From: Octopus bimaculoides
Taxonomy: Eukaryota
Assembly: GCF_001194135.2 (NCBI RefSeq)
Contig: NC_068986.1
Location: 53,507,671 to 53,571,670, forward strand
Direction of reading: 5' to 3'
DNA: 64,000 nt
In this document: positions 1-64,000 of the stretch, in pieces
Position numbering within the stretch: position 1 is the first letter of the stretch
How the letters are laid out: every line of letters begins with the position of its first letter
The notes under the pieces: model-generated
Database searches by the model: none
What the model saw: only the letters and a program-made list of their open reading frames with translations
What the model was told of the DNA's origin: nothing
Made by a program: the position numbers and the translations under genes

Positions 1-3000
1 TTCCATACTCAACTACTGTGAAAACAAATACAAGTTTTATTGGTTCAAAATTTTTAGGACAAATCTTATATATAGCTTAAAAGGGTATAAAGTATATCGT
101 TGCTATTATGTTAAACTGTCATATGTCCAAATACTTTTTTTTTTCATTATTATTTTTTTATTTTTTATTTTTTGCTTGCAGTAGCTGGTTCTTTTGGTCA
201 AGCTATCGCATTTCCAGCTGCCAAGATAACAAAAATTGTCAAAGTGTAGTACAACAGTTTTGCTATGGAATGGTGAAACTATTTTTTTGTTTTCTGAAAA
301 AGCAGCATTTTGGACTTGCAACACTTTTGCATAATAGCACCAATATGCAATTGGAGTGATGTGAAATAAAAGAGTTATTTCTTTAAAACTTAAAAAAAAA
401 GAAAAAGAAAATGTACTTACAATATTTTACTAATATATCAGTGTATCAGAGAAACTTCAGAGATTTGCATTTAACATAAGTGCCTTTGAGAAATTTCTCA
501 GAGAAAATACTACAGCTAGTGCCATTCTATGTTTGTATACACATTACATACCAGCATTTTAATTTAATGCTGTTTCAAGTGTGCATGTTGATTCAATTCT
601 AGCCTGTCTAGGTTTTGCAAAAATCTGCAAATGTTTTGTTTCCTGATCACTATACTAAATTATAGTACAGCTTGTCTCAGAACACCTGGGGGTATTTGTC
701 AAATTAGACCAAAACACCATGTTTAGCAGTCCAGTATTCTGCTCAAAGCCTTGTGGGTTTAACACAAAAGCCTCTGAAAAGATTGAAACAAATATTACAA
801 CTAGTGCAGATCTATATTTGTATATACACACTGTTATATACACAGGTATTTTAATCTAAAGCTATTTCACGTGTGTATAAATATTTAACTCATGTTCTCC
901 AAAACAAAAAAAATTCAGAAACTAGAATATAGCTGAAGTGTTGACAAAACTTAATTTGTAGATACTTAAAATTATTACTTAGAATAATTGTGAGAAATAT
1001 CAAAAGAAAAAAAGAAAAAACTTATCCCTCAAAAAACTCAATATGACAAAATAAAGACGTCTTAGGACAATTTTGAAAGCTTATAATTAGCTGGGTTCAT
1101 TCAGTGAAAAGAATATATATATAATGTTAAATCTCTGATAAATCTAATTAGAGACTAATTAAAAAATGAGAAAAAATGTGCAATTAGTGATTGATTCAGT
1201 GAGAGAGTGCTTGCAATTAAAATATTTTTAACTCCATTTAAATCATATCATTCAAGACTACAATTTTATAGTTTATGTAATAGTACAATATAGCGGTTAT
1301 AATTGTTTAAAACATCTGAGTTTACTGGTATTTAATTACTGACATTTCTGAGACTGAAACATTAACTGTGCTGGAAATGTATTTTAAATGATTTTTTTTT
1401 TATTTATCCTAAGGAGCTATCAGTGTAGTGTAAAACCATATAATCAGTATAATTGAGGGGACGTGAAAATAATCATTTCTAATTTAGGCACAAAGTCAGC
1501 AATTTTGAGTAAGGAAGGACTAGTTGATTAAACTGACCCCAGTACTTAATTGGTACTTCATTGACCCTGAAAGGATGAAAGCATGGTTGACCTCATCAGG
1601 GTTTGAATTTAATGTGTAAGAACTGGAGCACACACTGCAAAGCATTTCCCCTGCAGCATTCTAATGCCTACCATTTTGTCACCCTTTTGATATGGAAACA
1701 AACATTGCAGTTCATGTATAATTTAATTCCAATTCCAAACTATTTTACCTCCTCAAAATTGCAATACAAAAAGAAAGAAAGAACAAACAACAAAATTCAA
1801 GTGATGGAGAGGGATAAACAATCTCAATTTATAAAGGTGGAAGGAGAAAGAAAAAAAAACAACTGTCTTCAAAACCAATAGTCTAACCAGTGGTGAAAAT
1901 TTTTTTTATACATAAACTTGAATATATTCTGGTTTTTAAATGTAAGTATAAAGAACAATAACAAAAAAAGTAATCAGAAACAAAAAGAAATTTGAAGCAA
2001 TCATGCTAAACAATTCAGTTTAAAAAAAAACCCAAAAAAACTCGCAACCCTCTAAAGCCATGTTCAAGAAACAACCAACATCCAAAATTTTAAGACCATG
2101 CCAAAGCCAAGATCTCCAAACATTTGGAATATTCCTTAATTGAATGCAAAAGTCAGTGAATTTTTTTTACTATAAATCTTTATAAAAAAAAAAAATCACT
2201 AATTGCTTCTAGTGTAATATACAAGATCTAATGAGTGAAAAAAAAAAAAGTTCCTAATAATATAATTATTCAGTAACTAATTATTATAGACAACAATCAA
2301 CTAAATAGCCAACTTCACATTATGAAGTCATAATTTTTGTATTGTATATTTCAAAGTTGATCTCAAAGAATATTTTAAAATATAAAATAAAAATGATTAC
2401 TTAAATGCTCCATAGAAGTATGAGCAACACTTCTATATTAATCAGAAAGAAAACTTGTTTGATGCCAAATCAGAGAGGGGCCCAATTAATTCAAATGTTA
2501 TTAAGCAACTAAAGCTATGCCAGCAATCATAAAATTCTTGATGTTTAAAGGAGGTGTGTGTAACTGAAGAGGAACATGTAAAACAAGCAATAAAGTCAAT
2601 CTTATAAGCTTCTGCAGAACAAGTTTCATGCCAATATTCTACTCAAAATGCTATAGAAAATGCAGCCGAATAATTAAAGCTATTTATTTTACTCAAAGTA
2701 TTTTTTAGAATTTTTCTGCACAAGTGAGAAGCCTGGCTAAGGGAATTTTTGAAATAAAAATTTAAATATGGTTAACTTCTCTAAACAATTATAGGAGCTA
2801 GTGGCTTACCACTTATTTGTATAACAAATAAAAATATTACATCTTTCTGAAAATGATTTTGTAAAAATTCTTCTGTATTTTGTACCAACTGAAACTAAAA
2901 CAAAATGAAAAGAATCTGCATGCATGTAACAACACATTCATAGTGGTAATATGCAGAAGCTACACTATATCACCTCCCATTGCTACACAAGAACAAGCTA

Positions 3001-4575
3001 TAGTTGAAAGGTTTCTCATAGGACAGAGATACCTCCAGATCACTAATAAATGTAGGTCAAGTAAAACTGATGTGGCTAATGCGACATCAGCAACAGCCTC
3101 CAAAAATATCAACTTTATGAAGTATAACATTAAAGCAAGAACCATCAACAGTACTATTAGTTGGAATACACAAGTATTATCTTACAAGAAATACAGCAAG
3201 CTGGAATACTTCTACACTTCTGATAAAGAATATTAATATACAAGTTCAGCTAAAACTTTCAGCAACTGCAGGCTTAACAAGCCTGTTATTGTTTTTCTGA
3301 CAGATACCCCCACTCCACAATCAAAAAATACTGAGGAGAGGTCAAAGCCATCTACAAAAACAATAGCTTTAATATGTTTGAGCTATATATGCAAAACTCC
3401 TACTTGTTATTGGATTTAAATTTACACTAAAGCCATTAATGTGCTTAAATAAACATTTCTTTATGCAATACTCTTGGAAAGCAAGAAAGTTCTCAAAGAC
3501 ATAACTAAATTCTAGTGCAAGCTAATGATACTGTTAAAGTATGCAAAATCTTTATACCAGTTCAAAAGTTAATGCTAAAGCATTAACAAAATAAGCTTTC
3601 CACTTATAAAGAGCAATTTAGAGAAAAAAAAAACGTGCACATGTATACACATGCTGGTACATGTTAAATATGCATGCACACATTTGAATTAGCTTCTTCA
3701 CATACTAAACCGAAAAACATTGTAGTAAGTTCAACCTTTTCAAAAATTAAGTTTAAAAGTGTGAAGAGATTCATCTAATTTGAGCAGTCATACTAATTTT
3801 ATTTCAAGACAAAATTTAGATCTATTAACTAAAACAAATCGAGTTAATCTTAAGGTAAGTATTAAGTTATTGTTTAGAAATAAAGAATAAAAGCATTTTT
3901 CTTTAGACTAATTAAAAATATATAAAATTTACATTATGCATCAAAAAAGCTCTCTATTAAGGAATAAAATAATATAATTAGACAAAGACCATACATATAA
4001 GTTATCTATATACTCTCTCCTTGTCTATCATACACATATGAGAAATTATTTTTATAACAAAGTAGTAAAGTATGATGGAAGAGATGGAAAACTACAAAGG
4101 AAATCTTAAGGCCAAATCAGAATATATTCAAATATATATAAAAAGTATTTGTTTTCCTTTTTTCAATATAATATATTTATTTAGTTAAAAAATAATTCAT
4201 GGAAATTACATACATAAAAAAAAAGATCAATTACAGTTATAGGCTGTAATTATGCACACTGGTTAAACTAAACTTTTAGCTTGATGACATGAAGGATAAT
4301 ACCATTTGGATAATAAATAGGTTTGATAGAAAGTATAGACAAAAAGGGGTGAAAAGAAAATCCTACATAATATAAACATTTTATAGCTATCACAAATAAA
4401 AAAAAAAAAAAAATTTAAAGGAGAATTTTTTTAAAAACAGTTTGATGGCACTGAAGAACTTGCAAAGAATTATTCATTCTCTATACCAAGATTTCCTCCA
4501 CATTATAAAGAATGCTTTCTTGCAGAAGTCTAAGATTTTAACCAGTTGGTAATTTAACAACTAAAAATGTGATCA

Positions 4576-4611
<36 letters not shown>

Positions 4612-5083
4612 CATATATACACATACGCACATATTCAAACTGAATACCCTAAGTCAACAGCAAAATTTAGTTCAGTTATTGGACATTATACACTTCACAT
4701 TTTATCTTGAAATATGGACATATTTTCACATAATATTTAACAAAAATTCATTAATATTGTAAAATTCAACTAAATAATCTAAAGCTCGAATTTACAATTC
4801 ATAAATGCTCTTTTGTAAATATAAATATGAAAATTTGTATTTAAAAATTGCTTGATTAATGCATTTAGGAAATGATTAAAAGTAAATCAGGTTTAAAAGA
4901 AAAAAGTTAATTGATACTGGAGAAAGCATTCTCATAATTCTTTTGGGAGCATTCCAACTTTGAACAGAACATAAGCCATTATTAATAGAAAGAGTTGTTC
5001 AAAGAAAGTAATTTTACCCAACCAAGAAGGAGAGCAGAAGAGAAAGCATCATTGGAAAACCAGACTAATGAAAAGTAACAAAC

Positions 5084-5101
5084 CTGCTTCACCATTTTGT
5101 C
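5084..5101 (-). CDS. CLTC: Candidate 18-nt microexon of clathrin heavy chain (GQNGEA)
   Basis: Minus strand reads catcttcttacttacAG | GACAAAATGGTGAAGCAG | GTttgt: canonical AG/GT, pyrimidine-rich acceptor, length 18. Phase 1 to phase 1 matches the exon 2 donor and gives G|GA CAA AAT GGT GAA GCA G| with no stop. No transcript evidence was available. Confidence 0.6.
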
Positions 5102-5899
5102 CTGTAAGTAAGAAGATGTCACATGTTTCATAAATGAAGAACTAACTTCAAAACTCTATGAAATCACTTTGTTGGTTTGAACCAAACATTATGTATGAGA
5201 GAATTAAAAAAAAAACACTAAAAGCAATAATGAAAAAAGTGCAAGAAGCTTAGGGCTTAAAAATTTAAATTATATCGCCTCATAAAGTGGACAAAAAAAG
5301 ACTGAAATAAAAAGTATAAGCATTTTCCTTTGTCAGTGTTCAATAGGTGTTCACTATGAAAAAAATAAAATCAGGCACCTAAACAATGATGAATAAATGA
5401 AGAAATGATATTAATATTCATGTTGATAAGATGTCTGGTCATAATTCACAGAACACTAATTTTTAGACTACAATATAAATAAATTTAATAAATCAAAAGA
5501 GAAAATGCTGTAACTTTGGACTATCTAAAAACTGTTGAGAACAGAATTTTTAAGCTTTAACAGTGACTGTTGGAAACAGAATACACTATTCCTAAAAAGA
5601 GAAATTGCAGAATTAAAAAAAAAGATTAACCGTTTCACTGCCATTTTTCTATGTTTACATGGTTTTCTTTTACTTGCCAGTTGGAAGAATTCGTTTCAAC
5701 ACCAGATGACATTACTGCTAACCCCTTGCCTTTAAAGTAGATAAAGGCTTGTGCTAAGATTTGTACTTAAGGACCATGTAGTTAATAGTCTAGTAGCTTA
5801 AATGTAAACTCCTTTTCTTCTTGCTTTCTTTTCTTTGTTGTAAATTTTAATGACTTATAAACTTACAGTATCACATTTAATAAGAACATTTAATATGGC

Positions 5900-6160
5900 C
5901 AGCCCATTATAGCTTTGTGTGGTGGTATTCTGCGACAATGTCCTTCACTCCACACAAAGCTACGATGGGCCAGTCATGTTGCAAAGTTCACAATTGTTGG
6001 ACATGTGCTGTTGTCAAATGGTACCTGCACAAACAGAAGAGACCACTCAGAAGACCTTCAATCAGGTAGGAAGAATTATTTAAGAAAAATGTTTGGAACA
6101 ACATGGAGGAGAATCTCAAGAGGATGAGGGGAATAATGCAAATGCTGTGCCCAGTGGACT
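5900..6160 (+). mobile_element. RTE-clade LINE, decayed 3' ORF fragment
   Basis: Translation includes KLRWASHVAKFT...FGTTWRRI, resembling the RTE C-terminal (R/K)WAGHVAR...W motif. Frameshifted. Confidence 0.55.
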
Positions 6161-6646
6161 CAGCACCAGACAGCCTGGTTGATCCAGGTGATTTAACATG
6201 AAGCTTTAGGTTGGTTTTGTAACATTACATATTAAATCAGTTAAGAAAATTAAGGAAAACCAATTACTATATAAAATATAGTAAACTTGTAATATCATTT
6301 AAATTTATAAAAGCAACATCCAATTTCAAGCTTACAAAATCAGTTATTAAAAGACTTTTGTAATGACAGTTCTCAATGCAGCAAACTTCAATATTTTATG
6401 AAGAATAAAAAGATAAATAGTACTTATACTATAGACATTTTCATTCTTCATAAAATATTTAGTCTGTACCTACTGCACAGCCACCCCAATTCTTGAAATT
6501 AATGTAAAAATATGTAACAGCTCTATACTATCATCAGCAAATGTGACACCAGCACTCCTGAGGTCAACACATAATTTGCAAGGCTAAGTTGCCGTTCAAT
6601 CACAGTTGGAAAGCAAACTTCTTAACCACATAGCTATGCCTATATA

Positions 6647-7501
6647 CGAGAACTGATCAATAAGTATCTGGACTATTGCCATAGCAATGAAGCTAAAGCA
6701 TACAGAGTAAAGCCGCTTGGCACAGATTGACCTTGAACTCTTCTGTACATGCGCACTAAGTTTTAACATTCTAGCTCACTTCTGCTGTTTGCAGTAATGT
6801 GTGTTGCATGTGATAATCGCATTGATCATTACAAAGAAAGTTGTCATGATGATATCTGCTCAGAGGCTGACGGAAAGTTGCAGAAAGTGTATGGAGAGGA
6901 GTGTATGAGCCGCACACAAGTGTACGTGCCGTTCAGACATTTCCACAATGGCCAAAAAAATGTAGTTTGTGATGAATGTTCTGGGAGACCTGCAACCAGC
7001 AGAACTGAGAAAAACATCACAGATGTGCATACAGCTGTGAGGGGAAATAGTTGAATCACTATCTGTGAGTTATCAGAGGAAGTGCAGATTATTTATGGTT
7101 CAGTTCAGTCCATTATTGCTGAAATTGGGTAGGAGGTGTGTGTCTGCCAAGTTTGTGCCAAAACTGCTTTTAGCTGACCAAAAAGACACTCGGTTTTCAG
7201 TTGCACAAGATCTTGATTGTGTCGAGAAGGATGAAAACATCTGAGCAGGTATCATCAAGCTTTTGGCAAAATTTGATGCAAATTCTCTGCTCAACTTTCT
7301 CTGTCATGGACAATGCGACGATCACACACTACTCACCTTCCTCCCAAGCACTGCTGTAAACAGTAGAAGTGAGTGAGAATGTTAAAACTTAGTGCACATG
7401 CACAGCAGAGTTCAAGGTCAATCTGTGCCAAGTGGCTTCACCCTGCATGCTTTAGCTGTGTTACTATGGGAACAATCTGGATAATTATTGATCAGACCAC
7501 G
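6647..7501 (+). mobile_element. Mariner (Tc1/mariner) internally deleted element
   Basis: TA at 6645-6646 and 7502-7503. Inverted repeats of ~150 bp start cgagaactgatcaataagtatctggac / cgtggtctgatcaataattatccagat. Internal transposase N-terminus (KLQKVYGEECMSRTQVY...SGRPATSRTEKNI..., then AKFVPKLL, a WVPHEL-like linker). DDD domain deleted. Confidence 0.9.
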
Positions 7502-7951
7502 TACATTATTTAAAGCAGTCTAAAATCCAGAGTTCTATTTCACTGTATGACAATCGAGTTAAATGTTTTCCACTGTAGCTTTGGATTTACCATTGCTTTG
7601 CAAGTAAAGTTTGGTAGAGGGAAACTGTGCAGGAAGTCTATCAAATGAAATAAATAAAAACCATTTTGAATTAAAACGATAGCTGAGAAACTTATTCTAT
7701 CAATTGAGTATAATTAACTGGAAAACCTCTTGAAAGCAGTGCTTCAGGATGGCAACAGTCCAATGACTAGAACTTGTAAAGTGTAGTTATACAAAAAGAG
7801 GGAGCAAGTGATTTAAAAAAGAAAAAAAAAAAGCTGACTAAATTAAAAATGCAAACGTTGCGTTATGGAATATCATGGTATAAAATATTTCTTTAGGGAT
7901 AAATAGAAAGTAGAGATGACAAATTCAATAGAATGAGTAGAGAGAGCAACA

Positions 7952-7988
<37 letters not shown>

Positions 7989-8000
7989 GTGTGTGTGTGT

Positions 8001-8609
8001 NNNNNNNNNNNNNNNNNNNNNNNNNNNNNNNNNNNNNNNNNNNNNNNNNNNNNNNNNNNNNNNNNNNNNNNNNNNNNNNNNNNNNNNNNNNNNNNNNNNN
8101 NNNNNNNNNNNNNNNNNNNNNNNNNNNNNNNNNNNNNNNNNNNNNNNNNNNNNNNNNNNNNNNNNNNNNNNNNNNNNNNNNNNNNNNNNNNNNNNNNNNN
8201 NNNNNNNNNNNNNNNNNNNNNNNNNNNNNNNNNNNNNNNNNNNNNNNNNNNNNNNNNNNNNNNNNNNNNNNNNNNNNNNNNNNNNNNNNNNNNNNNNNNN
8301 NNNNNNNNNNNNNNNNNNNNNNNNNNNNNNNNNNNNNNNNNNNNNNNNNNNNNNNNNNNNNNNNNNNNNNNNNNNNNNNNNNNNNNNNNNNNNNNNNNNN
8401 NNNNNNNNNNNNNNNNNNNNNNNNNNNNNNNNNNNNNNNNNNNNNNNNNNNNNNNNNNNNNNNNNNNNNNNNNNNNNNNNNNNNNNNNNNNNNNNNNNNN
8501 NNNNNNNNNNNNNNNNNNNNNNNNNNNNNNNNNNNNNNNNNNNNNNNNNNNNNNNNNNNNNNNNNNNNNNNNNNNNNNNNNNNNNNNNNNNNNNNNNNNN
8601 NNNNNNNNN
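8001..8609. other. Assembly gap
   Basis: N-run. Others at 11616-12364, 20938-21568, 29341-29350, 45523-45565, 47559-47568, 52876-53407, 55023-55152. Most abut simple repeats. Confidence 1.
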
Positions 8610-9375
8610 GCGATGCGTCCTGCCCAGCTCTTCGAAACGCCGGTGTTAAAACGGGGGTAGCTGATGAAGAAGAATGTTCTCTATGTGGCTTGTGTGTTTT
8701 CTCGTCTACGTTTTGTTTGCAATGTCCTGTACCCAGATATGCACCTATACATACAGGTGGATGTCGGTATGCACATACCTGTACGTATATATGCATATAC
8801 TCATTTACTATTTGTTTTTATATATATATATATATATACACACATACATATGGTTAAAGCATACAAATCTCAGCCCAATTCACTGAATTAGCAATAGGCA
8901 GCATAATTCACTATTGCATGCAGCAGTTAGTTTGTACTGGCGAGTTCTATTTCAATTGTGTGGAAATCACAAGTGGTAGACTGCTACTATTCTATCTAGA
9001 GGGGATAGGAAGAAAGATTTATTTCACAATAATGCAATAGAAACCATAGAAAAGCACTAGCAATTTGGAATGCCAAAGTTCATGAAGGGAAAAGTAGATG
9101 AAGGTGGGAGAAAGTTACCTATCCTTTCTTCTAAAAAAAAAAGTTAATGAAATTTTGTTGAAGTGTTTCTTTTTTTTAAAATAAAAATTGTCGCTAAGAT
9201 CATGATTTACATCATTTCTCTGTATTAGTTATTTATAGTCTGTGACATCATTGAGGCCTATTTTGTGTTTTACTCAGCTTTTACTGCTAGCTTAAAGCCA
9301 TTATATTGTTGAATGAAGCTTTTTGAGATCCTTCTTTTGCACCATTATTTTTCTCTCCCCTCCAGATCAAAAGTT

Positions 9376-9972
9376 ATGGAAAGAAATGAAGAAAAGCACT
9401 AAGTTGAAGATCTTGTTTTGGATCCAAGAAGAAACAAACGACAAGGAAATGTTTCTTACACTCCCAAGAAGAAGCATAAGATTGTGGATGATCAATTTCT
9501 GGAGTTTTTGGAGTTTCGTGAAAACAAATTGACCTTGGAGCCTTACCAATGAGAAGCTGGGTATTCTCTCTGTACAAGCCAAATTTCGTCATGAACATTT
9601 TGTGCTGCACAGTAATAAGAGATTTTGGCAAATGATGAAGAATGCAGATGCCATGAACCGTACTGTGAATGTCATGAGGTCATCTTTTCTCCACTGCATC
9701 ATTCTGATTTGAAGCTGACTGAGCTCATATGGGCCACTGTCAAGGGATAAGTGGGAAGACAGTACACCACAAACACCACTTTCGAGCAAGTGCTGGCACA
9801 ACTGTATACATCATTTCAGAATCTGGAGAACAAAGCAGTCCAAGGATGCATTAAGAAAGTTAATTCTCATCTTAATAAGCTTTATGAGCATATTAGAGCC
9901 ATTGAAGATTAAGTCAGTGATGGTGAAAGTGATACTTCAGGCAGTAGTGATGAAGATAACCTCAATAAATGA
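9376..9972 (+). mobile_element. IS630-Tc1-mariner-type transposase relic (pseudogenised)
   Basis: 9673-9972 translates HEVIFSPLHHSDLKLTELIWATVKG*VGRQYTTNTTFEQVLAQL...acidic tail, matching the ITm motif xxPPxxxDLNPIExxWxxhK around the catalytic E. Stops are present and no TIRs were confidently found. Confidence 0.7.
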
Positions 9973-10613
9973 TAAAATACACTACTAATGATTCTGGTTT
10001 CTTTTTCTTTTCCCTCAAAATCAAAAAAAAACATTCATAACTTTTGAACCAGAATTGCAAAACTACTGAACTATAGTTTATTCTACTCATCAAAGCTATA
10101 TTTATCTCAATAACATCAAAGCATTGTGTTACAAAAACAGCTTCAATGGTGTCGCAGACTGTTAAAAAAATTTTTTTTTTTAATTTTCATTTAACAAGGA
10201 AACTTCATAAAACATTTTAATGTAAAAATATTAATTTGTTGGATTAAACATATTGAAGCATTTTACATTTACTGTGGAAAATGTTTTTGAATCATCATTA
10301 ATAATCATTGATCTAGCAGTCATAGAATTATCTTGAACGTGAGAAGGGGCTGAGCTCCTTTCGAGTTTTGGATGGTTTGATTGGGCTGGCACACTGGAAG
10401 GCTGTGCCAAGATCCAGTTTGATTTGGCATGGTTATCTACAGCTGCATGCCCTTCCTAATGCCAACCACTCTGAGAGTGTAATGGGTGCTTTTACGTGCC
10501 ACAACTGCTCGGCTTGATAGATCGTCTTCTCAAGCACAACATAATGCCAAAGGTCTTGGTTATTGTGCATTATTTACATTCAATGGATGTTTGTCCTCAT
10601 CTTGTTTGTTGTT

Positions 10614-10659
10614 AACACAATGTTTTGGCTGATATACCCTCCAGCCTTCCACATGTGTC
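10614..10659 (-). ncRNA. Degenerate minimal type-I hammerhead ribozyme (left arm)
   Basis: Minus strand GACAC-ATGTGGA-A-GGCTG-loop-CAGCC-AAAACA-TT-GTGTT. Stem I (GACAC/GTGTT) and stem II (GGCTG/CAGCC) are intact, the catalytic core is mutated. Confidence 0.45.
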
Positions 10660-10930
10660 TTGGGGAAATTTCGAACCTGGGTTCTCACTCCTAAGGTATT
10701 TTTCGATATTATTATTGTTCAGGTCACTGCTTGGAATTGAACTTGGAATCTTGGGGTTAGTAGCCCGCGCTCTAACCATTATGCCATTATACCTGTGGGC
10801 ATAGTGGTTAAGAGCACAGGCTATTAACCCCAAGATTCCGAGTTCGATTCCAAGCAGTGACCTGAACAATAATAATGATAACATCGAAAAATACCTTAGG
10901 AATGAGAACCCAGGTTCAAAATTTCCCCAA

Positions 10931-10971
10931 GACACCTGAAGTAGGATGGAGGGTATATCAGCCAAAACATT
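10931..10971 (+). ncRNA. Degenerate minimal type-I hammerhead ribozyme (right arm)
   Basis: GACAC-CTGAAGT-A-GGATG-loop-CAGCC-AAAACA-TT versus the core CUGANGA..stem II..GAAAC GUH. Carries core substitutions and has lost the stem I 3' strand. Confidence 0.45.
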
Positions 10972-11184
10972 AACAACAAACAAGATGAGGACAAATATCT
11001 GTTCAATGTAAATAATGCACATAATTCCTCATGTCTTAAATATAGAACTGTCTTGGTCACTGTTATAGAACTTGGGTCCTTATTGGTTTAAGTATTTAGA
11101 TATATTAAATACCATGTGTTCAGTTTGCATTTGAAATTCAAGCTGAAAATTCTGTTTACTTCCAAATCTTGGGCTTCATGGAAG

Positions 11185-11470
11185 CAATGACCAAGACCTT
11201 TGGCATTATGCCGTGTTTGAGAAGAAGACCCATCAAGCCAAGCAAAATCGCAGTTGTGGCAGATACCAATATACCAGTGTCACACAAATGAGACCCATGC
11301 CAGTGGCACGTAAAAGCACCCATTATACTCTCGGAGTGGTTGGCATTTGGAAGGGCATCCAGCTAGAGAACAATGCCAAATCAGACTGGATCCTGGCGCA
11401 GCCTTCCAGTGTGCCAACGCAGTCAAACCATCCAGCCCATGCCAGCATGGGCAATGGACGTAAAATGATG
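11185..11470 (+). mobile_element. Short repeat homologous to the 3' UTR of the RTE LINE (5'-truncated LINE or LINE-tailed SINE)
   Basis: Shares gaagggcatccagct...cccatgccagcatgg...gatgatg with 59960-60380. Confidence 0.75.
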
Positions 11471-12659
11471 AACTGACCCCAGTACCTACTGTTTTGAAGC
11501 CTGGTACATACTCTATCGGTCACTTCTGCTGAACTGCTAAGTTGCAGGGATGTAAACACACCAACACTGGTTGTGAAGCAGTGGTGGGGGACAAACAAAG
11601 ACAAATATATATATANNNNNNNNNNNNNNNNNNNNNNNNNNNNNNNNNNNNNNNNNNNNNNNNNNNNNNNNNNNNNNNNNNNNNNNNNNNNNNNNNNNNN
11701 NNNNNNNNNNNNNNNNNNNNNNNNNNNNNNNNNNNNNNNNNNNNNNNNNNNNNNNNNNNNNNNNNNNNNNNNNNNNNNNNNNNNNNNNNNNNNNNNNNNN
11801 NNNNNNNNNNNNNNNNNNNNNNNNNNNNNNNNNNNNNNNNNNNNNNNNNNNNNNNNNNNNNNNNNNNNNNNNNNNNNNNNNNNNNNNNNNNNNNNNNNNN
11901 NNNNNNNNNNNNNNNNNNNNNNNNNNNNNNNNNNNNNNNNNNNNNNNNNNNNNNNNNNNNNNNNNNNNNNNNNNNNNNNNNNNNNNNNNNNNNNNNNNNN
12001 NNNNNNNNNNNNNNNNNNNNNNNNNNNNNNNNNNNNNNNNNNNNNNNNNNNNNNNNNNNNNNNNNNNNNNNNNNNNNNNNNNNNNNNNNNNNNNNNNNNN
12101 NNNNNNNNNNNNNNNNNNNNNNNNNNNNNNNNNNNNNNNNNNNNNNNNNNNNNNNNNNNNNNNNNNNNNNNNNNNNNNNNNNNNNNNNNNNNNNNNNNNN
12201 NNNNNNNNNNNNNNNNNNNNNNNNNNNNNNNNNNNNNNNNNNNNNNNNNNNNNNNNNNNNNNNNNNNNNNNNNNNNNNNNNNNNNNNNNNNNNNNNNNNN
12301 NNNNNNNNNNNNNNNNNNNNNNNNNNNNNNNNNNNNNNNNNNNNNNNNNNNNNNNNNNNNNNNNAAAAGTATTCTTTAAAATATTCCTAGTTTTATACAT
12401 TTCATTTGAGGAAGTAGTAAACATTAATTACTAAATCAAAGATGATTACTTCAGATTGTTCATCATTTAACACGTTTTCCATGATGGCATGGGTTAGACA
12501 GTTTGACAAGAGCTGGTGAGGCAGAGGACTGTCATGCTCTGTTGTCTGTCTTGGTATGATTTCTATGGCTGGATACCTTTCTAATGGCAGCCACTTTACA
12601 GAGTGCAGTAGGTGCTTTTTTTTTTTTGTGGCACCAGCACTGGCAGGGTCACCGAGCAA

Positions 12660-13430
12660 CTTGCAAGTCAAAGTCCCATTGACTGGAAGGAAGTAGTATT
12701 GAGGGAAGTGGCTTTGTGCTAGTTGATGAGAGATTAAAAGAATAATAGAGAGATAGAGATAGGTGTCTTGCTGTAGCTCCATACTCCAACAAGGATATGC
12801 CAGTTAGAGAAGAAGGGAGAAAAAGAAACTTAGAAAGATACAGGTAGAGAATGAGAAAGATGGTGGATATGTCAGGAAATACCCTCAAAGTATGGGGGTG
12901 AATGTGTGTGAATATAGGTGAAGTGATACAGAGATTGGACTGAGTGAATGGGCAGAGGAGACAGATGAAATAGTTTCATAAGAATGTGAGGAGAGATGAT
13001 TAGCTGACATACAGGTGACTGTAGTAGTTGATGGTGAGAGACACAGGAGTGGTTCAGACGTGGTTATGTTAGATATGTTAGGGCAGTGAGAGTAATAACA
13101 AATAAGTGAGATGTTAAGGATAGAGTATAGCAGAGGGGAAATAGCATGACTTGAGGAGAATGATGCTGAGGTGGGGGAAGAAAGAGATAGGTAACAAAAG
13201 GAGGGGATGTAGTATGTGCCTATTCTTCTCTCAGGTGATTATGGTAGCCAAATAAATATCCGACAGAAAAGTGATGAGTGTTAGAGAAAGAAATGTGTGA
13301 GTGTGTAAGCTTGACCGGGGGGAGGGGGGGAGAATAGAGGTGGAACAATCCAATACTACTCTCCGTAACAAGCAAAGCTTGTGCTGAGCCTGCCAATGTC
13401 AAGGTCAGATCTATAATTAACATCCTACAA
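12660..13430 (-). mobile_element. Heavily decayed CR1/L2-like LINE 3' region
   Basis: Pyrimidine-rich minus strand with remnants resembling the CR1/L2 C-terminus (...HIHPHT..FP.. segment), joined to a SINE-type tail at 12470-12660. Clade assignment is weak. Confidence 0.4.
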
Positions 13431-16400
13431 ACCATATTTGTACATCCCTTTGATTAGCAAGCATTTTCAAAGAATACTTAGGAATTATTAGTGGGACATG
13501 AAAATTCGCAAATACATAGAAGAAAAAAAAAAATTGAATAGTTACTTAGAGGTTTCATTTTTTTACCAAATTAATCCATGCTACTGACACATACACAAAA
13601 GGGTATCCAATTTAAAATATTTGAATGCTTTCATTTTAGTATATTCAGGTGAGCTTTTATTTTTTATAACACAGATACTTAAGTCATCCAAGTTAGACTT
13701 TATGAATTAGCCAACTATAATTGATGGAATTGTAATTTACAATGGAAAGAGATATAATATGATCAATTATCTATTTTACATCCTTAATCCAGATAAATTA
13801 CTTAACACCATCAGTGATGAATAAATATGAATATTCCTACATAACTGAAATGAAGATAAACATAGGTGGTGAATTAGCAGAGTCACTAGTTGGTTTTTAT
13901 TTTGGCACCTTGTATTCTGAGTTTTAACCTCACTGAAGCTAACTTAGCCTTCTGGAGTAAATAAAGTAGTGGAGTGGAAGAAATGTTAAAGCATCAAGCA
14001 AGATGTCTTCTATATTTGTTCCAGCTCTTTGTATTCAGAATTCAAATCTTGCTGAAGTCTTAACTGGTAGACCTAATCAGATGCTCAGATTAGCACCTTT
14101 ACCTGACCCTTGTGTACCTTCAGTCGAGTCCACTTTGTTGCAAGCATTTGAGTAAGGTCTCCAGTTTGAGGATAACTCATCCTCCTTCCTACCAGTTTCG
14201 GAGGTCTTGTTAAGAATCAAGTGAAGTAACCTTCCTGCCTGAGAAATTAAAAAAATAATGCTCCTGTTTATCTTGAATTCATTGAGGGGGGAAAAAAAAG
14301 TCCATTCCAAATTTATGTGAGAAATAATTATTTATCAATAAGATCTGTCTAAGCTCCTTTTCAATTTCCTTTCTCTTAAGGAAATTGAAACTTAGTAAAG
14401 AGAAAGGTATTATACAAATAACTCATGACAGCTTTAAAGTTGAAAAACAATCAAAGAACAGGTCATGAAATCGAAACATCCTTTCCCTTAATAGATTATA
14501 TAATGTACTATAAATAAGACAATGTGTTTATGTAGGGGTAGAGGTGGAAATAAGCAATGTCAATTTTTTAATGTCAATAGTCTAACCTTAACCCATTTTT
14601 GCCATGATTTTCTAAGATTGGATTAAAAGATTAATATTTTTCACTTCAGCGTCAGAACAACAAAATAATCTATATATAATCCAAGTTATTCATATATTTC
14701 CAACATTTTAATTGGATTACCTCTTCAGTCATTTAACCGATTTCAATTTATTATTTGTCTTCAGATGATGAGTGAAAACACTAAATAAAAAATGAGGAGA
14801 GATAAATATCCCAAAAGATATTCACATAATGTAGTCAATATAGAATATTTCAGTTAACTAGAAATTGTCACTGAAAAAAATATTTCCATGGTTGTTTCAT
14901 AATTGCTGAGGTGTAATACTGTCTTGTTTTTAAACTAGTTTAAAGTCAGGTTTTCAAAATAAATACTTTTACTTATATCTCTCCTCCTGCAGTGTGGTTA
15001 AAAGAACCAGTCTTAAATTTTTGTAACTCAAAAATTATGTCAATGAGTCATTGTTGTCTCATCATCCTTGGGAGGAAAGAAAAACAAAAACATTCATGTT
15101 TTTCTTAAGCTTCAGCAATACAGGTCAAATGAAATAACTACTACTAAAAGCCGAAATCTAGTTATTGATTTATAAAAAAAATAATTCTCTCATTAGCAAA
15201 AAGACTGAAGTTTACAAAACCAGATATGTTTCTCCCTGGTTTAACATCCATTTTCACATTGTAGCATGGAGTGGAAGTTTTTATACAAGGTTATTTCTCT
15301 TTAGCTCTGTACTGTTATAACTGTAGGGGATTAACTAAGAAATAGACAAATATAACATTATGTAACACGATTTTCAAACCTAAAGAATCCCTCTCAACAC
15401 ATGGCTGTGATGCTCCCTGACTCCTCTTGCTTATGATCAGAGATGCACACAATGTCAACCACTAAGAGACATGCTCAAGTGGTTATGGTCAAACAACTGT
15501 ATTAAGTAGAATATTTGCTATAACAATAATTCTGCTTCAGTAACTCAGTGCTGAATATGCCTGAAATGTTATGGAAAATAGGTCAGTTTCAAAACATTGT
15601 CCCTCTTTTTGCTAAGTTGGTAACAGTAATAGTGACAGTGGTCATGGCTTAGTGGGTGATCAGCAAGAAAAGCCCATTGAAAGAAAGTGTTAGAGAGATA
15701 GACAGAGAGAGTTGGTTGGAGTGATGATGACAAAACAGAAACAAGTGAATTGAACTGATAGTGATCATCATAATAGAGGTGATGGTAAGCAAGTGGTGGT
15801 TGGAATACAGAAAATAGTTTACATGGTTACATATATTCAGTGTTTCCATTAACAAATTCTATAATGTTGGGGTTAAAAACTAAGTACTAACAAACAAATA
15901 TAGGAAAACCTCAAGGCAGACATTCATTTAACCATGAAATACACAAATCTTCCTAAAATTACACTATATCAATCTAATAAGAAGGGCACATTGAATAATA
16001 CAACAGTGTGCCAATGCAATCATCTCATAGCATATAGTCTAGTTTAACAACCAGTTTTGCAGCCCTCAAGTTTATACAGCTATATTAACTTTTCATAATA
16101 GATGTGAAACGTTCACATTTCAGACAGTATTACACCTCACTAATTATAAAACAACCTATGAGCTTCTATCCAAGACTGCTCTAAATATTACTTGTACCCT
16201 AAATAAAATTTTACTACTCAATCTTTGCATCAATTTGATATTTTCATCATCATCATTTTCATGCTTGCAATAAGTCAGATGGAATTCAAAGAGGAAGATT
16301 TTCTGCAACCAGATGTTCTTACTGTCACCAACCCTCATATATTTTGAAGCAATTCAATATTTCTCGAGGACTAGACATTGATTGTTTGATAGTATTTAGA

Positions 16401-17064
16401 ACTATCATGCAATGTCAAGACAAGGAGGAATACACACACACGTGACAGGCTTCTTTCAATTTCTGCCAACAAATTCCACTCACAAAGCTTTGGTCAGTCC
16501 AGGGCTATAGTAAAAGACACTTGTCCAAGGTGCCACACAGGGGGACTGAACATGAAACCACAGGGTTGGGAAGTGAACCCAAAACCATGAGGTTGCTGGG
16601 TAACATCTAATACCAACATAATCACTACATACCTGAATATGGTTGTTACTTGCCTTTTCATACCTAGAGTTTCTAAAAGTAATGAAGTTTTCAATTTTAA
16701 TCATTTCAGGGTTCTATAATCAAATCCATGTTGCAGCAATTGCATTACTTAGGTGAGATATTCTGCATACCAATGCTTCGCTGCCAGTACATGCCAAAAC
16801 GTAGCAGTTATATTCCTCTCCACTCTCAATCACACTCTAAAGGTTTAAAAAGGTCAGTAGATGACTTGTTCGGGATACACTATTCTAAAGGGATTAAGGA
16901 AGATGAGATGTGCTATAACTTGAACATTTGGTTGAGATTCCATTTAGTGTTCTTGAAATTGGACTCATGTGGTCTGAACTAAATAGAAACAACAGAGGTC
17001 CACAAGAAATTTCACTGTATTTTTCATGCTCACGTGGTTTACATTAAATATATGCAAAGACCTT

Positions 17065-19215
17065 TTGGGTGAAGTCATTAGCGGCTTCAGGTTAGGATTC
17101 TAAGAAACAAACCAATCTAGAAAAGGATTTGGAAGCTTAAGGGTCCTCTGAATAGTCAGAGATTTAGAGATATCCTAATTGAAGCATTTGATGAGTAGGA
17201 GGAAGATTTACAAACATGTAACAGAGGACAAATGGAAGTTCCTATGGGACAACTTACTGAGGGCTACAGACCAAATTTGTGGTTGGTGCAAAACCCCAAC
17301 CAGACCAAGGGTGGGGTGGTGGAACAGAATAGTAGAGGGCCATTAGAGTGAAGAAACAGGATTGGAAGAGTGGTGGTAACCAAGAAATATATCAGTAGCT
17401 AGAACAGAAACTAGGAGAGGTATATTTAGCTAGGAGAGAAGCAGACAGAAGAAGTTTGCCAATGTTCTACAGCATGACGACCAGGGGATTGAGGTGTTTT
17501 GGCTTGCAAAGCGATACGTCAGAGAAACATCATGATGTTGTAGGAGAGAAGTATGTTCACAAGGATGACAGTCCACTTAAAGAAAGAGGCTGGGAAGCAC
17601 CACTATCAAAGGCTGCTAAATGTAGAAAATGCATGGGAGAAAGAGACTGTCTAATGTGAACCCGACAGAGGGATCAGCTATCTGAATCAGCAGTAGCTTG
17701 GTAGATAAAGCAGTTAAGGATATGAAGACAGAAAGTCCTTGGTCCATCAGGAATCACCACCGAGATGCTTAGAATATCTGGTGGAGTGGAATATGGCCTT
17801 GATACCAGTATAGTTAATCAGGTTGTCCATGAGGGAATCATACCTGATGATTGATGTAGCATTATAGTCAACTGCTATAAAGGTAAAGATAACACCTTAG
17901 ATAGAAATAATTGCAGAGGTATCAAATTACTGGACCAGGCGATGAAAGTTAGGGTCATGGCTCAATTAATAAGAGAGTTAGCCTAGATGCGATAGCTTGG
18001 TTTTGTGCCCGAGAGAAGCACTACTTATACTATCTTCATGGTAAGGCAACTACAAGAGAAGCATTAAGCCAAAAAATAAACCTCTATTTGACTTTTATCA
18101 ATGTGGAGGAAGCCTTTGACAGGATCTCCACCACTCCTTTATCTGGTGGTCAATGCAGAATCTAGGGATAGATGTGTGGTTGGTGAGAGCTATACAAGCC
18201 ATGTACAGGAATGTTGTCAGTAAGGTGAAAGTTAGCAATAAGTATAGCAATGAATTTAGTGTAGGAGTTTACCAAGAATAGGCTCTCAATCTCCTCTTGT
18301 TTATCATTGTCTTCCAGGCCATAACAGAGGAATTTAAGACTGGCTGCCCTTGGGAGCTCCTTTATGCTGAAGAGCTTGTTCTTAAAGCAGAAACACTAGA
18401 GAAGAAATTTCAGATGTGGAAGCAAGATTTGGAATCAAAGGACCTCAGAGTTAATTTAGCTAAGACCAAAGTCCAAGTAAATAGAACAGACAAATCCCTT
18501 CAGAAAGATGGCTTTGGTCGATATGTGGAAAAGATGCAAGTAGAAATTCAGTAAGGTTTACCCAGTACAAGCTATGGACACATATGAGGTATAGCATCAT
18601 CCCAGGAAGGTTAACAGAGAAAGTAGCTTTTGTGTCAGATGTAAAAGTGCAATAAACATTAAGAATGTACAGAAAATAGACTTTCTTGAATGTCTGGGGA
18701 GATCCTTAGAAGTAGATAGCTTCCTAGGCAATCAAGTTAGTAGTGGAGGAGGATGCTATAGAAGTGTAGTTGGTAGAATAAGAACAAGTTCAGAGAGCCA
18801 ATACCTTTGTTAGTAACAAAGGTGTTCTCCCTCAGAGTGAAAGACAGATTGTATGATGCTGTGAACAAACTATGCTACATGGTGAAACATAGGCTGCAAT
18901 TACAGAGGACATGTGAAAACTCGAAAAGAACAAATCCAGCATGCTCTGCTGGATGGATAATGTCAGTGTGATATACAACTGAGTGCAAATGATTTAAGAG
19001 AAAAATTGGGTAGAAGAGGCATTAGATGTAGTGTGCAAGACAGAGGCTTGCACTGGTATTGTCATGTGATGCTTATAGATGAAGACTTCAGCATAAAGAA
19101 ATGCTGATCACATATTGTGGAAGGAACCTGTGGAAGGAGTAGGCCCAGGAAGATGTGGGACGGAGTGGTGAGAAATGATTTCAGATGTTGAGCTTCAGAG
19201 TAGATGACGAGTCCG
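17065..19215 (+). mobile_element. RTE-clade LINE, decayed (RT domain)
   Basis: Frameshifted segments NLLRATDQICGWCK, SPGPSGIT.EML, LFIIVFQAITEEFKTGCPWELLYAEELVL (YADD motif decayed), DLRVNLAKTKV, and C-terminal GRPRKMWD. Confidence 0.9.
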
Positions 19216-20576
19216 CTGCCCTAACCACTGGGCCATTGCACCTCCACAGAAGGGAGTTATAGGGCTGGAGGGAACAAAGCAAAATTCAGCATTTTAACTC
19301 ACACTATGTCATATTTGCATGGATCAGACCGAGTTCACAGATTTTCAATGGCTTGATGCCTATCCTGTTGCCAACCCTTACCCATTTTGAAGTAATGTAA
19401 TATTTCTTAAAGGACAGAAATGTTCTCACAGAATATTGGGAAATAACACTGCTTGTATGACAGTAACAGTCATTTTACAACTATCATGCAATGTCAAGAT
19501 GAGGAGACACAAACGTACATACACACACACAAATGTATATATACTTATGACAAGCTTCTTTCAGTTTCTGTCCACCAAATCCACCTACAAAGCTTTGGAT
19601 GGCCCAGAGCTACAGTAGAAGACACTTGCCAAGGTGCCACTCAGGGAACTGAACTCAGAACCACATGGTTGGGAAGTAAACTTCTTATCACACAGCCACA
19701 CCTACATCTATGTAAAAATTATTAGAGTTAATATTTGTTGCAATATATAATACTTGTGATACAAGTGGTCAGCAATCTGGTAGGTCGATACAGAACTGCA
19801 TCAGGTTTGATGTTAAAAATGAAAGAATGGTGGAGATACATACCTACTACAACAAACAATTTGTTTATTGCTTTACACCAACTATTCTCCTGTTTTCTTT
19901 CCATAGGTATTTGCCTCATCATTTGCACACCACAAACTTCTAACCATTTACTTCTTAAAACGCCAAAACCCAACAACCCTAGCTGTCCCATAAAATTTTT
20001 AAATACCATGACCAACTTTTGTCCTCTTTGGTAACAGTCTCATACATCCATGACTTTGCCTCAGCAACTCTCACCCACCAGTTCCATTTTATATCATCAT
20101 CACTTAATGTCCTTTTTCCATGCTGGCATGGGTTACACAGTTTGACAGGGGCTGACCAAGCATAAGACAGCACCATGCTACACTATACTTCTCTGCTTCA
20201 AACTTGTCATTACTTATAATTGCTTCTTCAGTGAATTGAATAAGCTATTGGTATGAGGATGGGTCACGAAAACACTGACATATTTGATCATCTAGAAAAC
20301 TAGATATTCATCAGGTTCACTCTAGAGCTAAATAAAATGTTATATCGACAGCACTGGTGTCACGTCTCATACTTGTGAGCAACTCAATTCTCTTCCCTCA
20401 CTAATTCTTTAACACCTGCTTTGGATTTCCATTCCACCGTCTCTGACATTTCCACAAATTTTTATATTGAAATATGTTTCAATTGCACACACATCAGCTC
20501 TATGATCCATCATTTACAAACTTATTCCCAACCATCTTAATTTCTCTGTCCTACCTCACCAGTACCACAACTATTT

Positions 20577-20578
<2 letters not shown>

Positions 20579-20640
<62 letters not shown>

Positions 20641-20670
20641 TAGAGAGAGAAAAAGAGAAAGAAAGAGAGA
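20579..20670. repeat. (GA)n microsatellite
   Basis: Visible run about 80 bp downstream of the exon 2 donor. Others: (TG)n ~4580-4605, (CT)n(GT)n ~7955-8000, (AAT)n ~48548-48635, (ATT)n ~54938-55022, (CT)n ~63197-63305. Confidence 0.95.
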
Positions 20671-20747
20671 TGCAGCTATAAGAGCAAAAATTCCCGCTGT
20701 AAGTCACTGGTTTGTTCCACATTTGTATATAAAGACAAGATACTGAC

Positions 20748-20937
20748 CTTTTAATGCAATAACTTTACTTGCTGGGTTCATGATGGCAGAGTCAGCGGAG
20801 ATAGGCCGGCGAATTGGGTTGGTGGCATCATTTAAATCAATAATGACAACCTGAGCAGTTTCTCCAACCTTTTCTCTTATACATATGTATTTATCTGATT
20901 CCATAGTAAGGGTACTAAACCCAATATTGGAGGCATT
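20748..20937 (-). CDS. CLTC: Clathrin heavy chain, exon 2 (5' end hidden in assembly gap)
   Basis: Translates to [63 protein letters not shown] + G | GTCAGT, near-identical to the clathrin terminal-domain beta-propeller, with a phase-1 donor as in human. About 18 nt (LQNLGI-equivalent) and the acceptor are expected inside gap 20938-21568. Confidence 0.97.
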
Positions 20938-21604
20938 NNNNNNNNNNNNNNNNNNNNNNNNNNNNNNNNNNNNNNNNNNNNNNNNNNNNNNNNNNNNNNN
21001 NNNNNNNNNNNNNNNNNNNNNNNNNNNNNNNNNNNNNNNNNNNNNNNNNNNNNNNNNNNNNNNNNNNNNNNNNNNNNNNNNNNNNNNNNNNNNNNNNNNN
21101 NNNNNNNNNNNNNNNNNNNNNNNNNNNNNNNNNNNNNNNNNNNNNNNNNNNNNNNNNNNNNNNNNNNNNNNNNNNNNNNNNNNNNNNNNNNNNNNNNNNN
21201 NNNNNNNNNNNNNNNNNNNNNNNNNNNNNNNNNNNNNNNNNNNNNNNNNNNNNNNNNNNNNNNNNNNNNNNNNNNNNNNNNNNNNNNNNNNNNNNNNNNN
21301 NNNNNNNNNNNNNNNNNNNNNNNNNNNNNNNNNNNNNNNNNNNNNNNNNNNNNNNNNNNNNNNNNNNNNNNNNNNNNNNNNNNNNNNNNNNNNNNNNNNN
21401 NNNNNNNNNNNNNNNNNNNNNNNNNNNNNNNNNNNNNNNNNNNNNNNNNNNNNNNNNNNNNNNNNNNNNNNNNNNNNNNNNNNNNNNNNNNNNNNNNNNN
21501 NNNNNNNNNNNNNNNNNNNNNNNNNNNNNNNNNNNNNNNNNNNNNNNNNNNNNNNNNNNNNNNNNNNNATCAATAAGACAAAATATGAAATTTGCATACA
21601 TATA

Positions 21605-22646
21605 CTGTAAAAACCCATGTAATTGGTACATCTGTGTAATTTACTCAGGTGATTTTCAGGATAAAATTTGTTAGGAAAAAAAAAAAAGCTCCTACTCATG
21701 TAAAATCCGCACTTAAAAAGTTTTCAGAATTGACGATATAGCCAGGGGAAAAAAAATTTTCAAGTTAGTCATGTTTAACATAAATTCACTTTTGATTAGA
21801 TTTTATTAAATTTTCATTAAATATAAATAATTTCTGTTTAACAGGTATCATATTGAAAGCTATTAAATTACAAAGTTACTTTATTTTACATTTCTTGCCC
21901 ACAAGAGATTATGTCCGATCTTTAGTATACTGCTGTATGTCTTCTTAAATCATGATTACAGGAAAAGTTGTTGAGAATTACCAACAAAAACAAAGCTGAT
22001 AAATACACACAAGTGTTGCAAATTAAGTTTAATTACCAATAAACATCAGCTTGGATGACACTTTACTCAACTGACAGAGGAAGGAGACCGATCAAGCTGA
22101 TTATGTAAACAGAATTCTTTTCTGCTCATTCTTGTTGGAACCTTCAACACGAAATTTTAATCTCTTTCACACTTATAAAATGTTAAGCAAACTTATAATT
22201 TATCATTACTATTATTGTCAGTATGGGCAGAACTTATGAATTGTTTACTGCGAAGGAGACATTAAATATGTGCTCCACTGCGATAGGTAGAAATTCCAAG
22301 CAATATAAAATATGGTTGGGACTGTGTTTGCCAGCATGAACATCAGACTTCAAAAACTAGTTAGCCATTTAATGGTTTTAGTAAATTTATACAGAAGTAA
22401 GCATTAAACTGTCCAGCATAGATAAAAGTCAACTTCATTATGCATATTTAAGCCATTATTTTTTCTGTAAAAACCTATTGTGACATTAAATGAGTCAATT
22501 TCCGGTACAAATGTTTGTTTTGTCCATCTTTTTTCAACAAAATTTCAAAAAATTCTGGAAACAATCTACTCATGTAATTTATGCACCTACTAAAGTTTAC
22601 TTTTATTTTTGCGAAAAAAGTGCGTAAATTACATGGGTTTTTACAG
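21605..22646. mobile_element. Non-autonomous pogo/Tigger-like DNA transposon
   Basis: Perfect 20-bp TIRs ctgtaaaaacccatgtaatt (21605-21624 and 22627-22646), flanked by TA at 21603-21604 and 22647-22648. Internal ctactcatgtaa subterminal repeats near 21692 and 22567. No intact ORF. Confidence 0.85.
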
Positions 22647-25009
22647 TACTTTTTGTTGGCTATGATGCCAGAAGAGTTTAAAATATTTTAAAATCCATCT
22701 TAATTGGAAACCTGTCAATTTGTCAGCTCTCTATTCAATCCTCACAGTATCCAATCTTAGGGGAGCTGCCCACATCTCATGAGAAACACTGTGTGAAAGA
22801 GTGATGGCTCAAATGCTCAGAAATAATACTCAAATTAACAACACAATATCAAATTGTATTACATAATGCTGCCTCAGAGATACAAGTCAACAGTAGCAAA
22901 ACTTCGATTTCTCAAGGATCAGCTTGACAAACCATATCAATTAAGATGGTTCCTCTATCAAATCATTTTACTTTCAAAGTGTTCCATTGCAATACTATTT
23001 TTAAGCTAGATGCTAAACATTAGTCATTGCAGAATCCTCTACATGGTTGCATAAAGTGCTAGAAGTAGAAACAATCTCCAAACTACATCTAATTGTCTTA
23101 AAAAAAAAAAATATAACATAAAAAGAGAGAGAATACATTTATGATGTAGCTCTGCATATGTAGAAATATGCAATGATCAAGGATGTAAATTTCTGATCAT
23201 AGGTCTGTTCAAACAGGGCTGACTTAGGGTTAAATATCAGCATTAATCAACATAATTGATATTCAGATCAAATGTTATCAAAGCTAAAAGAATTAAATGC
23301 CTACCATATTGTGTCTAATGAACAGCTTCATGTGGAACTAATAATGCTATAGCACTGATAAGAATCCACATGTTTAGCTACTTTCCTGACAGAGTAGTTA
23401 ATTAGAAAAACAAAAACAGACTAACAGCTGTTCTACATGTAAATTGAAAAAATATATATATTGACAAAAGATTTTGTTCTTTGATAGAACAAGGAATTAT
23501 ATATTTCCTCACTAAAATAAACTTGATTAAAATTGGTTGTATAGAAAAAAGAATGTTAGTATGATTAAACAACAGGAACAAAAAAAAAAAGAATTGCTGA
23601 AACAGCTATATCTTTTTTTTTTTCTTTTTTTTCAGCAGTTTCCGGCCGAAATATTCTTGTAGCTTAGTTAAAAACCCAAGGTAAATAAAATTATTTTGTA
23701 ATTTCTGGGAAATTGTGAAGTACAACCAATTTTGCTGACTAATAATGTAGAGGGCTGAGAGAGTCTCTCCATTGCAATTTAAACTGCTAGAATAGCCTAA
23801 GCTTTCAAATAACATCTTTTAAAGAGTTAAAAAAAAAAAAAAAAGTAGGCTATTGCAAATTGGGTACATTTTACTTGAAAGAAAAAGGGATGGTTACAAC
23901 TGAAATGAATTTTGATCATAGATCTGCTTCAAAGATTAATGACCATTTGCAAAATCATTCCATAAAAACTGACATTTCAAGAACAAAAGCAATTCAAATT
24001 ATCTATTACCCACCCAATAACTTTTTAGGTGCCATTGTGTAGCTTGTTTGCATCTAATGCAATGATATTTGTCCATATGTGATTGTACATTTACATAAAT
24101 GAACTTGGAAGTACATACATTGAAAAAAGTATAAGCAACAGAAGAAATTCATGGTAAAAATGTAATTTTAAACTATCAAATCATTTTTATTATTTTAGGA
24201 CCTGTTTATCAATATCGATAGAAGTTGGATATATTTACAATACAGTACTTCACCATGCATTACATGCTTGCATTTTATCTGTGAGGTTACCAAATGTTTT
24301 CTGATCTCACTTCAAGCTACATCCACAATAGAGCATTCTCCTTGTATTTTTTTTATAGGATCGTATTAATGCAACTGTCTGTTTTGTTTATATCAACCAA
24401 ACCTAATGTCAAGTCCACTATATAAGTTATTGCACATGCAAGAAACCATATTCCTCCCAAACAGCTGCAGATTCACTATTCGTAGTATGATATTCAACAT
24501 CACAAACATCTTAGAAATATCTCTCTTAAAAGGAAACCGCCCCCACCTACTAGATGTTTGTTTACATGATTAGCAATTTACTAAAACGCACTCCTCACTA
24601 TAATCATTTGGCTATTTTTACTTCCAGTACAAACTAATACAAAATTTAACAATTTAGTAACTTCCACTAGGCCAACCAAGCAATACAAGGCCTAGAATTT
24701 ATAGATACTTCTGCTGTAAGCTATTACAATACTTATAAAATTTTGGCTCCAGTCAGTTTGCTCAAAATTTGTGCAGGTATCTATTATTTGCACCAACTCA
24801 ATATTGAATCTTTGCCTTTCTTGCATACTCATTAAGACAATTTCCTTGAAGCCTTTATGGGCCTGAGACTATCTAGTACTTTAGTAATTTGGTTAAGCTT
24901 TCTAATAGACAATCTCAGGTGTACTTTTTCAAATTCCAAGAACTCACTGAATCTATAATACAATCCATGTCATCAGAAGATAAAAGTTGTAATGGGTTGA
25001 GGGAGCTTA

Positions 25010-25340
25010 TCATCATTGTTTAACACCCACTTTCCATGCCGGCATAGGTGTGATGGTTTGACAGGAGGCAAAAGACTGCACCAGACTTCTGTTTTGGCAT
25101 GGCTTTTTTATGGCTGGATGCCCTTGGTAGCACCAACCACCCAGCAGAGTGGGCCGAGTGCTTTTCACATGGCACAAGCACAAGTGAGGTCAGTTTCGGC
25201 ATGGTTTTTACAGCTGGATACCCTGCCAAACACCAAGCACTTTACAGTGTGGACTGGATGTTTTTTACATGGCACCAGCACTGGCAGGGTCATCAAGTAA
25301 CTTGCAAGACAAAGACCTGTTAAGAGGGGAGGGGGCACTG
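25010..25340 (-). mobile_element. RTE-3'UTR-like repeat (reverse)
   Basis: Reverse complement of the ggcatcc...catgccggcatggaaag...gatgat family, with an internal tandem duplication. Confidence 0.7.
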
Positions 25341-27699
25341 GTGGCTAATCAATGAAGGAACTCCTATGCGGTCATTTAACCTGCTAAAAATAGTATTCAA
25401 TTGTCCACAAATGACAGTCAGCCATCATAGAAAATGATGTGCTGGACATAATCCTGGGTTCTGTGAACACGAGTAAAAGACTGGTCACAACTGACATGCA
25501 TTTGATCATCGGTCTGTTCCATCAGAACTGACCTGGGAATATGTCTGTGGTGACCTGGAAAACTATTATGAACTGAACAGAGAAGATAGACAACCACTAC
25601 AATTCCCTTAATTTCAACCCTATTTCTAATCCTACCAAATGGCCAAGCAGTTTTTAAAGAGTAGCCCTCTATACCTAGTTTTCTCACTGAACTTAAATTT
25701 CTGTACTTGAGATTCTATTAAACAAGCTTTAGACGAATATCATGTCTGTTTTCCATGCTGAGTTGTGGTTTGCTGGGTCCCTCATATAACATATCACCAC
25801 TTGTTTCAATCCTGTGTCATCTAATTTGTGAGGCCCAAAGATCCTTCTTCACTCTATCTCATAGCTAAGAAATCATTAATAGAAGTAACAGCAGTTTGCA
25901 AAATGATAAACTTGTTTCAATAGAAATATATATCATCTGCAGTTCCACATACTGGTATAAAATCTATATCCATAAGTAACAGTCATATTTGGTGAGATTT
26001 ACTTGGAAATGAGTCTGGAGTTACTTTGTTGGTATATAATTAAATCTTAGTTATTATTTTGTGAAACGCTCTGAGTTTTAGAAATGTAATTCACTATATA
26101 AGCTTCTAAGTACCATAAAATATGCCTTTTGGAATAAATCATTATGTCTTAAGTCATTCTAACAACATAACCTACCCCACTATCTTGCCAGCTGTGCAAC
26201 TATCTGTTATTACAACAGCAAAGCTAGTAGCAGAAGAATGCTAAACAGCCTTAGAAAAATACTGCAGTTCACTGTAGACACACTACAAATACAATATTGA
26301 TTTACAAATTATTTCTGCTCGAGAATAAAATAACTGTACTCAAGAACAGTTTTGTATGAGTGTCAGGACATGGATTTGTTATAAACCAATAATACAACAT
26401 CAACTGTTTTTAACATATAATGATATGAAAAAGACTGATAACACACAGAACCTGAAAGTAGTGTTGTTTTATTATTGATTGTTGCACTTCGGACATTTCA
26501 ATTTGACATTGTCAGGCTTTCTATGAAGCTAATTATGAAAATTTGCTAAAAAGAAGGCATGGGATTCACAGGACTTTACTAGATTTATAACAAAAAATGT
26601 AAATTTTGGAAAACTAGCTAGAAGGTAAGAATATCTAAATATTTCTATGGTCTGTTTTATAGAACGTATAATTAACATTCTAAAATTGGACCAATCTTTG
26701 ACATTTGAAAAATATATAGAATTTTAATTTTCATAAACTAATTTAAGCATCTATTTTCTTCCTAAAATTATACAAGTAAAATAGTTTTTCCTTAGTTTAT
26801 AATGTGATCAACTCATAATACATGACATTTCTTTTAGCCATCCTTTTTAGCATAAAATATTAAGCTGATCAATTTATAAGATTGCCTTTATGTTTGCGTT
26901 ACCAATCAAACATCGTATAGTATTCTTGCATATTTAAATTAAAACCATTAGTAGGGAAAGTAAAATTTTGTATCAATCAACACCATTTTCTTTTGTTCAT
27001 GGAAAATATTAAAATGAGATATGAATGTCAGCAGTTGGAAAATGTATAAACTTGGCAATTTCTTAATGTATGTAAAAAAAAAAAAAATTTTTTAATGACA
27101 AAGCAAGTATTTTATAAGATTAATTAATTTACCAGCATCCATAAATCACTATATGGGTGGTGACTAACCTTAAAATCTGTTTTGTAAAAGGTTTCATTCT
27201 GCTACCTTAGCTAACTCTTATCAATAAGATAGCAAATTTGAGAAAGAGCAGTTAAAAAATAAAAGTTGAGTAATTCAAGAGTTGGGGCTTACAAATCCTA
27301 AATTTTCTTATTCTCAAAATACAAACTGGTTCCAACAGTGCCTGAATTTGCAGAACCAACTAACTGACCACTTCCATCAACGTCAAAGCTAATGAATTCT
27401 ACTAAAGTTACACGATTATATTTACCATATCCTCAAGGTCATTTTTGAAATTTAAAATTTTATAAAGATTATATTTCTAAAACCTCTCTCTTCTTAGGCA
27501 GTACAAGATATAGGAATTATATTTGTGAATATGAAGCATAAAAAGAAAAAACCTTAGGTCAATAACAACCATGAATGCAACAAGCAACTGGTTAGCCTAC
27601 CTTTCCAAGCAAACTGATTACAAAATGTGGATAAGTAACACCAAAGATGAAATGATTTGGAGACATTTAGTGAAGTTAGACATTCTTTTCCATAAATAA

Positions 27700-28480
27700 A
27701 TATTGAGAATGCTCTCTTCTGAGATACATAAATATCTTTTACCAATGACAATATTTTCAACACTATCTGAAATTGTTGCTAAGAGAAAGCATAAATCTAT
27801 TGCCTCCGGATGAAAAATCCTATCTCAACACGAATTGTCCTTACCAGCTCAATCCAGTGGGATTAGTAGCACTAACATACATTCATTAACATACATTATC
27901 TTTCATACCAAACAAGAAAAATCTTTGACCACATTCTCCCAGCAGACCAACTTGCCAAATCCTTTACTCCAAAATACCATTAAATTCACAAAAATAAGAC
28001 AGCATTTCAGTAGTAGTTATGAAATAATGCAATACACACACGCACAACCAAAAAAAAAACATGGAATTATATAACTGTATGACCAAATCCCACCAAAAAG
28101 GCTCTTGTGAAACACTAACCCTGTCCTTACTATATAGACCATCAAATACACTATCACATTTCAGAAACATGATCATACTGTTCCTACTAAAGCTTTTTAC
28201 AAATTATGCAAAATGTTATCCCAAAAGAAGTGAAGCTTTCCTTTCGGTTGTACCAAATCTACTAATGCACATAAAATGCCCAGGACCTATCTTCTGGAAT
28301 CTCATTAATATTTTGTTCCAACCATTATACACACCCACACATATAGCATATTTGCAGTCTTTTATATTTACATCGTGTTCATCACTAATAATTTTTCTGC
28401 TCGATATACCTTTATCAATGAAGGCCACTACCATTTCCTCCATTGAGAATCTGGTGACATTTGACAGCATGTGAATTAAA
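27700..28480 (+). mobile_element. Possible highly decayed Penelope-like RT fragment
   Basis: Remnants GPIFWNLINILFQPL...NLVTFD loosely resemble the Penelope RT region (..NLIDILLKP....LVTFDV). Similarity judged by eye only. Confidence 0.25.
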
Positions 28481-29914
28481 TAGAACAATTACTTTATGAA
28501 AAAGCTTTTTGTGTGTGTGTGTGCGCACGCGCATGTACACACACCAGTTATATAATCAGCTATTACGTGTATTATACAAAAATTATCAATTGGTTCTGAC
28601 TTGATGAATTGTTACCCAGCTTTAGGTTTTGTAAGCATTCTTCAAAAATTCTATTTACCAAAGATTAAATGTTTACGAAACCACATTAAAGGTCAAATGT
28701 AAATAACTTTACACCGAAATATCTATAGTAAACCTTCAAACAGTAATAAGAATTGTACCAAAGCTAATTTTAAATTTCCATAAGTAAACTACACAATTTC
28801 AATTTACTCAGATTAAATTAAATCTAATCTCCATGAAGTTTTTTTAATTTGTTATTTAAAAAAAAAAATTGTTAGCAAGTAGTACAAGTGGCAAAATTTG
28901 TTGGGCTATCAGCACTGTCCTCATCAAGAAATTCAATTAACAATAAATGACCCAGTTCATTTAAAGAAGTGACACAACAAGGCAGAATTTTCCACTTTAG
29001 GAGAAAGCAATAAATAAAATACAAATAGTTTTCCAGAAGACAGCAATTCCAAGTTCAGCGGTTATCTTGGAATGTGGGTGGTGGTAATAACTTGTTATCG
29101 ACTGGTAAATCTATTTGCTTAATGTGGCAAAGACTTTGGTGAGCTCCAACACAAGATGTTCCTCTAGAACAAGTAGTGCACAAAAGAAATATGCAGTGGA
29201 ATTAGATCCAAACAACACAAAGCATTTCTGGCAGCTTACTTTTCTCAAATGGTTACTAGAAGACAAATGAAAGTCTTCATAGACACTGGTCACTGAAGCT
29301 AAACTGACAGTGTATCTAATTGAAATTTTTGTAGAGATAANNNNNNNNNNAGTATTTTCTCAACCAGCACTTATTCCAAATTGCTTGCAGAAATTTATTT
29401 CATGAAATTAAACCTTTCTCTGAGGTAGTTCATCCTAAATATCAGCTGTTTTATCCATTGCCCCATTCTAAAAAGAATCTTTAAACCTTTCTATCTTTCA
29501 TTATACATCTCAGCTTTTGTACTTTAGACTATATTTGCTAGATTTTTTCTTAAATCAGGTTTCAGTTTTGAACAGTGTTCATACCTCAGCAACCATATTT
29601 TTTAAATGATTTATTCTTCCCTATTTTTCAGTCAAAAAACAGTATGTTGACAAAGAAACTCACCTTACCAGCAACATCTATATTTTATTTTTCCTTTTAT
29701 GATATGCTCTTTCGAATGAAATACATCTGTGACCATATCAAATGTAGTGAAGTATAACACATGCACTAGACAATGTGTAACCAGAGTAAAAGTTTGAGTA
29801 GATAGACTTTCTAATACCAAGCAACTTATAGATTCAAAGCAACCCCAAATCAAGAACTAGTTTTAAGAGTACTTATCTGCTATTATCCATAAATACTATT
29901 TTCTACAAATAGGT

Positions 29915-30285
29915 AGGTGCAGGTATGGTAGTGTGGTTAAGAAGCTTGCTTCCCAACCATGTTATCTTGGGTTCAGCCTCTGCATGGAACCTTGGGCAAG
30001 TGTCTTCTGCTATGGTCCTGGGCTGACCAAAGCCTTTTGTGTAGATTTGGTAAATGAGAATTGAAAGAAGCTCATTTTGTGTGTGAATGTATATCCTTGT
30101 CTAGACATCATAGTTGCATGAGATCACTGTCATACAATCAGGGTTGTTTGTTTTCACCCTTCCAGGATAAATGTCTAGCTATGGGGGAAATATTACCTTG
30201 CTTGGAAACAGATGAGGGCTGGTGACAGGAAGGGAATCCAGTCATAGAAAATCTGCCTCAATAAATTCTGTCTGATCCAAGCATG
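29915..30285 (+). mobile_element. tRNA-derived SINE family A (old copy)
   Basis: Head aggtgcaggtatggtagtgtggttaagaagcttgc...ccttgggcaagtgtcttctgctat, shared with many copies in the window. Confidence 0.75.
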
Positions 30286-33156
30286 AGGTTGAATGTGGTG
30301 TTCTTTAAAACATCTCCATTTATGAATGTTGACGTTCTTCAATAGAACAGCAGCCTCATAACCACTTTCAATTCTAAGCTTAACCTTTAGTATTGATCAT
30401 TCATATTAGATCTGAAATGTCTGATAGTATTGCAGAGCTGAAAAATAAAGCAAAAACCAGATCTGCAATATTACAATTAGATCAAAAATATCCGAGAAGA
30501 AATTAATCAAAATAGAATATAGTCCTGATAAAAAAATAAAAATAAAAAGCTGTGTATCTCAAGATTAATTTACCCAACATGTCACCCTTTGTTCTTTTTT
30601 ATGGCAGGGTATGAGCTAAGATTTGGCTGCTATTTCTAATAGGTCGTGTTACCTTGTAAAGCCTCAGTCATTGATTTGTTCTTTCTGCATTGAGGGTGAA
30701 AAACTTAAAACCCAATTCCATATACTGGCACATACAATATACTACTTGTATAATGCTTTTCAATATCTGTGTTACTGTCACCAGACAATCCATATCGTCA
30801 TTGTCATTTTTAGCATCCATTTTCCATGCTGGCATGGGTTAGACAAATTGACAGGAGCTGGTCAGCTGGAGAGCTACCCAAGCTCTATTTTGTCTGTTTT
30901 GGTATGATTTCTACAGCTGGATGCCCTTCCTGATGCCAACAACTTTACAGAGTGTATTGGATGCTTTTAACATGGTGCTGGCACAGGTGCTTTTATGTGG
31001 TAAAATTGTTTAAGGAAATGGTGAATAAATACTGAATAAGAATTGCAATATAACATATAATTATTTCAAGCCACTACTAAATATATACAGAACATGACAC
31101 TAGACCTACACCAAAAAGTTGATAAATTTTTGAAAAATCTGTAAACAATGGAAGAAAAACTGAAGTCTTTTATTAAAAGGCTACCAGCACTAACATTTTC
31201 AAGTACTGATAATTACATGAAGAAAATGTTTAACTTAATAACATTTAGGCAAATTAAAGGATTTATTTTTATTTAAATAAAGATTTAATGAAATGATATT
31301 TAAAAGTCAATTCACTTGGAAAATGACAGCTTTGATAAACATTCAAAAAGCATTGCCCTTCAGCATTTAAAGCAGCAACAATCAAAAACTGAAGGCTGAT
31401 TAAGTAATGCATACAAATATTCAAAACATTATTGCTGAATGAAATAACAAAAATAGATAAGAAAAAAACAAAATCAAAATGGCAATTATACATGGTTCCA
31501 ATAAAAAAAACATCTTCAAATTTATAATCCTCAATTTAAAAGTAACATTCCATTTATTTGTTCAGTCTTAAGATACTAATAGTGGCTGTCATCTCCGATG
31601 GGTATTCATGCAGCAACTTATTTATTATTCAGCTATCTATAATTATATTATCTACTGCACTCTTCTTTATGGCAACAGTATATAATTTTAGGGAAATTTG
31701 TTTTTCCTGGCATGTCAAATGATCACAGAGAGCTTCCCCCTTTAAGATACTAGTTTCATCATAATAAAATAAATGCATCTTTTTATTCATAAAAGATCAA
31801 TTTGAGCTAGAATTGAAACGTTTTGTTTAGTCAATAATTCACATTTAATATTAAGCTGATGAAAATGGCAAATCTTGAAACCATAGTTCTAATGAAGCTA
31901 GAAAGCTTAATTTTAATGCATCTTATAATAATATGCACTGCTCATAGCATAAGTTTATATTGCATGTGCAAATTCTGATTTTTCAATCACATTACAACAT
32001 TATAATCATTATACTATCAAGAGCTTTGTTGTATGTTATTGTGAGAAGTCCCAGATTTCTAATTCTCATTTGGAACCACATTCTTTATGCAATTAAAGCC
32101 TTTGGGAAATATGAATGCCCTGAACATTCATTTTTGTCTCTAAAAATATGAAACATTTAAATTAAACACTTATTCTTAGCAATAAGATATGAAACTACAA
32201 TACTACAGTCCTCTGCTCTACCAACTAAGTTATTGCAAGTTGAACTGAATCATTTTGAGTAATGGGAAAATGCTCTATGGTATTTCTTCTGGCTCTTTGT
32301 ATTCAGAGTTAATCTTGACAAGGTCAACGTTGCCTTTCATTCTTCCAGTGTTGATAAAATAGAGCATCAGTCATGTACTGGAGTCAATGGTATCAACTAA
32401 TCCCCTTCTGAGAAAATTGATAGCTTTAGGCCTAAATTAGAAACCATTCGTATTTGTAATAAGGCAAGCATTTAATTTTGTCAAATTCTACAAGAATTCA
32501 CTAAGTTTGCTCATTCCATTAAGATAATAAATGCAATGTTCTTTGATTCTCAACTGCGTACCATCATTTAATGCCCACTTTTCCGTGCTTGCAAGAGTTA
32601 GAATTTGTTGAGGTAGATTTTCTATAGCTGGATGCTCTTCCATGTAATCAATCTTCATCAGTTTTCAAACGAGGTAATATATTCTCACAGTAAGACACGA
32701 TTCCACAAAAGACTGGAAATAAAACCTCATATCATGAGAATACTCATTTACGACCATCACATTATGTCTAGACAAGAGTACATACAACAACATATGACAG
32801 GCTGCTTGCAGTTTGTCTACCAAATCCATTCATAAGGATTTGATTGGCCCTGGAGCTATAGTAAAAGACATATGCCCGAAGTGCAGCGTAGTGAGACTGA
32901 ACCCAAGACTACATGGTTGAAATGCAAGTTTAAACTACACAACCACACACGTGTTCTCTACAAATTTAGGGTCTCGTGTCAATGCATAGAATATTCATTT
33001 GCAGTAATAATGAAAATCTAAACATTATGAAATAAAGCCGATTAGTTAAAAGTAGAAGATCAAGCCTATACATGCTGAATAATGTTCAATTGCTGCCATA
33101 ATACACAAGCACCTCCCACCATCACACACAAAATCTTTTGATATATTTCTCTTAAT

Positions 33157-33575
33157 AGGTACAGGAATGGCTGTGTGGATTAAAGAGGTTCATTTTGCAA
33201 CCACTTGATTTCAAGTATGATTTCTGCATGGCAGCTTGGGCAAATGTCCCCATATAGCTTTGGGCTGATGAATGTCTTATGAATAATTTGGTAGATGGAA
33301 AACTATGGAAGCCCACTGAACATGTGTATATGTCTGTGTTTGTGCATCTATATCTATTTGCCTTCACATTGACATCACTTGACGAGCAGTGACGTTTTAT
33401 GTCCCATACAAACAATATGTCCAACATCTAGGGGTTTAGTATGTAAAAGTAATAAAGAGCCTATTTGAAAGCAAAGAATGGTATCAGGAAGGCCATCTGG
33501 CAGCAGAAAACTACCTCAAAAAGTCTCATCCAACTAAAACCAATCCAGAAAAAACAAAAATCGATGATGATGATT
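33157..33575 (+). mobile_element. tRNA-derived SINE family A (old copy)
   Basis: Same head (aggtacaggaatggctgtgtgg...ttgggcaaatgtc) and a gatgatgat tail. Confidence 0.7.
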
Positions 33576-36500
33576 AACACTAAATCTTAAGTGCACTCTG
33601 TAGCACTTCATTTTATTTTAGCTTATTACTATCCAAGTAGCAACTTAGAAGTACTACTCGCAGCTGCTTTCGTCTCTAGTTTCTACAAACGAATGCACCA
33701 TACGTACATTTATTAATTTGGACTGTTTTTATCATCTAGAGGAACAAAGTAAGTTTTAGACTTTTAAGCTCTTTGTTCTACACTATCAATGGGATAGATT
33801 ATGGCTTGCTACACAATTTTTTTTTCTTTTTAAAATGACAAATAAAAGCAGAAACCAATTGAATTAGTGGTTAAAGAACCAAATCAGTTTCATAACCTTG
33901 AGATCAATAAACCATCAATGCAATTATATTTGTTAAATTTCAAATAAAAGACTTTATTATATATATTAAGTAGAAACATACATAAACAAGATACATAAAA
34001 GAATGAGAAAGTCGTGTCAAAAGCAAATCTATTTGGAGCCAATTGTCAGCATAGAAGTGTTAAGCAAAGATAATATATTACTCACAAATATTGATTTTAA
34101 TATTAATAACATCTGGCTATATAATTCTGTTGAAAGAGAACCAATAGAAACTTTTGAAATCTGAATTACAATTGGGGAAAAATGTTAGTACTATTAAATA
34201 ATATCAGATTTAACATTTAGCTCCAAGCTCTTGACAATTCACAAAATAGTATCACAACTCTCTGTTCATAATATATGACGTAGATATCATTGACTGATGC
34301 CAAAACAGTTGAATTCAAAAACAAGACAATTTCTGTTTTTCTTTCAGTTTCATCTCTACTTTTGTTGTTACTCATTATTCAAAGATGTTTGAAAAGTAAA
34401 AATGATTGAGTTTATTTATAGAATATAGGTTTAGAATATCAGATTTCTAAGTTGAGAAAAATTTACGTCAGTAAAATACAATTTTCTTTTTTTTTAAATG
34501 AATAATTCATTCCAATCCATTCTCCTCAGTGTATATGATAAAAAAATTACAGTGTATAATAAAGGATTCATTTCTTGTTTTCAAAGCTGGCTTTGATGTA
34601 GCTAAGAGATCCATATAGTCACAAATAATCACATCTGTTTATTGCTTGTTTGCACTATCAAGCTATATGGCTATGAGACAGAAAATGAGTGGTGACTTGC
34701 ACAAGCTTGAAGTATCTTACTACTGCTATCACTGAATCTTTTGTGTTCATGCTTTGGATTGTATCACACTCCAAAAATGGCACCTCTGTTAGTTTTTAGT
34801 TGTGCAATCCATCTTCCTGAGAGGAAACTCAACCTCTCTAGAGATGGTGTAAATGATGAGGTGAACAACTGAAAATTCAGATTACTACGAAGAAGTGGGA
34901 TCTTGAAGTAATAACTGGTTTTTGCATATATGACATATGTTGGGATTATAACTGGGTGATCTAATGCATAAAACATCTGAGACTGCCAGGTGAAACTGAC
35001 TTTTGTACATGACATGGATTTACAAGTTGAACTGGTTCAACTGGTCCCAGGTCACCACTGATACAGTAAATACAGTGTATATGGCCCAAACTTTGTTTTT
35101 ACTATTTTATCCAGTCAGGTCACTCGCTCAATGCTCCAGCTTTCTGAAAAGCACTTTTCAGCTACAGTATGAGTTTGACTGCATTTGTAAAGTACCAAAA
35201 CAATTTGGTGCAATTTGGACTATGTGGCTTAGAATTAGTTAAGTAAAGCAACTAGGTACAAATTAAGAGAAAAAAATTGTTATTTAAGTACGACATAATT
35301 TTGACAAGTTGATATAGAGATTTAAACCTAATTTTGCAAACCTGTAAGACACGTTGAAAGTAATCTGAACACTAATAGTGACATTAACTATCAAAAGCAA
35401 AGACAAATAAGAACTTGCATTTGCAAGGAAATATTCCATTTCACTTTATTAAAATCATTAAATCTTTCGATACTTCAGGTTGCTCAGTATGCTAACAGTA
35501 ACAGACAAATCACATCTTAAAGAAAGGACATTAAAGTGATCCTACAAACCACTAAAATTGATGACACGGTCATGGTTGGAATGCTTTTGGTCAGGTCTAC
35601 TTGCTTAAGTCTAATTTCAGTCTAGTCAACAGTGACCTGAAGTGCCAAGGAGAAATTACATAAAAATTTTTTCTCTACTTCAAATGATATTTCCCTCTTA
35701 GAACAACCTCCCCCCCCCCACCCAAAAAAGTATAAGGAATGGTTAATTAACATTAAATCACTCATGTAAAATCTTTTTAATTAGGGGAAGATATAAGCCA
35801 TATTTTGAATAAAAAAACAAAAAAAACTGTACAAGTGCAAGGAACATAATGAAAACAATAGCTAAGAACAACAAAAAGTACAATACTGAAAAATAACTAC
35901 AGTTTAAAACTTCTGATGTGTTACGTATCATGAAGCTATAAAGTGGAAATTTGGCTTTAGTAGTAGAATAATTCTACTACTTAGGCCAAATTGTAGCAGA
36001 TGAGAGAAACTCAGTAATTTTCTTTTCATACAAAATAGCAAACTAAACTAAAATTTAGCTAGTTACTCAAAGTCCCTAGATACTGACATTGAGGATAAAG
36101 GTTTGGAAAAATAAGGGCTGTGTTCATTAACTTTTTTTTTGTTTTCATCTTGCATGTTCTCCAAAAATGGCGAGAGATCTTCATATCGGACTGAAAATTT
36201 GAATGATTGCAACAGAATGGAGTTTGCTGAAGGCACCCAAAGACAAGTGGCTCTGTTCAATCAGGCAATGGGTTAGATCCACCACCAAAGAACAGATACA
36301 TTTCATTTGATAGGCTACTGTACAGATTTTGCCCACACTATTTTACTCACAAGACTTGACTGAACCTGAGGATAGAATAGAAGACACCATACTAGAAACG
36401 AACTTAAAACCATGTGAATGTGAACATGTCCTAAGGATATGCCCAGTGTGTGAATTTATAAAATTAGATTGGAAAAACTGCAAAATACCAAAGAATTAAG

Positions 36501-37719
36501 GAAAGTGATGGTCACAGAAAACCAGATGTGTGCAGTGAGTCACTTAAAAGCTGGTCATTAGTAACAAAAGAAGTCGAGTTCAAAGACGATATAGTGTAAA
36601 AGAAAAAAAAAATACAAACCACAGGGTTAAGATTAAATGAGGAAATATGAGGCGGGGAAAAAATAATGTCAAGAGCTAGTTGAGTAAGTTCATCCAACGT
36701 ATGAAAGCAATGATTATGTTGAACATACATAATTATTTCAATTATATATTTGGTATTAACTCGAACTATGTCATATCCTAAAGCATAAGAATTAAGTAAA
36801 AACAATCCTAATGCCAAAGGATTTACCTAAAATATTACAAAGACTTCAAATACTGATAAAAGCATTGGCATAGCTTTAGTAAATGGTTAATTTATTTATA
36901 AATTTTTAACTATCAATTTTTATAGAATCTATTGTGAAGCCGCAGCAGCTCAACTTCTATAGGCTATTGAATTACAGGTTCAGCAGTTTTGCTTCAATGG
37001 CAAGACATGCCATTTATCTTGGCTCAGATGATTATGTATCTCGTATAGAATTAAAATATTAATTTGAAAAGAAGTTATTTCTAAGAGATAACTCCACATG
37101 TTGAGAGAATAACATACTATTTATCAATGTTCTCTATATATTATTGAGATTCAACCAAAAATATTAACTCTGTTTCTTTTTAAAGATATACATTACAAGC
37201 AGTCACAGAGGACCAGTTTTGATTTAGAAATTGTGCATCTTGACTTAACTGTTTTTACAATATCAAATACTTAACATTCTTTGCCATTCCCACTAAATTT
37301 GGACATTACTATAGCAATACAAAGAGTTGTATTCATATACATGTACTCATTTTAAAAATGTGTGACAGCTGAAATATCTAAGTATATAGAAAAGTTATAT
37401 CCAAAACTTAGTAATTAGATGAAAAAAAATGAAGTTTTGGTCTACAAAAAAAGTACCTGAGCGAAAGAAAACAGCGATACTTTATAAAATATTTAACACA
37501 AACTGAGATTTAATAGTATTTATTAAAATTCTGATAGAAACCTCATTTTCAGACATAACAGCATGGATGTATTAAGAACTAAAATTTTTCTGTGAATATC
37601 AAGCTATAAAAGAACAAGTATTGAAACAAAAGTAAAAGCTAGAAACTTTGGCAAACATCCATGTAAAAGAAATCATGAGACAGTGAATGCAAATGCTTAG
37701 CTATTAAATACCATAAACT

Positions 37720-38190
37720 AGAGTCAGATCTGACATGGGGGCATGCACTGCTGCAGTACATTGCTGAATTCTCATGTTGGTATATTTCTGGGTCCTTCTG
37801 TGCAACCAACTGAACAGAGTTTCAGTCAGTTCTCATCTCAGCAAGATACCTCATCTGCTGTGACCATGTGGCATTTGGTTGACCAACACAAGCAGTCAAC
37901 CCAGCTGGATCCTCAGTGAGGAGGACACAGTCAGCAGCGTCTAACACAGAAAATCAAGCAACATGGCAAAACAGTCTGAGCTGGTGCTCCTGAATCATAC
38001 AAGTAGCAGGATGCATCCTAGTTTCAGAGTAGGGTCATCATTTGGGTACAAAATCCGACCAATGGTAACCCATAATTATATGAAGCACTCTGGTGCCAAA
38101 GATACTATCAAATCAATAAGACTAAATATTGCCACTGGATAAAATTGCAGGAAACATTACCAAAGTTCCACCAGACAAAAGGCCAGTTAT
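37720..38190 (-). mobile_element. RTE-like LINE 3' ORF fragment, decayed
   Basis: Minus strand gives FGTRVLHIIMGYHWSDFV...QEHQLRLFCHVA, matching the RTE C-terminal MGYxWxDFV / QLRLFGHVAR pattern. Confidence 0.6.
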
Positions 38191-41100
38191 TAGCATTCTT
38201 TAGTCATTGGACTGTGGTTATGCTGGGGCACTAATATTAAATAGTTATATGAAGAGAAAGACAAAGTATCCAGTCCAAAGGCATTGACCATTGTACTAGT
38301 TATACGAGAGAGATTAGAATGTGGGATTTTAGACTGTTTTTGAAAATAATATCTTGAGCAGGGCATGTTCAGTCTTGTTGACTGTCTAGCATTTGTTTGA
38401 TAATCCTTTATCATAACAAATACGATTAGTGCTGCTTTATATTAACCACCACCAATTCCTAATGAGAGTGTGGTTAACTTTTTACAGAAATGCATAGCAA
38501 ACATTTTAATAAGAACCATTTTAGAAATCTGGATGAAGAGAAACTGCATCAGGCTGTTATTTGGTGATGCCATGAGTTCTCATAGGTGTTTGAACCAAGA
38601 AATAAATTCTTTTTCATCTGAATCCATTGTATAGAAATGCAATTACATTTTACAAAATTCAATTTCTCATAAAATAACAATGCCTAGAGTTAACCACTTG
38701 AAAAATATATTTCCTGAACTGGATGATAAAATAAATTATGAACAAGGTCGATAAAAACATTTGAAGGCAGTGCCTCCGTATAGCTGCAGTCCAATAGCTG
38801 ACACCAGCACATACACACAAAGAGAGAAGAAACAAAACAAAAAAGAATACATTTCTTTTTACTTTTGATTCTGTAAACTATTTCTAAAGCCAACAATTAA
38901 TTAACCTTTTGGATCAAACTGAAATGTTATCTGTTATATAAGACAGAAAAGCTAACAACAGTTCAAGTTGTTTTGGACAGCTATAAAGTAAAACTGTGGC
39001 TTTAAAGCAGCATACAATATTTTGGGGTACTATATGACTGCAAGTTTGCCATAAAATCTTTTTTTTTAAATAGATATTTTCAAGCAACACAAATCAAAGT
39101 GAGAAATCTCAAATATTCACAAGCTCCAGACAAAATACCATTTATTGGCATCCTTTAGTCATTGGACTGTGGTCATGCAGGGGTACAGCCTTGAAGGATT
39201 TTAGTCAATCAAATGGACCTCTATCCAGTATTTGATTTTTAAAGTCTGGTACTATTTGTTGCTTTTGGGGATGCACACATACGAACACCCATGAGAAGTT
39301 TCTGTCAACCAAGTCCACTCACAAGGTCTAGGACTATAGAAGATACTTGCCTAAGGTGCTGTGCAGTGGAAGTGAACTGAACACCATGTGGTTGCTAAGT
39401 GAACTTCTCAACTACACTTCTGTGCTTGCAACTATCACATCATCATCAATAGAAAGAAGCATTTTTGCTCTTTCTATGTTCTCTCTTACCACCCCCTTAT
39501 ACTCGTGTTATGTCAGATACTAATTTTCGGAACACAACCCATTAGGATCTTCAGAGGAAGAAAAGCAGCACCCAACAAAAATATTGCTCTGAGGGCAGCC
39601 AACCTATCACAAACTGTCAATGTCTATAATGTTACATGCCAGTAAACTTTGTAGAATCAAGTTTGTTATTCAATGGGAATAAATAAAAGAAAAATTTTGC
39701 AATCTTTGTGGCTTTGATCTTTATTAATGAAACCAATCTGTATATTTCAATTGTAAGACTGATTCTGATATTTCTTTAAGTGGTTGTACAAGATGTGCTT
39801 CACAACCAGGAATCTCTACCTATGCCCCATTAGCTCAGATAAACCCCTAATAAATTTCAGTCAGCATGAACATCGCTTTCATACTTACTTTTTTATGCTT
39901 ACACAAGTCAGACAAGATTACGTTAATGCAGAGTGTCTATGGTTGGAAGCTGTTTTTGATGCCAAACCACACCGGCTTTTAAGCAAGATAACCTTCCAAC
40001 AAACAGTTCAGACATGGTTATGTAGAGAATTGGAAGCAAACAATGCTGTTTGTTTATTATAATAATAATCACCCAACATATCAGGGGAAATAGGAACTCA
40101 TCTACACAAACTTGCACATAAGATTCTTGTTTCTATCAACCAATTTTACTCACAAGGTATTGACCAGCATACAACTCTCAGAAGAGGTCACCACCTATGC
40201 TGTCCATGCAGTGGAAACAAAGTCCTAACTATGTGGTTTTGAAGCAAACTTCTTAACCACACAGCCATGCCTGCACCAATAACCATTACTTCTAATTCTT
40301 AAATCTCACTCCCCCCATGCAATGAGTTAAGTCTTAAAAATAAAATACTCCGTCGAAAGCAGATAATTCATGACGTACATGTATCTTTAGCCTGTTAAAT
40401 TATAAGTTCAAATATTCGGACTTTTATGCTGGTTTATTGCATAACCCTTAAACGTTCACAAGGGCAAACTGCTGACTGTCGATGAAATATCGTAAATGAT
40501 CAATATTAAGAAATATGGTAGGTTGTTGCATATGTAATAACTAAACTTCCCTCAACCAATATTATCCAAGTCATTAGTTGACAAAAACTCCCCCTAAAAA
40601 AAATTCAAACAAGGGAGATAACTCCAATAACAGGATTAAAATTTTCAGGAATGTAGAATGGAGTGGAGCCGGTTTTTAAAGCCAACTAGTGAAAACAATA
40701 GAGATGTTTTAGTTGATCCAAGATTTTCAACTCATATATATATATACATACACACACACACACACACAACTCTTCTATAAGTTTATTTGGTAAATTTACC
40801 GTTTATTTAATATGCAAAATGTTCCCCTGATGTATTCTCTCTCCACAGAACCATGTTGTTAATATTCAGAACCAGGATGACTACATTCCAGATTTAACTT
40901 GCTCGTTTTTATATTGTAAATATCTAAAGATGGATTCCTATCTACAAATTGTTTGTGTAATATCAAATGATCTAAGTATTTTCAACTCAATAATGGAAGA
41001 CCCTCACATTTGTGAGGCCCTGACACGTTTGTCTCGTTAGTAAAACACTCCTTATTATTATTTTATGCCAGCCATATTGTTGCGGTTTCCAAGCCAAGAA

Positions 41101-43694
41101 AAGGATTTTCTTTCCTTCATTTGAACATTGTAATCAGTAAAAACTTTTCAGAACCTCATTATACAATTAGCTGTATGATAATGGGTAACAAGTACCACAT
41201 TCAAATTAATATCTAACTAGGAATAAGATTAAGTACAATCAACAGAAGCTAACTGAATGTCAGCATTTCATGTGCTATTATATTGGCATATGTGAGTTAT
41301 AACAAGTAAGCTTAGAAAGGTTGCACTGGTTCTGTACTTCTATCGTCAGTAGCATCCTACAATACAATGATGGTAGATATCTGAAATAGTATTTTATACC
41401 AAATTCTAACTCGTTACAACGGCAACAAACACACTATTTGCAAATATAAAACTAAAACAGCGTGATATGTATGTTTCTGAAACTGGCAATTTGATGAAAA
41501 CCAGAGGTTTAAAAAAGAACAAAACACATACACACACACTTCAGCGAGATCTGTATACAGAATAGCAAACAATGAACTTGATAATGTAAAACAATCAACT
41601 TTAATACTAAATCATTCACAGGATGAATGATATCAACATTTAACCAAATTTAGTTGTTCATTCTATAACCTTGTCAAAATAAAACAATAGTTGATATTTT
41701 AGCGACACTGAAAAACACAATCAAAATTTAAGCTATGGGTTCTTCAAACTTAAAAGCTAAATTCATTTCGCATGTCCTATGATCACTGAGATAGCACCAT
41801 GTATAAAAAATTATTTGGTTGTTTAAAATCCTTAAGGTAACATTTCACTTTATATTTCCCCTCATTCTACAACTGCACTGACTCTTCTACCCTTAAGGAT
41901 TTCCCTGGACCTATTCACATCTGCTTTTAATCTCTAAATCATCCTCAAATATATAAGAAAGAGTTAAAAGTAAATATTTCTTCCAAACTTATATACTAGA
42001 AAAAAAAAAAAAAAAAAAACCCCCCTAAACTTCATACTTCTGGAAAGGCACTCACTTTCTCCTGAAAGACAAATACGATTTTAAGACTTAGTTTCAAAGC
42101 TATAACAGTAATGATGCACTAAAATTACTCTGATGTGAAATAGTTGATTAAAAATTATAATTAATACAGAAGAGGTTGTCGTGTATCAAGGTCAAGTTCC
42201 ATATACAGGTTCAAACACCTAAGTAAATTGAATATTTTGTATGAAATATAAATTTTACTAAAGTTGAGGGCAAAAACATTTCATCCAAAGTGACAACTTG
42301 TACTAATTACAAAGTCTTTAAACAGTTTTTCAAAGTTAACTACATTACCACAGAGTACTATTTTATTACGAATTCAAAGTTTCAAAAAGTAGCATTTGTA
42401 TATTGAAATATTAAACTAAAATTCCTTCAGAGTATCTTGTACGCATGTTTTTATCGAGCAAAAACATAGGCGTTTTACGATTGAATGGATAGCATTAGAA
42501 ATGTAACTCTTGAGAAATAGCATATTTGCCAAATTCAAAGAAACGGGCAACCAAATTTGTGAATAAAAATATAAAAAGGGGGCCGTTTAATAAAATATTT
42601 ATCATTTTTGAAAACCGAATTACTTATATCAAAGCCCTTTTTCGAGTAATGTTAGCGAAATTAAATATCTTTAACGCTAATTTAAGTAAAAACTGAACAC
42701 TTTCTTGAGCCTCGTCTGTGATTTTATAAAGACATTCATTGGAATTTGTGAATTATAAGACGGAAATGAAAATGAGTGCTGAATCGACAGTAAATGTCTA
42801 ACAAACACCTAAGGAGTGTTTGAATTAATTTTTTCTTTTTGTATTTGCTTTTTTCTTAGAAAAATAAATAAAATCCAGAGACAAAATCTCAGAAAATAAA
42901 GGAAAATAGTTAGACTGAGTTATCTCAATGTGAAGTGTCGAGAAGCCGCCATGACACACACCTGACGTGGACAACGGATAGAAATGGATTGTGATGCTTA
43001 TACGTTAATGAAGCTATAACAAGTTATACTAATGACCTAGTTAAGTAAGGTATAAAGAAAAAAGAAATTGAAATACTAGCAAGACGTCAAGAAAAAAAAA
43101 AGAAAGGAGTGTTGTTCCTCCTTTATAACGCAGGACTTAAGCAGCTTCGTAAATGTGTCGTACTGAATGCAGAACAGTACAGACGAGTAATGAAGTGAAA
43201 GTCTAGCAGCAGCAGCAGATCCAATAACAATGCATTGCACAGATTTTACAACTAATAAAGAGTACAAACGATCAGTTGATTAGAATAGAATGATAATATA
43301 CTAAAAAGTATTCTGAGACTATGAAAGAGAGTGTATCAAAAAAGCTAACATACAGGTAGTTGTCACGTAAACAACCAATTATCAGAGACGCTAAAAATCA
43401 TTTAGTCCTTTAGCTGATGGAGGTGGTACTATTATAAAAAGAATTTACTTATTGGAAGGTAGTTATAAGCAAAATCAGAACAATCAACTAACATTAAGAG
43501 CGGTAGATGAGAGGTCGCTGGAAACACGAAAAAATAACAATCGATAACATAAAAGAATGCAATGAAATGACTGGTACAAATCGGCTGTTCGGCTCACATT
43601 TTAATAATACCGTACAGAAATCAATAACAAATAATTTAAATAAACAGAAAAGGGTCGAGACGAGTGTTCCTTTAGTTCCATCCTGTTGCTGGTA

Positions 43695-43706
43695 GCCACC
43701 TAGTGA
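43695..43706 (-). promoter_or_regulatory. CTCF-like motif in intron 1
   Basis: Minus strand TCACTAGGTGGC matches 11/12 positions of the CCASYAGRKGGC core and lies in the CpG-retaining promoter-proximal intron. Motif match only. Confidence 0.25.
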
Positions 43707-45183
43707 CGGGAAAAAGCAACAAGTCATCACATCGACAAGAGAACACGCCCCCAATCAACAATAATAAAACAGAAACAACAATAATTTGACCTCTAAAAAC
43801 CCCAACAGATGCGTGTTTGCAAAACTGGCGAAAGAGCTCAATCATCATATTAGATATAGATCGACAAGTCTCAACAGCCTTCTTGAAATCAAAGCTGAAA
43901 TGGAATTTACTATATTCAAACCATTCATAATATCAAACGATCTAGAACAAGCTACACGGCTCAATAAAAATAAAATCATAACAATCAATCAACCTCAAGA
44001 CAATTCTGAGCAGATTAATACTTCTGCAAGAGATAATTACCAAAGAATTTTAAATAACCAACCATAAGATTCAATGTCTTGAAAGTGATATTTAGTACGG
44101 CTGTTGATCAACTTAAATTTCATCATGTCAATCAGAACTAAATTCAACTCGGATAACAAATTCATTAAATATAATGGTGATAAGGTAAAATTTGAGACTG
44201 ACACAACAATTTCACTGACATCATTTGTATATAAAATGTGGTTTATATTAAACAGTTACGCAAAAATAGTTCCGATTTTTTGAATAGATCATCGATAAAT
44301 TATCAAATCGTGTTGTAAATAGCAGCTGGTGTTATATATATATAAGACACGCACACAGCTCTTTTAGTTAAAGTCATGAGGCAGAAAGAGTATATTAATT
44401 AGAAACACTAACATATTTAATGTGGGTGTAGCGAAGTTGAATCACCCACTTGTGAAGGAGTGTGTTTTTCTTAAAAATTTCTATAGAACAAATTATTCTT
44501 CAACGGCACAAAATCTATAGAATCCAATGAAAAGTTGTGAAACGAAAACAGTAAATAATGATATTTATGTAAAAGTCGCTGAACGATGCTAGAGTAAGAA
44601 GACAGCGAAAAGGTAAATCGTCAAAAGAATATATAAATATATATGTGTGTGTATATATATATATATATACAAGAGAAAAACATCACGCCATAAAGCATGA
44701 GTAATAGATAAGGTAGCAGTGCTAGGAGATTTAACGTGCGTGGTGGCACATAGGGGGGCGTATCTCATACACAATCCACATTAAGCTATTAATAATTAAT
44801 ATTCGATTTAAATAGATCTCTCATTGAAGTAGTTTTTATTTAAACATCACATTGCAATAAAAATATGCAGAAATAAAAGACGTGTGCGATGAATGTCAAA
44901 TAAAAATCATTTACCGAGACTTACAAAGTGGTCGAGAAAAGAGGGTCCTACTTAAATTAGGCAATAAACAGCTGGCTAATCCCTCACTTAGAGACCATCT
45001 AGCATCGTATTAGAATAATTTGTTCAACATCACAACAAAATTAAAACCTAATAATCTTGCACTACTGGTAAGTAAAGCGTTTTTTAATTGCTGTAGTAAG
45101 TATAAAATTTATGTCAAAACTTTCGGTAAATATGTTTAAAATTCTTAAAAACAAAATGACTTAACTAGCCATGCGCACACCCC

Positions 45184-45224
<41 letters not shown>

Positions 45225-46699
45225 GGAGAGAGAGAGATCGTAGCCGATTTTGAATTTCTGAATGAATGCAAAATGTTCATACAATAATCATATATTTTGT
45301 TTGTAACTGTAGTGGTGCGATGTGGGTATGTAATGGAAATTAAATGAGATGAACTGAATGAATGAAACGTGTGCGATTTCAGGTAGCAAAACAGTCAGAT
45401 TTAACAACTGTTACATTTCCAGATCACAAGATGCAAGCACAAAACATATTTCTTCAGATGCAGATGATAGAACAATAATAATAATGATGATTTCTACTAG
45501 GAATACTGCCACACATTTGGGGNNNNNNNNNNNNNNNNNNNNNNNNNNNNNNNNNNNNNNNNNNNGGGGGGGGGGGTCAGAGGAATAAATATTTAACTCT
45601 TATTCAATCCGTTCTACTTCTCATATTTTACCGATTTCAGAAAGATAAACGGCATAGACCGCAGCAGGATTCGAACTCAAAATGTAAAGGGACATAACAC
45701 ACAAGGACTATTTGTCAGTTGTTCTACCGAATCTGCCACCCACCGAACTGACAATATGTGATAATCTAAATTTATTGATCCAATCCAAACGAATTTAGTT
45801 AATAATATTAATTCTGTGGTTAACAAACGACTCCAGTTTCAACATCAATTTGTCAGCTCGGACATTGTGAATACTGTGGAATATCCCTATTTCGTTTAGG
45901 TGCGAGATATGGTCAGATATTGTCACTTTTCTTTAAAAGAATAAGCTTATAATAAAAGCAAAAGACGGAAAAGGGATGCCGGCGGGGAGAGCGGAAATGA
46001 CTATATATAAAATTATACACACACATATGTATGAGGGAGGTAAGGCAATGATACGCTTCCCTGAATATCAATAAACATATATACATATATATATATATAT
46101 ACCAAAAATGAGGTGTATATTTCAAATAAAATAAATTAGAGTTATCAGTTGAAGATTCAAGATTTTAAAAATATTTTTATTAGATTATGTAATGAAAATT
46201 TTAAAATATGACCTTATTTCAAAAGAACCAAATAAAACTATTGTTTGAAAATCTTTTCAACGCCCCCTTTTTTTTTTCTTAACTTCCTCGATATTTTTTT
46301 TTATTACACTGAAATAATACATAAATCGGAAATATATTTTCTACCTTAAATATTAAAATTAATTATTTGAATATCAACAAGTATTGATAATACGACATAG
46401 TTTAGTGGTGTGTGTGTGTGTGTGTGTCGAAGTAAGCAAAGCTTTGTATATTATATTAGGTTGAAAAATAAATCATGATTATAAACTAGAAGCCAAGAAC
46501 AAACTAATAAATATATTTAATGAATGTACCATAATAAATACACGATCGCAATACCAGGAAGAAGTATATATACATTTCTTTGGTGTTAGAAAAGGCTGTG
46601 TACAGCTTTAGTCAGACATTTTTTTCGCCTGGCCGCCCCCTTTCTTGAATTTTGCGGTGGTATGAAAAATGCCAGTTTCAATTAAACAAGAGAACCTAC

Positions 46700-46744
46700 C
46701 TGTAAATGCTCTTGAAAACGTATTGGAAGCAATTGAGTCGCCAT
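46700..46744 (-). CDS. CLTC: Clathrin heavy chain, coding exon 1
   Basis: Minus strand reads ATG GCG ACT CAA TTG CTT CCA ATA CGT TTT CAA GAG CAT TTA CAG | GTAGGT = MATQLLPIRFQEHLQ, matching the clathrin heavy chain N-terminus (human MAQILPIRFQEHLQ). The phase-0 intron sits at the same position as in human CLTC. Confidence 0.95.
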
Positions 46745-47200
46745 CTTCCAATTCGCCGATAGTTATTTAGTATGTTTCCAATGCACCAGATCCTGAAAGG
46801 TGTGAAATCTTTAACGCAGAGAACTGTCCACCGGCGCCTCACTCCTCCTGGACCGTGCTTCCGTGTGACTTAAGATGGCGCCCACCGGACGAGTGGAAGG
46901 TTTCGACGAGAAATAGTTCGCAGGCTCTTTATTTTTATCTCCACTGAAATATATAAACCGTTTTCGGAGGAGAAGTAAAATCAAACCCAAACCCAACCGC
47001 AGATTTCACAAAAAAAACATCAAAAGAAATCACCAAGGAGATGTTGTCAGGAGTTCATTTATAATTTGTGACCAAAGCAACGACAAGTAAATGGTATCTC
47101 TTCGTGTGGGAACTATTTTGCGCTGCGTAAATTGTCCTCCTCCTTCTACTCCTCCGTCATCGCCACCACTAACTAGAACGATGACGCTAACATAGTATAT
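46745..47200 (-). promoter_or_regulatory. 5' UTR / core promoter region of clathrin heavy chain
   Basis: Locally GC- and CpG-rich, repeat-free segment directly upstream of the ATG. YY1-type AAGATGGCG motifs at 46739-46747 (minus, overlapping the ATG) and 46872-46880 (plus). TSS not determinable. Confidence 0.55.
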
Positions 47201-49234
47201 AGGAGTGAATATGAGAGAGAGAGAGGCAGACAGAATGTCTATAAGGGGAGGTAGTAAAGAAGAGATTTGCCAAAGCAGGCAACTTTGACATTCATAGTGG
47301 TTTCTTGGGTGTAGGAGTAATATTAATGAATGGGTCGATATATAATACATTCCATAGGAACACGAAGACGATCAGTTAGAATGTTGGTGGTCCAATGTGA
47401 TGTGGTACTGTTCGATCTTTCAGAAATGATAGCTCGTTTTCTCCCAATTTAGATAGTTTTTAGGTAACTAACGAGGAGGGAGAATAAAGCAATTATGTAA
47501 ATATATATTATAAATGTATACAAGTTTTGATGTTCAATCTATCTCGTATTATTTATATNNNNNNNNNNATATATAAATATGTATATATATAAATTGTATG
47601 TGTGTATAGTGCAAAATAGAAAATAGACTACATTCTACATTAGGTTAAGATTTGAACCTGTTGTTCAGGTGCAAATACATTATGACAGTATAAAAACCAC
47701 CTGATATTTATAATCAATACTGGTAGTCTGTTTACTCTTCCTTGTCTATCGACACATTAACTTACCTCATTTCGAAGTTTAATCACCTCAATGGCTTCGA
47801 TTCGAATTTTAATTTGCACCAACACCGTTGGTGTGTTGGTTCGTTTTCCACACTGAGAATATTGTTTACTTACCCTGTGGTGCATTTATTTCGAAGGAAA
47901 CCTGCTCACCTCATTCCCCCTTTAAACAAATTTTTTTTTTTTTTTCCTTTCAGGTATTTCTTTTTCGTAATTATTTTCCTGAGACAACACAGAATGAAAT
48001 AAATTTATTTGCTATAATTTTTCATATTTATTGATAATAAAAAGAAAATCCTAACTCTTATTTTTGAGAGAAATCGTTCAATGAATAGGTAGGAAGTCAT
48101 TTTATTTTTCAAATATTTTTTTTAAATCATTTACCAAGCGGTTCATTGAATAGTTCTCTATTGTACACGTGTAAAGAAAACTTGCGAAACTGGGCATGCA
48201 TATGTTTGATCGTAAATTACTTTTATTAATACACGCGTACATTTCCAGATAGACGCAAGCACAGGTACGTACGTTTCTAACTGCGCGTATATTTTGTATA
48301 ACGATAATATTATTTACAAAAGCCCTACCTGAAAAACAACTCATAAATGGAGTGGGTGATACAAGAAGTGTAAGACATGGGCAGATAACCTATGTCTACC
48401 TGTTTATTACGTTGGAAGAAAATTCTGAGAAATGTAAGGATTCAGGAAAATTAGTATAACACGGGTCAAGGCTGAATCAAATAATTACACTTCTGTTGCT
48501 TAAAGGTAGGATTAGACACCATTACTACAAACATATTATACGTATATAATAATAATAATAATAATAATAACAACAATACTTAAAATAATAGTAACACTAC
48601 TTTAAATAATAATAATAATTATTATTATTATTATTGCTACAAACAATGTATCATCAATAGTGATGTAAACCACCCTTTGAAAAATCAATACACAAAGTGT
48701 GTGTGTAGACTGGGACTGTTTTCAAATGATCCGAAAGTTGTTAATCATTATCTCCCCTACCTATAAACGTCACATTTTATCATCATTTTAATAGTTGTGA
48801 TTATTTAACCATGCTACAAGTTGCAGTATACTACGAAGTATTTTCCTGGGAAAATATGTTTTCACGGCTGAGATCAAAAATGTAAGAAAAAAAATTAAAT
48901 CACTTTAAAGCAAATTTCATTTTTGCTTACGTGTATTTCAATTTCAGAACATAAGGGGAGATAATCTGTAAGAAAATTGAAAAATTTGAAAACATGTTCC
49001 CTACATGACATATTTTCTTATCCCTCCCTCACTATCAATCTGTCTCTCTGCAGAGAGAGAGAGAGAGTATGTGTGTTTATACATATATATATATATATCG
49101 TCGTTGTAACGTCAACTTTTCCATGCTTGCATGGGTCTCAGAGCAAGACATATCTTCACAGAATATTAGAAAAAGAGAGACACTGCTTGTATGACAGTGG
49201 CTCTTATTTCAGCTGTCACGCGCTGGCAAGGTAA

Positions 49235-49268
<34 letters not shown>

Positions 49269-50086
49269 TGGGCGAATATCTTCTTCTATAGCCTCAAGCC
49301 AACCAAAGCTTATGAGGGGATTTTGTAGATGGAAACTGAAAAGAGGTCATATGTATGTGTGTGTGTGCGTGCGTATTTGTGTCAGTGTTTGTCTCTCATC
49401 ACCACTTGACAACCGGTGTTGGTGTGTTTATGTCCTCATAACTTAGTAGTTTGGCAAAAGAGGCTGGTAGAATAAGTGCCAGGAATAAAAAGTAAGTACT
49501 GGGGTTGATTCCTTCAACCAAAAATTTCTCGAAGGTAATGCCCCAGCATGGTTGCAGTTTAATGACTGAAACAAAAATAGAAATAAAAAGATGAAAGATA
49601 CTTTTAAAAAAAAGGAATACTAGTGGAATATTCCCATAAAAACAGCAACCCAGCATAAATACAACTGGTCATATATTATTGTAATGGCACAGGGAACAAT
49701 AATGATGTCCTTTTTTTTTTGAGATTGCTACTTGACAGATGTGAATGTCTCATAAAATATTGGGCAAAAGGAAAACATCTATGGTGAGCTAGTGAGAAGC
49801 CTACAACCCTTATGTGTTTAGATTTTCATTTGTTCCTATTATCAGAAGCACACTGGGCTACATCACAAAAGCCAACATAAAAAAAAACAAACAAACAAGA
49901 AAGGCTAGGATTCTCCAAAAATGACTGATTCACATTCTCCAAGTACTGTTGATTAGAAGTTCAGTCAAGATATGTGAAATATTTCAGGGGTTCTCCATTG
50001 GAGGTTCCTGGGAGAACATAAGACACCATCACATGTACATATGGAATACACACACACACACACGCACAACAGACATACATATATAT

Positions 50087-50445
50087 CTCTTTTACTCTTT
50101 TACTTGTTTCAGTCATTTGAGTGCGGCCATGCTGGAGCACCGCCTTTAGTCGAACAAATCGACCCCAGGACTTATTCTTTGTAAGCCTAGTACTTATTCT
50201 ATCAGTCTCTTTTGCCGAAACGCTAAGTTACGGGGACGTAAACACACCAGCAACGGTTGTCAAGCGAAGTTGGGGGGACAAATACAGATACACAAACATA
50301 TACACACACATACATATATACATATATACGACGGGCTTCTTTCAGTTTCCATCTACCAAATCCACTCACAAGGCTTTGGTCGGCCCGAGGCTATAGTAGA
50401 AAACACTTGCCCAAGGTGCCACGCAGTGGAACTGAACCCGAAACC
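50087..50445 (-). mobile_element. tRNA-derived SINE family A, young copy (CpGs retained, head truncated)
   Basis: ctcttttactcttttacttgtttcagtc...ggctttggtcggcccgaggctatagtag...ccaaggtgccacgcagtgg. Diverged homologues at about 11470-11615, 16430-16580, 19520-19710, 32780-32950, 39150-39430, 40120-40280, 60385-60590 (minus) and 49270-49590, 53860-54060, 60880-61070 (plus). Confidence 0.85.
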
Positions 50446-51594
50446 CCCAAGGGCTGTGTTGATTTAAACAACAGAGCCATGTCACTTTGTGATTGGCTTG
50501 AATTCTGTAAAGGAGAAAATTTGAATACATAACAAACAAAGAAGCATACATACATACATACGTACATACATGCATAATACATTTATTTATATGTATATAT
50601 GCACAAAGTCTGAGCAATAAGTAAAACAAATGAAACATGAATTTCTGTTCAATGTACAAAAAAAAAAAGAAAAGAAAATGTTCAAATGGAGTACAATGAA
50701 CAAAGATAAAAAGTGCTTAATCAAAGTTTATAATGTTAAATCATAATTATTTGCATTAAAAAAAAACTCATAATGAAATATAAAATCTTGGATAAGTGGA
50801 CAGATGAAATTTTTTATGACTTACAAAATTTTTAACTCAGTCCACCAGCTATTTGTGACACCAGTAATTTGTTAATCACTGTTTTTCTATATTAGTAGAG
50901 GCTAAATTTTTTAAAGCAATACTTGCTACTGATGATGAGCAAAAATGCAGAAATCTAGATTTAGTAGCCCTATCACCATGGCTGGATGCTTTTCGTCTAC
51001 TACTTCCGTGCTTTATAGGATTATTCATCTATATGAGAAGCTTTCTCAAGATGAATACCACAGTATTGTGGTTTTCTATTAGTATGTCCACATTAAGCAA
51101 GATAAACAGAATGCTACTCTGAACCAATACTGCTACTGTTACCTATGGTGACTTTTTATCTTGTCTGCCAGCTATTTACAACACCAGTGATTTGTTAATC
51201 ACTGTTTTTCTATATCAGTAGAGGATGAATTTGTCTAAGCATGTGGTTTATAGTGAATACTTACTATTGATGATGCACAATTATACTGATATCTTAATTA
51301 TTTAAGTGATTTAATTATTCTGCCACTGTTGGACACCTTTCCTCTGTTGCTGATACTTCTGTGCCTTTTAGCGCAAGATGTCTGTATGAGATGCTTTCTC
51401 AAGAGGAACACTCCAGTTTTGTGGTTTCTACAGAATATCCAGGTTAAGAAAGATATAGAGAAAGCCTTTGCTGCAATGTGGTTAGATGAGTGAGTACTAT
51501 GCAGATATATCTTGAGAAGGCCAGTGGGTTAGTATAGAATGAAAACTGTAGTGTATGTCCTTCAGCTTTGAAAATCAGGGACAGCATTCATCAT

Positions 51595-51850
51595 CATCAT
51601 CATAATTTAGCAGCCGTTTTTTTTCATGCTGGCATGGGTTGGTGGTTTTGACAAGAGCTGGTCAGCTAAAAAGTTGCTTGCACTCCATTTGTCTGTTTTG
51701 GCATGGTTTCTATGGCTGGAAGCTCTTCCTAATGCCAACCACTTCATAGAGTGTACTGAGTGCTTTTACGCAACACTGACATGGGTGCTTTTTACATGGC
51801 ACCAGCACTCATGGGCCTGCAAGATTAGCATTATTCAGCTGAAGTGGGAT
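51595..51850 (-). mobile_element. RTE-3'UTR-like repeat (reverse)
   Basis: catcatcatcat...catgctggcatgggtt...ttcctaatgccaacc, same family as 11185-11470. Confidence 0.7.
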
Positions 51851-52420
51851 GTGGGGGACATATTGTGTTTGTGAAAAGACTACTGGAAGTAGATCCAAAA
51901 ATAGTAACTGGAAACTGGAATTGAGTTGTAATTGAAGCTAAGGTTTTGTTCAGTAAATACTTTTGGAATATCTGAATATGAATAATTCAGTGGGTTTTTT
52001 TTTAAATCTTAAAATTTTTCTTGTATATCCATTACGTATTGTAAAAAACAAAATAGAAATGGTTATATAGAGGTATTCCAGTAGTGACAATCCAATTAAT
52101 ATATTTATGATATGCATGCAATATATCATCATCGCCATTGTTTTAATTCCATGTTCTCAATGGTCAGACAGAATTTATTGAGGTGGATGCCCTTCCTGTT
52201 GCCAACCCTCACCTGTTTCCAAGTGAGGTAATATTTTTCCATGGCCAGACATGTTTTCACAGAAGATTGGAAATGAAAGACACTGCTTGCATGACACTGG
52301 CAATCATCTTACAACTTTTATATGATGTCAAAGCAAGGAAATAGTGACACATACCCTCACACATACACACTATTCTCTCTCTCTCTCTCTCTCTCTCTCA
52401 TACTCACACACAAACATATG

Positions 52421-52590
52421 TGACAGGCTTCTTTCAGTTTCCATCTACCAAATCCACTCACAAGGATCTGGTCGGCCTGCAGCTATATAGTAGAAGACAC
52501 TTGCCTAAGGTTCAGCCCCACTATGTGGGCTGAACCTGGGACCATGTGGTTGGTAAGCAAGCTACTTACCACACAGCCACTCCTGCACCT
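52421..52590 (-). mobile_element. SINE family A head fragment
   Basis: Reverse complement of aggtgcaggagtggctgtgtggtaagtagcttgcttaccaaccacatgg. Confidence 0.8.
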
Positions 52591-52778
52591 ACTTATATAA
52601 ACTATGTATTGGTGTGCAATATATAAAAATAGGGTGAAATTATGCAATAAGAATATTCCTCTATAACTTTTTATTTTTATTTTTGTTAGAAATTTTCTTT
52701 GGATTCCCAAATCTTGGAGTTTATGATTTGGGAAAAAATATTCACAAATTTAATTTAAACTCAATTCTTTACAATACG

Positions 52779-52875
52779 CCCCAAACCCTAACTCTAAACT
52801 CTAAACCTTCACTCTAACTCTAATCCCAAACTCTTACCCTGAATCTAAATCCTAAACCCTAACCCATGATCCCTA
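52779..52875 (+). repeat. Degenerate (CCCTAA)n telomere-like array running into a gap
   Basis: Variants ccctaa, ctctaa, cctaaa, ccctga, continuing to the N-run at 52876. Confidence 0.7.
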
Positions 52876-53468
52876 NNNNNNNNNNNNNNNNNNNNNNNNN
52901 NNNNNNNNNNNNNNNNNNNNNNNNNNNNNNNNNNNNNNNNNNNNNNNNNNNNNNNNNNNNNNNNNNNNNNNNNNNNNNNNNNNNNNNNNNNNNNNNNNNN
53001 NNNNNNNNNNNNNNNNNNNNNNNNNNNNNNNNNNNNNNNNNNNNNNNNNNNNNNNNNNNNNNNNNNNNNNNNNNNNNNNNNNNNNNNNNNNNNNNNNNNN
53101 NNNNNNNNNNNNNNNNNNNNNNNNNNNNNNNNNNNNNNNNNNNNNNNNNNNNNNNNNNNNNNNNNNNNNNNNNNNNNNNNNNNNNNNNNNNNNNNNNNNN
53201 NNNNNNNNNNNNNNNNNNNNNNNNNNNNNNNNNNNNNNNNNNNNNNNNNNNNNNNNNNNNNNNNNNNNNNNNNNNNNNNNNNNNNNNNNNNNNNNNNNNN
53301 NNNNNNNNNNNNNNNNNNNNNNNNNNNNNNNNNNNNNNNNNNNNNNNNNNNNNNNNNNNNNNNNNNNNNNNNNNNNNNNNNNNNNNNNNNNNNNNNNNNN
53401 NNNNNNNCTCTTCCCATGGACCGCAAATTAAATTTGTATACACAAATTAAACCTGTACCATGGAGGAA

Positions 53469-53820
53469 TGTAGTGGCGGACAAAAAAACAAGACAGGAAA
53501 ACAAACGGAAAAGAAAACAAGACAGGAAAATAAATGGAAAAGGCTATACGGCCAGACGTGAAAAATTATGTGTATATGAACGCTGTGAGGCACGAACTTG
53601 AAAGTGGGGACGAAGTAAGTTCACGTCTTTGCTTGGCGATAGCCAAGGAAGAAAAGGATTAGTGACCACAAGCATGTGACCATGCAGTGGTAAGGGAGAG
53701 AGAGAGTGGTAGAGGGAGAAACAAAGGAAGGAAGTAGAAGAATAGGTGAGCAACGAGAGAAAGAGAGGAATATAGTAGTACAGAAGGAAGTACGAGGGGG
53801 GAAAGAGAGAGATATAGTAG
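53469..53820. mobile_element. Unclassified CpG-retaining repeat, LTR-like terminus
   Basis: Begins TGTAGTGG (minus strand ends CCACTACA, as many LTR ends do) and has an internal ~28-bp direct duplication aacaagacaggaaaa..gaaaag. The other terminus was not found. Confidence 0.3.
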
Positions 53821-54240
53821 TATATATATATATATATATATATATACATGTGTGTGTGTGTGTCTTTATGTTAGTGTTTTTCCTCCACCACTGGTTGACA
53901 ATTGGTGTTGGTGTGTTTATATCCTTGTAACTTAGCAGTGTGGTAAAAGAGACGGATAGAATAAATACTAGGCTTTAAAAAAATAAGTTCTGGGATGGAT
54001 TTGTTTGACTAGGCAGTGCTCAAGCATGGCCACCTTCAAATGATTGAAACAAGTAAAAAGGAAAAAAATGAAAAGAAGTTGCATATTCTGTGACAGAAAG
54101 GTAGAGGCTGGCAAAAAAAATGAAAGAATAGAAACTTAAAAAATGGTTAATTTTTTGGGTTTTTGGCAGATTCACAAATCAATTTTTTAAAATAAATTTT
54201 AAAAATCAAGAAGTTTAAGATGGCTTACTGTACAACTCCC

Positions 54241-54625
54241 AGGCATGACTATGTGGTTAAGGAGGTTATTTTGCAACCATGTGATTTCAGATTCAATCCC
54301 ACTGTATGACACCTTGGGCAAGTGTTTTCTACTTTAGCTCTGGGCTGACCCTTGTGAGTGAATTTGGTAGATGGAAACTGTGGAAGCCCATGTTATATAA
54401 TATGTATGCGTGTGTATGTGAGTGCATGTGTGCATCTTTGTGTTTGTCTCCCCCCCCCATCACTTGACAACTGGTGTTGGTTTGTTTACATCCCTATAAC
54501 TTAGCACTCTACCAAAAGAGACCAATGGATTAAGTACCAGAATTAAAAAGAAATAAAAATGTACTGAGGTCAACTTGTTCAAGGCCATGCATGGTCACAG
54601 TCCAGTGACTGAAACAAGTAAAATA
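54241..54625 (+). mobile_element. SINE family A (old, near full length)
   Basis: Head aggcatgactatgtggttaag...caccttgggcaag through tail cagtccagtgactgaaacaagtaaaa. Confidence 0.75.
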
Positions 54626-55153
54626 TATATATGATAAGCTATATCTGTGTGATTAAGAAGGTACTTTGAACCTGTATGTGTGCATGTGCATGCATATAAG
54701 TGTTTGTGTATCTGTATGTATGTGTGAATGCATGTATGCATATTTTGTGTGTGTTTGTATAAGTGCATGTGTACATACACAAATATGTGTTGCTTATTAT
54801 ATTTTTATTTAGTTGTTACTGTCTTTGATTTTTTGTTTTGTATATTTTCTTGTTTCCCTCACAATTTGTCCTTTTACCTTTTGACCTAGAGACCTTGTCT
54901 TTTTTGGACCCACATCTTCTGTAAACATGACAAGTGTTTATTATTATTATTATTGTTTTTTATTATTATTATTGTTATTATTATTGTTATTATTATTGTT
55001 ATTATTATTATCATTATTATTANNNNNNNNNNNNNNNNNNNNNNNNNNNNNNNNNNNNNNNNNNNNNNNNNNNNNNNNNNNNNNNNNNNNNNNNNNNNNN
55101 NNNNNNNNNNNNNNNNNNNNNNNNNNNNNNNNNNNNNNNNNNNNNNNNNNNNT

Positions 55154-55497
55154 AGGGCAGCAGACTCGCGGTCATACGATCCCAAACTGGGCGTTGTGAG
55201 TGTTTATTGAGCGAAAACACCTAAAGCTCCATGAGGCTCCGGCAGGGGATGGTGGCGAACCCTGCAGTACTCTTCCGCCACAACTTTCTCTCAATCTTAC
55301 TTCCTGTTTCTGTTGTGCCTCTAATTCAAAGGGTCAGCCTTGTCACACTGTGTCACGCTGAATATCCCCGAGAACTATGTTAAGGGTACACGTGTCTGTG
55401 GAGTGCTCAGCCACTTGCACGTTAATTTCACGAGCAGGCTGTTCCGTTGATTGAATCAACTGGAACCCTCGACGTCGTAAGCGATGGAGTGCCAACA
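55154..55497 (+). mobile_element. Young SINE-like element (5' end in gap)
   Basis: GC/CpG-rich 340-bp unit abutting a gap, ending gatggagtgccaacaa before an AT-rich junction. Architecture is typical of SINEs; family not named. Confidence 0.6.
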
Positions 55498-55509
55498 ATT
55501 ATTAGTTAG

Positions 55510-55715
55510 CAAGCTGGCAGAATGGTTAGCATGCAGGCCAAAATGCTTAACAGCATTTAGCCTGTCATTATGCTCTGAGTTCAAATTCTGCCAAGGTTGA
55601 CTTTGTCTTTCATCCTTTCGAGGTCAATAAATTAAATACCAGTGAAAGAGTGGGGTAGATATAATCAACTAGTCTCCTCCCCAAAATTTCAGGCTTTGTG
55701 CCTATAATAGAAATG
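55510..55715 (+). mobile_element. tRNA-derived SINE family B
   Basis: gagctggcagaat..ttagc...ctgagttcaaattc...gactttgcctttcatcc...aagtaccag. Further copies at about 56925-57070, 57100-57315, 13870-14060, 32240-32450, 62260-62340, 63390-63530 and reversed at 45590-45750. Confidence 0.8.
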
Positions 55716-55718
55716 ATT

Positions 55719-56744
55719 GTTACTTCTGCCTTAGCGAAAGTGGAGGTATTGTTTTCAGTTGTGTTTATTTGTGGACAAAATATCTCAAGAACTGCTGGAT
55801 TGATTCAGATGAAACTTTCAGGGATGTTTGGTTTTGTGACTGGCAAGAACTGATTAGATTTTGGGATTGATCTGGTACTGGACAAGGATTCTGGATTGTT
55901 TGTTATATTTACTTTACTTTACATAAAATATTACAATCTTACGTTGACTTCAAGTCTTTCTCTGATTATCTCCCTTGAAAGCACGCTCATGGTTTCCACA
56001 TAAGTTATGGTGGCATTGCTGTTTCCAAAGTTTTATTTTTGTTTCTCTATTATTAATTTTACTCGCATCTCTATCTTAGTAGTAACTGATGGATAAAGAA
56101 ATCAAACTACATAAACAAATGGCAGCAAAACTGCTCAGAAATTAAATAACACTAACATATTCAGTAACAATAATAGATTTAATTTATCCTCGACAATTTT
56201 TAGTTTTACCAATTTTGAATATATCGCTCCTGTTTAAAACTTCTTACCTACTTGACAATTGCATTTCTAGCTCTGCTTTGAAGGAAGCTTTACTTCTTGG
56301 ACTCACATTTTTGTGTGCAACAATGTTGTTAAACCTCCGTTAACAGCACCGTATGCAGGTCCTTTCCTTTTTCTTTCACGCACAGATAAATTTTTCACTA
56401 TAGACCTTAATGGTCGTAAAGACACTATATCAGTGGATAGACTAAAAAAGGCTTTCATAGAGAAAACTGTCCCTGTTCCCACTGCAGACGACACACACAC
56501 AGCATTACAAACATAGCCCGCACACCCACCTTCACATTCCATGACTACCATTGGGATTGATCAGGTACCGGACAAGGATTCTGGATTATTTTTCCGTTTT
56601 TTTTTACTTAACTTTTGTGAGTGATTGAGTTCATTTTTAGTATTCTCGTTTGTGAGAGCAGTTGAGTTTATTTCAGATATTCGCATTTTAAAAATCATCT
56701 CCAGCTAATCGTTGAGAGGTTGCCTTGAAGGAGGTTTGTGCTCT
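55719..56744 (+). mobile_element. Helentron/HINE-like non-autonomous element with internal insert
   Basis: 5' hairpin acttctgc..gtggaggt, 3' subterminal ggaggt, and a 37-bp direct repeat ttgggattgatc(t/a)ggtac(t/c)ggacaaggattctggatt at 55861-55897 and 56551-56587. Confidence 0.4.
56280..56516 (+). mobile_element. Ty3/Gypsy integrase C-terminal fragment
   Basis: THIFVCNNVVKPPLTAPYAGPF...RTDKFFTIDLNGRKDTISVDRLKKAF matches the GPY/F module and the trailing DxVSIDRLKP motif of Gypsy integrases. Confidence 0.8.
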
Positions 56745-56746
56745 TC

Positions 56747-56821
<75 letters not shown>

Positions 56822-56846
56822 TTATTATTATTATTATTATTATTAT

Positions 56847-56900
<54 letters not shown>
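56745..56900. repeat. Compound trinucleotide microsatellite (GTT)(CTT)(ATT)(AGT)(GGT)
   Basis: Directly visible consecutive runs. Confidence 0.95.
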
Positions 56901-57937
56901 AAAGGATAATAATTATTATTATTAAGGCATTGAGCTGGCAGAATCATTAGCATTTCTTCTGACATCACATTCTGAGTTCAAATTCAGCCAAGGTCGAATT
57001 TGCCTTTCATCCTTTAGGGGTCAATAAATTAAGCATCTGTGGAACACTGGTGTCGATGTAATGTCTTTAATAGAAAGAAGAATTATTATTATTATTGTTA
57101 AGGCAGTGAGCTGGCAGAATTGTTAGCACACCAGACAAAATGCTTAGTGGCCTTTCTTCCAACTTTTCATTCTGAGTTCAAATTCCACTGAGGTCAACTT
57201 TGCCTTTCGTCTTTTTGGGGTCACTAAATTAAGTACCAGTGGAACACTGGGGTTGATGTAATCAACTAGTCCTCTCCCCACAAATTTCAGACCTTGTACC
57301 ATTAGTAGAAAGGATTATTATTATTATCATAATTATCATTATTATTATTATAATATATGTACATATACATACATGTGCAGGTGTGCATGCATATGCTTGG
57401 CCATTTTGTCATTCAGTTACCTTTATTTTATTCTTGCATAAATTTTTCTGTTTATTTTTCTTGTATTGATACTAGATTATTTTCTTTTTTTCTATTCTTC
57501 TGTTTTTCTTTTTCTTTTTCTGTCTGTCTTATATTTGTGGCTCATGATGAATGTTTCTTCATTGTAACTTTTCTTAAGAATTTTTAACATTGACTGCTAA
57601 TTTGTTTTGTCACAAGGCAACGCCCATATTCTGATTATTTGACATTCTGTACTTTGTAATCCAGCTGTCAGCTCTATGTCAGTGAAGTATCACGAAACTC
57701 AGAGAAGCCACAGAGAGTAATTTCAGTACTGTAATAAATATTACACTCTATTGTAGTATTGATTACATTTTCATCAAAATTCAATTGTAAACACACACAT
57801 AGGGAGAAAGACAGACAGTCATGTATAGGTGTGGCTGTGAGTTAAGAAGTTTTCTTCTCAAATATATAGTTCCTGTTTCTGTTCCACTATGTGATACCTT
57901 GGGCTATCCAATAACCTTGGGCTATCCAATAACCTTG

Positions 57938-60380
57938 GTGGAATGTTGCTGTAGACAGGGCCATTAGAGCAAAGAAACAGACCTGGAAGAGTTGGGGTAG
58001 CAGGGAGCTGTATCAGATAGATAGAAAGAAAGCTAGGAGACAGGTATATCTAGCCAAGGAAAAAGCAGAAAAGAGGAAGTTTGCCTATGTTTAGCGATGT
58101 TAGGGCCAAAGAATTGAAGTGTTCCAGTTTGCAAGATAGTGTGAGAGAGAAAATTGTGATGTCACAAGAGAGAAATGTGTCCGCATGGATGATGGTGCAC
58201 TTGCATTTAGTGATTCTGCAAAGAAAGAGGCTTAGAAATGCCATTATAAAAGACTGCTGAATGTAGAGAAAGAAAGGGAGGAGGAGAGTCTGCCAAATGT
58301 TGATCCAATTGAGGGACCAGGTACCTGAATTGACAATACCTTGGTAGATAAAGGAATTAAGGGACATGAAAACAAGGAAAGCCCCTGGCCCTTCAAGAAT
58401 CACTGCTGAGATGCTTAAAATATCTGGTGATGTAAGTTATGGTCTAGTCACCCAGTTTGTAAATTAGGTGATTCATGAAGAAGTCATACCCAATGACTGG
58501 TGTAGCAGCACCATAGTCAACTGCTATAAAGGTAAATGCCTTAGATTGAAATACTTACAGAGGTATCAAATTATTGGATCAGGTGATGAAAGTTACGGAG
58601 AGAGTCATAGCCCAACTAATTAGTGGGAAAATTAGTCTAGATGAGATGCAGTTTGGTTTTGTGCCAGGAAAAAACACCACTGATGCTATATTTCTGGTAA
58701 GGCAGCTGCAGGAGAAATACATAGCCAAAGATAAACCTCTGTACTTAGCTTTTGTTGACTCAGAGAAAGCTTTTGACAGAGTCTCCTGATCTCTTATCTG
58801 GTGGTCAATGCAGAAACTAGGGATAGATGAATGGCTGGTGAAAGCCTTACAAGTCATATACAGAGATGCTGCCAGTAAGGTGAGGATTAGCAACGAGTAC
58901 AGCAAAGAATTCAGAGTACAAGTAGGGGTTCACCAAGGATTGGTCCTAACCCCCTCTTGTTCATCATAGTCCTCCAAGCAATAACAGAGGAATTTAAGAC
59001 AGGCTTCCTCTAGGAGCTCCTCTATGCTGATGATCTTGTTCTTATACCTGAATCACTACTAGAACTAGAGAAGTTCCAGGTATGGAAGCAAGGTCTAGAA
59101 TCAATGGGCCTTAGAGTTAACCTAGCAAAAACTAAAGTCTTAGTAAGTAGGAAGGCAGACAAAGCACAAATCCCTTCAGGATTTCTGTAGAAAACGTGTA
59201 GGTAGTAACTCTGTAGGATGCACCTGGTGTAAGCTTTGGATACATAAAAGGTACAGCAATATCAGAGGAAGGTTAACAAGGAAAATAGTTTTTGTGTGTG
59301 GTAGATACACAAGTACAATAAACATCAAAAATGTACAGAAAATAGACTCCATCAACTGTCATAAGTGTAAGCTAGAGGTAGTAGATAGCTTCTGTTACCT
59401 AGGTGATGAAGTTAGTAGCGGAGTTGGATGCTCCAAGAGCATAACTGTCAGAATAAGATTAGGCTGGGCAAAGTTTAGAGAGCTCCTACCTCTGCAGGCA
59501 ACAAAGGGCCTCTGTCTCAGAGTGAAAGGCAGATTGTATGATGCCTGTATGCAAACAGCTATGCTACATGGTAGTGAAACATGGGCTGTGACAGCTGAAG
59601 ATATGCATAGGCTTGAAAGAAATGAGCCAGTATTCTTCACTGGATGTGCAATGTCAGTGTGCATGTTCAACAGAATGTAAGCATCCTGAGAGAAAAGTTA
59701 GGCATAAGTGGCATCAGATGTGGTGTGCAAGAGAGATGAATGCACTGGTGTGGTCATGTGATGTGTATGGACAAGGACAGCTGTGTAAAGAAGTGCTGAT
59801 CCCTAACTGTGGAGGGAACCTGTGGTAGAGATAGACTCAGGAAGACATGGGATGAGGTGGTGAAGCACGATCTTTGAACTCTGGGCCTCACAGAGGCAAT
59901 GACTAGTGACCAAAACCTTTGGCAGTATGCTGTGCTTGAGAAAACCCGTCAAGCCAAGTGAAATTGTAGTAATGGCTGATGCTGGTGTCACGTAACTGGC
60001 ACCCATGCTGGATGCTGGTGGCATATAAAAAGCATCTTTTGAGCATTGAGCCTCACGGAGGCAAAGTGGTTGAGCTCCTTTTGAGTGTTGGGCCTCACAG
60101 AGGCAATAACTGAGACCTTTGGCATTATGTTGTGCTTGAGAAGAAGACCCGTCAAGCCAAGTAAAACCACAGTCATGGCAGATACTGGTGTCATGCAAAT
60201 GGCACCCCTGCTAGTGGCACACTCTCAGAGTGGTTGGTGTTAGGAAGAGCATCCAACTGTAGAAATCATACCAAAACAGACTGGAGTCTGGTGCAGCCTT
60301 CCAGCTTACCAGCCCTGGTCAAACCATCCAACCCATGCCAGCATGGACAACGGATGTTAGTTGATGATGATGATGATGAT
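57938..60380 (+). mobile_element. RTE-clade LINE, 5'-truncated, decayed, with 3' UTR and (GAT)n tail
   Basis: ISLDEMQFGFVPGKNTTDAIFLVRQLQEKYIAKDKPLYLAFVDSEKAFDRV, ELLYADDLVL, VVDSFCYLGD, QTAMLHGSETWAV; several frameshifts and stops; ends gatgatgatgatgatgat. Confidence 0.93.
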
Positions 60381-61204
60381 ATCTTTTACTTGTTTCAGTC
60401 ATTATGCTGTAGCTTTGCTGGGGCACCACCTTGAAGATTTTTTTGTTAAATGAATCGACCCCAGTACAGGCATGTAAACACACTAACACCAGTTGTCAAG
60501 TGGTGGTAGTAGACAAACACAGACACAAAGACACACACTCATATATATATATGACAGGCTTCTTTCAGTTTCTGTTTACTAAATTCATTCACATGTCTAA
60601 TTTTGGCATAGTTTCTACAGCCCTTTCTAACACCAACCACTTTACAGAGTGCACTAGGTGCTTCAACATGGCACTGGCATGGGTGCTTTTCATATGGCAT
60701 CCACAAGTCCACCAGATTAGAATCACTCAGCTGAAGAGAGATCCAGGAACATGCCTGATGTAATGACAACTATGATTTCACTTAGCTTGATGTGTTTTCT
60801 CAAGCACAGCAAAGTCTCAGTCTGTTATCATTCCCTTTATGAGGCAGATCCTTTCTCACTATTTTGTCCCACGTCTTCATGTTTGTGTTTGTCCCCTGCC
60901 ACTGCTTCATAATTAGAGTTGGTTTGTTTATGTCCTCATAACTTAGTGGCTTGGCAAAAGACACTAGCCATTCAAAAATAAGTAATGGTGTCAATTTCTT
61001 TAACTAAACCCTCCAAGGTGGTGATCCAGCACGGTCACAGTCCAGTGACTGAAACGAGTAAAAAATTGAAGATATCTGTGTGTAATTCTGATGAGATGAG
61101 TAATTTTGTCCTCCAATAAGAATTGTGCCTCTGTATGTGTGTGTGTATGTATATATCTATGTATGTATATATATGTATATTTATCTATATACATATGTAT
61201 ATAA

Positions 61205-61235
<31 letters not shown>

Positions 61236-63227
61236 TATATATCTATATATATATGTTTATATATACACATTCACACACAAACATACATATAAATATATAT
61301 ACACGCACACATAAACGTACATATCTATCTTTCTTTCTTTATGCTTCCAATTAGGATCTCTTTCATTAATTGCTGTTCATTCAGTAGAATAAGATATACT
61401 ATCTGATGGCTCTATATATGTATATTCTTTTATTCTTTTACTTGTTTCATCATTGGTGTGTGCCTATACTGGGATACTGCCATTAAGAGTTTTAGTCAAT
61501 CCTATAACCCATTTATTTTAACCTTGTACTTATTTTATTGATCTATGTTTTCCAGTGTGAATCTATCCTTATATATAAACTGTTAATATCTGTACAGAAA
61601 TTGCTGTGTATCCTTTCAATTTATACCAATTACAAATGCCATTAATTTCTTGTGCTGATTTCCAAAAGTATACCTTTCAAAGTGTGAGGTTAATGTGGCT
61701 TTTGATGGGTTGAAGGAACAAAGTAACTCAATGGTCTTGTGTTCAAATCCACTGATTCCATTTTGTAATGGGACAGTGGAGTTAATTCTATATATTTCAA
61801 TTCAGCTAGTTGTCAGAAATTCTATATATTTCAGTCCAGCTATTTGTTAGGATAGAGTGATGTGTCAATTAGAATAACACCTTGGTTGCATCAATACAAA
61901 AATATGTGGACCCTGCATGGATGCAGGAGAAAAGTTAAGGAAAAAAAAAGTGTAAGTGGAAGAAGCAGTTCCTTTGATCTCTATAGGTTCCTCTCAGACT
62001 AGTGAGATTTATGTGGATGTCTAACTTATGGTCAGAAGATATTATCTTCTGACCATGGTAGGCTATCATCCTATTCAGGTTGAGATATCACTCTCATCTG
62101 TCGAAGGACAAAAAATTAGATATAAGCATTGGCTCTTTCAAATCCTTAAGGACTAAAGAAAGATATAGCATAAAAAAAGAAAATTTGTGCTGCAATTGAT
62201 TTCTATGGTTACCAATGTTAATATAAGATCAACAGAAATGTTAGAACATCAAACAATATACCTTGCAATATTTAGTTGCAGATCTTTACATTCTGAATTC
62301 AAATCTTTTTGAGGTCAACTTTGCCTTTTGTCATTCCAGAGTCTGTTCTGCATTTTCCATCATACAAACCAACATAGTATACAGTGTAAACAATGAAACA
62401 TCACCACTATCTTTCCAAATCCTGTTGCATTTTACATGGAAATTTTAGTCCTCCAAAGTTTTCTAACAATCTTTTTTTGCAGTAAATTTTGGCCTGAAAA
62501 ATTCAACTTATATACCAAAAAAAAAAAAAAGGTTCCAAGGAAGTATCAGGGTCAATTTTATTGTTTACATCCTCTCCCAAATTTGTGGATTGGTGGCTGT
62601 ATAACTAATCAATATTGTTGGAAAATATAAACAATACATAATTTTCATCTGTTTTTCTTCTAAGGTGACATTAGCATTGATCTGTGTTGCATTACATAGA
62701 ACATGTATGGTAATTTTTGTATTATATCATAATGACACACATGACATTATTCATCCCATTCAAGTTGTTGACTTGCAGTCAGCTGATTTAAATAGGCACC
62801 AGTCAGCCAGTGAACCAGTTAATCAGTAAAAAGGTCAACATTAAGTTTCCTTTCATTAAGCTCTCTAATTGTGACCAAAGCATAAAAGCTTAACTTTTAA
62901 TGGCAACTGTATAGTAAAAGTGACTAGTGATTCCTTGGCTTGCAGTGCTAAGTTCAATTCTTCCCAGAGGAAAATTTACCTGCACTAGATTGGTGCTCTA
63001 TCCAGATATTATGTGAATGAGTGGGTAGGAGTAAAAGATTTATCAAGTTAATGCCATAGAAACCAATAATAATGACAAACATAGTGGAGTGTGAAGTTCT
63101 ATGATCAGACAGATGACACCATTAGTTCACTGCATGACTTAGTGACTGAAAAATGCTGTCAGGTTGATAAAATTCAGTAACCATTACAGCTTGGATCTCT
63201 CTGTCTCTCTCTCTGTCTCTCTCTGTG

Positions 63228-63308
<81 letters not shown>

Positions 63309-64000
63309 AAGCAACAAAATTTTATACATCAGTTAGAGGAGTCATTTATACATTTATCATTTTATCCATTAGTCAGAAAGGGAAGACTTCAAGCAGGTAG
63401 TATTGTGAGTGCATTGGATAGAAAGCCTTGCAGTTTGTACTGGATGTCTGCATTCTCAGTTCAAATCCTCTCTAAGTCAATGTTGCCTTTCACCTTTTGG
63501 AGATTAATGAATGAAGTACCAGTGTAGAGCTGTTGATTGGTGGAATTACTAGAGCATTGAACAAGTTGTTTTATTGTATCTGTTCTGGCATTTTGCACTG
63601 TGTTTAAATTCCACATCCTATTGTTGGTCTTGTACTGGGAAAAGAACCTTCAAGATCCAATGAACACTGATAGTCCTCTAATGTCAGAAAGTATGATGTA
63701 TTAATTAGAGCAACATCATGATTGCATCAATATAAAAACATATGGAAACAGTATAAAGCTAAGAGAAAATAAAATAAAAATCATAAGTGGAAGGAGCAGT
63801 TTTTCTGATCTTTATTGGATCCTCCTAGACTGGTTTTAAATAAAAAGGGACATAATATCTAACAATCAAGAATTAATTTCAGATATTTTACATGCTTAAT
63901 GAAAGAGCAGTTTTGATTTGCAACTCAAGAACAACTGTGGACATATTCCAACCTCATCAGCATAGTACAGTCTATTTAAGTCTTTAGATCAATTGATTAA

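Follow-up and report, generated by a model that had tools for sequence, protein, structure and literature searches.

A stretch of 18 nt (GACAAAATGGTGAAGCAG) on the minus strand of the window, the 64,000-nt piece of Octopus bimaculoides DNA analysed here, was predicted from its letters to be a microexon of the clathrin heavy chain gene, which runs on the same strand. Its position (5101..5084) in a long intron raises two questions. First, is it a genuine exon, or one of the AG...GT pairs that a long intron may hold by chance? Second, which exons does it join, and in which part of the clathrin terminal domain would its six residues lie?

A cassette microexon in octopods and cuttlefish

On the minus strand the sequence reads ...catcttcttacttacAG|GACAAAATGGTGAAGCAG|GTttgt, with an acceptor (cttacttacAG) and a donor (GTttgt) that are both canonical (AG/GT). 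The exon is in phase 1-1, and a leading G together with the 18-mer gives G-Q-N-G-E-A in the clathrin heavy chain frame. Its length, its acceptor, its donor and its phase match to exon 2 are all present as had been predicted. The coordinates of the features are collected in Table 1.

The six residues are found in the annotated proteins of other octopuses. Isoform X1 of O. sinensis and O. vulgaris (XP_029637476.1 and CAI9724428.1; P0177, 1698 aa) reads ...AVYHWGME-GQNGEA-GDSQPLKMF..., isoform X2 (XP_029637477.1, 1692 aa) differs by the absence of GQNGEA alone, and isoform X4 (XP_029637479.1, 1679 aa) has neither GQNGEA nor a second insert of 13 residues; both inserts are therefore annotated as alternative. 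A frame-preserving, alternatively spliced 18-nt clathrin microexon encoding GQNGEA is thus seen in the Octopus isoforms, as predicted. The peptide is identical in O. bimaculoides, O. sinensis and O. vulgaris. At the same junction, Argonauta hians (GAB1609867.1) has GQNGEP, and the Sepia pharaonis models (CAE1279180.1) and Logan RNA-seq transcripts have GPDDHT, the cuttlefish cluster being 96% identical to octopus X1. The exon had been thought likely to be missed by annotation. It is instead a CDS exon in the RefSeq/GenBank models of these five cephalopod species, and as a feature it is therefore already known.

In all complete cephalopod models and cuttlefish transcripts the insert follows HW[GS]ME, between exons 3 and 4, and not between exons 2 and 3 as first proposed. 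By alignment, the insertion point corresponds to E133|G134 of human CLTC, about 50 residues downstream of the proposed K83|A84, where none of the cephalopod clathrin heavy chains examined carries an insert.

The exon structure of Sepia was obtained by mapping a cuttlefish transcript (L003) onto the 97-kb Sepia genome locus (L002). The Sepia junctions read atgtaacattttcttacttacag|GACCTGATGATCACACAG|gtttgtttta and those of the octopus atgtgacatcttcttacttacag|GACAAAATGGTGAAGCAG|gtttgttact; 21 of the 23 nt upstream are the same, as is the GTTTGTT donor, and the exon itself agrees at 11 of its 18 positions. When the 64-kb window was compared with the 97-kb Sepia locus by BLASTN, three collinear matches were obtained, namely exon 1, exon 2 and window 5124-5077. 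The last of them (81% over 48 nt, E = 7e-5) is the sole match to the Sepia locus outside the exons, which puts its conservation above the intronic background. Orthologous 18-nt exons at the same junction in Argonauta and Sepia likewise agree with the expected conservation among other cephalopods. Across the three genera the peptide diverges, while position, length, phase and splice signals have been kept.

Inclusion and skipping were assessed at the level of RNA-seq contigs in cuttlefish and from RefSeq and GenBank gene models only in octopus. Among the cuttlefish Logan contigs, L003-L007 include the microexon and L008-L011 skip it. With 5/75 full-length contigs, inclusion is a minority form in these assemblies; all five come from run series SRR82816xx, and the contigs with no insert come from other series. 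The six- and 13-residue inserts are found in four combinations, giving proteins of 1680, 1686, 1693 and 1699 aa. The exon has every property of a cassette microexon: no more than 51 nt, a multiple of 3, an open frame, existence as a separate exon, both inclusion and skipping, and conserved flanks. We consider it very probable that window 5101..5084 is a true cassette exon of the clathrin heavy chain gene, orthologous among coleoids and spliced between exons 3 and 4, which adds GQNGEA at E133|G134. "Coleoid" here covers octopods and one cuttlefish lineage.

Table 1. Features of the clathrin heavy chain gene in the window and at the Sepia (L002) and Argonauta (L012) loci.
Feature	Position	Strand	Remarks
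Window: exon 1, coding part (MATQLLPIRFQEHLQ), from ATG	46697..46744	-	donor CAG|gtaggt
Window: cryptic 14-nt piece AAAATTTAGGATTT|gtaagc	27292..27305 (approximate)	-	bridges the exon 2 gap in the NCBI model, gives VENLGF
Window: exon 2, visible part (...NASNIGF...VIALK)	20748..20937	-	ends in phase 1; 5' end cut by N run 20938-21568
Window: N run, candidate hiding place of exon 3	11616..12364	.	inside the Argonauta-anchored bracket
Window: N run, other candidate hiding place of exon 3	8001..8609	.	inside the Argonauta-anchored bracket
Window: wider intronic block around the microexon, conserved within octopods	4883..5188	-	81% over 306 nt to Argonauta L012 37308-37595
Window: conserved 3' splice-site region	5102..5124	-	atgtgAcat, pyrimidine tract cttcttacttac, AG; 21/23 nt as in Sepia
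Window: microexon encoding GQNGEA	5084..5101	-	between exon 3 (...HWGME) and exon 4 (GDSQP...)
Window: conserved weak 5' splice site GTTTGTT	5077..5083	-	U at +3/+4; same in octopus, Argonauta and Sepia
Sepia: exon 2	L002 8910-9117		208 nt
Sepia: exon 3	L002 13355-13504		150 nt, phase 1-1
Sepia: microexon GACCTGATGATCACACAG	L002 26278-26295		18 nt; exon 3 is 12.8 kb away and exon 4 is 7.1 kb away
Sepia: exon 4	L002 33432-33550		119 nt
Sepia: 39-nt exon	L002 49592-49630		39 nt
Argonauta: microexon GACAAAATGGTGAACCAG	L012 37386-37403		exon 3 (35146-35295) lies 2.1 kb upstream; same acceptor and donor; within the 306-nt block 81% identical to window 5188-4883

Position of the insert in the terminal domain

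Residues 1-107 span blades 1 and 2 of the propeller. The clathrin box lies between blades 1 and 2, the W box at the propeller centre, the arrestin box between blades 4 and 5, and the Royle box between blades 6 and 7 (Muenzner et al., PMC5182127). An AlphaFold2 model of residues 1-385 of octopus X1 has a low mean pLDDT of 61, and its secondary structure alone was used. The model has the insert (residues 135-140, pLDDT <50) in a loop flanked by strands 127-132 and 144-150, which come third and fourth after the boundary between blades 2 and 3. In the N-terminal β-propeller this is the outer hairpin of blade 3, where its third strand turns into the fourth. The W-box residues Q152 and I154 presumably start the next innermost strand. 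By propeller topology, the insert loop would lie on the face opposite the W-box entrance, and would correspond in blade 3 to the K96/K98 loop of blade 2. The original prediction had the insert beside the clathrin-box groove. It follows residue 133 in blade 3, outside the blade 1/2 groove and the I80-K98 segment, and probably lies outside all four mapped peptide-binding sites.

Given this location, the most likely effect of inclusion would be to modulate an unmapped terminal-domain contact in a subset of tissues; candidate contacts are an inter-blade groove adjoining blade 3 and the packing of the domain against other parts of the coat. The conserved, weak 5' splice site GUUUGU may, together with the conserved branch-point and pyrimidine region, regulate inclusion, which would lengthen a flexible, polar hairpin loop on blade 3. 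The splice signals are nearly constant between octopods and cuttlefish and the residues have changed, which suggests selection on a regulated loop length; what is selected may be added length in a flexible, polar loop and not any particular motif.

The main rival to such loop modulation is that the exon is real and its effect on the protein neutral, either because low-level inclusion is tolerated or because the exon acts at the RNA level, for example in removing the roughly 20-kb intron. A neutral loop agrees with the location outside the mapped sites and with a peptide that is not conserved between octopods and cuttlefish, but length and frame have been kept across this split, with 7/18 exon positions different and neither a stop nor a frameshift. 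It also agrees with the minority status of the isoform in cuttlefish, although inclusion is concentrated in one run series and not evenly spread. As for the RNA level, a recursive-splicing site is ruled out, since the microexon starts with GAC and its junction with exon 3 would not restore a 5' splice site. We regard a neutral, merely tolerated loop as rather unlikely.

The missing exon 3 and the apparent junction with exon 2

The visible part of exon 2 ends with GCA TTA AAA G|gtcagt (last base 20748, phase 1). With human and octopus clathrin protein as queries, no match to exon 3 (AGKTLQ...HWGME) or to exon 4 was found in the visible window. The missing exon 3 is 150 nt long, in phase 1-1, starts with CTGGTAAAAC and ends with GGTATGGAAG. 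Collinear Argonauta anchors bracket its expected place between window 14581 and 5486, an interval with two N runs that could hide it; sensitive BLASTN between the collinear anchors gave no further anchors to tell which of the two has the exon. Comparison with the other genomes indicates that an N gap in the O. bimaculoides RefSeq assembly has swallowed exon 3. Microsatellite tracts of (TG)n, (AC)n and (AG)n are present at window 4579-4762 and at the N-run edge near 8000, and the abutting of one tract on the N run at 8001 fits repeat-induced assembly gaps.

Exons 2 and 3 both end in a split-codon G and exon 3 is in phase 1-1, so GQNGEA is read whichever of them precedes the microexon. The apparent join of exon 2 to the microexon is an artefact of a symmetric exon 3 swallowed by the N gap, by which both the original prediction and the NCBI model were misled about the partner of the microexon. 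This O. bimaculoides model, XP_052824427.1 (P0226, 1522 aa), reads VIALK-GQNGEA-GDSQPQ, and the 50 propeller residues of exon 3 are absent. Its N-terminus reads HLQ-VENLGF-NASN: exon 1 is extended by 4 nt, a cryptic 14-nt piece follows, and the model restarts exactly at the gap edge at 20937. The cryptic piece is an annotation artefact and no part of the real gene. For annotation, the lesson of this automated model is that when a gap removes a symmetric exon (phase 1-1), the exon that follows can join the wrong partner in frame.

Several other parts of the gene and its surroundings match the related genomes. The promoter, 5' UTR and exon 1 (window 46607-47150, minus strand) are 84% identical over 555 nt to Argonauta L012 103-645, with a core (window 46899-46684) that has 83% identity to Sepia, and Argonauta shares several more conserved blocks with window 42929-46405, which belongs to the first part of intron 1. 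About 1.1 kb of sequence upstream of the clathrin gene (window 58507-59601) is 65% identical to Argonauta L012 13204-14321, which belongs to intron 1 there; this match is not collinear and is therefore probably a shared repeat or transposable element. In O. sinensis and O. vulgaris the whole clathrin heavy chain gene is about 101 kb long.

Inserts at K83|A84 in insects and other animals

The prediction had named an insect insert at K83|A84 (ALK-GKAGVE-AQKTLQ), and such an insert is indeed found in many insects. GKAGVE occurs in Papilio, Schistocerca, thrips and Bacillus, GKAGAE in the mayfly Cloeon, and longer versions in Hemiptera; by RefSeq isoforms, the insert is alternative in mayflies and damselflies. 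In the only insect-type locus examined (L001, insert at 420-450) it is contiguous with exon 2 (AAA GGC AAA GCT GGT ATT GAA G|gtaaga). It is a 3' extension of exon 2 there, so a short form from that locus would need a GC donor (AAG|GCAAAG). Elsewhere, unionid mussels have GSQ[GS]AGDGN and every amphioxus isoform examined has GSGS at K83|A84. The inserts of insects, mussels and amphioxus at this site were seen in proteins P0098, P0126, P0134/P0264, P0183/P0267, P0135, P0152 and P0111. Some teleost, lungfish and lamprey isoforms have one extra residue, D or E (ALK-D-AAK / ALK-E-AGK), and the lamprey has isoforms with and without it (P0089, P0092, P0094, P0095, P0096, P0106 and P0110).

Both the insect insert and the cephalopod microexon add a few Gly-rich, polar residues to a loop on the surface of the same propeller, and both do so at a phase-1 junction. 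The insect insert, however, belongs to the loop between the second and third strands of blade 2, adjoining the clathrin-box groove, at the junction after exon 2, and in L001 it is an extension of exon 2, whereas the cephalopod insert is a separate cassette after exon 3. The two accordingly differ in insertion point, in exon junction and, as judged from one insect-type locus, in genomic encoding. Common to both are the first Gly, which is forced by splicing, and one other Gly; with the different loop, this argues that they are not homologous, contrary to what had been supposed. Nor does the exon appear to be ancient, as had also been suggested: among roughly 250 clathrin heavy chains retrieved, the E133|G134 insert is confined to cephalopods.

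These facts bear on the reading in which the microexon lies between exons 2 and 3 and puts GQNGEA at K83|A84, beside the clathrin-box groove, as an ancient homologue of GKAGVE. Its phase does fit exon 2, and the O. bimaculoides RefSeq model does have VIALK before the insert, but that model goes on with GDSQPQ of exon 4 and not with AGKTLQ, exon 3 being absent from the gapped assembly. The join that it implies (TTAAAAG-GACAAAATG) is at odds with the complete cephalopod models and cuttlefish transcripts, where the insert comes after HW[GS]ME and never at K83|A84. Insects carry GKAGVE at that site, alternatively in mayflies and damselflies, yet in L001 contiguously with exon 2. We consider this reading of the microexon extremely improbable.

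Splice signals of the microexon

Within the conserved 3' splice-site region, octopus, Argonauta and Sepia share the invariant core TCTTAyTTACAG, and atgtgAcat is a candidate branch point, with its A at about -18 (YNYRAY consensus). UGC was not found within 120 nt upstream of the acceptor, the nearest being at -125 in octopus and -121 in Sepia, in agreement with the earlier remark that no UGC enhancer stands directly upstream. UGCAUG (Rbfox) and ACUAAY (QKI) were likewise absent over 300 nt in both directions from the microexon, in octopus and cuttlefish alike. In the ranges searched the microexon is therefore without the usual sequence marks of SRRM4/eMIC-, Rbfox- and QKI-dependent exons, including the UGC enhancer close to the 3' splice site that goes with the SRRM4/eMIC class.

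The 9-mer TTCTCTCAT stands at the same offset, -102 upstream of the microexon, in the window (about 5195-5203, minus strand) and in Sepia (L002 about 26176-26184). It is possibly a conserved CU-rich element, and alone it is not statistically secure. Two further candidates were dropped. A pseudo-5' splice site GGTAAAA, at +60/+66 in octopus and Sepia, is absent in Argonauta. A 9-nt variant encoding GQN would use an internal GTGAAG donor (PWM rank 3); the Sepia exon is without an internal GT, and so this variant is not a conserved alternative.

How readily such an exon might arise by chance was judged from the visible intron (1..20745, minus strand), which was scanned for open, frame-preserving AG..GT pairs with 3-51 nt between them. 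The scan gave 540 candidates, 41 of which are 18 nt long. With a crude splice-site PWM the microexon comes 4th of 539, at a combined 5.7 bits, its donor having only 1.6 bits; the exon 1 donor alone has 7.5 bits. By itself, the motif is not beyond chance. Comparison with the other cephalopods places it beyond chance. A chance pseudo-exon, an AG...GT pair of a long intron spuriously annotated, would account for so many comparable open candidates, the modest combined score and the weak donor, but hardly for precisely spliced cuttlefish RNA-seq transcripts that carry the orthologous exon, for splice sites, length and phase kept in three genera, or for a block that is the only conserved intronic element relative to Sepia, and we give it next to no credence.

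Comparison with other microexons

A second alternative microexon, of 39 nt, lies outside the window, and at the protein level it corresponds to human A172|Q173; it encodes QVNAENSAVTPPT in octopus and QVNAEISAVTPPT in cuttlefish, where it is the majority form (65/75 contigs). Inserts at A172|Q173 are also seen in amphioxus (alternative), in the sea urchin Lytechinus, and in Mytilus, Pecten, Haliotis and oysters, whose isoforms X1, X2 and X3 differ here. This distribution suggests an old bilaterian alternative exon in the loop between the second and third strands of blade 4. Both exons are alternative cassettes for the same domain of the same gene and combine freely in cuttlefish. They differ in that the 39-nt exon concerns blade 4, is a majority form and is phylogenetically widespread, whereas inserts at E133|G134 are seen in cephalopods only. 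Among the cephalopod clathrin isoforms themselves, the Octopus, Argonauta and Sepia models contain the same exon, with no difference in the Octopus models and a defective model in O. bimaculoides.

The c-src N1 exon is a frame-preserving 18-nt microexon by which a folded interaction domain gains a longer loop. Like N1 and the SRRM4/eMIC neural microexons, the clathrin microexon is frame-preserving and loop-lengthening, with weak splice signals and pyrimidine-rich flanks. It differs from SRRM4/eMIC exons in its lack of nearby UGC and UGCAUG in the ranges given above, and its peptide is poorly conserved, unlike that of typical vertebrate neural microexons. In the vertebrate clathrin heavy chain CLTC, exon 31, near the C-terminal trimerisation region, is likewise small, frame-preserving and alternatively spliced; it lies outside the N-terminal propeller, belongs to another lineage and is unrelated in sequence. 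Alternative splicing of exon 31 is reported to change coat organisation (PMC7480091).

Our literature searches turned up no paper on splice variants of the clathrin heavy chain that affect the terminal domain, and no papers on microexons, octopus and clathrin together; those on clathrin heavy chain and microexon returned titles on other genes or on the vertebrate trafficking-gene programme only, and one on the tissue of run series SRR82816xx gave only papers with no bearing on it. No description was found of a layer of clathrin regulation by micro-insertions in propeller loops.

Micro-insertion in the clathrin propeller

Across animals, three exon junctions of the terminal domain carry alternative or lineage-specific micro-inserts. 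We propose, tentatively and as a possibility that we hold to be doubtful, that the microexon is a cephalopod-specific, regulated change to an unmapped surface of blade 3, and that its site is, with K83|A84 and A172|Q173, one of a set of recurrent micro-insertion sites.

The clathrin terminal domain of cephalopods, a hub for adaptor docking, has at least two alternative microexons, of which the one described here is the shorter. The isoforms sit in databases and appear functionally unstudied, so that they offer a modest lead, which is not one of clathrin-box tuning. If the proposal holds, propeller loops at three phase-compatible exon junctions would recurrently take alternative micro-insertions in invertebrates.
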